Shown piece after piece: positions 1-64,000 of a stretch of DNA of 64,000 nucleotides. Within the stretch, counting starts at the first letter, position 1; the number at the start of each line of letters is the position of its first letter. The DNA is from Takakia lepidozioides (lineage: Eukaryota > Plantae > Bryophyta): contig CM060732.1 in the NCBI GenBank assembly GCA_030704615.1, positions 7,068,001-7,132,000 on the forward strand, given 5' to 3'. The position numbers were made by a program, and so were the translations under genes. The notes under the pieces are model-generated. The model searched no databases and was not told the origin of the DNA. It saw nothing but the letters and a program-made list of their open reading frames with translations.

Positions 1-1169
1 CCCGGTCCTCCCTTCCTACACTTACCTGGGCGTTGAGTTCTCCTCCAATTGTAATTGGGATGCACGTATCCGGAAAGTTGTTCAAACTGGCAAGGGCAAA
101 GCTCTGGGGCTCACTAAATTTTTCCACTGCAGAGGGGTCAACTCTGAGGTTAAGAAAACGATGCTTTGTCGTGTTATTAGACCTGCCTTGGAGTACGGAT
201 CTGCTATATGGGTTGATAACTCCAACCAGGCTAAGTCTCTAGAATCCATTCAAGTGGGGGTGCTTAAGGAGTGTATGTCAGCATGCTCCAAAACAGCCAA
301 TGTGGCTGTTCGGGGTGAGTTTGGCATTCCGTCCTTAAGCTCCCGACGAGATGAATTCAAGGTCAGATGGTGGGGTCAGCTGCAACATATGCCCAACACC
401 AGATATCCTAAATTAATCGACTCTATATCTTGGAAACAGGACCGCCCTGTCAAACAGGCTAAGTCCTGGCAGAAGAGAGTAGAAGAGATCCTCAAGGACC
501 TGGACCTGGATCCGCAAGTCTTGACCCTGCTGGATAAATCTGACTTAGAGGCTGTAGTGTCCTCAGCCATGTCTGTTGCCATGAGATTGTCTGATGAAAA
601 TGAAGTTAGGCAGAAAACTTCCCTGAACTTGTTTCCAGTCAGTGACATGGGGGAGGACATCTTGGATGACCTCAAGGTCTACCCACTCTCGGCACTAGAC
701 TGAAATTTAAACTCAGGGCAGGAAGCCTACCTTTGAACAGCAAACAGAAGCAGAGAGGAAAGGGAGAGTGCAATTGCCCGTTGTGTGGGCAATCTGAAGA
801 CAGTATTCATTTTCTGATACACTGTCCGGGGTTCTCTCACCAAAGAGACGCTCTCTTCAAATCTATCAAGGGAATTGTGCCTGTACCCCTGTTTACCAAC
901 TTTAAAAGTCTCGAGGCTGAGCCAAAAGCCCAGGCCCTCCTGAGGCCTAGTTTTTGGGCAAATCACACACAGCAGATTGATGCTTGTGTGAAGGGATTTC
1001 TAGAGGATATCTGGAAAACCCGGATTAATTCTATATATGAAGGTAAGTCTTACTACCAACGTCAGCCCCTGACAGAGGTAGGTTCTGTCCCTTTTGTTCG
1101 CGCTCAAACTGGGCACGGGGTCAATGGCCACAAGGCTACGGCAAACAACGTCTTATGAGTACAATCTAT
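1..1169 (+). mobile_element. LINE (non-LTR retrotransposon) copy A, 3' part of ORF2, running off the window start
   Basis: Near-identical to 4880-5790 and 19725-20878. Post-RT region with C-terminal zinc finger CPLC...EDSIHFLIHC (ORF 733-1158) and a frameshift near 680. The element ends 11 nt after the stop (TGA gtacaatctat) with no poly(A). Confidence 0.93.
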
Positions 1170-1942
1170 CAAACCAAGATTCTCCCTGTCCTCTAGGAAG
1201 CCTATTGCCATTGGGTGGACTTGATACGGGAGTACATTACTGTCTCTGTGACTAAATGCCGGCCTTGTGACCTTGTGTCTTTGTTTGTTTCGACCTGAAG
1301 CGCTTTGCTCCAGGTAAGGTAGTGCATTGGATTTAGTTGGAAAGCTTGGGGCCTTTCCCTCTTTCGAATATGCCTGCACGGGCCATTCCCTGCAACTCCC
1401 TGGAGTGTGATCTCTGAATGGTAACAAGCGGACCCCTACCGCTTGGGGGCAGCCCCTCCGCTCAAATTGGGCAGTCGTATGCTCTGTCTAGCATACTCGG
1501 CACTTGGGCTCGGTTTAGTCCTTGTGCTTAAACTTATGGCCTGCGAAAACAATCAAAACCTTATCTCCTATCAACATCAACACTCCCCAGGGTGATTCCT
1601 GGGAATTGGTTACTTATGCCAAATCTAGGGCTTCATGTGTAGGTTTTGGGGTGAATACGATGTGTCCTTTAAAACTACATGCTCTAGCTTAGGCTTGGAT
1701 TTCATGGCTAATGGTTCCATCTCGAGACTTGATAACAGGGGTACGTTGAAGGTTGCAATGCCCAAAAATGCTTCTAATAGAGTCTCAAATCAATTCAATC
1801 TCAAAGAAGTTTGTCCCTTGACTGGCTGGAGAGCGGTCTTAGACATTGGTGATTCAATGGGGCGCTCTAGGAAGACAACCAAGGGCAGGGACTTCAACTT
1901 GAGAGTTTCTAATCCGTTTGATGCTCTGGATGAGGTTGAATC

Positions 1943-2367
1943 CAAACAGCCAGACGGACAATCTGCCCCTAAGTGTACGGAACCTGAACGTCCTGTATCT
2001 GAAGGATTTGGTACTCTGAATGGTTTACCAATCCTCAAGGTTTACACAAGACGAGCAAAATTTATACACGGGGTAATTGTCCCCAAGCAGTCAGACGGAC
2101 AATCTGTCCCTAAGTGTGCAGAGCCTGAACGTCGTGTAACTGAAGGATTTGGTACTCTGAAAGGTTTAGCAATCCTCAAAGTCTACACAAGACGAGCAAA
2201 ATCTATACACGGGGTAATTGTCCCCAAGCAGTCAGACGGACAATCTGTCCCCCAAGTGTGCGAAGCCTGTACGTCGTGTAACTGAAGGATTTGGTACCCT
2301 GAATGGTTTACCAATCCTCAAAGTTTACACAAGACGAGCAAAATCTACACACGGGGTAACTGTCCCC
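1943..2367 (+). repeat. Three tandem copies of a 141-bp (47-codon) unit in the LINE ORF1/5' region
   Basis: cagacggacaatctg recurs at 1951, 2092 and 2233. The translation repeats KQ(P/S)DGQS...EGFGTL.GL.ILKVYTRRAK..HGV.VP. Confidence 0.95.
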
Positions 2368-2430
2368 ACTCTGCACAATGGTTGGCCGTCCAGGAGCAAT
2401 CATAAGCTACTTAGATGACAAACAATTCAT

Positions 2431-5400
2431 ATGCAAAGGGCTGGCTTGCGGCTGGGCACTTTCAATTTCTCAGGGCTGACTAACCAAAGGAAACAACTCG
2501 AAGTGGGACAAGTTCTTCAGGCCAATTACATTCATATTTGTGCTGGTCAAGAGACATGGGAAACACCGTATAAATTGGTTGGAGATGTCAATGGGTATAA
2601 GTGGATGGGTAAGATGTGTACTCTCAAGCCAGCCTCTGCCAAATGCGGCCAAAAAGGGGTTGGATTCTTTGTCCGCGATTTCTTGTTTGATAATTGTGAA
2701 ATTATCAACAAGGGTTTGAGGTATGAGCATAGTATCTGGCTAAAACTGAAACTGAAGGGCGTGAATACGAAGGACCTCTTTGTGGGTTGTGTATACATGC
2801 CCACAGAGGGGACCCTTAGTGTTGACGCAGACAAAGCCTTCGAAGATGTAAAACTGGACTGTGCTTCGTTCCTTGCCAAAGGTCAGGTGGTTCTATTGGG
2901 TGACTTCAATGCCCGGGTGGGCAAAGGTCTCCATCAGGATGATATCATTGGGCCTTTTGGTGAGGACGAGCTGAATTCTAATGGCAGACGGTTAATTAAC
3001 TGTCTGGAAGAGCTTCAGCTTTTGACCTTGAATAACAGGACAAGAGGTGACCAAGTGCAGTGGACTCGTGAGAAAACCCAAACTGGGGAACGTTCCATTG
3101 TGGACTATATCATAATGGACAAAAATTTGTTTCCCCAGTGTGCCAATGGGTTGAACGACAGAACTGATATTGGTACCTCTGACCACTTCCTGGTCTGGAC
3201 TGAGATCAAAAGGTGTTTTCCCAACACCAAGAGATCTGTGAAACGTTCAATTCGGAAGTGGCGCAAAGAAAAATTCCATACTGAAGAGGTCAAGGCTGAT
3301 TATGTCCAGGCCTTGCAAGAGGCTCTCCCTCATTTTGTCCACTCGCTCCAAGAACTTCAGTCTCGCTCTGACAACGCAAGAAATGAAGTCGAAAGAGCAG
3401 TGGACTCTTGGGAGAGTTTTGTCTCCTCTGTGGCTGACAAGATCATTGGGAGGAAACTAATTGTCTGCGGTTGAGCTGTTAATTGGTGGACCAATGAGAT
3501 TAAACTCCAGATAGCTGAGAGACGAACCCTCTATAAAGAGTGCTGCAATTTGAAAACCAACAGAGAATTGTGGGCGAGGTACTACCAGCTCCGTAAAGAT
3601 ATCAATCAGCTTGTAATGTCTCAGAAGAAATTACACTGGGACAAGTTATACAGTGAAATAAACTCAAACCACCATGGTGGTAATGACAAGAGATTCTGGT
3701 TGGCCCTTCAACGTTTGCACAAGCTGAAAAGCGGTCAGCAAGTACAAGCGCTGAAGACTACTAAAGGTGCAGTGGTGACTTCATCGGTTGACATTGTCAA
3801 AACCTTTGAAACTCACTACAGTATCCTTGGCAGAACTTCTAGGTCTAACAGTGAGGGGTCCTCTGATGAATGGAGGGACACAGTTGCAAAAACTGTTCCT
3901 ATGATTCAAAACAGCCCTGATGAACTGGAGTATATTTCAATGGCTTATAATGCTCCCATTAGTTCTTCTGAGATTGTGGAAGCAATTGAACATTTAAACG
4001 GATATAAAGCTGGTGGACCTGATGGCATAGTCAACGAGCTTATCAAGCACGGTGGCGATCCCATGATAGAGGCCCTAGTTCTCCTCTTTAACCTTATCTG
4101 GAAGACTGAAATGATCCCCTTTTGCTGGCGACAGGGCGTCATTGTCAATCAATACAAGAAGGGTGACAGGGAAGAACCGGGGAACTACCGTGGCATCACG
4201 CTCCTCAATGCTGTTGGCAAGACATTTTGCAGAGTTATAAGTACTCGTCTTGAGGTTGATCTGGAATCTAGAGGTTGTTTCCACGAAGGCCAAGCTGGCT
4301 TTCGGCGAAACAGGGGCTGTGTGGATCATACCTTCACTCTCAGCCAGATTATCCAGGGAAGGAAAAAAGAAGGGAAACCCACTTATGTTTTTTTCCTGGA
4401 TGTCAAAAAGGCTTATGACACAGTGTGGAGAGATGGCCTATGGCTCCGCCTCTGGTCTTGTGGGATCAAGGGAAAGATGTGGAGACTTGTCCACAACTTG
4501 AACGCTCACACCAAAAGCTGTGTCATTGTTAATGGACAGAAGTCCAACTTCTTTGACATAGACCAAAATGTAGCTCAAGGATGTACTCTCTCCCCTCTGC
4601 TCTTCAATGTTTTCATCAATCAACTCCTCGAGGATGTGGAAAGAGAGGGATTTGGGCTAAGGGTGGGTGATACCACCATACCAGCCGTTATGTTTGCGGA
4701 TGACTTCGCAGGCATAGGGGAGACTCCAACCCAATCTCCAGGAGTTGATTGATTGCGCGAAGAGATACTTTGATCTTTGGGGGCTAGAGGCTAACGTCAG
4801 CAAATGTGCAGTGGTAGCATTCAACGACAGAGGAGAGGGAGGAAGTGATCTTAAGTGGCAGTGGGGTAGCCAAGAGATCCCGGTCCTCCCTTCCTACACT
4901 TACCTGGGCGTTGAGTTTTCCTCCAATTGTAATTGGGATGCACATATCCGGAAAATTGTTCAAACTGGCAAGGGCAAAGCTCTGGGGAAAATTTTCCACT
5001 GCAGAAGGGTCAACTCTGAGGTTAAGAAAACCATACTTTGTCGCGTTATTAGACCTGCCTTGGAGTACGGATCTGCAATATGGGTTGATAACTCCAACCA
5101 GGCTAAGTCTCTAGAATCCATTCAAGTGGGGGTGCTTAAGGAGTGTATGTCAGCATGCTCCAAAACAGCCAATGTGGCTGTTCAGGGTGAGTTTGGCATT
5201 CCGTCCTTAAGCTACCGACGAGATGAATTCAAGGTCAGATGGTGGGGTCAGCTGCAACATATGTCCAACACCAGATATCCTAAATTAATCGACTCTATAT
5301 CTTGGAAACAGGACTGCCCTGTCAAACAGGCTAAGTCCTGGCAGAAGAGAGTAGAAGAGATTCTCAAGGACCTGGATCTGGATCCGCAAGTCTTGACCCT

Positions 5401-5800
5401 GCTGGATATATCTGACTTAGAGGCTGTAGTGTCCAAAGCCATGTCTGTTGCCATGAAATTGTCTGATGAAAATGAAGTTAGGCAGAAAACTTCCCTGAAC
5501 TTGTTTCCAGTCTGTGACATGGGGGAGGACATCTTGGATGACCTCAAGGGTCTACCCACTCTCGGCACTAGACTGAAATTTAAACTCGGGGCAGGAAGCC
5601 TACCTTTGAACAGCAAACAGAAGCAGAGAGGAAAGGGAGAATGCAGTTGCCCGTTGTGTGGGCAACCTGAAGACAGTAATCATTTTCTGATACACTGTCC
5701 GGGGTTCTCTCACCAAAGAGACGCTCTCTTCAAATCTATCAAGGGAATTGTGCCTGTACCCCTGTTTACCAACTTTGAAAGTCTCGAGGCTGTCTTATGA
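2431..5800 (+). pseudogene. LINE ORF2 (endonuclease / reverse transcriptase / zinc finger), disrupted
   Basis: ORFs 2431-3474, 3550-4752 and 4745-5800 join into one ORF2 across one stop and one frameshift. Confidence 0.93.
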
Positions 5801-6081
5801 GTACATTCTATCAAACCAACAATATCTGTTTGTGGTTCAAAAACTTGGAATACTGTCGTTGATTATCAACATTTGAGTCAAGGGTCTTCCTAACTTTCAG
5901 TGGATGTCATTTCAAGCATACAAACCTATTGCTGTAACTGCAAGACCACATTGACTTCAGCTATAAAACTGTCTACCCTTTACACTCACGCATCGTGAAG
6001 AATTTGTTTCCTCATTCCACTAAGTGTAGACTTACAACACCAGGTAAAAGCTGACCGGGATTTTTGTGTCCCCCTAACTAG

Positions 6082-9000
6082 GGTGTTTGTCTTGCGATGC
6101 GCGGGAATGCAAATGCTGCTGCCTCTAATTTTGCTAAGGTAGCATCTGAACCTACCCACTGCTTAGTTGAGCTCATGGTTGTGTTATGGTAACCTCATCT
6201 TAATGTAATGCATATAGGTTCCTAGACTCTACAAGCAGCGCAACTTTTCCCACTGAACAAACCTCTGGGGTTTTCTTACATGTGATAGGTTCAAGGACTG
6301 CTGAGAGGGACGATATCAGGACGTGTTTTGGCTGAAGAGCAGTATGCCTCAAGAAAAGTAAAGTATCATCCCCCGTAGTTTGATGGTCGACGCTTTTTAG
6401 TGTGTTCATGCAAGACCACGAGACAAAACTTTTCTTAAGAACTGTATATACACATCACCATGTAATTTCTTCAAATTGAGAACCTTGACCTCTGTGAACT
6501 TTTCTTTACTGGGTGGGGTTACAAGCTGTCGGTGTCTTAGTCGAGTGCTAGCATTTGGTACTATGCTACTATACTAGCCTTGGCAGGTTGCTCAAGTTTC
6601 TGTTAAGTATTATATGTGACTGCAAATTGGATGTGAATCATATTTGGTTACTAACTCTGAGTGTTGCACGATTTCTTATGGCCGATTCACGGTGCTCTGC
6701 ATAGGTGAAGGACCATGCCCTGGACACAGAGGAAGGTGTTAAGAGCTTGCAAGGCCAAATTTGTGGAATCGAGTTTCTCTATCTTTGGAACTCCTTTCCC
6801 CAGGTATTGTGGGTTAGAAAAGCGTATTTTGTGACATTTGTGGAGAGACGTGTCTGTCTAGGATGCCGACTGTCTTTAAGTGGGGACTATTAAACTATGC
6901 CAAAACTCTAAACTGAAGAGCTGTCTTTTAGAGGAACAATTGTATATTCCAACGATGAAGAATATTTTGTGTGGTTCTTTCTCTTCTCTCATCTCATTCC
7001 AATTTATGATGAATGTGTGGCAGATGCCACCTGATAAACTGGAGGGTGCTGTGCACATTATTGAAGCTGCAGAGGCAATGTTGACATCCCAGCCAAGCAA
7101 GAGCCCAAAAGAGGACCAGAGTGAGCAAAACAGCTCACCCTCCAAACTAAGGAGAGTGCCAGTGGCTGACTACCTGGAAGGGTTTATGGATGTGGTATGT
7201 GCCGACTGGACTTCTATTTATTGAGAGCTATGGAGTGTTCATACCAAGATAGTTCCCCAACCCAGACGTGTCATTCTCAGGGGGCTCTTGCTGACGGGTA
7301 GGCGAACAATTGGAGGCGCAAAGTATCCAGTGCAAGAGAGACTTGCTTTCCTTTGAACTAGATTCTGCAACAGACATTCTAGATATCCATTGGATTGGAT
7401 ACAGGTGAGGGTCATTCTCTGGATTGAGTATGCTTGTCCACATCTGCTCCAATTTAAAATGTTGATGTTGGGAATGTGGTTGGAAAAGAACAGGACAATG
7501 AAGAGGAAGAGGCAGAAGATGAGTATGCACTCTGCAATTTAATGAAAGGCACTGTCTTCCGTGAGCTTGGAAAGTTGGATGATGCAAGGGATTGCCTCCA
7601 ATCTGTGAGGTAGGTCATATGTGCATGCATTTTCTTGTTATTGACATCTATGGATTTACATTGTTGCAGAACAGAGTTCTTCCCATTAGAAAATCAAGTA
7701 CAGCTCAGCATTTCCAACATGGCAAATGAGCCTTGCTTGGACTGAACAAATCCTCACTCCATCCTTCCGTTCTCCTTTCCCTTGTGATTTGCTACACCAC
7801 ACTTGGCCTGATGATCTGGTAGCCCTCTGTGATGACTTCGGTGGTGGGATAATAGGGAGGTGACATGCTATGTGGAGACAGAGCTCTTTGTGCTTCCTAT
7901 GGCAGCATATGAGCGTGCCTTGTTACTCATTATTCAGCATGCAGACAGGGTGGCCTTTGATCCAGTCCAGACTGCCAATTTTGAGCTTTTGTTGGAGGTA
8001 TGGCTTTCCAGACTTGTTTGAGAAAGTTCATGCCAGCAGAGGCATCAACAATGGTAGATATTCCATTAACCTTCAGCAATTGCGGACAGTTACAATTGCT
8101 CTTTAGAGGTATCTCATGTTGGGCTTAGCCCGTTAGCCTTCCATAAGTAGAGAGGTATGCAGTATGAGGCTCTCACCCGAGCATCAAGTAGAGAGACATT
8201 GAGATGTACTCATAGACCATCCCCTGAGAGCGTTGGGCTATCATGTGGCCTTGTGGGCATAGTCGCTGCAGATGCTACACCTATCAAAGCCAGTTGCAGG
8301 GGTTTCATTCCAGCACAAAGTGTGTGAGTGTGTCTCTTCATCCTAGCATCCTTCTGTAAGTCTGCATGCCCTCCTGGAAGCTTGAGTAGGTCAGCCAGAG
8401 CCAGTTTTGGGGCTGACCCAAACACAGTTAAAAAGCCTGGTGTGCTTGTGTTTCAGGCAAAGAAGGAGCTTGCTATTGCAGAAGGCTTCAAGCAAGATTA
8501 CAACTTTCTATGGCGTCTGCTGGGGCGTGTACATGCTGCCCATGGAGCCATCCAATCTCTCGAGGTGACACCCCTTTGCAGTTAAAGAGTCAATTTTCTT
8601 CTTTTTCTGCTGGAGGTTCGGATCATGAAGTTGTCAAGTTTTTAGGTCTAGCGTTGAAATCCAGCAAACAGAAGTACATGCACACAGTTCCAGGATAACT
8701 TTAATTCAAGGACGCCGAAATTCAAGAGCAGATTTTTTTCATTTTTCCAGTCATGAAATCAAGCTATGATTTCTAGGTGGAGTTTTGTGACCATTAGTAG
8801 GTGTGAAGTGTCAACTGGGAAGTTGTGTCAGCACATAAGAGTCTACATTTGACACACCACTTGGTCAATATGCTTCTTTTTATACCTCACAACTCTTGAC
8901 TTGATAAGACGAATTTTTCTGATGTATGTGGTCTGTGCATATGTAAACCTTAGAAATGACATTGTGCCTTTTCTTGGTTTAAATATTTTCTCTGTGCCCC

Positions 9001-9176
9001 TCCAAGAAAAAATTATGTTTGGGTCTTTGCAGAAAAGCAAAGTTATCAAAAGTGAACCCAGAGGTGACACCAATGATGATGGAGTTGAGTGGAAAGATTC
9101 CGAAGAATCAGATCTTGCAGCTGACATGCTTGGCAATGGATCAACTATGAGAGACATGTCTTTTGACGCATTATGA
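6082..9176 (+). CDS. 3' exons of a TTC39/IML2-like TPR protein gene (5' exons probably upstream of the LINEs, outside the window)
   Basis: Exons read by eye with AG/GT borders and compatible phases: ~6082-6138 (GVCLAMRGNANAAASNFAK), 6705-6803 (GIEFLYLWNSFPQ), 7024-7194, 7494-7609 (DEYALCNLMKGTVFRELGKLDDARDCLQSV), 7856-7997 (FVLPMAAYERALL), 8457-8564 (AKKELAIAEGFKQDYNFLWRLLGRVHAA), and a probable last exon 9033-9176. The E..Y.WN.F, L.KG..+.LG....A..CF/L, P.A.YE and DY....RL..R+HAA pattern matches the TTC39 C-terminus. An exon between 6138 and 6705 may be missed. Confidence 0.7.
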
Positions 9177-10367
9177 TACCCATCACTGTAGAGTCCATGA
9201 AGGACATCTTCATGGAAATGCGAGTAATTCAGAGGGACATCGGGGCATTTCTTGGTACAGTTCTTGGAAGAAACTACTGTTTAAGGCTTCATGTATTGAA
9301 TATTGTGGATTGTTTGAATGATTAATTCACACACATGCCCTGCCCTAACAGGAAGTCTAGGTGAGGACAGTGTGGGCTTGGCTCTATTCATCAGCCCTGT
9401 CATAAAAACTCGTCACTAAATGGCCCAAGGGCGGATGGCCGGAGGTGTCAGTTGGCAGACCCACAAGAGCACGTGTCAGTTGGCAGACCCACAAGAGCAC
9501 CTCACGCGTCCATCTATCACCAAGTGCCCCCAACCAGTAATCAGAATTCTGTCAATCCAATTCAGATCTGCAATGAGATCATGACCAGTGAACCCATCCC
9601 ATGTCTAGTGCGTCTGTAGCTCCCACATTCCCTATATACAACAATCTGGTAGCCCTCCCTACAATGTAATGGGCTTTGCACCCAAATACCGTGGATTCTC
9701 GCAAGGATCAGATCCCACCTTGGAGAGACCTCTTTCAACCACGCGCTTTCTTCCGGTTATCAATGAGGCCTTCACCCTAACTCCATCTGCTGCAGTGCCT
9801 TCCAAAAACTAAATCACCACTACTAGCAACTTCATGTTTAATCCATTTGTGCATTGATGTGCTATCATGCCCTTGCATCTCACGGAAATCAACCCTCATT
9901 TGTGGATCTTCTCTAAGTCAAGACAACAACATCGTCATATGATTCTCATGTTTGCCACATAATAAAATGACAAGGACGCTTGACTAGGTGAGAGGTGCTG
10001 AAGCTTATCCATGAGGAATATGAGCACTGCAGATCATTTCCGATCTCCAAGTTGCTTTTCACCATTTGATCAATGAATATCTGGCTAAATCCTCATGTCA
10101 AGGCCTAATCGAAACTGATAGCTTGCCAGATCAATAAAACGTTCAATATGATGTAGGGTACTGAACTGTACTCGATGGCCAAGGACAGACATCCTGATGG
10201 TCCAATTTCATATAGAGAACGTTCAACACAAATAGGCAAAGGAGATGGTGGCCTTCGGCACCACCTCCCTTCAAGAGAGGATATCAGGGTGTGGGCGAAG
10301 CAAACGTCAACATCACCAGCTCTCAGAAGAAACTGCAAGACCATATCTGCAGTCATCGAAGGCCACT

Positions 10368-13300
10368 CTACCTTCTACAGTAGATACCATCTTCCATTCC
10401 CCAAGCTGAACCATCATGTTCAACATCTTGTGATGAGTTGCTGTGTAGTAGCTCCAGCACCGCATTTACCACCCCTTTGCCTTCACTGTGAATAGTAAGC
10501 CGCGGTTCTTTAATCTTCCGATCAAGTAATAAATCCAGTTGGTTGCGCAATTCCTGTTCCTCTCATATCCACAAAATCAACCAGAGCCACAGACCATTGG
10601 AATAAAGAAACAAAAGATATCTCCCTTTCGCAAAAGGTAGACTTCAAAAACATGACTCTACAGGACAACCACCTTCTGGACAAAATAGCAATTGGGATAC
10701 TATGCTTCAAAAGCCATGGCATCTGCCAGGATTGCGTGAGCTCAGAATTATGGACACCTTAAGGATTAAGATCTATCTCTCTGTTGATATATCAGAACCG
10801 GAAAGCACCAGTAACCAAGGGAAACTTGGGTGGCAACATACCTGCACCAATTGGATTGTTTTTTTGGATGCTGAAAACTGCAAGTAACCACCCAGCATAT
10901 CTACACCTTGTCCACTCTTATTGGGGGTTAGACTCCCCCCAAACATAAGCAGAGCATAGTCAGACAGATTTGTTGAATCCCGCACGTAAATATCAGTGGT
11001 TTTCACCTTCTCACTGTACACCAGCCATGGCTGTGGGAAGGAGTTCACACGAGCATTCACTGACGATGGATGAGGTTCCACTTTTCCGTCCTCCTTGGTG
11101 AAAAAAGCGGTTCGTTTACCACGGGGTTTGCACTGGACAACACTCGGGAAGAGGCCAGCACATAAGACTGCCCTCACCATCTCCAGGTCTTGACTGTACT
11201 GATTAAAGCTCTGCATGCCAATACATTAAACCCTCCAAGTTAAGGTCCATGAACAAGGCTACATCACAGTTTTTTTCAGGAAATCTTGTTCTCTCATCTC
11301 TTCCTTGGTGATACAAAGGAGGGAACAATTCTCTTTTCATTATGGAACTACATGTCAGGAAAACTTGGTCACAGCAAAGCTCCATTTCTCTCGAGAGGCA
11401 TTCTTGGTTCTCCGAGATGATAGAATCTTGCGGCCCAATTACCTTTCGGCGCCTTTATCTCCTTCCCTCCTGAGGGCATTGGGGCGGTTCAGGGTGGGCT
11501 CCCACAATCTACAGATAGAGACTGGTAGATAGGAAAACCTGCAACAGGAGGACTGCCTATGCCCAGCTTGCACCGGGCGCAACCAGGAAATTGAAACTGA
11601 AGAACACTTCCTTCTTTTATTGCCCTCTATATTACGAGATCCGTGGGAGATTCCACTGTCTATTCTGCGGAACTCAATCTCTCACTGAAGTCTTCCACTA
11701 TGAGGATCAGAAATGCTTGGCAGCTTACCTGCACGAGGCCTTGACCCTTAGACAATCCCTCGAGCAGTAGTTTTTTTTTGGCTCTGGTTTTGTTTCCTCT
11801 CTCATGTTTTTTTTTCCATTTTGTCCCATAAGCTCTTTGAGCTTTCCGCGGACGTTACAAAGTACCATTGCATTTCATTTCATTTCTCTGTCTCTCTTCA
11901 GTCCTTTCATAAAACTACGTTGAAAGCTATGCCTGAAAGGTACACCTGATGTCCTTCATCAGCAGTAGAAGGTAACCATGGCAAGGTCCACAACAGCTCA
12001 CCTGAGGACTCAGAGACTTGTCAACAAATCCAATATGCGACAATAGATCTAGGAACTGCTGGCGCATGTCACCCATCATCTGTAATGTTGAGGCAGACAG
12101 ATAATTGTCCCAGCAATAGCTGCGTTCCCGGCCATCCCGTTTTGCAGCTTGCCAGCCGTCGTACGCTCTCAATAGTGCAATGTGATCACTGTACCCTCCG
12201 CCCCACGCCCGATAAAGCACTATTAAAGACACTGCTAGCTAACTTTGCCTGTTCCCTCCCCTCTCCTCCACCTTCTCTCTCTATATCTTTGTGTGTGCAG
12301 GTCTACACCTGTCATATTCCGTCCTGTCCCTCCAGACTATTATCAAGCAATTGGCAGCTAATCAGCAGCTGGCCTCAAACTTGGCTCCACATACAAGGAG
12401 ATTAAATCAGTCAAATCTCCACTAGGAATATAGATTGTCGAAGTCAATAATCACCTTCGCGAGTCACCAGCAAAGCGCCTTCGGGCTTCGTCAGCCTCCT
12501 GTTTATGCTCAAGTGGAAGGACAAATGGGTCACGGTGGGCAAGGGCTACTGCTATGGTTAGGGCAGGCCCCAGACACTGAAATACTGCCCCCATTAGCAG
12601 CATCTTGCCAACCTTTGGATCAACCGGAAGAGTTGCGAGGTGGCACCCTGTCACATGCACAACCACCTTCATATCATTGTGGTCATCTCAAGTCACTAGA
12701 CAAACAGATAAATTACTTCAAAAAATCAGAATGACAACATGGTACAACTCAACATGTTAATCTGCAATGATAAAAACCTGACCATCCAATCAAAGTCTTA
12801 AAAATTCGAACTTCAGATAGGATAGAGAAAAAGAACTTGAGTACGTTGCTAAGATTCAAAAGAATGTACCCAGTGGTGTCAGCTCCTCTGAGTAATTCAA
12901 GGCCCCAATGGTCTTAAGCAAATCAATTGCATTTTGCACCGCAAGGGCCTCAGGTGGTTCAAGTGCCTTTGAAAGAAAGTTGGCAATGCCGCCTAGCTGT
13001 AAGCTCTTGATTTGCAAACAGAGCTCCTGTAAGGGTGTGCGCAAAATTTCTGGGAGCTGGTAAAGTAGCATGAAATCATAGATCAGCTTGGGGTATAAAT
13101 GATAGCATACACCTGCCTGGACTCGTCCAGCACGCCCTCGCCTCTGCACCATGATGGTGACCCAACAATCAGCTGTGAAGTCTAAAGCCTACTCATCGAC
13201 TGTTCTCTGTCAAATCTAGCTGTGATGGACCCTTAAGGACATGGTCCCTGGAGCATACCAACCCCAAGAAACACAGTGATTTGATCAACAGCATATTTTG

Positions 13301-16300
13301 GAATACACAGGCAGAAATAGTAATAAAGCCTTCACCAACCTGATGAGCGGAAGCCTTGGAAATCCATGAGGGCAATAAGCAGGCTAGCTTGTTTAGTGCA
13401 TCATAGGTGGTCTCTTTAGCCTTACCACAATCAATCACATAAACAACATCATCAATGGTGATGCTTGTCTCTGCAATATTGGTGGCCAGCACTATCTTTC
13501 TGCACACAGACAGTTTGAAAACAGTCACTCTCCTCCAAGATAATCAATCTTCAGCCTTTCTGACACAATCAACCTGTGATGGCTTCAACAGAATAGATGG
13601 TCCAATCAATACTGCAAGAAGGCTTCTAACGAAGCCAAGTTCCTTAAACCACCCCCCCTGTAGAGAGCAACACAATGCCATCACCATTTGAAAAACCGAC
13701 CCTTGCCTTGAAAGATGTTATAGCCCCACAAAAACTAGAAATTTTCGACATCAACGATCCTAACTAGATCTAATTTCGTCACAGATGAATCTCCGCCTTT
13801 TAATTTGGCAGATGAACGGTCCACATTAGTCTAGCTTAGAGGACTCCTTTACATATATTGAGCTATGTTTCAGAAGAACATCTCTTCAATCCATTTGCAG
13901 ATTTTGTAAAGTTTACTAAAATGGTTTAACCATTATTTTGAATACTACCTTTCAAATTCTAGAAACGAAATATGGCAGTATTTAGAGAAATGTCTTAGAA
14001 CTTGTTGAACTATTGTTCAAAGACATGCTTCCAAGAGCTTCCAATGATATAAGGCGTAACAGTTTAAGAGTTAGGAGTTGAAATCTGTAAGATTATTTTC
14101 AACTTTTTAAGTTGAAGTATAGTAAAAAAGTTGTCAAGACGTAGCTCTAAAGAATGGTCTGCTCCCTACCTTTCTGATGTGCTCCAAATCACATGCTATA
14201 ACCCAATACTCTAAAAGTTGTAAGCTTTTGCATTTGTGGTTCGCTTGGCAAGCTTATTTTCACTCTAGGAGGGCTGGGGCAGAATAAGGGTCCTGGACAC
14301 CAGGACCCTGAATAGTACAAGTGGTAGCGTACAACGGCAGAATGGCCACATAGACAGCACAAAGCATACTCCCAGGAAGAGAAAAAGTTGAAAGCAAACA
14401 TAGTACGGATGGTGAAATGTAGCAAAACTAGAAGCTTTCCGCATCCAGTGTCTAACTTGGAAGTACGTATCTAGCAAGTACGTGTCATCCAGTGTTCTAT
14501 ATGACTCATTTTGAAGAAGAGATGATTACCGCACACCACGGGGAGGACGCTGAAAAATCTCTCGTTGGTGGATGGTTGGCATGGACCCATGCAAAGGTAA
14601 CACTAGGAACTGACTACCATCTCTAAGAACTGAATTTGTCTTCAGACGGTCCAGCAGTTTTGAGATCTCATCCCAGCCTGTCAAGAAAACCAGGATCGCA
14701 CCTTCTCCTTCACGCACACAGATATGCTCAATAGCTGCCTCCACCTACAAGAAACCTCCAGGACATGGAATTGAAGATTAAGAGTGGAGTGAGTTTCAAG
14801 CTCTCGTAGAGACATAGCGAAGTCATGCTACACTGATGTTTGGGGGAGAAATGTTGTCCTAACTCATGAACTGCGCTTGCTAAGACAGAAGAATGATGCT
14901 GTGAGAAACAACATAAAAATCTGAGTACAATTCAAGTAAAACGGAGAAGAAGCAAAGAGTGAAAAAAGAGGCGAGATGAGAGGGGTACAAACCTACCAAA
15001 CCAAGTTCTATCTCCTCTCTGCTCCAGGCTTGAAGTGACAGCCGGGTAGAATTGCTGTATTTGCGGTACTCTGTCTCCACAGTAACATCCTGCACAATAA
15101 GATTCAGTCCTGGTGAACGCTCCGACTAGTCAGATTGTGACTGCTGTCATGAATTATTCAATCTTGGCTAACAGCTTGGCAGTTATATTCTATGAACAAA
15201 GGCTTGCCCCTTGTGCCTGTCCTCTACTGACTCAAATTGACCTTGCCCCAAGCCCTCTACAACTATTGGACATGGCTACAACCCCAGCAGAGATTATGCC
15301 ATGCAGCCGATCCCACCTCCTTCCTTTTGAGGGGGCTTTTGCTGGAAATTCCAGACCTTTCCAAGCTAGCGATTCATGGATGAGTTAGAGCCTTATATTT
15401 TCATGGATGATTTATGCTCAGGCTGACATATCGATTTTCTTCCTGTCTTTATTACAAGCTGGTGATTTGAGTGCATCTTCACCAAATGACTCCAACTTCA
15501 GCTCTTTGATCACATAAAACATATAGCAGCTGGATGGCAAAAGGGCAGGTGCACCAATTGACCAGACAACTGACCTCAAATGCCTCAGTGATGGGATCAC
15601 TTTTCTCTTCTGTTTTCCGCCTTCTGCCCCCATAGCCCCCACTGGGGTAGCTTGATTGATTGGTGCCCATGTTATAGTGTGTGAGCTCCAGTACATCCTC
15701 CAGAAATAACTCTTTAACTGGGAAGGTAAAGCCCTGCAGTCTCCCGTCCCTTAGTTCTCAGCCTCAGTGTAAGCAAACTCTCACTCAACACTCCCAAACA
15801 AAAATTATTCGAAGGCTTCTACGTCTGTTTCCAATTATTTATGGCTTTGCTCAATCGTGTTTCTAGAGTCAATGAGGAGATCACATTCGATCCTGTCCAA
15901 CATGGATTATATTCACACGACTTCCAACCACCCGCGCACTATTTCCATACAGCCTCCTCTCTTTCTTACCCACAAGGTCATGGCAAGCAGGGTTGCATGA
16001 GTGTTACATCCAGAGAGGAAAACAAAATGAAAACAAGAGATTAATAGAACCAGACAAGGAAGGGAAACTACAAAAACAACAGCCACAGCACCCTACTGAT
16101 CTAAAGCATTGTTTACAAAACTCGAGCCAGCATCATACAAAGCACAAGACCAGATGGGAGGACGGTTCAGCAAGAAAAGGGAGAAACATACAGGAATGTG
16201 CATCATCGGTGCCTTGCCAAAATAGCTGGAGAAGAGTTCAGCATTAATAGTGGCACTCATCAGTACCAGGTGAAGGTCAGGGCGGAGGGGAAGTAAATCA

Positions 16301-19300
16301 CGCAATATGATAAGGAGAAAGTCTTCGTTCATGCCACGTTCATGGATTTCATCAACCATCACATGGCTCACTCCGTTCAGTTCGGGCTCCTGCACCTATA
16401 AAGCTCAACCCCAAAAACGTTTGTAGTCACATCCAGATGTGATATGATGGCAACTACTGCTGGTACAAGTGTCGAAAGACAGACTTACGAGGCGGCGAAG
16501 GAGGACTCCAGTTGTGCAGAACAGTAGACGTGTCTGTGTGGAACGTTTGGCTTCAAGGCGGATTTGGTATCCTACACTCAGACCCAAAGCATCCCCTCGC
16601 TCCGCAGCCACACGAGCTGCCACGGACATTGCAGAGATTCGACGAGGTTGCGTACAAATTATGTTGCAGTCTGCACCCTGCCCAGCCTCAATCTCCTCCT
16701 CCAACAGAAACTGAGGCAGCTGTGTAGTCTTCCCACAACCTGTCTCTCCAGACACCACAACCACCTGTCCCGCACAATCACAAGCATGGTTGCAGTTAGA
16801 GAGGTTTTGGGCAATGTATTTCGAATTTGAGGGAGATAAATTTGGACCGCAGAGCATCCCCACTTAGAACGGAACAGTTTCCAAAACATTGAAAAGATAG
16901 GAGCTCCCTTGGTAAAACTCCTTGAACAGTAATACTGCCCTTGTTGGACACCCTTCGAGAGAATGTGTGGGAAAGCACGCGGGCAGGGACGCACCTGGTT
17001 GTTTTTGACAGCTTGCAATAATTCTCGCTTCATTTTGAATGCTGGCAATTTCTCCCGGAAAGCTTGCATTGACTTCACTGCTGCACTGGCCTGCCAACGA
17101 GAGCTAATAAGGACAGAAACGTGATATACAACTGGCATACATAGAAAAGGTGACTTACCTGAGTACAATTACGTGTCAATCTTTTAGTACCGAAAACAAT
17201 GCAGTGAATAGTATAAGCTTTGCATAGAAGAAGTGCTACTCATGGCATGCTAGCTATCTACACAATTTTAACAAGGATTATTGAAATAGCATAAGTCCAG
17301 AACAGAGTTGAGCTACAGGTTGCAAGGGACATGTCCCAAGACACACAGACAGTACTGACCAACTACAGCATACCAGGGGGAAGTTGAGGTAAAGCCTATA
17401 CACCAAAAAGGCTCCCCACAGTTCCTTTCTTTAAGTTGCTTGATCTACATGCACACTGGTACTGAATCAACAACCTGTAACTGATGCTGGTACTCCCTCA
17501 GCTCCAGGCTCTGTTTCTCCTTCTCAACACTGTACGATGAATTGCACAGCTGTGCAGTTTCTCGGCTCCCCCTTGATGGTAACTGGGTGGGAAACCTCGC
17601 GGTACCCCCCCTTGAGCTCCTGGAGTCTGAAGCCGACAAACTGTTGGTGTCACGAATGGTTGCCAGCATATTCTCCACGCGAGACTCTGTAGCAGCTGAC
17701 ATACTGATCTGTAATAAGCAGAAGAGACCACAAATCAGCACAGAAAGATCTGACATTGAACAATAAGAAAGTGTTGTGTGCAACACACTGACTTCCTTCC
17801 AACCCTGGCACTGCTACTTATCGGTCAGCTATGCTCCCTGTATTTAGACGGTGTTCAGTTTCCCATTCCTTGGCCATGTGGTAGTACAGTTGGTTGACCA
17901 TCTCTTTACATACTCTTTTGTCACTTCGATGCTTGATTCATTCAATAGTGAAGCCTTCAGAACACGTCAGAATCTGTCACAAGCAATGGTCTTTGTAACC
18001 TAGCAATATGATTTGACTCTTGTCCACAATTATCATGAACAGTGAGGGCCCATAGTACATGTTCTTAACAAAGAATAAAGTACTTGGAAAAACTAACACT
18101 AAAACCAAACAAGAGAAGAAAAAGAGTACGACAGAAGATGGAATTAAGCGGAACTGTGATTCTGGGTTAGCGGCACTTAGCAGCACCCTTAACAGAGGTG
18201 ATAAGGGGTGGGGGAGTTGCAGCAATTGATTGAAAGACCTAACCCTTTGTGCATGGATATGGAATATGTATACGTAAACACACTCCAGTGAAAATGTCAT
18301 GTCAATCAACTACGCAATAAACCAGGTATGCTTGTTAAGAGAATCACTATAAAAACTGTCGATCTCCAATAGATCGCTGACCTGTGTAGTAATTGCTCCT
18401 TGTGCGCCTTGTGCATCATGTACATCTTCTACATGAAATAGATGACCTGCATCATGTACATCTTCTACATGAAATAAATGACCTGCTGCAAGGTTTCAGT
18501 CCTCCAACTTGCTCAGAAAATTGGGCAAGTGCAAAGAAGGGGCATACCTGGCGTTGGGAGGAGCCATGGTGTTCATCAAGATCAGCACGGTAGTTGGGAA
18601 GTGGAACTTTGCTCACCACCAGCACTGTGTTCCTTCCTTTATTATATGTGTGGCTTCCTTCCAGACATGTCCCCATCTTGACTTTATTAGCAAAGCACAA
18701 CACAGCTTATGACCTTCCCCAAAAAAGACCAGAAGTCTCCCAAATGACTTACTATGATTCAAGACAGCCCTGATGAACTGTAGTACATTTCAAAGGGATA
18801 CAACGCTCCCATTAGTTCTTCTGAGATAAAGGAAGCAATTCAGCACTTAAACGGATATAAAGCTGGTGGACCTGATGGCATACTCAACGAGCTTATCAAG
18901 CATGGTGGCGACCTTATGATAGAGGCCCTTGTACTTCTCTTTAACCTTATCTGGAGGACTGAAATGATCCCTTTTCGCTGGCGACAGAGGGTCATTGTCA
19001 AACCATACAAGAAAGATGACAAAGAAGAGCCGGGGAACTGTAGACACATCACGCTTCTCAATGCAGTTGGCAAGATATTTTGCAGATTTATAAGTACTCG
19101 TCTCCAGGTTGATCTGGAATCTAGAGGTTGTTTCCACGAAGGCCAAGCTGGCTTTCGGAGAAACAGGGGCTGTGTGGATCATATCTTCACTCCAAGCCAG
19201 ATTATCCAGGGAACGAAAAAAAAAGGGAAACCCACTTTTGTCTTTTTCTTGGATGTCGAAAAGGCTTATGACACAGTGTGGAGAGATGGTCTATGGCTCT

Positions 19301-22277
19301 GACTCTGGTCATCTGGGATCAAGGGAAAGATGTGGAGAGTGGTCTATAGCTTGTATGCTCACACCAAAAGCTGTGTCACTGTCAATGGACAGAAGTCTAA
19401 CTTCTTTGACATAGACCAAGGATGTACCCTCTCCCCTCTGCTCTTCAATGTTTTCATCAATCAACTCCTCGAGGATGTGGAAAGTGAGGGATTTGGGTTA
19501 AGGGTGGGTGATGCCACCATACCAGCCCCTTATGTTTGGGGAAGAGTTCGCAGGCATAGGGGAGACTCCTTCCAATCTCCAGGAGTTGATTGATTGCGCG
19601 AAGAGATACTTTCACCTTTGGGGGCTAGAGGCTAACGTCAGTAATGTGCAGTGGTGGCATTCAACGACCGAAGGGAGGGAGGAGGTGCTCTCAAGTGGCA
19701 GTGGGGAAGCCAAGAGATTCAGGTCCTCCCGTCCTACAAATACCTTGGCGTTGAGTTTTCCTCCAACTGTAATTGCGATACACATAGTAAAAAAGTCGTT
19801 CAATCTGGCAAGCGCAAAGCGCTGGGTCTCACTAAATTTTCACTACAGAGGGATCAACTGTGAAGTAAGAAAAACCATGCTTTGCCGCGTTATTATGCCT
19901 GCCTTGGAGTATGCATCTGCAGTATGGGTTGATAAACTCCAACCAGGCTAAGTCTCTAGAATCCATTCAAGTGGGGGTGCTTAAGGAGTGCATGTCAGCA
20001 TGCTCCAAAACAGCACGTTGCTGTTCGGGGCGAGTTTGGCTCCCTTCCTTAAGCTCCCGAACAGATGAATTCAAGGTCAGATGGTGCGGTCAGCTGCAAC
20101 ATATGTCTAATATCAGATATCCAAAGTTAATCGACTCTATATCTTGGAAGCAGGATAGCCCTGTCAAACAGGCTAAGTCCTGGCAGAAGAGAGTAGAAGA
20201 GATTCTCAAGGATCTGAATGTAAGCCCGCAAGTCTTGACCCTGCTGGGTAAATCTGACTTAGAGGCTGTAGTGTCCAAGCCATGTCTGTTGCCAGGAAAT
20301 TGTCTGATGAAAATGAAGTTAGGCAGAAAACTTCCCTGAACTTGTTTCCAGTCTGTGACATGGGAGAGGCCATCATGGATGACCTCAAGTGTTTACCCAC
20401 CCTCGGCACTAAACTGAAATTTAAACTCAGGGCGGGAAGCCTACCTTTAAACAGCAAACAGATGCAGAGAGGAAAGAGGGATTGCAATTGCCCGTTGTGT
20501 GAGCAACCGGAAGACAATATTCATTGTGAGATTCATTGTCCTGGGTACTCTCATGAGAGAGACGCCCTCTTCAAATCCATCAAGGGAATTGTGCCTGAAC
20601 CTCTGTTTACCAACTTTGAAAGTCTCAAGGCTGAGCCAAAAGCCCAGGCCCTTTTGGGGCCTAGTTATTGGGCAAACCACGCACAGCAGATTAATGCTTG
20701 TGTGAAGGGATTTCTAGAGGATATCTGGAGAACTCAGATTAAGAGTCTGTTCCAAGGTAAGTCATACTACCGGGGTCAGCCCTGACAAAGGTCTGTCCCT
20801 TTGTGTTCCGCTCAACCTGAGCGCGGGGTCAATGGCCACAAGGCTACGGCAAACAACGTCTTATGAGTACATTCTATATGCTAGAACAGTTTGCCACTGG
20901 CAGTAATCGGATTGACAAATTAGTGCAAGAATAAGATGATCTCACACAGTTCTGCCCAATGGCAAAGCTAGACATAGGCTGTAAGGCGGGGAAAGACAGG
21001 TAAAGAGGAAGAAAGAAAGAAAGGGAACATTACTGTGTTCAAGGGTTGGCCGGCGGGTCCATGGGAAGGGGAGAGGAGTACAATCCACTGTGCTTACCAT
21101 AGAATGTTGTCATAAACCTAGAACCAGATTGGATGGGCACAAGGGCAGGAACAAAGATGAAGAAAACATTCAGAAACTGGAATGGGTGCCACAATCGCTC
21201 AAGGTAAAATGTACTCATAAGGCATTGTTGCTGAAGGTAAGAGACCAAATGCAGGTGAATGAGACTCACAAGTAAAGGCCTAGCTGCTGGGCAAAATTCT
21301 CCAGAATTTCTGAACCGCTGCTACCATAGTTTTTCTTGATCACAATCTCCTGTTGTTCATCCCTGCCCTTGAGCTTTTCCAGCTTTCCCCACCACTCCGT
21401 TTGATTTATCTCCTCAATGGGATTCTGCAAATAAATAAAAAATCATCTAACAAGCAAGGTCGTGGAGTATGTTCTACCACACCTAGGCTGCTCAGTTCCT
21501 AATTATGCAGCTGTTGGACCTCTTTGCCATGGGATTGGAAAACCATTCAGAAGCCATGTCAAGACCTCAACTTTTCTCCAAAAAAACCCTCACCCATTCA
21601 AAGGTGGCCTTCTACCAGGTCCATACTCAGGGCCCCAAGAGCCTTATCATTTGCATATTCAAAATAGACCATAAAGACATCCAAGCAGGTGCGAGAAGGT
21701 TCTAGATTCCAACAGACAGGGAGTCCCAAAGCCCTAAAACCTCCATAGAGACCGTTGCGCATTCCACAATGGAGTTCGCAACTACGACTTTTAGGTCACG
21801 CCATTCTCAAAGATAAAACGGGTCAGTGGCATACTAACCAACTGTACCTGTGAGTTCAGTCCTTCCATGCCTTCGGGCTCAGATGAACACAGGCAACGAT
21901 CACACATTGCAATCAAGTACTGTATTCTGTTTTGATGAGATGCATACCTCTCCATTTATCTCTTTTAGCTTCTCCGCCCTCCAGATCGGGTCCCACCATC
22001 TTTGGCCGCCACCACCACCACCACCCCTCCCACCACCTCCCCGACCCCGGCCTCCCCGACCACCCCCTCGCCCTCTTCCTTGTGAATTTGGTCCGCCCCC
22101 AGGCATCTCTGGAGGCCGAGATCTATCTAAACTTCTACTGCTCCAGAAAGCAGATGCCGAGACAACCCTCCCGAAGAACCCAGTGGCACACTCGGAAATT
22201 CTAAACAACCTCCCCGAAACAAACGAAGATACGTCAACTGTTGAACCATGTGGATGCACGCGCAGGAAGGCTACCAT
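10368..22277 (-). CDS. DExH1: DExH-box ATP-dependent RNA helicase, DHX36-like (ortholog-like to Arabidopsis DExH1), about 16 exons
   Basis: N-terminus [15 protein letters not shown]...[13 protein letters not shown] (ATG at 22106; an upstream in-frame ATG at 22277). Motifs [58 protein letters not shown], then HA2 and OB-fold (HPSSVN). Approximate exons: 22277-21948, 21424-21270, 18684-18548, 17709-17476, ~17097-16996, 16766-16489, 16393-16192, ~15734-15575, 15090-14995, 14743-14529, 13500-13340, 13144-12869, 12648-12456, ~12208-12002, ~11232-10841, 10554-10368. Confidence 0.95.
11300..11886 (+). mobile_element. 5'-truncated LINE 3' fragment (second family) in a helicase intron
   Basis: Translates to [18 protein letters not shown]...CLCPAC...[16 protein letters not shown], a typical post-RT zinc-finger region of RTEX/L2-like ORF2. 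Ends in a short (CATTT)n tail at ~11866-11885. Boundaries approximate. Confidence 0.8.
18752..20878 (+). mobile_element. LINE copy C, 5'-truncated, antisense within intron 2 of the helicase gene
   Basis: Homologous to 3899-5790 plus the 3' end of copy A, with the same terminus gtcttatgagtacattctat. Several frameshifts and stops; more diverged than A or B. Confidence 0.93.
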
Positions 22278-22339
22278 AGAACCGTGAAGGTTTCCACCAG
22301 TAGCAACTGGACAGACGAGTCTGTAGCTACTAACCCTAA

Positions 22340-25300
22340 CTTACCCACAGAATTACTAGACCCAGTGGCTGAATTTTTCCTTCGTAAATTTGAGTAGGTA
22401 GTTTTTTATTTTAATTCTGCCTCATGCTTGAGTCGCAACTGGCATTCGTGCTTCCAATGTCCGCAATAGTGGAATCTCATGGTCTCTTTGTTGTTCTCTA
22501 TCCCGTGGTGGATAGTCGTGGCCTCTGATAACGATTATCTATATTGTATCGTCTTGATCCATCCGATCCTCCCCGTCGGACTTGGTGTACCCCCACCTCT
22601 CGTGTGTACCCACTCTTCATGGCCCGTTGATTGTAAATACAATGGCTGGTATTATGGTTGTTCATATGACAAATATCACAGTATTTGTCTTTCATATGAC
22701 ATTCTGTTGTTAGGTGTCTTGCAGTCCCGCACTTGTGATACCATGTTGACTTTCTTGGCCCTTCGTTTTTAAAATTCTTGAGAGCCGCAGCTATCTTTTG
22801 GTCCAAGGTGGTTTTATCAATCACCTCCTTTTTCTTTGGTTTGGGTTTTTCTTTATCATCAGAGTCTTCTTCTTCCAAGGTGTCCTTGGAATCTTTGTTT
22901 CTGCTCTGGTGGAACCCAAGTTCCAACTTCTTTGCAGTTCCTACTGCTTCAGCCAAAGTGTTGTTGGGTAAGATTGTAACCATGGTTACGTACTCAGGAC
23001 GAAGTGCATTGACGAACCATGACTTTTATAAGTCATCCCCTGGTGCTTGGTTTAACTTTTTGACCAAAGTTTTCATCCTCTCCAGATAGTCAACTACCAA
23101 TTTTTATTTATTTTTGTCTTAGATTCTGTAATCCTGAAAAGATTTCAGATATGGATTTGTTGGACCGATACCTCTCTTGAAAGGCCGCTTTCATCTCATC
23201 CTAGGTTACAAAATGATTGGCTGGGAATGTTGCCAACCATTCGATGCTCTTCCTGGCCATTGAACATGGAAACAATCGGATCTTCTCCTGATCCGTAGCT
23301 TCATTGTAAATAGTGCACATGTTCTCAAATTGATTAAGATGGATATCTGGATCAGATTTCCCATCATATAGAGGGAATGGTGGTCAGGTTTTGTTTGCTG
23401 CCAGAGCCATTGGTGCTGCTGGTCAACTGGTGCTACAGGTTGTCCAAACTAAAATGGTCCAGCTGCTGTTGACGATGTTGGTGTTCGGATTGTCAATACT
23501 AGTGGTGTTGTCGGTGTTTGTCTTCCAAAGAAAGATTCGAAACTAGGAGGCCCTTGTCCCAAGGATAACCGTCAGCTAGCTGTTGTCCCAACTGAACTTA
23601 ATGAATCTTTAAAGGCTTTGAGTGCTGTTCTGGTTACTTTTTCTGGAGAAGCGGTTTCACTCCTTTCTCCTTCTTCACTTAACAGATTCTCAAATTTCTC
23701 TTCCAATAATTCAGCAAAACCTCGATTTGGGCTTGTTACTGTGGAAGGTGCTTCAGAACTTTCTTGGGGTAACCATTTGTTGAGTATATTACTTGCAGCT
23801 CCTTTTGGTGTGGTGTTCTTTCTGGAGATCTTATCTCCTGATCTTCTGGATTATCAGTGTCAACTTGTCCTGATGTCTCTCCTAGAGCTTTCTTGGGGTA
23901 ACCATTTGTTGAGTATATTACTTGCAGCTCTTTTTGGTGTGGTGTTCTTTCTGGAGATCTTATCTCCCGATCTTATGGATTATCAGTGTCAACTTGTCCT
24001 GATGTCTCTCCTTGAAGAATATTAAGATTATGTAGCTCTGGGAATTCTACTATTAATCGAGCTTCCTTCTCTGCTGCGTATCTTTCTAATCTTTCAGTCC
24101 TGTCTTGCTTAGCTTTTTCCCTATTTTCCTCATTCATTCCCACGTCGTATATGGATTTCTCTTAATTACCCTCTCCTAAGCCTTGGTATGTCAGTAAAAA
24201 AAATTTTACAGTGGTCTCTACCATTTCTTCAAGATTACAATATCCTGCCAAAATCCGTAGCACGACTTAATTTTCCTTTACTAATTGATCACCAATCTTT
24301 TAATGGGCACAATAATACCATTTGTCCTTCTCAGTGTATCTGACTTGTAACAAGTCTTTGGGTATCCAGTACTCTACTTCTTCTATGATTGTATGACAAT
24401 ATTCATACTTTGAACAACCTTCTTTGAAGAAACTAGTGTAGCATACTTTTCTGATTGGTAATAGAGTAATCAATAAAGTTAAACAAGAAAGCCAAATCTC
24501 ACTTACACTCCTACTTTCCCATTGTGCTCGTGCAATATTGATCACTCCTCCCTTCAATCCCCATTTATCATCTTCTTTCGCAATTGAAATAAAGATCTTT
24601 TGTTGTATTGCTACTGGTAAACCCTAAAACTTTTTCAGGAATGCTTTCCATTCCTTCGCTTCCGCTGACTCGTTCTCTCGTGATTTCAAGGAATCACTGA
24701 GTAGCCATCCTTCTTTGAGTTCACTGGAACTCAACATACCGTTAGTCCTCAGTATGGTCGCCAAATGTTAACCGCTGGTTCGAGACTTAGACGAAATGGA
24801 CTTTTAACATCATAATCCATTTCCCAAAGACACTTGACAGATGAACACTTGAATTCTACTCTACTCTTATCCAACGGTATGTCTGCAGTACGATTACCGA
24901 GTAATCATTAATGGCCGATAGAACACTCGTGTTCCATGAATCAACCTCCCTGTTTACTGTCTAAGTTGCTGGACTAGTCAGTACTCATTAGGATCTTAGG
25001 CGAAGTTGTACTGCTCTAGCTTCGACTAAGTTCAATCTAAACATTCAGTTTTTTATGCAATCGCAGAGAAGATCCATTCAGAGATGATGCACATTCTCTC
25101 CATCTCACAATCACTCTACGCATAAGTACTTGGAAAAACATGACTTTACTTCAGAGTCACCACATCATAGCATATGTACACATTGAATAACCCTGATTCC
25201 ATATTGATACACTGATGATTCCTAAGTTGCGTGCAGTCATTTTATACTATGCTCGAAAAAACCGTTTACAGCCTGCGGTTGTTAATGATCGTTGCATAAC

Positions 25301-25646
25301 TACCTACGCAACCTAAAAGGTTTGCCAAAAAAGTGGCCCGTGGTCGTGGCTCATGATCGTGGTCGTGGCTCGGGGTCGTGTGCCTTAGTGGTACACGGCC
25401 CACGATCCCTTACTACTCCTTCTACTAGTAAACCCTATGCTACCGTAGCCGTGTGATATCGTGGTTCACGGCCCACGGCTGTTACACTACCTACTACTGC
25501 TCCACGTGGTAGTGTGGCCCGTCCTCTGCTGCTGCTAAGTGCCGAGCACTTAGCCATTTCTGCCTCGTGGCTGGGTAGTGTGAAGTAAATCACTACCCGC
25601 CATGTACCTTCGTGGCTTCAGCTGTCCTGCCCTCGTGGCACTAACA
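22340..25646 (-). mobile_element. Truncated Ty3/gypsy (Athila/Tat-like) LTR retrotransposon: 5' LTR, PBS, degenerate gag
   Basis: LTR-like segment 24766-25646 with TGTTA...TAACA ends, followed on the minus strand by the PBS-like TGGCGACCATACTGAGGAC. Gag-like PFPLYDGKSDPDIHLNQFENMC...EKIRLFP...EWLATF at ~23380-23170 and zinc knuckles CGTARHLTTEC / CDICHMNNHNTSHC in ORF 22498-22983. No pol; left boundary approximate. Confidence 0.82.
23759..24012. repeat. 129-bp tandem duplication within the gypsy 5' region
   Basis: ctttcttggggtaaccatttg starts at 23759 and 23888; the two copies are near-identical. Confidence 0.92.
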
Positions 25647-25832
25647 CTGAGCCGTTATCAATTTCCCTCTCTTTCGTGCTGTTCACAAAAAAAAAAAAAA
25701 AAAAACAGAAGGTCGGGGGGAGGGGGGAGGGGGGCGGGGACTCAACAGCAGCAGACCCTGCTACTGCTCAGGTCCCACCCCCCCCCCCCCCCCAAACTTT
25801 CTGGTTTTTTTATTTCCATCAGGATGTGGAGA

Positions 25833-28800
25833 CACTAGAAGAGAAACCGGCTTTTTCCACGGTTCTGCCATCTCACACCTGGCACATTCCACGGCTTTTA
25901 TCACGGGTCTGTACACTGAGCCAAAGTGTGGGTCTAAATATGCCCTAACTGTGGGGTGTTTCACATGTGGTCCACACCCCAGGCAAGAACGGTGTGAAAA
26001 CAGCCATGAGCGTGGCAGGGGTTGACTTAGTTTACATGGCATGTTACACATCTGTGTGAAATGGGAACATACAATTATTTCCACTGATTGTGGTGTATGG
26101 GGAGTTTGAGAATGATGCCCTTGGAAAATGATTATGAACTTCATGTTCATGTTTAGAAATCTGCACGATGGGCTACTAGCAAGTGAAGAATCACCCCCCG
26201 CTACACCCCATTTTCAATCTCTACGTTATGAAGTCTATAATGCCCTTGGTGAAATGAGCATGGGGATCGCATTCAAAGGTGGCCCCGTTCCATTGCAACC
26301 TATGACACAACTAGGACAAATAGGCATAGGCATGATTTACACTTTTTGCCACAAATCACTTGCATCATCCTTACGTTGAACTCATTGTTTATGTGACACG
26401 TTTGGACTTTGTCATCTCACACATCAAAGAAAAAACCAGAATATTTCGAAAAAATCCTAACCTAAATTTACTAACAAGTGTTCAAACCAACCCAATGGTA
26501 ATATATTTTATTACCATTATCAAATGTTTGTCTACGTGGTGTTTTGGTTTTCTAGACAAGTCTGGTAGCAAGATTTTAGCCTCTGACCTAGAATGAATCA
26601 AAATGCAAAAGGTTAAAAAGTCAAAAAGTTGCTAATAAGGTTGCCCATTAGGGTAATCGTGAACACAGAAGAGGGCTGGGATTTGGCGTTTTTTTTTTTC
26701 TCCTGTGCCACACCATGTAGCAAGGGATAGAATGCGATGATCGCAGGATATGCAGGGGCGTGGGATGGAAGCGTTGAACAAATGATGCAGGAAGGAGGAG
26801 AGGAGGAGGAGATGAGACGAGGAGAAGCTCGCAACATTCTTGCGAGCTCGCCGTTCTTGGGAGAGTTATCTTGGTCTTAGCAGGCCGTGTTTCAATCTCT
26901 GCCTACTCAGCTGCACCGTGGCGGTTCGATCTCACAGACCAATCCGACGTTACCTGACTACAAACACAAGCAGCACACACAAGAGGTCCTTTTGGGTTGA
27001 TGGTCGGTCAAGTCATGACACAAGCTCAAGGATAATGTGGTGAGGGCATCTTCTTCTTTGACCTATTTCAGCCTGTTTTGCCCTCTCACATCATGTTTGT
27101 GTGCATTGCAATGCTTGTGCAAGCCTGGCAGCCCTTGAGAAGGACAAAGAGGTGCATGGGGATATCATCAAAGCTGGAATTGTACCTAAAGTCATTCGAA
27201 ACATTGCCCTGGCAGCTCTGGAAAAGGGGAAGGAGGTCCATGGTGACACCTTCAGAGCTGGAATTGTACCAAATGTCATTTTGAACGATACCCTAGTGGA
27301 CATGTATGCAAAATGTGGGTGCATCGAGGATGCAAAGGGAGTATTCAACACTATGGCTGAACGAGATGTGGTGTCATGGAGTGCGATGCTTGCAGGGTAT
27401 GCACAGCAAGGACGTGGGATGGAGACTTTGGAGACCTATGAGCAAATGATGGGGGAAGGGGTTCAGCCCGGCCACATCATGTTTGTGTGCATTGCAGGCC
27501 TGGCAGCCCTGATTTAAATCAGGCACCTCAACCATGACCACAGCTTCTAAAAGAGGATCAAGAGAGGGAGTCCATAATGCCTCTTCTGCCTCTTCTGGGC
27601 ATGTGAAGATGCTTTGTGAGGCAGGCAGACTGAAAGAGGCTCTACAACCTTTAAACCAAGGAGCATTTCAACAGATTCAGATATGTATGTCTGTCTCTTG
27701 AAATGAAGGGTCTGGAAGCTGGAAAGCAGGTGCACACTCACATTATCCAAAGTGGATTCACGCCAAGTGTTTTTCTCCTCAACACCCTTGTGAACATGTA
27801 TGTTAAGTGCAGGAGCATCATGAATGCACACCGAGTGTTCAACGGAATGCCTCAACAAACTTTGATCACGTTGAATATAATGTTGGCAGGATTTAACATG
27901 GGTGTGGTAGGAATGCTTTGGAGACCTACGAGCAACTGCTGCGCAAAGGGGTGAAGCCCAACCACATTACATTTGTTTGTAATGCATGTGCAAGCCTGGG
28001 AGCTCTGGAAAAGGGCAAAGAGGTCCATGGTGACATCGTCAAATCTGGAATTGTACCCAATGTCATTCTGAGCACTGCCCTGGTGGACTGCATGTATGCC
28101 AAATGTGGGTGCATCGAGGATGCAAAGGAAGTGTTCGAAAATATGGCTGAACGAGATGTGGTGTCGTGAGTGCGATGATTGCAGGATATGCACAGCAAGG
28201 GCGCGGATGGAGGCTTTGGAGAAATGATGTGGGAAGGGGTGATTCCCTATGGAAAAATAGCTCCAAGAAACCTGCATGGGTAGATGGTCAACTGGAAGCC
28301 GCAGCAGCAGCGGCACAATTGATAAAATCAGGCAATGCTAATCAAGGCACATTCCTCAACACATTTCACTCTGTTTTCCCCTCTTATCCCTCTCTTATCA
28401 GAATTGCCCTAAATTTTCATGTTTTAAGAATTCTGCAAGTTAGCTGGTTGAGTGAACCTTTGATAGTTTGGAGTGACTTTGACATGATACTGCCAAAGTG
28501 ACAATAGGAAAGTATCCAGAAATATGTAACAGAGAGGAGAAGCTGTGGAATGAATATTTTTCTGACCCCAGTCAATGGTGGGACAACCGTTTTGGAAGGT
28601 AAATGCCTTCGGTTTACAGAGTGGTAGATGCAATTGAGAATATGAGCTGATGTGATAAGTTGAGTTGGGTGTTTGCTGGAACAAATCTAGGCTGCCATTG
28701 TCAGCTGCTAACAGTAATGCACGGATGTATGCATTATCTGTGCAGAGGCATGGATAGCTGAAGGAGCAGGGATAGAGTGTCATCCAAGAGGGCCAGATTT

Positions 28801-29666
28801 CAAGCTCCAGATTACTTATGATTCCCTGTGGAAGGATAGCTACAAGAAACTTGCATGGGTAGATGGTACATAGTTTGGAGTGATTTTGACATGATACTGC
28901 CAAAGTGACAATAAGAAAGTATCCAGAAACATGTAACAGAGATGTGGAGAAGTTGTGGAATGAATGCTTTTCTGACCCCAGTCAAGGGTGGGACAACCGA
29001 GGGAAAAAAATGAATGTCTACTAGATTATAGAGAGTAGGAGACGCAACTCAGCATAGACACTAAGGCAAACTCTCATTACCTGCAAAGGGTGTGTTTTGG
29101 TATCTGAGCGAATAAATATAATTTCTAAAAACATAATTTCAATATTTTGTTATTTAATAATGTTCGCATCAAGGTCACTGTCCATTTTTCCTATAATAAT
29201 AATCATCATCATCATAATAATAACAATAAATTAAATCCATTAATATTCAAACTTAATATTGGAAATCAATTAATAATTAATTAATGCGTACCACCACACA
29301 GGAACGAACACGTGTTGCATAGTGACTTGTCGAAGGTGTGAAATATGACACGTGTCGCATAGTGGCTTGTTCAAGGTGTAAAATCCGCCGTGAAACATGC
29401 CCCACTGGCCTTTTTCACACTCTGCCATGTCAGCTATGCCATCGGCCATGTCAGCGGTCATGTCACCATGCACCCCGTGAAAAAACCCACCCATGGAAAA
29501 AGCCTCCCGTGGACTTTTCCACAGGGCTACCCAAGAGCCAGGCCGTCCATGGGGTGTCCGAAAGCACTAGTCGTTTCTTATACCCACGGCAGGTGTGGAC
29601 TGCGGCTGATTCCACAGCAAAAAGTGTGGAAAAAGCCGTGGAAAAAAGCCGGTTTCTCTTCTAGGG
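25833..29666. mobile_element. Non-autonomous CACTA (En/Spm) DNA transposon carrying PPR fragments
   Basis: Left TIR CACTAGAAGAGAAACCGGCTTTTTCCACGG at 25833. The right end reverse-complements to CCCTAGAAGAGAAACCGGCTTTTTTCCACGG (ends 29666). 3-bp TSD AGA on both sides, subterminal ttccac/gtggaa repeats, no transposase. Confidence 0.9.
27085..28215 (+). pseudogene. PLS-class pentatricopeptide repeat gene fragments (frameshifted)
   Basis: ACASLAALEKGKEVHGDI.KAGIVPNVILN.TLVDMYAKCGCIEDAKGVFNTMAERDVVSWSAMLAGYAQQG and GKQVHTHIIQSGFTPSVFLLNTLVNMYVKC, broken by several frameshifts. Confidence 0.92.
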
Positions 29667-32600
29667 AGAGAGAGGGAGAGAGAGGGAGTGTTGAGGAAAA
29701 TAAAATAAAAAAGAAGGTGGGGTGGGGTGGGGTGGGGGGGCGAGGGGGTGACTGAGCAGCATCTGCTGCTCACTCACTTCCCCCCCCCCAACCTTATTTT
29801 TTATTTTTTTTCCCTCATCTCTCCCTCACTCTCCCTCTCTTCCTCTTTTCCCTCATCTCTCCCCCTCTCTCCCTCTATCCCATCAGGATATGGAGAGAGA
29901 TGGAGAGATGGAGGAGGGAGAGAGATGGAGTGTAGAGGTAAAAATAAAAAAAATAGAAGGTAGGCAGCAGCTGCTCAGTCACTTCCCCCACACCTTCTTT
30001 TTTATTTTTTTTCCCCTCATCTCTCCCTCACTCTCCCTCTCTCCATCTCTCTCCCTCTCTACTGGGAATTGGCAGTTTGCTATCAGTGTTGACTTCTTGT
30101 TTTCTCATCCTCTATCAGGCTTTTTCATCCATACCGGATGAGCCACCAGGATGGACACTGAATTACCTCTAGGACGGTTCTTTTGGCCTTTTCATTCCTC
30201 ATTTATTGACTCTCATCCATACCGGATGAGTCACCATGGAAGAAAAGAATTACCTCTATGAAGGTTGCCAACAACATCTTGTTTTTCCATCCGAAAACTA
30301 CCAGGGTGATAATTTTTCATTCCTCTTTTATTGACTCTTTTTATCCATACCAGATGGTCTGGTGAGGAATGATAGAATTACCTAGATAGACGTAAGGCGC
30401 TGCCACAGATGATATTCCCTACTTTTTCATCCTGACACAAGTGATCTGTCTATGGATGATGTGATTATGGCCTGGAATTGATCTTTACTACCCCTAATTA
30501 TGATTTATTACGATGAAAACCCTAACCCCTACCCCAAAACCTATTTTTAACCTTGCTGCAGATGAAATCCGTTAGGGTATACGGATGCGTCCTACTATTT
30601 TTCATCCACGGATGAATAATCGGGGGGACAACCCTATGTCGTCTGTCCCGTTGTCAGAAACACGCGACGTGCTTCTGAGCTCGCGAGTAGAGTGTTATGG
30701 CGGACGTGCTTCGGTGGCTGCCCCGTTTGTGGTGTCGTACCCATGTTGGACGAGCGCCTGGGGGGGGCGCAAAGGTGGCGCCTTGTCTCTCTTGCAGCGG
30801 GAAACGCCGCTATGAATGCAGTGGCATCTTCCTTCCTCTGGCTTTTTTTGTGCTTAGCAATGATGGGAAGTTCTCTCCCTCCTTTCTCGTGCCTCGCGAT
30901 TGTGCCTGCTTTGCTTCATTGCTTATGTGCTTTGTGGAGGCGACTTGCTGCAGGTGGTGATGGTGCATAACCCTCTTCCCCAATCGCTTAAGGTGCCTTT
31001 GGAGTTTAGGGATTCTTGTGTTCTTATCTCTTTCTCTTGCTTTTGAGTTTCTTAGTTGACATCGATGACAAGTGTGAGGGTCTATGATTCACCTGGGGTT
31101 CCACAATCCTCACCAACCTGTTGGTTTTTGTGGGGGCTTGTGATGGGACCAGGTGAGGATCCTCACCTCTTTTGAAGCTTCTTGAGCATGTAGATTGGGA
31201 TATGGGTTGAGAAGACCTGTGGGTTTTTGCGCTGTGAGGTGGCTGCTGCCTGCAGCCCCGATTTCAACCCGACTGCTCCTGGTTTGGCATGCTACAGCCT
31301 GGTTTTTGGCCTTTGTCGTTCTGCCGTCGATGCGCAGCTCGGCCTGACTGGCCTGTCTCCTGAGGCTTGCATACAAACAATACCCTACCTCTTGATCTTT
31401 GACAGCAGGGCCTGTGGCTTATTGAGCTAGGTTATAAGTTCTTTTGGCCAAAGAGGATCTGGTTTTAGGTATTACGTTTTTGGCAGTTTTGGGTCTCTAT
31501 GGACATGGTGGCCTTGAAGGGTATGGCGGCAGCCTGATAAGGCACCGACCTGCTCCTTTTCGGGCCTATTTCTGTTGAGTACTGGATCACAGTGAGGTGT
31601 TCTTTGAATGCTTTAGCATGGAACTCTTGAAGGATGAGGATGGTAAGCTGCAATGGGATCCTACCTATAGTTTTGGCTTTGTCATGACATCAGGCCTATG
31701 ACTTGCAATCTGGTTTTTTATATGCAAAAGAGGCTGGATCTCGGCTGTTCAAGCTGCTTGTATGTACAAGTCTTGAACCTGCAATTTGACAGGCTGAGTT
31801 CACATTCCCTTGACACCTTGTATGATCACATGTCTTGGGGTGAATACAAATGATATGGAATTTATTTCATCATGCCCAAGTAGGACTGCTTGGTGGCATA
31901 TTGTGATTCTGACAAATTGCAGGCTGGTCCTTATGTCTTGGCTGCTGCATGACCTGCCATAATTAATGGCTGAAAAGGTAAGATGCTGCAACCCGTGGGT
32001 CATATCCAAGATGTATGTGTGAAAACGTGTCTTGAAATGGTAATAGGGCAGGCTGGACCATGGTACCTTGCCCTTTGCACAACCTCAACATTTTTATGCT
32101 TCTTCAATACATGACCTGCTGGTAAGGTATGTGTGCAGGCTGAACCAAGAGGCCTTGCAACCTGCACAGGGGCAACAATATCTTATCTTGTCCTACACAT
32201 GAACACATGATTCATTGGCCAAGATGGCCGGATCTCGGGTGTTCAAGATGCTTGCATCCCCTACATGAACAAACCCCGCCCTCCCACCCTGTTTTATCAT
32301 GACTGATTGGGTGATGTCAATTCATGGGAAGCTATGACAAGAATGGAAATGTTAGATGGTGCCATGTTTTGGGTTGTTTATGTCTTTAATTGACAATGAC
32401 CCTAGTGGGTCTTGTCCATGTCTTGACATGACATGAATATCTTCCCTCTGTCCCATCAGGATGTGGAGAGAGAGGGAGAGAGGGAGAGAGAGGGAGTGTC
32501 GAGGAAATAAAAAATAAAAAAGAAGGTTGGGGGGGGGGGGAGTGACTGAGCAGCAGCTACTCAGTCACACCCCCCACCTTTTTTTTTTTTTTTTTTTCCT

Positions 32601-33495
32601 CATCTCTCCCTCACTCTCCCTCTGTCCCTCTCTCTCCCCCTGTCCCATCAGGATGTGGAGAGAGAGGGAGAACGTTGAGGAAAAATAAAATAAAAAAGAA
32701 GGTGGTGGGGGGGGGGACTGAGCAGCAGCTGCTCAGTCACCCCCCCCCCCCCTCCCGCCTTCTTTTTTATATTTTCTCCCTCTCTCTCCCTCTCTCTCCC
32801 TCTGGAAACTGGGTTTATGGAATTGTCGTCCCGACTTCCATCTTTGAGAAAATTGAAAAAATTGAAAAATTGGGTTGCAGGGAATTTTGGATGTTTTTTC
32901 ATCCAAAATACAAATCTTTCCCTAGTGAAACAGTTCTTCACTAAATACCTGTGAGGTGCAAAACTCCCGTCAATCAATCCAACCTGGATGAAAAAATGAC
33001 TTCATCTGACAGGACCTAAATACGGGGCAAGACAGGTATAAACCCCCGATGTTTTTCATCTAACCTAGGTGAAATACGGACTGCATCTGTGGAGTTCAAG
33101 ACGGGATGAACGCACGATGTCTTTCATCTTCCGTGAATGAGAAACGGACAACGTCCATTGGGCGTACAGGCTGGCGGATGTTTTTCATCCTGAGAAGAAT
33201 GAATGACGGGCCAGATAGGGGAAAACCCTGCGCAACCCTAATGTCTTTCTTTTTGCGCTGTAAGAGCGCGTGCGATGGTGGTGGCTTAGAGATGAGGGAA
33301 GATTCACTGTCTCAGTTGTCTGTTTTTTTGCTGCACAAGGGAACCGAGGCAGTGATGGCGGAGGTACCACCTGCATGCTTATGACGTTTCCCTAGGAGCC
33401 CTCCTCTGGATCTTTGATGAATGGCGGCGTCTTGGTAGAACAAGGAAGTCTCTCTCCTTCCCTTTATAAACCCTACCTTTTGAGACCAAGCTCTT
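29667..33495. repeat. ~3-kb repeat family units (foldback GA/G-tract head plus ttttcatcc/ggatgaaaa subrepeats); second unit interrupted at 33495
   Basis: The head catcaggatgtggagagag...gactgagcagcagctgctcagtc...ctctccctc recurs at ~25650-25832, 29667-30060, 32445-32800, 49930-50090 and 53150-53640. Segment 32800-33495 aligns with 50085-51120. Confidence 0.8.
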
Positions 33496-33579
33496 TGTCG
33501 TGCGCATACATATCGCTACACAACTACATCGCTGTCCAAACCACACCACACATATATGCACAATAAAGTAGTCTGCCAC

Positions 33580-35676
33580 ATCGCACACCAGCATGGTGGC
33601 TGCCCCTTTAGCAGACCCACACAACATGCACCTCAAACCTGCAGATACCACTACCAGGTTTGGGTCAATCCTGCCATCAACATTCGGAAGGTGACATGGC
33701 GCACAATTACGCACATGGTCCTTCCAAGTTATGCCATCCCGACCCTCCAAGACCAAGACGCCTGAGGGCAAGACCTCTCGAACCCTCAAAATAACACGTC
33801 CTGCAGTCACATCCAGGGTCGTAGGAGCAGTCTGCTGCAGATAGACATAGTCACCAGGGTTGAATCTCCGAACCCCAGGACGATAGCCCCCACCACGTAT
33901 GGTAGCATATTTCAACGTACCACGGTGTTGTGCAATGGCAAGGTTCTCGAAAGCCATGGGCATGACTCTCTTGAACAACTCTGCACGCTGCTCACATGCA
34001 TGTGCCCACACGTCCGGATCGTCAAGGTTAAGAACTATAGCAGCTTCTCTGCGAATGGATGTAGGCAAATCCGGCTCTCGGCCAAAGAGAAGAAAGTATG
34101 GTGAGAAGGAGGCAAGTGATGCTTGCTTGCTGAACCTGTAGCCCATGGCTAACCAGGGTAACTGAAGGTCCCAATTTCCTAGGTGTCCCTTCTGCAAGCC
34201 ATACTTGCGCAAACCCCTCTTTACTGTCTGAACAACTCTCTCTGCCAAGCCATCGGCTTCAGGATGATCCCGAGAAGTGGTGCGGTGGTCTATCAAGGCC
34301 TTGTCACACAAAGCCTGAAACTCCCCCAAGAACTCTCTCCCTTGGTCCGTGAGTACCTCAGCTGGAGCACCGAATCGGCTAAGCACACAATCCAGGAATG
34401 CATACGCAGCTCCCTCACTAGCCTTATCAGGCAATGGAACCAATTCAATCCACTTGGAGAAGTGCTCCACCATCACCAACACGTACTTGTTGTGGCGCAT
34501 GGTCAGTGGCAACGGCCCTGCAAAGTCAAGACTCCACCTGTAGCCCAATCCCATGATCGGAAGAGGGTGCAATTGTGGAGTAGGGGTGTTGAATGAAGCA
34601 CGCACCCTGTCACACACCATGCACCTAGCCACAAATTGTTGCACCTCTGTGTGCATACCACGCCACCAATACTGCCCCTGCAGTAGACTATGAGTGCGTC
34701 GCACCCCAAAATGCCCCAACTCCTCATGGGCATGCCGCACTAATCGTGCCCGATGTGTTGGGTGAGGCACAATCCTCACTCGACCATCCTCCCACACTCG
34801 GAGCAGGTGTGTCCCCTCCCACCTGAACCTCTTGGCTCGTTGTAGGATCCGATCCCTCTCCTTGGCAGTCATAGTGGCTGCCGTGTCTCCATTGCGGAGG
34901 TAGTCCAACACAACTGAATCCTCATGTATATCTTTGGCGCCACCCTGCTCATTGTTGGCCTCAGGGTCCTCAGACACTTGATCTACAGTCATCCCTGTTG
35001 TAGGTCCAACCTGGCCTTCCGTTGCCAAGATGCACAGAAATGCAGATGCATGCCATCCGGGCACCATCTCCTCGTCCGTCTCACCATGCCACCGAGCTCC
35101 AGTGTCATCCTGCTGGCTCGTGCATGGATTGCGACTCAACCCATCTGCATTTCGATTGACCAAACCCGGTCGATGCACCACCTGAAAGCCATACTCTTGA
35201 AGGATGAGTGCCCACCGTGCAAGCTTCCCCGTAAGCTTGTCTGACTCCATCAACCACTTGAGTGGTTGGTGATCCGTGACAAGGGTGAAGAGATTTCCGT
35301 ATAGATAGCACCTGAAGTGTGCCACGGCCCACACTGCAGCTAAGCATTCTCCCTCATATGAGCTATACTTAGACTCTGCAACATTGTTCGAGCGGCTAGC
35401 ATAAGCCACTACGAACTCTCTTCCCTCATCATCCACCTGTGTGAGCACCGCTCCAAGCCCCAGCATGCTCCAATCTGTATGCAGCTGAAAATGACGCCCC
35501 CTGATAGGTCGTCTCAAGATGGGCGCCGAGGTCAACCTCGCCTTGAGCTCTTGAAAAGCTTGTTCTTGCTCATCTTCCCACTGCCACTCCTGGTCCACCT
35601 TGGTCAGCTTGGTTAGAGCCTTTGCAATGACACTAAATCCCTTAACAAACCGTCTGTAATAGTTTGCTAACCCCAC
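33580..35676 (-). pseudogene. Pol C-terminal part: RT connection, RNase H, integrase (HHCC, DDE) and start of a PHD finger (truncated)
   Basis: GLANYYRRFVKGFS; LHTDWSMLGLGAVL, YEGECLAAVWA, TDHQPL; HEELGHFG...CMVCD; LDFAGP, TDQGREF, AERVVQTVK; finally CMLCGSAKGAATMLVCD, where homology stops at ~33580. Confidence 0.95.
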
Positions 35677-35682
35677 GAAAGC

Positions 35683-36600
35683 TCAAACTCGGCTCACATC
35701 CGTGGGGCGTGGAACCTGTGCAATGGACTCTACCTTAGTCTGCTGTACCCCCAATCCTCCAGGATATATCATGTGACCCAGATACTCAATCTGGTTGTGG
35801 AAAAACTTGCACTTGCCCGGATGTAACTTCAATCCGTGCGTCCTCAAGCGCTCAAATACCCCCTGAAGGTGTCTCTCATGCTCCTCCACCGTAGCACTAA
35901 AGATGATGATGTCATCTATGTAGCACCGAGCAAACTCCACCCCTGCTAGAATCCTGTCCATGACTCTTTGAAACTCAGCGGGAGCGTTTTTAAGCCCAAA
36001 TGGTAAGAACCGCCACTGGTATAGGCAATCCTTCCCGTGCTCATTGATCCCCCAGAATTCTTTTGCTTATCCGCCTCCTTGATCGGCAACTGGTGATATC
36101 CGGATCGTAAATCCAACGTGCTAAAGACCTTGGAATGCCCAATGGCATCAAAGATCTCCTCTGGTGTTGGCATGGCATACCTATCGGACTTGATCTGACG
36201 ATTTACAGGCCGGTAATCACCGCACATACGTCTCTCCGTCCAATTGCCATAGACATCCTTCTTAGCTGGCATCACTGTGGCTGAAGCATACTCTCCACCA
36301 GAGAGCTCCACCAAACCTGCCTCCCAGAGATCTTGAGTCCTCATCTGAATCAAAGACCTCTCCATGTCACTGTATCTATAGGGTCTCCGAAAGATTGGCA
36401 TGTCAGTGGCCAACTCAATACGGATCTCTTGACCCTTCAGTGCTCCCAAGTCCTTCAAACTGAAGGCAAAGCAATTCCTGTAAGCCCTCAGGAACCGCCG
36501 TATACGTCGTCTCTCTCCTCCGGTGACAATGGGTCCAATGTCAGGCTCCCAATTGTCCTCCGTAACTGCAACCTTAAGTCCAGTGGGCTTAGAGGTAGAG
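35683..36600 (-). pseudogene. Ty3/gypsy reverse transcriptase
   Basis: IFRRPYRYS, RMCGDYRPVN, YAMPTPEEIF, FSTLDLRSGYHQL, LPFGLKNAPAEFQRVM, YIDDIIIFS, KCKF...YLGH. Frameshift near 36055 and in-frame TGA at 35683. Confidence 0.96.
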
Positions 36601-36890
36601 GACGCGTCCCGTGGTTGCTATGCTGCAACCTCTTGAGCAGTACCCCCTTCCTGCTCAGTCAATGACAAGGCCTCATCCTGCCCCATCATCTCATCATTGA
36701 GAACTTCCTCAACCCGAGAAAAATCCCCAACCTCATCCATCACAGCTGCCTTGGCTGCCAACTCCCTTTGGACCTCGAGCACCTCCCACGTGTGCCATGG
36801 ATGTCTACACCCCGTGGTCCTCACCGGCTCGCCCCCACTCGCTGCCTGTACCGTCTCGGTAGGCAGAGAGACCATGAAGGGGAGTGCACT

Positions 36891-37875
36891 CTACACTCTA
36901 CGTTGCTCAGCCATAGCCAAGCTGATAATCCAAGTCAAGCAATTGAGATCCATTGCTTGCCCCAACACCTGACGCCGTGATGCCTCAGAAAGAGAAGGCA
37001 CCGCCGTGGTCCCAGTGGAAAACCCCATAGCCCGCTCTCGCTCGTCGGCATTAGGCTCCACTAACTGCTGCAACTGAGCATCCCACAGGAGGCCAGGTCC
37101 ACCATCCCGAAAAGCATGAGATCCTGGGAAGCTGAGCAGTGTAGGTAATGCTGCTCGTGGTTGACCTACCCTGTTGACCACTGCCAAAGGCAAACGGTCA
37201 TCGTGTCTCACACGTTGAGACTGTCTCCCTGTGTCCAAAATGCCATCCACGGTGAGGTGTGCTGGCCGCTGCACCCCATCAAATGCACGCTTGAGTAGTG
37301 CGGGTGGCATCAAGTTAGTCCACCAAAGCCGTGGACGATGAGCCCGAGACCCCACTGCAGCTGCATCCAGCAACACTGCTGACCCAAGCCACGACCGGAC
37401 TTGATGCACACTGGCCATCACCCTGGCCCGAGAATCACCCATCAGTGGTACATTCTCCAAGATGTATGCTGGAGATACAGCTTGATGAAGCTGCAAGCAG
37501 CGCAAAATCCGCACCATCTCCCAAAACAGACCCGTCCTCGAGTCTCGCAATCCATTGCCATGCCCGGCTGATGAATGCCCTTGGCAGGGCCAACCTGCCA
37601 CTACCAGTTCAATGGAGCCAACCTGCTCCAAATCCTGCGCCCCCAGCAAAGAAATGTCTGCTGACAAGGCTTGTTGGTATCCACGAACTGCAGACACTGG
37701 CAACAAGTCAGGGTATTGCTGTACCAACTGAGCAACATGGCGCAGTGAGACGCGTCGTGCAGTCTCATCCCTCTCCACATACAGGTAACGTCGAACTCGT
37801 ACACCTGCCTGTAGCACAGCAGCCAATCCGGTGCTGATCCCGCCAAACAAGTCCAGAAGGCAAATGCCTTCATCT
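36891..37875 (-). CDS. C5 DNA cytosine methyltransferase domain (DNMT3-like) embedded in Pol between protease and RT
   Basis: Within ORF 36891-38489: motif I LLDLFGGISTG, II YVERD, III ADI, IV VAGWPCQGHS (catalytic Cys ~37585), V DSRTGLFWEM, VI ILENV, VIII AHRPRLWWTN, IX ERERAMGF, X RRQVLGQAMD, in non-permuted order. Same frame as the protease C-terminus upstream and as RT downstream (two in-frame TAGs in the linker). Confidence 0.95.
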
Positions 37876-38249
37876 GGATACTGCCACACAATAGGTGTGG
37901 TATCCAATGGTGACAACTGAGGTGGTCCTGGTGCAATACCCGCACTCTCCTCCTCTCCTGACGGAACAAAAGCCTCTACCCAGGCTTGTTGCACCCGTCG
38001 ATCAGTAACCTGCTGCAAATCCTTGCTCGTACCCCACAATGGAGTGTGAGCAACCATGGCAGGCAACTCCGCCGTACCATGCATGTCATCCTGCTCTGCT
38101 GGAGGTGGCACATCCTCTGCATGGGCATTGCCTTCCAACAACTCTCTAGGCCAACTAACTGCAGCTGTAAAGGCGGTTAGTGTTGGCATCTTGCCCCGCT
38201 GGGCAGCTGCTATACCCCCAATGAATGTCACAGGGAGCTGTGCACGGCG

Positions 38250-38620
38250 ACCATCGCCTGACTGCCATCCAGGCCTGTAGGATGCTGACTCCTCCCAAAA
38301 ATCCAGGGTGAAGCCCATGGGGTATAACACTGCCCCACCAACGAGGACATCGTAAGAGACTGCGTCTGTCACAATGGCCTTGGCTCGCATTACTGAGCCA
38401 TCGATAGGATGATCCGGCTGCAGTCTAATGGCCAACTGCCCCGAGCCTGCTCTGATCCTCCCAGAGATGTCTGTATCTGGAAAGGACAAGGCTCCATATC
38501 CGCCTCCATGAGGCCCAAACCTGCAATAGCAGCTCTACCCAACATCAGTGGCTGAGCTCCCGAGTCCAACAAGACCCGCAGTGGCCGGTACTTCTTGCCT
38601 GCCGGTCCACTCAAAGTGAA
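38250..38620 (-). pseudogene. Retropepsin-like aspartic protease
   Basis: RVLLDSGAQPLMLG, then, after a frameshift near 38450, YDVLVGGAVLYPMGFTLDF. Confidence 0.9.
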
Positions 38621-40784
38621 AATGCCTCCCTGGTTGTCTAACAAGACAACTCCAGGTGTCACCATGGCGCGCTCAAAGGCTGGCCTAACTGGCAGCTCCG
38701 TCAACCTGACAGCTGCAGCTTGCCAGGGCGCAGCCGTGGCAGTCTTGACCCTCAAATCCGAGGATCCCTCTGCCACTACACCTTCCACTAACTCCGCAGA
38801 AGATGAAGTGACCTCCCCATTTTCACAGAGTGTTGCTGCTAGTCGGAACACTGCAGCTGGTCTCACCCCCGGCGTCGCAATCATTGTTGCCGAGAACAGT
38901 GGGGCCTGACACACAGAGGTGGCTGCCCCCAATAACACACCGGCCGCACTAGCCTTGGCAGTAGATGTCAGTGCTGCACGTGTAGCTCTCCCCAATAGCA
39001 TAGAAACCTCCGCCTCGGTAACAGTCGGGCGAGAACTAGGTGCCATGGATGATGTTGAAACTGTCTCCGCCAAGGTGAACGACTGAGGCAGCCTTGCCTG
39101 ACGGCTTGCCTCCCCACGTTGTGGATCCAACTCCACCTCTGCACCTCGTGGCTCAGGAACTCGTGCTGCTCCTCGAGTCACGGCTGCAGCAGACTCCACC
39201 TGCTCTAGTGGTAGTGCTGTTCCGCACATGAATCCCATGCCTCCCATATCTCCTCCCTCAGGAGCAGGAGGTGGACCATCCCGCCTGGGGGCCGGTACCG
39301 CCTGAGCTATAGCCATGGCAGCGAGCCTCTGCTCTAGCTGCTGAAGCCGATTGGCCATGCCTTGGTCAACACCCTGACCTCCGCGTCCTTGGCCATGTGG
39401 AGCTTGCCCTTGGCCTGCACCTCGTGCCCGACCACCTCGTCCTCTTTGGGCTGGTCCACCTCGCCCCCGGCCACCATTGTTCCCTTGGAACTGGCCTGGG
39501 CGCAACTCAGGATGCAAGTCATAACACTGAGCATCTCCATGCCCATACTTGCCACAATGCCCACACTGCAACTGTGCAGGCTGTGCTTGTGCCGGCCTTC
39601 TGCCACTCTCTGGGTAATCTCTCTTTGACATGGGGTCCTCCACATGTCCAACATATCACCCCTGGTTGCTGTTGGCCTGCAAAAGATGCCACGGGCCTCT
39701 GCACCTGAGGTCCCCTATAAGCTCCATGGAACTTGGGCTGGGCAACCTTGCCCCCCTGACCACGCTGTTGAGCGGTTCCTTGTGCCTGTGGGCTGGCAGT
39801 TAAGCCTCGTGTAGGCATGTCCTTGCGAAATCCAATGGTAACAACTCGCTCCTCCACCATGTTGAGCTCAATCCGCTCAGCCAGCAGAAACACATCTGCT
39901 AATGTGGGTTGGGCTGCTTGTAACAGGGTTGCATCTCACACCCTTCTCTTGAGCTCCTTATCCAAAATTCCATACCAAAACTGGATTGCCTGAGCTTCAG
40001 TAACCCCTTGGGTCACACTTATCAAGCGCCTCATACGAGTGTACGCCTCTCGCAGGCTCTCACTGGGTTTGCGCTGGAAGTCTTGCAAACTTCGCAGCTT
40101 TTCTGTCCGTACACCTTGGTAGTTCCTCCGCAACTCCTGGAAGAACTCCACCACCGGGTTGAATCTAGGCACATGTGTTGTAGTCGTGACAGGAGGAGTA
40201 GTAGCACCTTTTGAACTGGTACCACCTGCAGAAGTACCAGCACTACTTGCTCCACTACTAGTGCTGGCAGTGGGAGCTATTGGTACTGACGCAGCTACTG
40301 GTCGCGTCGTGCCTCGAGTAATGGAGACGTAGTCAGGTGACCAATACATCCTCTACTCCTCAATCTCTGCTTCATGTCCCCGCCTGAACTCGTGATAATC
40401 ATCCATAGGCGGGCCTTCCAAATGCTGGAACAGTCCCTTCCACGCCATGAATGGGGTGAATAGCTGTGGATTGCGCATCTGCTGCAAATCACACCAGCTG
40501 TCAAACTCCTGGATAAAGTCATCCAATTCGATTGTGCCCACAGCTCCAGAGTACCTACGAGGCCCCTTGGTAGCTCCATACATCTCCTCCATGTCGTCCC
40601 ACAACAATGGCGAATGAAACTGCACACCTGTTGATGAAGCCTCCGAATCTGTGTCTGACTCTACAGTAGTTGAGGATGGCGGTGAAGGTGGTCTGAACCG
40701 AATACCTCGTCTTGTGAACCCACTCACTGGTACTGCTTGTAGCCGTACTCCCCTCAAAATCCTTGGGTAACTCCGTAATGACAC
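38620..40784 (-). pseudogene. Gag with zinc knuckles, disrupted
   Basis: Capsid-like RRYSG...LDDFIQEFDSWC...QRKPSESLREAYTRMRRL...AIQFWYGIL; knuckles CWTCGGPH and CGHCGKYGHGDAQC; RGG-rich tract. In-frame stops at 40353 and 39936, frameshift near 39625. Confidence 0.88.
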
Positions 40785-41325
40785 TCACAATGTGCACCTC
40801 CTCCACGTGACACTATAAGTCTCTAGTACTAATCTAATAGTGACACGGGTGGGCACCTGTTGCAGTCTAAGGGTCATATCCCAATGGCTCAGGGCACCTG
40901 CACCTGCATCCACCGCAAGAACTCCTATGGTTGGCTGGTCATCAACCCAGCCTCACCATAGAAGAAACACTGGTGGTCTTGCTGGTCATCACTCCAGCCT
41001 CACCACCGACAGCATACTCTAAGATTGACCGGTGATCAAATCCGGCCTAATCCCTATGAAAGCAAGCGCCCACACAAAACCAACATGGCGCACAGTCAAG
41101 CATGTAGGTGTTGGGGGGGATCCAAACACAAGAAATCAAAACATCAACACCCCCACACCAAAATCCAACAGCAACGCTGATCCTGCAGAATATCCCAGCC
41201 CAAAACCCCGGACTGACTGGCCTCCACCAAGAGAGGCTTTGGCAACTACAAGTACAAGGTAATGAAAATAGTACAGAGATGGAGGGGAAGAATAGAAGCC
41301 CGACCCAGCAAGATCTAATCCTGAT

Positions 41326-42075
41326 CTATGCTATCAACTGCCAGACTTCTCTCAAAGTGCCTCGCTCTGCATGATGGTAAGGTGTAGGAGGTATATCTAT
41401 GTCCAGAAACCTGCCACTAACCTTGTCCCAAGCTACAGTAGCTCGCTCTAACCAACCCTCCTCCTCTTTTTGCCAAGTAGAGACAAAGCAACACTCTGCT
41501 ATCTCCCGCTCACTGAACACTAAAGAAAACAAAGGTAGAGTCTGATAGTCTCTCAACTCGAAAGCTTTGAGACGGTTGCGGGTGTCCTCATTGCGAATGA
41601 CTACATCTCCTTCAAACAGAACAAACTTGTCCTCGCTAATGAACCCCCGCTCGTGGTTGCCTTGTGCAGAGCGTGTCCGGCTGCAACGCTGTCTGATTGC
41701 ACAAACTTGTGTAGCTCCTGCTCCTCTGCTCCAGTACACCACAGCCTTGTGGCTGAACACCTTGGTCCCCGGGGCTATCTTTGGCTGTGTTCCAAGCCTA
41801 GCTTTCACCCACTTTGGTATTTCACCTACAGCTGCAGAACTGCTGGCTCCAACAGAGTTCTGACTGTCCAAGGCGGTATTGAGGCCCTCAATGCCAACTA
41901 CAGCAGTCTGTTGCCTACTGCTAATGCCTGACTCCCAGTATGCAATCAACTCGTCCAACTGTTCTCCACTCAAATCAGTCTGAGTTCCTTGGGAAACATA
42001 AATCCTGTCCCCTTGTGTGCACAGGCTAAGAGAAGAGACCTGCCCTTCAATTACGTCCTCATTTCCCCCAGCCAT
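41326..42075 (-). CDS. Uncharacterised 249-aa ORF upstream of gag, same strand, inside the insertion
   Basis: Uninterrupted ATG-to-stop ORF with protein-like composition; no family recognised. Confidence 0.55.
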   Translation of the reverse strand: MAGGNEDVIEGQVSSLSLCTQGDRIYVSQGTQTDLSGEQLDELIAYWESGISSRQQTAVVGIEGLNTALDSQNSVGASSSAAVGEIPKWVKARLGTQPKIAPGTKVFSHKAVVYWSRGAGATQVCAIRQRCSRTRSAQGNHERGFISEDKFVLFEGDVVIRNEDTRNRLKAFELRDYQTLPLFSLVFSEREIAECCFVSTWQKEEEGWLERATVAWDKVSGRFLDIDIPPTPYHHAERGTLREVWQLIA

Positions 42076-42654
42076 GCAAGGAGGACATCCACAGATTTGT
42101 CTCTCAAATAGACCAGAATTGGTTCTAGAAACATAATTGTGGATTTTTCACGGCACACTCACACTCTAAAAATTCCATAGATTTTTAGCAGAGTCCCAAA
42201 GATAGGTAGATTTCCCCTTTCTGCAGCTATTCCCCCAAAAACTGAGTCAAACGGAGTCCATCTGACAAAGTTATGACCAATCAGGCTCTAAATCATTTAA
42301 ATTAGATCAAAAGGTTTTTTTTTTTTTTTTTTTTTTAACACCAAAACGTTCTCGCCATTACAACCTGTTCCCTGGTTATCTACGGGTTCCCGAGGCCGTT
42401 CATGTAGTTCTCACAGGTTCCCTTACCAATGTCCACAGAGCTTGAGCTGCCAAAAAAAAAAAACGGGATCTTTGCACCACGGCCAAGGAAGGGGCCGCAG
42501 CAAGCCGCGTGCATGCCATTGCTGTCGCCATCTCTTTCCCGCTTCCTCACCTAGCCCAAGCTTGCAAACTCTGAGTGGGCTCTGTTGCGAGATTCTCCTC
42601 GCCGAGCAGATGCCAGCACAGCGACGGCAGATCGAACGGACGGCCAATCTTCGA

Positions 42655-42951
<297 letters not shown>

Positions 42952-43069
42952 TGATTTGGTGTCCGCCAGACTTGTGCTTCCTGGCCCCAGCCGAATAGAG
43001 AGAACGCTGCCCAACAATTGTAGACTTCCGCTTCGCTTATTTGAAGACGATGCTTGGCAAAATCTTATC

Positions 43070-43900
43070 TTAGTAAGTGATATTAAGAAACTTGGCCATG
43101 GCTTCCACGGCACCTGGTGGCCACTGCAGCTCTACACCAATCCACCTGATATTGCTGTACTGCGGTTCCCGAGCAGTGGCCTCAGAGAACTGTTCCTCTG
43201 CCCGGCTGCGGTCACCTTCTTTCCATAGCACTGCCGCTAGAGCTGCATGAGCCTCAGTGTAATTTGGATACTTCCGGACAAGGCCTTGTATCAGTTTCTT
43301 GGCCTCCCCCAATCTGTCGAGCTGAAAGAGAACCAGAGCTTACTTGAGTCGGTATCCTGCAATTCCAAGAGCCAGCACTGAGGCTCTGGAATAAGCAGTC
43401 AAAGCAGTGTCATAGTCACTTACTCACGCTTCCACCTTTCCCAAGTTAAACCAAGCTGCAAACTCCTCAGGGTCATTGACAATGGCAGTTTTGCAGTCGG
43501 CAATAGCCTCCTGATAGCGTCCAAGTGCCTCGTAAGAAATGACGCGATTAAGAAATGGGACTGGGGCCTCGGGAGCCAGCTCAATAGCCTTACTGAAATC
43601 CTGGGCCGCCTCCTCAAACTTCAGAAGGGAGACCCTCACACTCCCCCGGTTGGACCAGACACTGGCATTTGCGGAATCCTCATCTATCAAAGCTGAAAAC
43701 AATTCTTCAGCAGTTTCCAGGTCTCCAGCAATCGCCGCCCTGAGAGCATCCTGCAGCTTGGGATTTTCAACGTCTTTGAGCTTTACTCTCGTTGAAACTG
43801 CTGCTTTTGCAGGAAGATCAACATTGCCCAACCTTAGTGCTCCAAGTGCCACAGAAAGGCTGAATAACAGCTGGCGTCGGGCAGTTACTGACGAGTGCCC
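43070..43900 (-). pseudogene. Intronless copy of a chloroplast/thylakoid TPR protein gene (cyanobacterial-type family), two premature stops
   Basis: One frame from RRQLLFSLSVALGAL...AKA (twin-arginine lumen-signal-like) through TPRs (VWSNRG, PFLNR, AWFNLG) to LVRKYPNY..AHAALAAVLW...WPP..VEAMAKFL. In-frame TGA at 43424 and TAA at 43340. The transit-peptide region probably extends to ~44100. Confidence 0.85.
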
Positions 43901-44373
43901 TGCGATACCGACATTACCATCTCTTCCTTCTCGTTGTAGTCGTCACTCTGCCTGGCCGCTCCTCAGCTACAGACCGCAGGCTTCACTGAAACTTGAGCTG
44001 GGTAATACCCTGATTCTTGGGCTCTCCATAAACGGTACCCTTGCTCACAGGCCTCTTCAATCCAAAAAACGGGCTGGCTTGGAGTCACCCATGGCAAGCC
44101 CTTCATCTCCACTCCACACGGCAGCCCTGAGACGATGACAGGATCGCTGCAGAAGAATCTAGGCACGAAAAAGAGCTAACCTCTAACCCGTCGTTACTTG
44201 ATGAATCAATCAGGCAGCATTCATCTCCAGTAGCCTGAGCAAGATCTCTACTAAACGCGTGACTCCAGCAAGATCCGCTAGCAGTAACTGCAAGTGAAGT
44301 ATCCGCCGCAAGCTTAATAGCTTTCTGCCGCTCCGGAATGGTTAAACACTCAGTTGAATCATTCACAGACCTG

Positions 44374-44809
44374 TGTCACACCAAGGTATATTATAATAGT
44401 GCTAAAACAAACATTATATCTAGCTTAGCACTAGAAAACTAGATGGCGCATCTCTCTCGAGTGATAGAAATCCAACGAACACATTGTTGACACAAAACAT
44501 GAAAACCAAACCATCACTCTTAGAAATAGTAGTCAAGCCAGGGGCACCCCAAGCTATGGGGACTCCACCCCACAACAACCTGTACCCCTACATAAGCACA
44601 CTCAAATCTAAACGCATGCAGGAGCTCGGTTGCGCAGGCTCAACTCGAGAGAGATGAACTGCGCGACTGCCGCTCTCGTGAAGATAAGACGGACCAGGTG
44701 TCAAACTAAACTTGACACCTGATTTAACACTTGACCTAAATCCAAGTGTTAAATACAAATAACTAGTTTTATTCTAGCTGTTTTCACACTGTGCTTATTT
44801 AACTTGACA
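44374..44809. repeat. LTR-like terminal segment of the composite insertion
   Basis: 436 bp with TGTCA...TGACA ends. Its right end coincides with the insertion boundary. No homologous partner found at the other end. Confidence 0.55.
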
Positions 44810-47800
44810 TCTTTTTTCTTGTGCTTGACAAGGCTTTGCTTTGGTTAAGGTAGCAATGTTGTGGTGCTGGCAGAGTCCTCCCTGCACGGTTAGGCTTGTG
44901 GAGAGATGACGACTCTCCCCCAAACAGAAAAAAATATATATATATATTTTTTTTTCTGTTTAATTTGCTTCCCTACTTTCTTTGGCATTCTATGCGCTTA
45001 GATTGAAGTGTATTTGACCTCGATAGCAAGTGTTGAAGCCTGCTACTCACCTCGTGCATCCTCACTAACTCACAACGCGTTGTGGTTGTTTTTGGGACGG
45101 GCACAGGTGAGGGCTTCCACTTAATATTCTGATGTCTAGGTGCTGTTGGATGCCAAGTGGGATCGCAGAGCCGGGGAAGGAATCGCTTGCCAGGGACTCA
45201 TCTTAAAATGGTGAAAAACTAAACTACTCTATGGTTTTTCTTGATCCTACCTCTTTCATTCCTTGATTTTTCAAGAACAAGTGTAATGTTTTCTACGATG
45301 GGCTATTTCGGCCCAGCCAGTGGAAAACCTCTGTTATGCGGTGACAGCCTGGTTTATGATGACTTGTGTGAGAGACACACATCTGTTTTCCAGGCCCTAG
45401 TTTGCTTTGCTTACCTTATGGTAGTTGGAAACAAATTGAGAGGCTGCAAGGAACCGTTTGCTGCAGCTACTCGGGTACCTATGTTGGTATAAGGCCCCTG
45501 TTATGTTCCAACCCAGATGGCTTTGTGAGCTAGATGCTTAAGCCAGGGTATGGTGAAGTTGTTGTCTGCGGCTATTTGGCTGACACTGAAATATGACAGT
45601 AATATAAATGGTAACTAGTTTTTGAGGCAGCCAGGATGGTCAAGTGGAAATACCCCCTGGACATGGTGTAATGACATGGTCAAATGTGGAATGATGTGAA
45701 GGGTGTACCGACAGTATCATATACTGTCACAAGATGTGTGTGCAGTCCTTTATATTTACCTTGCTGTGTCATGAACTTTGATTTTCAGCTATAGCAAGAA
45801 ATAAATGTATAGGGGTATTCTGGAAAACTGACCAGACATATCCACCTCCCCTGTGGGGGCAAACTGTGCTGCAGACCAGCCTAAACAAATACTGGCAAGG
45901 CAAGGTATTTAAAATCTGTGATATCCAGGTGTTCCCTTTTTTTTTAAGAAAACCCTCCATGACACCCATGGGGTTTTAGTAAGTATGCTTGGATTACAGC
46001 TTGCAGACAATAAATCTGTATGATTATTTGACTTGCACCACATCAAGGCCAAAATATGGCCAGTACCCGCCACCCCACCCAGACCTCTGAATGTGTATCA
46101 TGATCATGACTGGTGGTCAATCAGCATCAGTGGCATACTCTTTGGGTTATGAATAATACTGACATGAACACATTACTGTGCATGGATGTAATTCTGGATT
46201 TTCTAAGCTTGGTGATTGATGGATGGTGCCACTGTTAAGTAGCTGATATGTCTGATTATTCTTTCATGACAACGACCCTAGGGATCTTTGTCTTGACATG
46301 ACAAAAAGTATCTTCCCTCCCTCTTTCCCACATCTCTCCCTCTCTCTGCAATCCTTGGCAGATTTGATTTTTTATTGATCCTTTACTACTCTGTAAACTT
46401 TTTTGTTTAGGGTTATAATGAGACATGCCTATTGTTTAAGGGTCCCTAATCAGGGTAAACATATGACAGTCTATGGCTCTGTAGTAGGCCCGTAGGCTAT
46501 GCAAGTGTCTACATATCACAACAGGCACGTATCTACCAATGGCAAGTTAAGAATATTTGGCAGTGTTTTTATTACACCCCTTTAACACCTGGAAAAATCT
46601 GATGTATATCACTATGGTGCAAACTCAAACAAACTTTTATGGACCTAATGTCCATGGTTTGATATCCCTAATCAGGGTTAATTGAACTACAAGGGATCAG
46701 ATGACGTAACCGCTTGATGTGGCAACTTCGTAAATACTGGTACAAGGAGTGTCGAGCAAATAGCTGGACAATCTAAGCGTAACCGAGATGCAATCCTGGC
46801 AGAGACGGGAATTGCCACCTTCTCCCTGCATACTCTGTTATGAGTGCTTCAATGTTGATTCCCGATTTGTGAATAATGTGAAGGAGGCTGCGAAGGTAGA
46901 GCTAATTTGCTACCTGCCCCATCAATTGTACCCAGAATTGGGGATTTCACATACAGGTGGCAGACCTTATATGAAAGGGTATATTGTTCAAGTATAGGCC
47001 AGTAGGACATGTGTTAACCGGTTACAGCAAACACGCGTCTACCGGTACAAGGTACGTAATAATGGAAATTCAGGCTATTCGTGCATACTATAATCACACG
47101 AAGAGGGCAGACCACTCCCTCCCGACTTACCTGTTTGAGCACTCGAATTTTCAAGTGCCTGGAAGGAGGGTGCGAAGGTATAGTAAAATTACTACCGGCC
47201 CCATCGTTGAGTCCAGTATTGTGAATTTTGCGTACAGGAAGCAGTGCCTGGAGATCAGCAGGTACATGCCCAGTATGGTTTTACAAGGGGAAGATCCTCT
47301 TTTCTATTCTGCTTGCATATCTATTTTGATGCTAGCTTTCGTGAAGATAAGGGCAGCCTTGGATTGTGCTTGGTAAAACCTACTTTACTGGTCTTACTGT
47401 GATTAAGGGATTTCGAGTAACAACCTCCTCCCTCAATAAGTGCTCTAAGTGGCTGGACTGGCAGTTGTTACGATGCTGACGGGGGATAGTCCAAATGATA
47501 CCATGTTCTCTCCAGGGAGTACTTTCCTCAATATGCATGGAGCAAGACCTGGAGATCACTTGAATTATGTATGGATTGACTCCATTAGGGAAGTTTTCTC
47601 CCTTCCGTATTTCATTACTTGCCAAGTATGTTGTTTTCACTCTTGAAGTAAGAGCAGCCTTGAAGTTTTGGGATAAAACCTATATCACTGGTTTTACAAT
47701 GATGAGGATATATGGAGAAGCCACATCCTCCCTCCGTAAGTACCCTAAGTGCAGGACGGGCAGATTTCATGATTGAGGCTTGGCCATAAGCAGCACTTTG

Positions 47801-50800
47801 TGCTTCTGGAAATACTGTCCTAGCTAAGGATATTTCAGGTGCAGCCCTAATCCCTGGTCCATTTTCTCTCCCACATCATATGGAGTTCTTGTTGTGGGAG
47901 GACAAGAGCAAAAACAGACCTGTATTGCCTGTAAGGGAAAGAGGAAAGACGGAGCTCGGTCTATACTGGCTCTTCATTCCGTGTGCTTACTAGTTTGCGT
48001 TCTGAAAACTGAGCTGGGACCTTTTTCAAGAAACAACATGTCACAGGCCCAGCTTCCCCAGACCTGCAAGGTAATCTATTCTTGATTATGTACATGGTGG
48101 AGTAATACCTGGTCTGGATTCTAAATTCAGTTTGGGTTCTTACTTGACCAAACCAGAAAACCAGATCTTGCTTGATCTCCAACCAGAAAACCCCTACATT
48201 GTTTGTAAATGTTCAGGGAAGACTATCTTCACCTTGTATGCTGCTTGGCATTAATCAGGATACTTAGCAGGTCTGGAAACATTTCCATGACAGTAAAGAC
48301 TTACGACACAGGCATGGTTATACTGCAGTTCATTCAAAAGATGGATAGTTTGTGGCCACAAGCAGAACAACTGCCATAAACCTTAAGGTCTTACTTCATT
48401 GCAATTGCTTTGAACTAATTATTACCCTGGAAATTTTGACTTATATCTTTCACGGTTGATACTAGTACTCTGGAATTTCTGCACTAAGAGGTTCAGGAAG
48501 TACATTCTTTAGAGTATCTGGAATGCTTTGAAAGACTGATAAGTGTCATGACAGATGCCACGAAGAGGGCAGGCCACTCCTTCCCGAATTACATGTTTGA
48601 ATACATGTTTGAATTTTGAAATAACATCTCTCCAGTGGGGCACTGTATTGCAGTGACTGGGTAAACCATTACCCTAGAGCTCCAGCAATGTTTAAAGATA
48701 CTCAGGGAGACCTGCTCTATTACCTAACATGGGTTGGAATATCTGGAGTTCTTTCATGGACAGGAAAACTTGATACAGCTACCACAACTGATCAACATCT
48801 ATAGCACGTATGGGACCTGTTAGTCACCTCGCACATCCTCACTAACCCACACACTAATTGTCTGTGGTGTTTTTTGGGACGGGTGCAGGTGAGGCTCCCA
48901 TTTGTCTGGTAACTCCTTAACTTCTTGAGCTTGTTCAGATGCTGCTCAAGTACTTTACAGTGAGGCAGCTACACTTGGAGCGTGGCTGGCCTCATTACCT
49001 ACAACAAGATGCTACTAAACACAGATGTATTTGTTTTTTTTTCTACCTTTAATCACAAGATAGAGGCTGGCTGTAGGCTGGCTGGTAGCTAAACTGTGGC
49101 CTATCTTTTAAAATGCACAGTCTAGCAAAGCAGTGATTGATCTTGAACTGGATTTTTGATATGGAGTTACATACTCCTCTGCCACTGAATGGTTACATCT
49201 CTATTACAAAAAGAGTAGGCTATATCTTATTCTACCCTCAGTGGTTCCTCAAAGACCCCACCACCCACCCCGTTTTCCACATAGGAGAAGTCTTTGCAAT
49301 GGTTGAAAGATACTTTGTATGGGTGAAGTAAGGGTATGACCGAGTTACTTCATGATTTTCACAGCATCCTTTTCAATTCACGAAAAACCTTTTTGCTGTG
49401 TTTGTTGTCGACAACAGATCTGTTTTGATGAGCTCCTTGTCAATATAGTTCTGTTGTGCCAATGCAGACCTGTGTTGATGTGCACTCCGTCAACACATAA
49501 TTGTTTTGACTTAGATGCTTTGGAAAGGATTGACCAGCATGCTTATTTGTTTGTCAAAGGATTCAGACAGAGAACATGCTGTATATTCACTCTTGTATCC
49601 TTGTCATACTAAATTGATATGATCACTTTACATGGAATGAGATTTCATGCTTTGGATTTGGAATCACTAAGGATACAAGGGCTTGGAGCTCCTTTACAGA
49701 GTGAATGGGCTGAATTAGTATTGTCAAATTCATTTCTGGTTTACTGGCTTTGAAGAGGTTAAACCTACAGGATACATGTTTATCAACTGTTTCAGACTCT
49801 GCCCATATACTGAAAGATTACTCTTACATTACAAAATCATTCCGATTGCATGAACTTAGAAATCTTGTGATGGTGCCTTGCTTAGCAAGGCTGTATTGTC
49901 AGTATCCTGTCTTGACAAGACAAGCTTTCTCCCTGTGTCCAATCAGGATGTGGAGAGAGAGGAAGAGAGGGAGAGAGAGGGAGTGTTGAGGAGAAAATAA
50001 AATAAAAATGAAGGTGGGCAGCAGCTGCTCAGGCACTCCCCCCCCACCCCTACCTTCTTTTTATTTTTTTCCCCTCGTCTTTCCCTCTGTAAACTGGGTC
50101 TATGGAATTGTTATCCCAACTTCCATATTTTTTGTGCTTAAAACTTGGGTTGCAGGGAAATTGGATGAAATTCATCCTGATTTCATCCCCTTTACAAAAT
50201 GGAATCCATGTTTTTTCAGGTAAGCCTCTGTTTTTTCATTAATGCCTACGATTTTTCATCCTAATCTACCCGGATTTAATCGACAGATACTTTATAAGCT
50301 TGGTATAAGTGCCTGATCTTTTTCATCCACCTCGGAGGAAAAACGGAGTCTGTCCGTCGGGTTCAAGAAAGTTGTGGATGAGTATGAGTGCCCGATTTTT
50401 TCATTTACCCTGGATAGGAAACGAACTCTGTCCATCGGGTTCGAGGCAGCTGTGGATGATTATAAAGTGCCCGGTTTTTTTCATCCACCCTGGATAGGAA
50501 ATGGACTCTGTCCGTCGGGTTCAAGGCAGATATGGATGACTGTGAGTGCCCGATTTTTTTCATCTACCCTGGATGGGATACGGACTCCGTCCGTCGGGTT
50601 CAAGGCAGCGGCGAATGATTGTGAATACCCGATTTTTTCATCTACCCTGGATGGGAAACGGACCACGTCCGTCGGGTTCAAGGCAATGATGGATGTTTTT
50701 CATCCAATAAATGGATGAATGACGAAGCGTGACAGGGTTAAGGCCCTGAGCAACCTAGTTTCTTCCTTTTGCGCGGCAGGAATGCGCGCGATGGTGTCAT

Positions 50801-53640
50801 AGAGGTGGTGATGGTGCTCGTGCTGCAGATGTCGTGAGCTGCCAATCCCTGGAGTGTTTAAGGCTCTTGTGAACGCCGCCTCTGCGGGTTCTTTAAGGCA
50901 ATGGCGGTGGTTTAGAGATGAGGGAAGATTCACTGCCTCTTCTGTCTGATTTTTTGCTGCACAGGGGAACATAGGCAGTGATGGCTGAGGTATCGCCTGC
51001 CTTGTTGTGGAGTTTCCCTAGGAGCCCTCCCCTGGATCATTGATGAATGGCGACGCCTTTGTGTAATCCAAGGAAGTCTCTGTTCCCTATATAAACCCTA
51101 CCTTGTGTGACAAAGCTCTCTTTTCTTGCTCATTTGACAAAGCTCTGCTTTGGTTAAGGTATCTGTGTTGTGGTGCTGGTGGAGGCCTATCTGCACGGCT
51201 GGGTTTGTGGAGCAATGGCCACCATCCCCCAAACAGTTAAAAAGGTTCTCTTTTCTGTTTGTATTGCTTCCCTGCGATTGCTGGTGTTCTCTGTACTTAG
51301 TTTCATGTGTATTTGACCTCGATAGCAAGTGTGGAAGCCTGCCATTCACCTCGTGCATCATCACTAACTCACAACTCGTTGTGGTTGTTTTTGGGACGGG
51401 CACATGTGAGGGCTTCCACTTAATATGTTGAATGCTAGGTGCTGCAGGATGCCAAATGGGTTGCAGAGCTATGGAGGTGGTTGTTGGCCATGGATTCATC
51501 TTAAAATGTTGAAAAACTAAACTACTCTATGGTTTTGCTTGATCCTACCTCCTTTGTTTTATCTTTGAAGAACAATATGGTGCTATTTATGGTGGGTAGT
51601 TTCTTCCAAGCAAATGGAAGGCCCCTGTTTTGCTGCAACAGCCGAGCCTATGGTGGTTTCTGTATAACACACATCTGATTTTTGGGCCTTAGTGTACTTT
51701 GCCTCTGTTTCCGGCCACTCGGCTGCCAATGTAAAAGGGCAATGACATTTCTGATCACTGGTTTTTGAAGCTACCAGGGAGTTTAAAAATGACTTCTCCC
51801 CTGGCATGGTGTAGAAACATGGTCAGATTGGATGTAAATGTGGGGTCTTGGCAGTGTCGTGTGTTGTCATGAACTATTTTTGCAGTGTCATGTGTTTGCT
51901 TTGCTGGGTCATAAACCTTGATTTTCAGCTGCAGCAATGTTTAATGGTGGTGGGGCAACCTGGAGATGGTTAACCAGGGCTGTCCTCTGCCCTTTTACAG
52001 GCTGTTAGCATAGTGTTTTGCCAAACCATGGCCTTGCAATGCAGCTTATAGTGTAGAGGTGATTTGGAATGATAAGGTACCAATACTGGGCCTTTGTTCC
52101 AGGCTATTCTATGGACCAGTTTAAACAGATACTAGCATGAAGGATTATTTAAATCTGAGGTACCCAAGTGTTGTATGTGTTTAGATCGAAGATACCCATG
52201 TGAACAAAGAGAGAGAGAAAGAAGACTCCGGCCGAGGTGTAACTAAGAGCCATTTCGCCTTTCGGCTACTGCCCCCTGTCAGGGGTGGGCCCTATATGGC
52301 TTTGAACATCTGGATTCCAGCCCTGGAAATGACCTGCCAATGGGATTTCTTTCCTATAAAAGGGCAGTCAGCACCGATTGTTGACACTTTGATTCCAGCC
52401 TGTTGTTGCTATGATTTAAACCCAAATACCAACATGATGCCCATGAGGTATGATTATGAACATTTGGATTCCAGCCTTGGATTTTAACATATGGGCACCA
52501 ACCAAACTTGTTATGAGCCTATGGGCACCAACGGGGCACCAACATGGTACCCATGTGGTGTGATTCTGAACATCTGAATTTGGTGTGATTATGAACAAAT
52601 GGCACTTAGCTTCCAACCTGTTGACACTCTGATTCTAGGCTGTTTGTGCTTTGTTTTAAACCAAATACCAACATGATACCCATGTGGTGTGATTCTGAAC
52701 ATCTGGATTCCAGCCTGTCGACACTAACCTTGATATGACCTGCAACTCAGTGAGGTACAGTACCCTAATGTGGGTTCCAGCCAGTGTATGATCTACAACA
52801 CAATGGAGACAGAGTGTGGCTAACATGTAACACAATGATGTACAATGTTGCCTATAAACACTTTTTTAAATTGAATGAAGGGAAGGTGTGGCTATGCGCC
52901 CACCATCCCACCCATACCTCTGATGCTAATCATGATTCTTGCTGATGCTGAATCATTATCTTAACCTAGTCTTTGGTTTTTATAAATTACTGACATGGAC
53001 ACATTATAATGCATGAAGGTAATTCTGGTTGTTCCAGCTTGGTGTTGATGGATGGTGTCATTGAAAAATGGCTGATATGTCTCTTTATTTTTCTGACAAA
53101 GACCCTAGTGGTCTTGTCCTTGTCTTGACATGACAAAAGTATCTTCCCTCGTCTCTCCCCCTCTCTCCCTCTGTCCTATCAGGATGTGGAGAGTGGAGAG
53201 ACAGGGAGAGAGAGGGAGTGTTGAGGGGAAAAAAAAAGTGGTGGGGGGGGGGGGTGGGGGTGCAACAGTTGCTCAGACACTCCCCCCCACCTTATTTTTT
53301 ATCTTATTTTCCTCTACACTCCCTCTCCCTCCCTCTGTCCCTCTAGTCCCTCTCTCTCTCCCCCCCTCTCCTCTCCTTTGTGCTGCTAAAAAAAAAACAA
53401 AACCAGAAGGTCGGGGGGGGGGGGGGGACTCTGCAGCAGCAGACCCTGCAGTTCCCACCCACCCCCCTCCCCTCTCCCCAACCTTTTGATTTTTTATTTC
53501 CATCAGGATGTGGAGAGAGATGGAGAGAAGGAGAGAGGGACTGTTGAGGAAAAAATACATAAAAAAGAAGGTGGGGGGGGCGGGGGGGGCGACTAAGCAG
53601 CAGCAGCTCTCTCTCTCCCTCTCTCTCCCTCTCTTTGATC
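44810..53640. repeat. Further diverged ~3-kb repeat family units
   Basis: 44815-45260 aligns with 51120-51550. The unit end gac..gaccctag..gtcttgacatgaca...tatcttccctc occurs at ~32390, 46270 and 53095. The motif tcacctcg.catcctcactaac...gggacggg..caggtgag recurs at ~45045, 48825 and 51345, with a diverged copy at ~31090. Confidence 0.75.
50318..50720. repeat. Five tandem ~79-bp subrepeats
   Basis: (c)tgtccgtcgggttc-type core at ~50350, 50428, 50508, 50588 and 50666, each unit with a ttttcatc...ggat partial palindrome. Confidence 0.9.
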
Positions 53641-53999
53641 TTGATGCTGCAAGTTATTACCATTTTCTTTCTTTCTAAGAAAAATGATATATCCTTTGTT
53701 TAAACTTGACAATGCAGATTACCGCATTTCTTATCTCTAAGAAAGGTAATGATAGCTTTATTCCTCTAAATAACCAGCTGCACACTTTTCCTGGTGCTGA
53801 GAATTATTGAACTGGCATTGAGGCATTGGCTATATATATTTTTATATATATAGTTAGATTGGTGTCTAGTTCTGTAAAGATCCATGTTTTTTATTCAACG
53901 GAAGTTTGAGAGCATAATTTACCTATGCGAACTTATAGATTGATGTCCATTGCCATAATATTTATGGTAACATACCCTTTGGTGGCTTCAGGTTTTCAC

Positions 54000-54487
54000 C
54001 AGTGTTGGACTGGTATCAAGTTTTTTACATACCAGTCTGGTCCTGGTACCAGGTGTATCACAAAGTTTTCATACCAGTTTGGTCTATATAATGGTGGATG
54101 TATATTTGTCCAAATACTGGTATGAGTATGAGTATCATGACCACAATACCAGCTGGTATGGGGTATCAACTCTGGTATCATCCTTTATGTGTATTGTATT
54201 TATATTCACTTGATATTTGCTATTTGATAAACTTGTAATTCAGGATGGCTTTAGAAGTAAATATACATAAATACAAATGTATAGGCAAATGTACACATAA
54301 ATTAATATGGTACACATACCAGAGTAAATGAGGTAGACTACGGGGGAGTACTGGTATTGTGGCTGGTATGAAAAAACTGATACCAGCCTGGTCTGGTATA
54401 TGACCAAGTATTCTCCCAAACGATACCAGAGTGGTCTGGTATCTAATACCAGTGCATATACCAGTACTTTATACCAGTCCAACACTG
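54000..54487. mobile_element. hAT-family MITE
   Basis: TIR CAGTGTTGGACTGGTAT / ATACCAGTCCAACACTG; 8-bp TSD gttttcac / gttttgac (7 of 8); subterminal ctggta/taccag repeats. Confidence 0.88.
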
Positions 54488-54569
54488 GTTTTGACCCTTG
54501 GATGTGCTTTGTTACATTCACGACAGACCATCTACAGACTAAACTACCCTGCAGGTCATAATGTAGATC

Positions 54570-55210
54570 GGGAATACTCTACCATCAATATATAAAGGAA
54601 GCCAGTTTGTTTGTATTGTTTGTTTTGTAGCGTTGAGATGTCCCAAACCGCAAGGCCCCAGCCCTGGTGCTTGGTACCGTTGGAAAGCCCTCGATGAGGA
54701 GGGGTGCACCGGCTTGGTCTCATGATTTTTGGACCTGCTGTGTCGGAGATGTCGAATTTCAAGTACTATTGGTTGAGGGAAATTCGCGAAAAATAGCAAA
54801 GTGGGCTTTCCTGGGACAATGATTGGAGCCTCGACGGGAGATATCGATATATGAAGCGAGACGTTTGTTTTGTTTTGTTTTGTGTGTTTGTAGCGTCATT
54901 GAGATCTCCCAAACCGCGTGGCCCAGCCCCGGTGCTTGGTGCCGTTGGAAAGCCCTCGATGAGGAGGGGTGCACCGGCTTAGTCTCATAATTTTTGGGAG
55001 ATGTCGAATTCCAAGTACTTTTGGCCGTTGGAAATTCGGGAAAAATAGCAAAGTGGGCTATCCTGGAGCAATGATTGGCCCTTCATGTGGCAGATTTGGA
55101 ATTTCAAGTACTTTTGGTCGCTGGAAATTCGCGAAAAATAGCAAAGTGGATATATCAATAGATTAAGCCTCGACAGGGGAGATTGCAAAAATAGCAAAGT
55201 GGGCCTTGTT
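54570..55210. repeat. Dispersed repeat with internal duplications (gaaagccctcgatgaggaggggtgcaccggctt; gaaaaatagcaaagtggg)
   Basis: Two copies of the first block (~54600-54810 and ~54855-55060) and four copies of aaatagcaaagtgg; class not determined. Confidence 0.7.
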
Positions 55211-55249
55211 GGAACAACGACGGTGGAGATCTCTCTGCAAACCGCAGGG

Positions 55250-55830
55250 TCTAGATGCATAGGGGATTGCACTTGGACTTAGATGACATTGGACACTGGA
55301 GGTCGCACTTGGGCCTCTACATGGGAGAAGCACTTGGATACATAGGAAATTCCACTTGGGCTTAGATTTCAATTCTTCACACATGGGCCAATAGCACATG
55401 ATACCCTAGATCTCCCAAACATGAGGGTCTTTGGATAGATAGGGGATTGCACTTGGACATAGATGACACTTGACACTTGGGCCAACGGCACATGCTCTCC
55501 TAGAGGTCGCATTTGGGCCTCAACATAGGAGACGCACTTGGATACATAGGGTATAGATTTGGATTTAGATGACACTGGACACTTGGGCCAATGGCATAGG
55601 CTACCCTAGGGGTCGCATTTGGGCCTCGACATAGGAGACGCACTTGAATACATAGGAAATTGCACTTGGTCTTACATTTCAATTCTTCACACATGTGCCA
55701 AAGGTACAGGCTAACGTAGAGGTTGCACTTGGGCTTCGACATAGGAGACGCATTGGGATACATAAAATATCTTACACTTGCGCTTAGATGACACTGGACA
55801 CTTGGGCCAACGGCACAGACTACCCTAGTC
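55250..55830. repeat. Degenerate short-period satellite (gcacttgg / atacatagg / agatgacactggacacttgggcc motifs)
   Basis: Repeated shuffled modules of about 20-60 bp. Confidence 0.75.
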
Positions 55831-56275
55831 TTAGTGACACCTCAAAGTATGTAGCGCTCCTTGCCATGATGGCATATATGGCTAAACTTTGGGTCGAAGG
55901 GTTCCTTGTAGGACCAAACTGTTTCTGGACATAGAATGGTGATACGTTACCATACTGATTTGTCAAAGTCCTTTTGGCCCTTGCAAAGTTTGTAACACGT
56001 CTTTTCATGATTATGTACGAGGCAGTTACTGGGATGGTTGTTTTTCCTGGAAGACCAAGGGTTTTCTGACAAGGTAGGCCTCCATAAGTTGCGCGCGTAA
56101 TACCAGGGACGAGAAGCCCAAGCGTGAATGAGTTTGTGATGGTGCAGACTTCAGGGATTTGAATGGGTGTTCTCTGTTTCTTTTTCCCTAGGTTGCATCT
56201 ACCCCTGCAAAATGAAGAACTTCCTTTCTGGGAAATGAACACTCAACTTGCGTTTACGGACAAGAAGGTCCATAC

Positions 56276-57155
56276 CAGTGTTGGGCGGTTCTTGCATTTG
56301 TGAAGGAACCTTCGGTTCTGGTTCCAAAATTATTTCAAGAGACGGTTCCGGATCCGGTTCCGGTTTTTTTTATTGAGCCGGTTCCGGATCCAACTTGTAA
56401 ACATGGGGGCGGTTCCGGTTACCGGTTAGTTGCTGATAAAAACCATCGGTTCCGGTTAGGTTCCGGTTCTATTTTAAAAATATATTTGTTTAATTTAATT
56501 AGATTTAAAATATTTTATCAGTCCGGTAGATTAAATAGCAGTGTATTCACATATTTGAACTAAAATCCAACGATTTTGTTAGTTTTCACTAACACAAAAA
56601 AACAAACAAAAATACTCTAAATAAACTGGTAGAAGAAAATGGGTAAAATTTTATGGGTTGAAAGTACTATTCAGCTACCTGGCAAGTATTGGCATCTTCA
56701 AACATTTTATTAATGAACTTAGCCAGGATATCATGGAGCTGGAGATTGAACCCAAGATCTCATGGTGCTGAAGCATTGAACATAGAATCTCATGGCCTTC
56801 AAGCATTGAACCCAGGATCTCAGGAGCTTAAGAGCATTAAATAAGTTTTTCCCTGGGCCCACCAGCCCCCCCAAGGGGTCAAGAACCAAGAACCAGACTT
56901 AGAAGCGCTTTGGTAGGTACTAGAGACATTTAGGGCTACAGCCCACGGGTGGACCGGAACCGGAACCGCTTTGGAGCTGGAACCGCCAGTTCCCACACAT
57001 GTGGTCGTAGCTGGAACCACCGGTTCCGGTTCCCACACAATCCCCAATGAGCGGTTCCGGTTCCGGTTCTGCACAGGCGGGTCCGGTTCCGGTCCGGTTC
57101 CACATAACCGGAACCGGCGGTTACCCGGGCCCAGGCGGGTAACCGCCCAACACTG
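56276..57155. mobile_element. hAT-family non-autonomous element
   Basis: TIR CAGTGTTGGGCGGTT / AACCGCCCAACACTG; perfect 8-bp TSD gtccatac; dense subterminal GGTTCC/GGAACC repeats. Confidence 0.93.
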
Positions 57156-57759
57156 GTCCATACCTTTGTCGCAACCTGGTTGGGCGTGAAGATCATCCCT
57201 ATACCGCAGGTGACTTGGCACTGACAGGTTACAAGGTCTAGAATCAGGATCTTGTTTGTTGGGCGTGTTGAATGAAGATTTCCCTTATGCACACTTGCCT
57301 GGTTTTTTGTCCATGCAAGACGTGTAACACATCACCTGATGATGATGTATGAGGCAGCTTATGGGGGCGGCCGATTCTCTTGAGAGATTGAGAAGTTTCT
57401 GACATTCATGCCTATGCACTGTCAAAAGTAAGGGGCTTATAGGATAGTGCAATTCTGCAGGAGCACTTCCCTCTTATGCGGAAGTACTTCTTTCCTACAT
57501 TCTCCCTCTTCTCGTCTTCATTTTGTTGCGTTCTTGTTTTGGCAATCGCTTGCCTTGCTTAGCGTAGTGTGCGCACTTTGGTGGCTGCTATCTGACTCAG
57601 AACAACGATGTCGCAGGCTGCAAACCTCCCGCAAGTTTTTAAGGTTCGATGAACTACTACCTTGCTGAGGTTTTGGTTCTAAGGAACTTGGAAAAATATT
57701 GCATGAAACATAGTACTGGTGGTTGCTTTGGAGCCCTAGGACCTGCTTGAGGTGAACAT

Positions 57760-58560
57760 CCATGGATGTGGTTCTGGCTACCAGAGTTATGGACTCTGTT
57801 GACACGGTGTCCGCAAGCGCCTGGTTTATATTGGCAACGCGTAGTCGATTGAGTATTTCCTTGGCAGGCGGGGCCGATCCGTTCAAACTATGCGTGTGTG
57901 GTTCAAACTTGATAAGTCGGTCGAGGACCCGGATATGGGGCTTATTGCACCATTGAGTGTAGATGCTCGGGTTTTTGCACATAAGTAAGGCCATGCCAGA
58001 GTGCCTGCTCTTCTGCGTAGGCGCAATTTTACTGAAATGAACTTGTATCAGGTTGTCTTTGCCAAAGATGACCCGGAGTGTTGCTTCTGTGTCAATCTGT
58101 GAGTGCAAAGGGTTGAGACCCTTTACAACCAAAGTGAGCGCGTCTCGCTCAGCGACAATTTCCTGTGGGGTAGCAGATACCCAGTCATACTGGTTTGACG
58201 AGTTTGGAGTTGCGGCTTGATCAGTGTGTGCTCAACGCGGATTCCCTGCAGAAGCATCCGTTGTTTAGTGTCCTCAGAAGCCAAGTATATGAAGCAGTAT
58301 TTAGAATCGGGACCAGTTTTATGCATATGTAAGATTTCGAACTCGTCTCCATGCAGGTATGTTTCCATGATCACGTGCATCAGTAATTTGTATCCGATTG
58401 TGCCTTGCAGAGACTCGCTGCCAACGTACAGGGAAAGGTAGTCGGAGGAGGCAGGTAAGTTGTAGGCCTCCTCCACTTTCCCCTGCATGGGAATTCCCGA
58501 GGCCATCTCCATAACGAAGGCGCGGTTGCCTTTTAAGAGCGCAATGCCATCAGTCGCAGG
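57760..58560 (-). pseudogene. Degenerate RRM-like ORF, probably LINE ORF1
   Basis: YCFIYL...QGIRV....IKP and LVVKGLN...TLRVIFGKDNLIQVHF...HSGMALLMC.NPSIY...IKFEPH..SLNG resemble tandem RRM-like ORF1 proteins; frameshift near 58170. Assignment is from pattern only. Confidence 0.5.
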
Positions 58561-60059
58561 GTGGAGGAGCTCAATTTTGAGAAGCCCATACCATAGTTTG
58601 CTACCGCTTAGTATAAGTCGTGATCGGTGAATACAAGATGTTCCCCAAAGGAATATTCATTTCTTCAAACCTTTTCTTGGCTCGGTAGAGTGCCAATTCC
58701 TCGGGCATATCTGCATAGCCCACTACTACAGAAACCCGGTTTTTCCAACACCACCCATAGTTCACACCTGGCACTTTGAACAGCTCCTCTTACACCCATG
58801 TGAGAGGAGGCAAGGTGTGATCTGGACCATTGTAGGAAAACCCACATGGTGTTACAAATTTCACACTCCAATGACACCCATATGGTCAACGGGTGTTGAC
58901 CAAGATAATGCATATGGGGCATTTGACATGAATGTGAAATGAGTCATGGAGTGTGAGGTTAGTATAGGAATTTGGGGCAACTATATGGCGTGGCACATTG
59001 ACCATCCAGGTGGAAGATAGATGGATGAAATGACTTCCACCTCTATTCAACATGCCTTGGACGACATAACACATAGACTTTTGTTTAGAGAATTTAAAAG
59101 TTCAAAAATGTTATTAGGGTTATGGGGTCTGCATGTAGATGGTTGTGGGACTTGTAGTTTTTCTTTGCCGGCTCGTTTAGAATCTGAATGCCCACCAGTG
59201 CAGGCCATCCATTTAAGTTGATGCCAAAATGCATTTTCATCCAAACATCAAAGCTCTCAAAATAGACAACCTCAAGTAAAATGAGAAGGAAATCGGCAGA
59301 ACCGAAAGGGCATAGAATTCTCTTCAATATTGAACACTGCCTGCAACTATTGGCTATAACTTGCCCTCTGTCCTATCACATATAATCCCTTCGGGAACCA
59401 GCAATCCAAAAACATGCACTGCTCATGCAGTTGACGACAATATCGTTATGAGAATGTCACACTATAATCAACAATGTACAACAATTGCTTTGAGAAGCTA
59501 TAGATAAAACTACCTCATGTCGTCTCAGAGATTTGTGAGCGCCAAAAATGTCAATCCCATTTCTGTCCAGTCAACCTTGACACGCAGTTCGGGACACGCA
59601 GCAGAGAGGGCGTAGGCGCATGTGCACAACAACCCTAGGCCCCTCACAATGAGACAGTCTGAAGCTGAGCTGAGCACGAATTTCAATCTCTACTAGTCCA
59701 ACCGTACTAGAGAAATATCCAGTGATCCTCAGACAAGGCTTTCTTCACCACCTTACAAAAATTGTTCCCAATGACTACCTCCCTGTCCACATTGTTGCTT
59801 GATGTCGAGAAGCTTGGACAAAGTGCCTTGCTCTTTGTGACTGGCTCCCTTTTTGAGACAGCAAGGTTTTTTTTTGACGGGTGTACTTCACTCACAACCG
59901 TCTTTTTTACACTACGTCCGGGATATCAATGATCGCCCCAGCCTGAAATGTTGCCCCACCCTATCAAGCGCCAGTGTTTTTTAACCAGTGCTTTTCAACT
60001 CGTCTGCTGAGGGCCCCACTTTCTCCCCTCTACTGGTACATATCAAAATCACTCCAAGA

Positions 60060-63000
60060 GCCATAGTGTTGGAAAACTGCCTTCGCATCCTTGATGCTCC
60101 CACATTTGCCATACATGTCCACGAGGGCACTGTCCAGAATCACAATCAGGTACAATTCCAGCTTTGACAATGAAACCATGGACCCGATCTTCCCTTTTCC
60201 AGAGCTGGCAAGCTTGCCCTTGATGCTCCCACATTTGGCGTACATGTCCACGAGGGCATTGTTCAGAATCACATCAGGTACAATTCCAGCTTTGACAATG
60301 AAACCATGGACCTCTTCCCTTTTCCAGAGCTGCCAGGCTTGCCCTTCATGCTGACACATTTGGCATACATGTCCACGAGGGCATTGTCCAGAATCACATC
60401 AGGTATGATTCCAGCTTTGACAATGAAACCATGGACCTCTTCCCTTTTCCAGAGCTGCCAGGCTTGCCCTTGATGCTCCCACATTTGGCATACATGTCCA
60501 CGAGGGCATTGTCCAGAATCACAGTCAGGTACAATTCCAGCTTTGACAATGAAACCATGGACCTGATCGGAACCTTTTCCAGAGCTGGCAGGCTTGCCAT
60601 TGATGCTCCCACGTTTGGCATACATGTCCACGAGGGCATTGTCCAGAATCACAATCACGTACAATGCAAGCTTTGACAATGAAACCATAGACCTGATCTT
60701 CCATTTTCCAGAGCTGGCAGGCTTGCCCTTGATGCTCCCACATTTGGCGTACATGTCCACGAGGGCATTGTTCAGAATCACATCAGGTGCAATTCCACCT
60801 TTCACAATGAAACCATGGACCTCTTCCCTTTTCCAGAGCTGCCAGGCTTGCCCTTCATGCTGACACATTTGGCATACATGTCCACGAGGGCATTGTCCAG
60901 AATCACATCAGGTATAATTCCAGCTTTGACAATGAAACCATGGACCTCTTCCTTTTTCCAGAGCTGCCAGGCTTGCCCTTGATGCTCCCACATTTGGCAT
61001 ACATGTCCACAAGGGCATTGTCCAGAATCACAATCAGGTACAATTCCAGCTTTGACAATGAAACCATGGACCTGATCACAACCTTTTCCAGAGCTGGCAG
61101 GCTTGCCATTGATGCTCCCACGTTTGGCATACATGTCCACGAGGGCATTGTCCAGAATCACAATCACGTACAATGCAAGCTTTGACAATGAAACCATAGA
61201 CCTGATCTTCCCTTTCCCAGAGCTGGCAGGCTTGCCCTTCATGCTCCCACATTTGGCATACATGTCCACGAGGGCATTGTCCAGAATCACAATCACGTAC
61301 AATGCAAGCTTTGACAATGAAACCATAGACCTGATCTTCCCTTTCCCAGAGCTGGCAGGCTTGCCCTTCATGCTCCCACATTTGGCATACATGTCCACAA
61401 GGGCATTGTCCAGAATCACAATCAGGTACAATTCCAGCTTAGACAATGAAACCACGGACTTGATCTTCCCTTTTCCAGAGCTGGCAGGCTTGCCCTTGAT
61501 GCTCCCACATTTGGTATCCCTAAAGCATGGACCTAATCTTCCCTTTCCCAGAGCTGCCAGGCTTGCCCTTCATGCTAACACATTTGGCATACATGTCCAC
61601 GAGGGCATTGTCCAAAATCACATCAGGTACAATTCCAGCTTTGACAATGAAACCATGGACCCGATCTTCCCTTTTCCAGAGCTGCCAGGCTTGCCCTTCA
61701 TGCTGAAACATTTGGCATACATGTCCACGAGGGCATTGTCTCGAATCACATCAGGTATAATTCCAGCTTTGACAATGAAACCATGGACCTCTTCCCTTTT
61801 CCAGAGCTGCCAGGCTTGCCCTTCATGCTGACACATTTGGCATACATGTCCACGAGGGCATTGTCCAGAATCACATCAGGTATAATTCCAGCTTTGACAA
61901 TGAAACCATGGACCTCTTCCTTTTTCCAGAGCTGCCAGGCTTGCCCTTGATGCTCCCACATTTGGCATACATGTCCACAAGGGCATTGTCCAGAATCACA
62001 ATCAGGTACAATTCCAGCTTTGACAATGAAACCATGGACCTGATCACAACCTTTTCCAGAGCTGGCAGGCTTGCCATTGATGCTCCCACGTTTGGCATAC
62101 ATGTCCACGAGGGCATTGTCCAGAATCACAATCACGTACAATGCAAGCTTTGACAATGAAACCATAGACCTGATCTTCCCTTTCCCAGAGCTGGCAGGCT
62201 TGCCCTTCATGCTCCCACATTTGGCATACATGTCCACGAGGGCATTGTCCAGAATCACAATCACGTACAATGCAAGCTTTGACAATGAAACCATAGACCT
62301 GATCTTCCCTTTCCCAGAGCTGGCAGGCTTGCCCTTCATGCTCCCACATTTGGCATACATGTCCACAAGGGCATTGTCCAGAATCACAATCAGGTACAAT
62401 TCCAGCTTAGACAATGAAACCACGGACTTGATCTTCCCTTTTCCAGAGCTGGCAGGCTTGCCCTTGATGCTCCCACATTTGGTATCCCTAAAGCATGGAC
62501 CTAATCTTCCCTTTCCCAGAGCTGCCAGGCTTGCCCTTCATGCTAACACATTTGGCATACATGTCCACGAGGGCATTGTCCAAAATCACATCAGGTACAA
62601 TTCCAGCTTTGACAATGAAACCATGGACCCGATCTTCCCTTTTCCAGAGCTGCCAGGCTTGCCCTTCATGCTGAAACATTTGGCATACATGTCCACGAGG
62701 GCATTGTCTCGAATCACATCAGGTATAATTCCAGCTTTGACAATGAAACCATGGACCTCTTCCCTTTTCCAGAGCTGCGAGGCTTGCCCTTCATGCTGAC
62801 ACATTTGGCGTACATGTCCACGAGGGCATTGTCCAGAATCACATCAGGTATAATTCCAGCTTTGACAATGAAACCATGGACCTCTTCCTTTTTCCAGAGC
62901 TGCCAGGCTTGCCATTGATGCTCCCACATTTGGCATACTTGTCCATGAGGGCATTGTCCACAATCACAATCAGGTACAATTCCAGCTTTGACAATGAAAC

Positions 63001-63425
63001 CATGGACCTGATCAGAACCTTTTCCAGAGCTGGCAGGCTTGCCCTTGATGCTCCCACATTTGGCATACATATCCACGAGGGCATTGTTCAAAATCACATC
63101 AGGTACAATTCCAGCTTAGACAATGAAACCATGGACCTGATCTTCCCTTTTCCAGAGCTGCCAGGCTTGCCCTTCATGCTAACACATTTGGCATACATGT
63201 CCACGAGGGCATTGTCCAGAATCACAATCAGGTACAATGCAAGCTTTTACAATGAAACCATGGACCCGATCTTCCCTTTTTCCAGAGCTGGCAGGCTTGC
63301 CCTTGATGCTCCCACATTTGGCATACATGTCCACGAGGGCATTGTTCATAATCACGTCAAATACAATTCCAGCTTTGACAATGAAACCATGGACCTCTTC
63401 CCTTTTCCAGAGCTGCCAAGCTTGC
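60060..63425 (-). repeat. Tandem satellite of ~125-130-bp monomers derived from a PLS-PPR motif, with a 968-bp higher-order duplication
   Basis: acatgtccacgaggg-type core recurs at 60113, 60242, 60367, 60492, 60622, 60751, 60876, 61001 and onward (about 26 units). Units translate to EVHGFIVKAGIVPDVILDNALVDMYAKCGSIK. Identical ORFs recur 968 bp apart (60903/61871, 61076/62044). Confidence 0.95.
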
Positions 63426-64000
63426 ACACGCACTGCAAACGCACACAAATGTGTTGTGGTCGGGCTTCATCCCTTCCCCCATCATTTGGTCATGATAGGT
63501 CTCCAAAGGCTCCATCCCACTTCACTGTTGTGCACATCCTGCAAGCATCGCGCTCCACGACACCACATCTTGTTCAGCCATAGTGTTGAACACTCCCTCC
63601 GCATCCTCAATGCTCTCACATATATTTGGCATACATGTCCACGAGGGCATTGTTCAGAATCGCATCTGTTACAATTCCAGCTTTGGTGATGCAACCATGC
63701 ACCACTTTGCCCTTTTGCAGGGCTGCCAGACTTGCACACGCACTGCAAACGCACAATCTTGTTCAGCCATAGTGTTGAACACTCCTTTCGCATCCTCAAT
63801 GCTCCCACATTTGGGCATACATGTGTCCACCAGAGCAGTCATGTTCAGGATGACATCTGGTACAATTGCAAATTGTCACGATGGATCTCTTTGCCCTTTT
63901 CCAGGGCTGCCAGGCTCCCACACTCACTGCCAACACACACAAATGTTATGTGGTCGGGCTTCACCCTTCCCTCATCATTTGCTCATAGGTCTCCAAAGCC
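63425..64000 (-). pseudogene. PLS-class PPR pseudogene, continuing beyond the window
   Basis: Frameshifted P-L-S motifs (ALETYEQMMREG.KPDHITFVC, DAKGVFNTMAEQD, WSAMLAGCAQQ) contiguous with the satellite. Confidence 0.85.

What the first reader, a model, noticed from the sequence alone, without database searches (positions are those of the whole stretch)
35683..38620. Ty3/gypsy retrotransposon with a DNMT3-like cytosine methyltransferase inside Pol, in an apparent land plant
Seen: a ~330-aa C5-MTase domain with motifs I (FGG), IV (PCQ), VI (ENV), VIII, IX and X intact and uninterrupted. It lies between the aspartic protease and RT, in frame with the protease C-terminus and with RT apart from two point-mutation TAGs (36891, 36618). 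It has no introns, so it is part of the polyprotein and not a neighbouring gene. Established: canonical Ty3 Pol is PR-RT-RH-INT with no methyltransferase. DNMT-bearing retrotransposons have been reported in dinoflagellates and charophyte algae. Motif VIII AHRPRLWWTN, the short target-recognition region and the non-permuted motif order resemble DNMT3 rather than DRM, CMT or MET1. Inference: the enzyme would be cleaved out and packaged in the particle, where it could methylate the new cDNA or the insertion site, giving a self-methylating transposon. I do not know of this being described in an embryophyte, and the PLS-PPR content suggests this host is one.
Basis: partly seen in the sequence, partly recalled or inferred. 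Interest (0 to 1): 0.93.

Follow-up and report, generated by a model that had tools for sequence, protein, structure and literature searches.

The report
Moss retrotransposon with Gag-linked DNA methyltransferase
This is a dead copy of a jumping-gene family of peat mosses and liverworts whose coat-protein gene also encodes a DNA-methylating enzyme, separated from the copying enzymes by a conserved stop codon that ribosomes likely read through, so each particle would carry many copies of an enzyme that likely methylates the element's new DNA.

Summary
The DNMT3-like domain (36894-37898, minus strand) is real, intronless and lies between protease and RT in a decayed Ty3/Gypsy copy. The host is a moss closest to Sphagnum. 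One first-reader point is wrong. TAG 36891 is a private lesion, but TAG 36618 is not: it is followed by CAA CCA, the plant-virus readthrough context, and an in-frame stop plus CAR precedes RT in 54 of 61 loci. The family is therefore Gag-protease-DNMT, a stop that is likely leaky, then RT-RNaseH-integrase-PHD, so the methyltransferase would be made at Gag level. Relatives occur in Marchantia (several full-length ORF1s), Calypogeia, Riccia, Sphagnum and Closterium. The domain is under purifying selection (dN/dS 0.07-0.25). Relatives have A-coding-B-A-B ends, like the DIRS-type repeats reported for KnitGypsy-Dnmt3 of Klebsormidium (2018), the closest known element. A sister group, including chlorophyte algae, carries the domain between RNase H and integrase. 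Activity and readthrough are untested, and the Klebsormidium enzyme was inactive in yeast. This scan noted the family in at least 8 other findings; a word search for the readthrough stop found none of them. Verdict: new variant of a known kind.

The parts
33496..44809 (-). Whole decayed element, from TGTC to GACA, A-coding(truncated)-B form
   Evidence: the element splits an older repeat whose paralogue at 50898-51702 is empty; joints at 33494-33496/44817
44810..44813 (-). 4-bp target-site duplication, 5' copy (AAGA)
   Evidence: the empty paralogous site aligns without gaps for a 4-bp duplication
33492..33495 (-). 4-bp target-site duplication, 3' copy (AAGA)
44462..44809 (-). Terminal repeat A (348 bp, TG...CA)
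   Evidence: one contig joins 44462 to 33580 (A-B junction), and loose ends at 33496 continue GC then the start of A (B-GC-A junction)
42315..44400 (-). Low-copy intronless, poly(A)-tailed TPR-gene retrocopy inside the element's 5' region (5' boundary approximate)
41326..42147 (-). Extra 273-codon ORF upstream of gag, no known family
   Evidence: absent from the 80 related loci; laid depth about half that of gag
39300..40592 (-). gag with zinc knuckles; stops at 40355 and 39938, frameshift near 39620
   Evidence: about 60% identical to Marchantia P0372 and P0123
38270..38665 (-). Aspartic protease (DSG at 38566), broken by a deletion and frameshift near 38440-38453
   Evidence: relatives hit Asp_protease_2
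36894..37898 (-). DNMT3-like C5 cytosine methyltransferase domain, motifs I-X intact
36891..36893 (-). TAG lesion private to this copy
   Evidence: P0015 (96% identical) reads through this position
36612..36620 (-). Conserved in-frame TAG plus CAA CCA, the natural end of ORF1 and predicted readthrough signal
35100..36560 (-). Reverse transcriptase (YIDD at 35922) and RNase H; frameshift near 36060, TGA at 35685
33581..34800 (-). Integrase (H2C2 and core) and the first half of a PHD finger, cut at 33581
   Evidence: a related contig continues the PHD (X9 loose end); relatives hit PF00628
33496..33580 (-). Terminal repeat B (85 bp, TG...CA), joined directly to the truncated PHD
   Evidence: 74% identical over 69 nt to B of the related family, E 2e-6

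Best explanation
This is a dead copy of a Ty3/Gypsy family in a peat-moss-like moss whose first ORF encodes Gag, protease and a DNMT3-like cytosine methyltransferase and ends at a conserved UAG, which is likely read through at low frequency to make RT, RNase H and integrase, so that the methyltransferase would be packaged at Gag-like copy number and likely methylates the new cDNA in or near the particle before integration. Shown: domain order, intact catalytic motifs, DNMT3A-like sequence and fold, the conserved stop and its CAR-YY(A/C) context, purifying selection, 4-bp target duplications, split terminal repeats, a moss host. Inferred: readthrough (about 0.75), release by the protease and packaging (about 0.7), methylation of the cDNA, probably at CG by analogy to DNMT3A and the Symbiodinium element enzymes (about 0.5). 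The benefit is speculative: the new copy would arrive already marked like host heterochromatin, with the integrase PHD finger reading chromatin at the target.
For: Domain: PF00145; DNMT3A top by sequence and fold (mean pLDDT 75). Catalytic EN in 280 of 302 aligned homologs, the two motif VIII arginines in 285 of 314 and 292 of 312; AGWPCQ in 68 of 85 protease-adjacent homologs. Stop: in 61 loci (window included) with both the DNMT end and the RT start, 59 have a stop within 25 codons of RT in the RT frame and 54 have TAG/TAA plus CAR; 46 of 52 after merging at 98% identity, 7 of 11 groups at 80%. Only 30 of 883 other stops in domain matches are followed by CAR. Subfamilies with near-saturated synonymous sites keep it: TAG CAACCA (window, L006), TAG CAGTTA (L025, L027), TAG CAATCA (L040). 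Of 72 protease-adjacent homologs that reach the DNMT end, 52 end 54-140 residues later without RT, including Marchantia proteins of 1278-1281 aa that all end 74 residues after it. CAR YYA after UAG is the established plant-virus readthrough signal (PMC2754532, PMC4132726, passages). dN/dS between subfamilies 0.07-0.25 for DNMT (7 of 8 pairs computable) against 0.05-0.11 for RT (6 of 8). The main split is the same in the DNMT and RT trees. Laid depth is similar over DNMT and RT.
Against: No activity was measured, and the Klebsormidium element's DNMT gave no methylation in yeast (PMC5890265, read; the authors call this inconclusive). The largest related subfamily has CAACCC, a 5-of-6 match, followed by an in-frame ATG in most copies, and its TTTTTGCATAG context also resembles a splice acceptor. 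The TAA variants (12 of 46) are scattered on the tree and match background G-to-A decay, so they do not exclude splicing. Seven divergent homologs (38-45% identity) run from DNMT into RT without a stop, so Gag-level expression is not universal. Motif IV reads EC, not PC, in 81 of 269 homologs. Within the one young subfamily dN/dS is 0.61 for DNMT (decayed copies). CpG depletion of the element (0.50) is no stronger than in its flanks (0.37-0.43). The model is unreliable over residues 215-270, the likely target-recognition region, so sequence specificity cannot be read.
Confidence: 0.55

Rival explanations
1. The stop is real but Pol is made another way: splicing with the TAG as acceptor, reinitiation at a nearby ATG, or an internal promoter. 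The methyltransferase would still belong to the Gag ORF.
For: ATG two codons after the stop in most copies of the main related subfamily and a T-rich run before it. Four plant gene models skip the linker (P0126, P0128, P0131, P0154). In Candida Tca2 the flanks of the gag stop did not direct readthrough in yeast (PMC2194720, abstract).
Against: The window, L006, L025, L027 and L040 have no ATG there and keep the downstream hexamer, not an upstream pyrimidine tract. The four gene models join at different places. The one contig of run X6 (RNA only by guess) crosses the stop without a gap.
Confidence: 0.18
2. The domain does not methylate the element's own cDNA. It methylates or binds the target site or host chromatin as part of the integration complex, or acts as a non-catalytic nucleic-acid binder in the particle.
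For: No activity of the Klebsormidium enzyme in yeast (PMC5890265). In the sister group the domain sits between RNase H and integrase, next to a PHD-bearing integrase. The motif IV proline is replaced in many relatives.
Against: The catalytic cysteine, ENV and RxR are kept across very divergent copies. Placement before the stop predicts far more enzyme than an integration complex needs.
Confidence: 0.24
3. The domain is a one-off or neutral passenger: a host DNMT3 retrocopy that fell into one element.
For: The same copy does hold a host mRNA retrocopy in its 5' region.
Against: The same position in nearly all of 80 related loci, in two liverwort orders and mosses and Closterium; dN/dS at most 0.25; 520 clusters at 50% identity with E up to 1e-30.
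Confidence: 0.02

Closest known systems
KnitGypsy-Dnmt3 of Klebsormidium nitens (de Mendoza et al. 2018, PMC5890265; main text parts 1-4 of 7 read, plus passages of the review file; figures and supplementary figures not seen)
   Same: Gypsy domains, an intronless unpermuted Dnmt3-like domain under purifying selection, and DIRS-like repeats (the review file describes DIRS ends as A repeats flanking the ORFs and B repeats flanking the 3' A).
   Different: There the DNMT is said to share one ORF with RT and RNase H; here a conserved stop in a readthrough context separates Gag-protease-DNMT from RT. The hosts here are mosses and liverworts, whereas the paper treats the capture as specific to the K. 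nitens lineage.
SymbioDIRS-Dnmt3 and SymbioLINE-Dnmt of dinoflagellates (same paper)
   Same: Retrotransposon-borne C5 methyltransferases; the DIRS ones methylate CG in yeast.
   Different: Different element classes (tyrosine recombinase, LINE); no DDE integrase.
Type I stop-codon readthrough of tobacco mosaic virus, UAG CAR YYA (PMC2754532, PMC4132726, passages)
   Same: UAG followed by CAA CCA, in frame with a polymerase downstream.
   Different: Here in an LTR-type retrotransposon and placed after the protease and methyltransferase, not directly after gag; untested.
Host DNMT3 (human DNMT3A structures; bryophyte DNMT3, PMC10952607 passages)
   Same: Catalytic fold and motif order.
   Different: About 21% identity; no introns and no N-terminal reader domains; fused to Gag and protease.
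PHD-bearing Gypsy elements of Chlamydomonas (Gypsy-7a_cRei, PMC9940879 passages; REM1 seen only as a reference, paper not held)
   Same: Green-lineage Gypsy polyprotein with a PHD finger.
   Different: No methyltransferase is listed among their domains in the passages read.

Membership tests
Ty3/Gypsy retrotransposon | Order gag, protease, RT, RNase H, integrase | tested here: met
Ty3/Gypsy retrotransposon | DDE integrase, TG...CA ends, short target duplication | tested here: met
   rve hit; 4-bp duplication in the window and in 7 of 7 related loci where both ends were found (two are the same insertion)
Ty3/Gypsy retrotransposon | Two identical LTRs at the ends | tested here: not met
   ends are A and B; 3' ends are B-A-B in 7 loci and a single B in 14; the window has no LTR pair
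Ty3/Gypsy retrotransposon | tRNA primer-binding site after the 5' repeat; polypurine tract before the 3' repeat | tested here: inconclusive
   purine tract directly before the first B in relatives; no TGG-type site after A in 21 5' ends, judged by eye, no tRNA set searched; this region is deleted in the window copy
KnitGypsy-Dnmt3 | Intronless, unpermuted Dnmt3-like domain in a Gypsy element | tested here: met
KnitGypsy-Dnmt3 | DIRS-like split repeats | tested here: met
   junction motif also in divergent L025 and L040 (8 of 80 loci)
KnitGypsy-Dnmt3 | DNMT in the same ORF as RT and RNase H | tested here: not met
   conserved stop; met only in divergent relatives such as P0399
KnitGypsy-Dnmt3 | Purifying selection on the DNMT | tested here: met
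KnitGypsy-Dnmt3 | Groups with the K. nitens elements in DNMT and RT trees | not tested
   no hit named Klebsormidium was returned or 81
DNMT3-type methyltransferase | Motifs I-X in unpermuted order with catalytic PC, ENV and RxR | tested here: met
DNMT3-type methyltransferase | Closer to DNMT3 than to DRM, DNMT2 or bacterial enzymes | tested here: met
   PDB ranks: DNMT3A 2e-10, DRM 7e-6, M.HhaI 1e-3; fold. No tree with host DNMT3, DRM or CMT was built.
DNMT3-type methyltransferase | De novo cytosine methylation activity | not testable with these tools
   needs an assay
Type I readthrough signal | In-frame UAG followed by CAR YYA | tested here: met
   window TAG CAA CCA; full hexamer also in L006, L025, L027; CAACCC in 47 of 61 loci
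Type I readthrough signal | A readthrough product is made | not testable with these tools
   needs a reporter assay or ribosome profiling

The most novel reading that the evidence does not exclude
An ancient green-plant lineage of PHD-bearing Gypsy elements uses a DNMT3-type enzyme as a particle component. In bryophytes a leaky stop puts it at Gag stoichiometry so that each new cDNA is methylated before it integrates. The lineage has moved the domain between two positions in the polyprotein and replicates through split repeats with an internal end-to-end junction instead of tRNA-primed LTRs. Full-length ORF1 copies in Marchantia polymorpha make self-methylation by a transposon testable in a model plant.
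Probability: 0.3. Interest if true: 0.82.

Novelty: new variant of a known kind. Interest (0 to 1): 0.6.

Why it matters
Why a transposon keeps the enzyme class that hosts use to silence it has been open since 2018, and the one Gypsy example was in an alga whose enzyme gave no activity in yeast. This family is abundant in mosses and has several full-length Gag-protease-DNMT ORFs in Marchantia, where mutants and methylomes exist. The conserved stop gives a concrete prediction about where and how much enzyme is made. It also means that such copies are easily misread as broken, and that they can inflate DNA methyltransferase gene counts in bryophyte annotations.

Tried and rejected
No whole genome is held for this window, so no genome-wide count of intact copies was possible. 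Laid depth over the element is about a thousand times that of the low-copy insert, but the tool states this is no copy number. No RNA holder is listed; X6 is RNA only by guess. CpG and CHG ratios did not separate the element from its flanks. TAA variants were tested as a way to exclude splicing and failed to do so. A viral source was not supported: 1 weak locus (35%, E 3e-11) of 14 pattern matches in viral contigs; Atlas rows 2 and 3 are phage methyltransferase clusters, which that tool says is no sign of transfer. The upstream ORF found no Pfam family and no Atlas hit. A simple model in which a two-junction circle is cut at either junction was dropped, because it predicts A-B-A-coding ends and none of 21 5' ends shows one. 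The careful DNMT tree did not finish; both trees are quick searches with SH-aLRT support only. dN/dS used only loci with at most two stops in the domain (20 DNMT and 35 RT sequences of 81). The REM1 paper is not held. Paper searches for a land-plant report found none: 1 paper, the 2018 one; 0; 0. Most subscription papers, Repbase reports and theses are outside the library, and the 2018 paper's supplementary figures were not seen.

Full report
Observation. The minus strand carries gag (from 40592), zinc knuckles, an aspartic protease (DSG at 38566), a 335-residue C5 methyltransferase domain (37898-36894), RT, RNase H, integrase and half a PHD finger. The methyltransferase matches PF00145 at E 8e-12 and has motifs I, IV, VI, VIII, IX and X in normal order. 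Its best solved relatives are DNMT3A by sequence (E 2e-10, ahead of DRM at 7e-6 and M.HhaI at 1e-3) and by fold (model pLDDT 75; top hit E 2e-16). The copy is dead: two stops and a frameshift in gag, a deletion and frameshift in the protease, a stop after the DNMT, a frameshift and a stop in RT, and a 3' truncation.

Host. An exon of the DExH helicase gene at 10839-11210 is 93% identical to Sphagnum jensenii, 84% to Physcomitrium and Ceratodon, 81-82% to Marchantia and Calypogeia and 69-75% to angiosperms among the 120 hits listed of 423. The host is a moss close to Sphagnum, so an embryophyte.

Family. The domain has 197 near-length and 65 longer homologs (candidate lists capped, 120 of the 197 listed). 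Named ones come from Marchantia polymorpha, M. paleacea, Calypogeia, Riccia, Sphagnum, Chromochloris and Monoraphidium, and Closterium appears among cluster members. A profile search finds 520 clusters at 50% identity with E up to 1e-30. In 80 metagenome loci (the best of 166) the order is protease, DNMT, RT wherever the flanks reach, apart from deleted or rearranged copies. Between subfamilies dN/dS is 0.07-0.25 for the DNMT and 0.05-0.11 for RT; within the one young, decayed subfamily it is 0.61 and 0.43. Contigs of the host's own family cover DNMT and RT at similar depth.

The two TAGs differ. TAG 36891-36893 is private: over 99% of the laid depth in X1 and X5 reads other letters at 36892 and 36893, and a 96% identical protein reads through it. 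TAG 36618-36620 is followed by CAA CCA, and no difference is listed there among the 40 rows shown (22 weaker rows cut). Of 61 loci with both the DNMT end and the RT start, 59 have a stop within 25 codons of RT and 54 have TAG or TAA followed by CAR, 13-20 codons before it. The 7 exceptions are L062, L063, L071 and L080 (indels at or near the site) and a divergent group, L072, L073 and L077, with a stop 2 codons before RT. The background is 30 of 883 other stops. Of 72 protease-adjacent proteins that reach the DNMT end, 52 stop 54-140 residues later, 11 run into RT (4 plant gene models that skip the linker and 7 divergent ORFs at 38-45% identity), 6 end within 24 residues and 3 run longer without RT. 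UAG CAR YYA is the readthrough signal of tobacco mosaic virus (PMC2754532 and PMC4132726, passages read). I infer ORF1 = Gag-protease-DNMT and a low-level readthrough product that adds RT-RNase H-integrase-PHD. By the usual logic of gag/pol stoichiometry (own knowledge), the methyltransferase would be about as abundant as capsid protein. Splicing or reinitiation is not excluded: the main related subfamily has CAACCC then ATG, and its TAA variants behave like decay.

Ends. The element runs from 44809 (TGTC) to 33496 (GACA) with a 4-bp duplication and interrupts an older repeat whose paralogue at 50898-51702 is empty. It has no LTR pair. In relatives the 5' end is repeat A (about 340 bp) and the 3' end is B-A-B (7 loci) or a single B (14 loci: 10 after a purine tract, 4 joined to truncated sequence); one more ends in B-A and one in B at a contig end. 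All 7 loci with both ends found have 4-bp duplications. The internal B/A junction reads GACA, two bases, TGTC, like the two element ends joined, and it is kept in the divergent loci L025 and L040. The window copy is A-coding-B with B joined to the truncated PHD. How these ends are regenerated is unexplained. Plus-strand priming just before B is likely; no tRNA primer site was seen by eye.

Two architectures. Among the best 150 cluster representatives, 40 read RT-RNaseH-DNMT-integrase and 44 more are fragments consistent with it, 15 are consistent with protease-DNMT-RT, and 51 show the DNMT alone. The two types separate in the DNMT tree (supports 86 and 97; 61 rows) and the RT tree (98; 30 rows), both quick searches rooted at the midpoint. 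The first type includes Chromochloris, and Monoraphidium falls in the same clades. The window groups with Marchantia, Calypogeia and Sphagnum elements (support 100) but outside the known Sphagnum subfamily. A single old capture with relocation is plausible; I had no host DNMT3 or Klebsormidium sequence to test it.

Mechanism. Most likely the protease releases the DNMT inside the particle and it methylates the cDNA before integration (inferred, 0.55 overall). Against this: the Klebsormidium enzyme was inactive in yeast, base composition shows no extra CpG loss, and the target-recognition region is not modelled. Rivals are another route to Pol (0.18), action on target chromatin or non-catalytic binding (0.24) and a passenger (0.02).

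Known and new. KnitGypsy-Dnmt3 (PMC5890265; parts 1-4 of 7 read) is the same kind of element, with DIRS-like repeats. That paper has the DNMT in one ORF with RT and treats the capture as lineage-specific; the land-plant rows I saw in its survey sheet were Physcomitrella and Selaginella, and Marchantia and Sphagnum do not occur in its supplements. My searches found no report of such elements in land plants, within the limits of the library. This scan has noted the family in at least 8 other findings; a word search for readthrough and split repeats returned none of them. Verdict: new variant of a known kind, interest 0.6.

Noticed in passing
window 42315-44400 (minus): Intronless, poly(A)-tailed retrocopy of a host TPR-protein mRNA, with two stops in the TPR region, inside the element's 5' region.
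   Followed up: partly
window 41326-42147 (minus): Open 273-codon frame upstream of gag, repetitive in the host at about half the depth of gag, absent from 80 related loci, no Pfam or Atlas match; many contigs diverge at 41163.
   Followed up: partly
P0158, P0160, P0180, P0390, P0397, P0414 and others: Large sister group with the DNMT between RNase H and integrase; includes Chromochloris Cz02g39130; motif IV often reads EC instead of PC. I found no description of it in my searches, none of which was aimed at it.
   Followed up: partly
L002-L078, DNMT-RT region: Decayed copies show frequent G-to-A change in CAG (26%), TAG and GAG (16%) and CG (17-19%) contexts but 1-2% in TGG and ATG, consistent with host CG, CHG and CT-type CHH methylation.
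   Followed up: no
window 1629-5800 (plus): LINE with endonuclease and RT domains.
   Followed up: no
window 10776-12687 (minus) and neighbouring exons: Host DExH-box RNA helicase gene, used to place the host.
   Followed up: yes
window 27062-28168 (plus): Fragmented PPR coding sequence.
   Followed up: no
window 29645-30060, 32450-32800, 49940-50090, 53140-53650: Family of short hairpin-like repeats with CT/GA-rich arms, MITE-like.
   Followed up: no
window 60000-63800: ORFs recur at a spacing of 968 bases, suggesting a tandem array.
   Followed up: no
window 18784-19299 (plus) and 22005-22112 (minus): Another RT fragment and a zinc-knuckle fragment, likely a second decayed retroelement.
   Followed up: no
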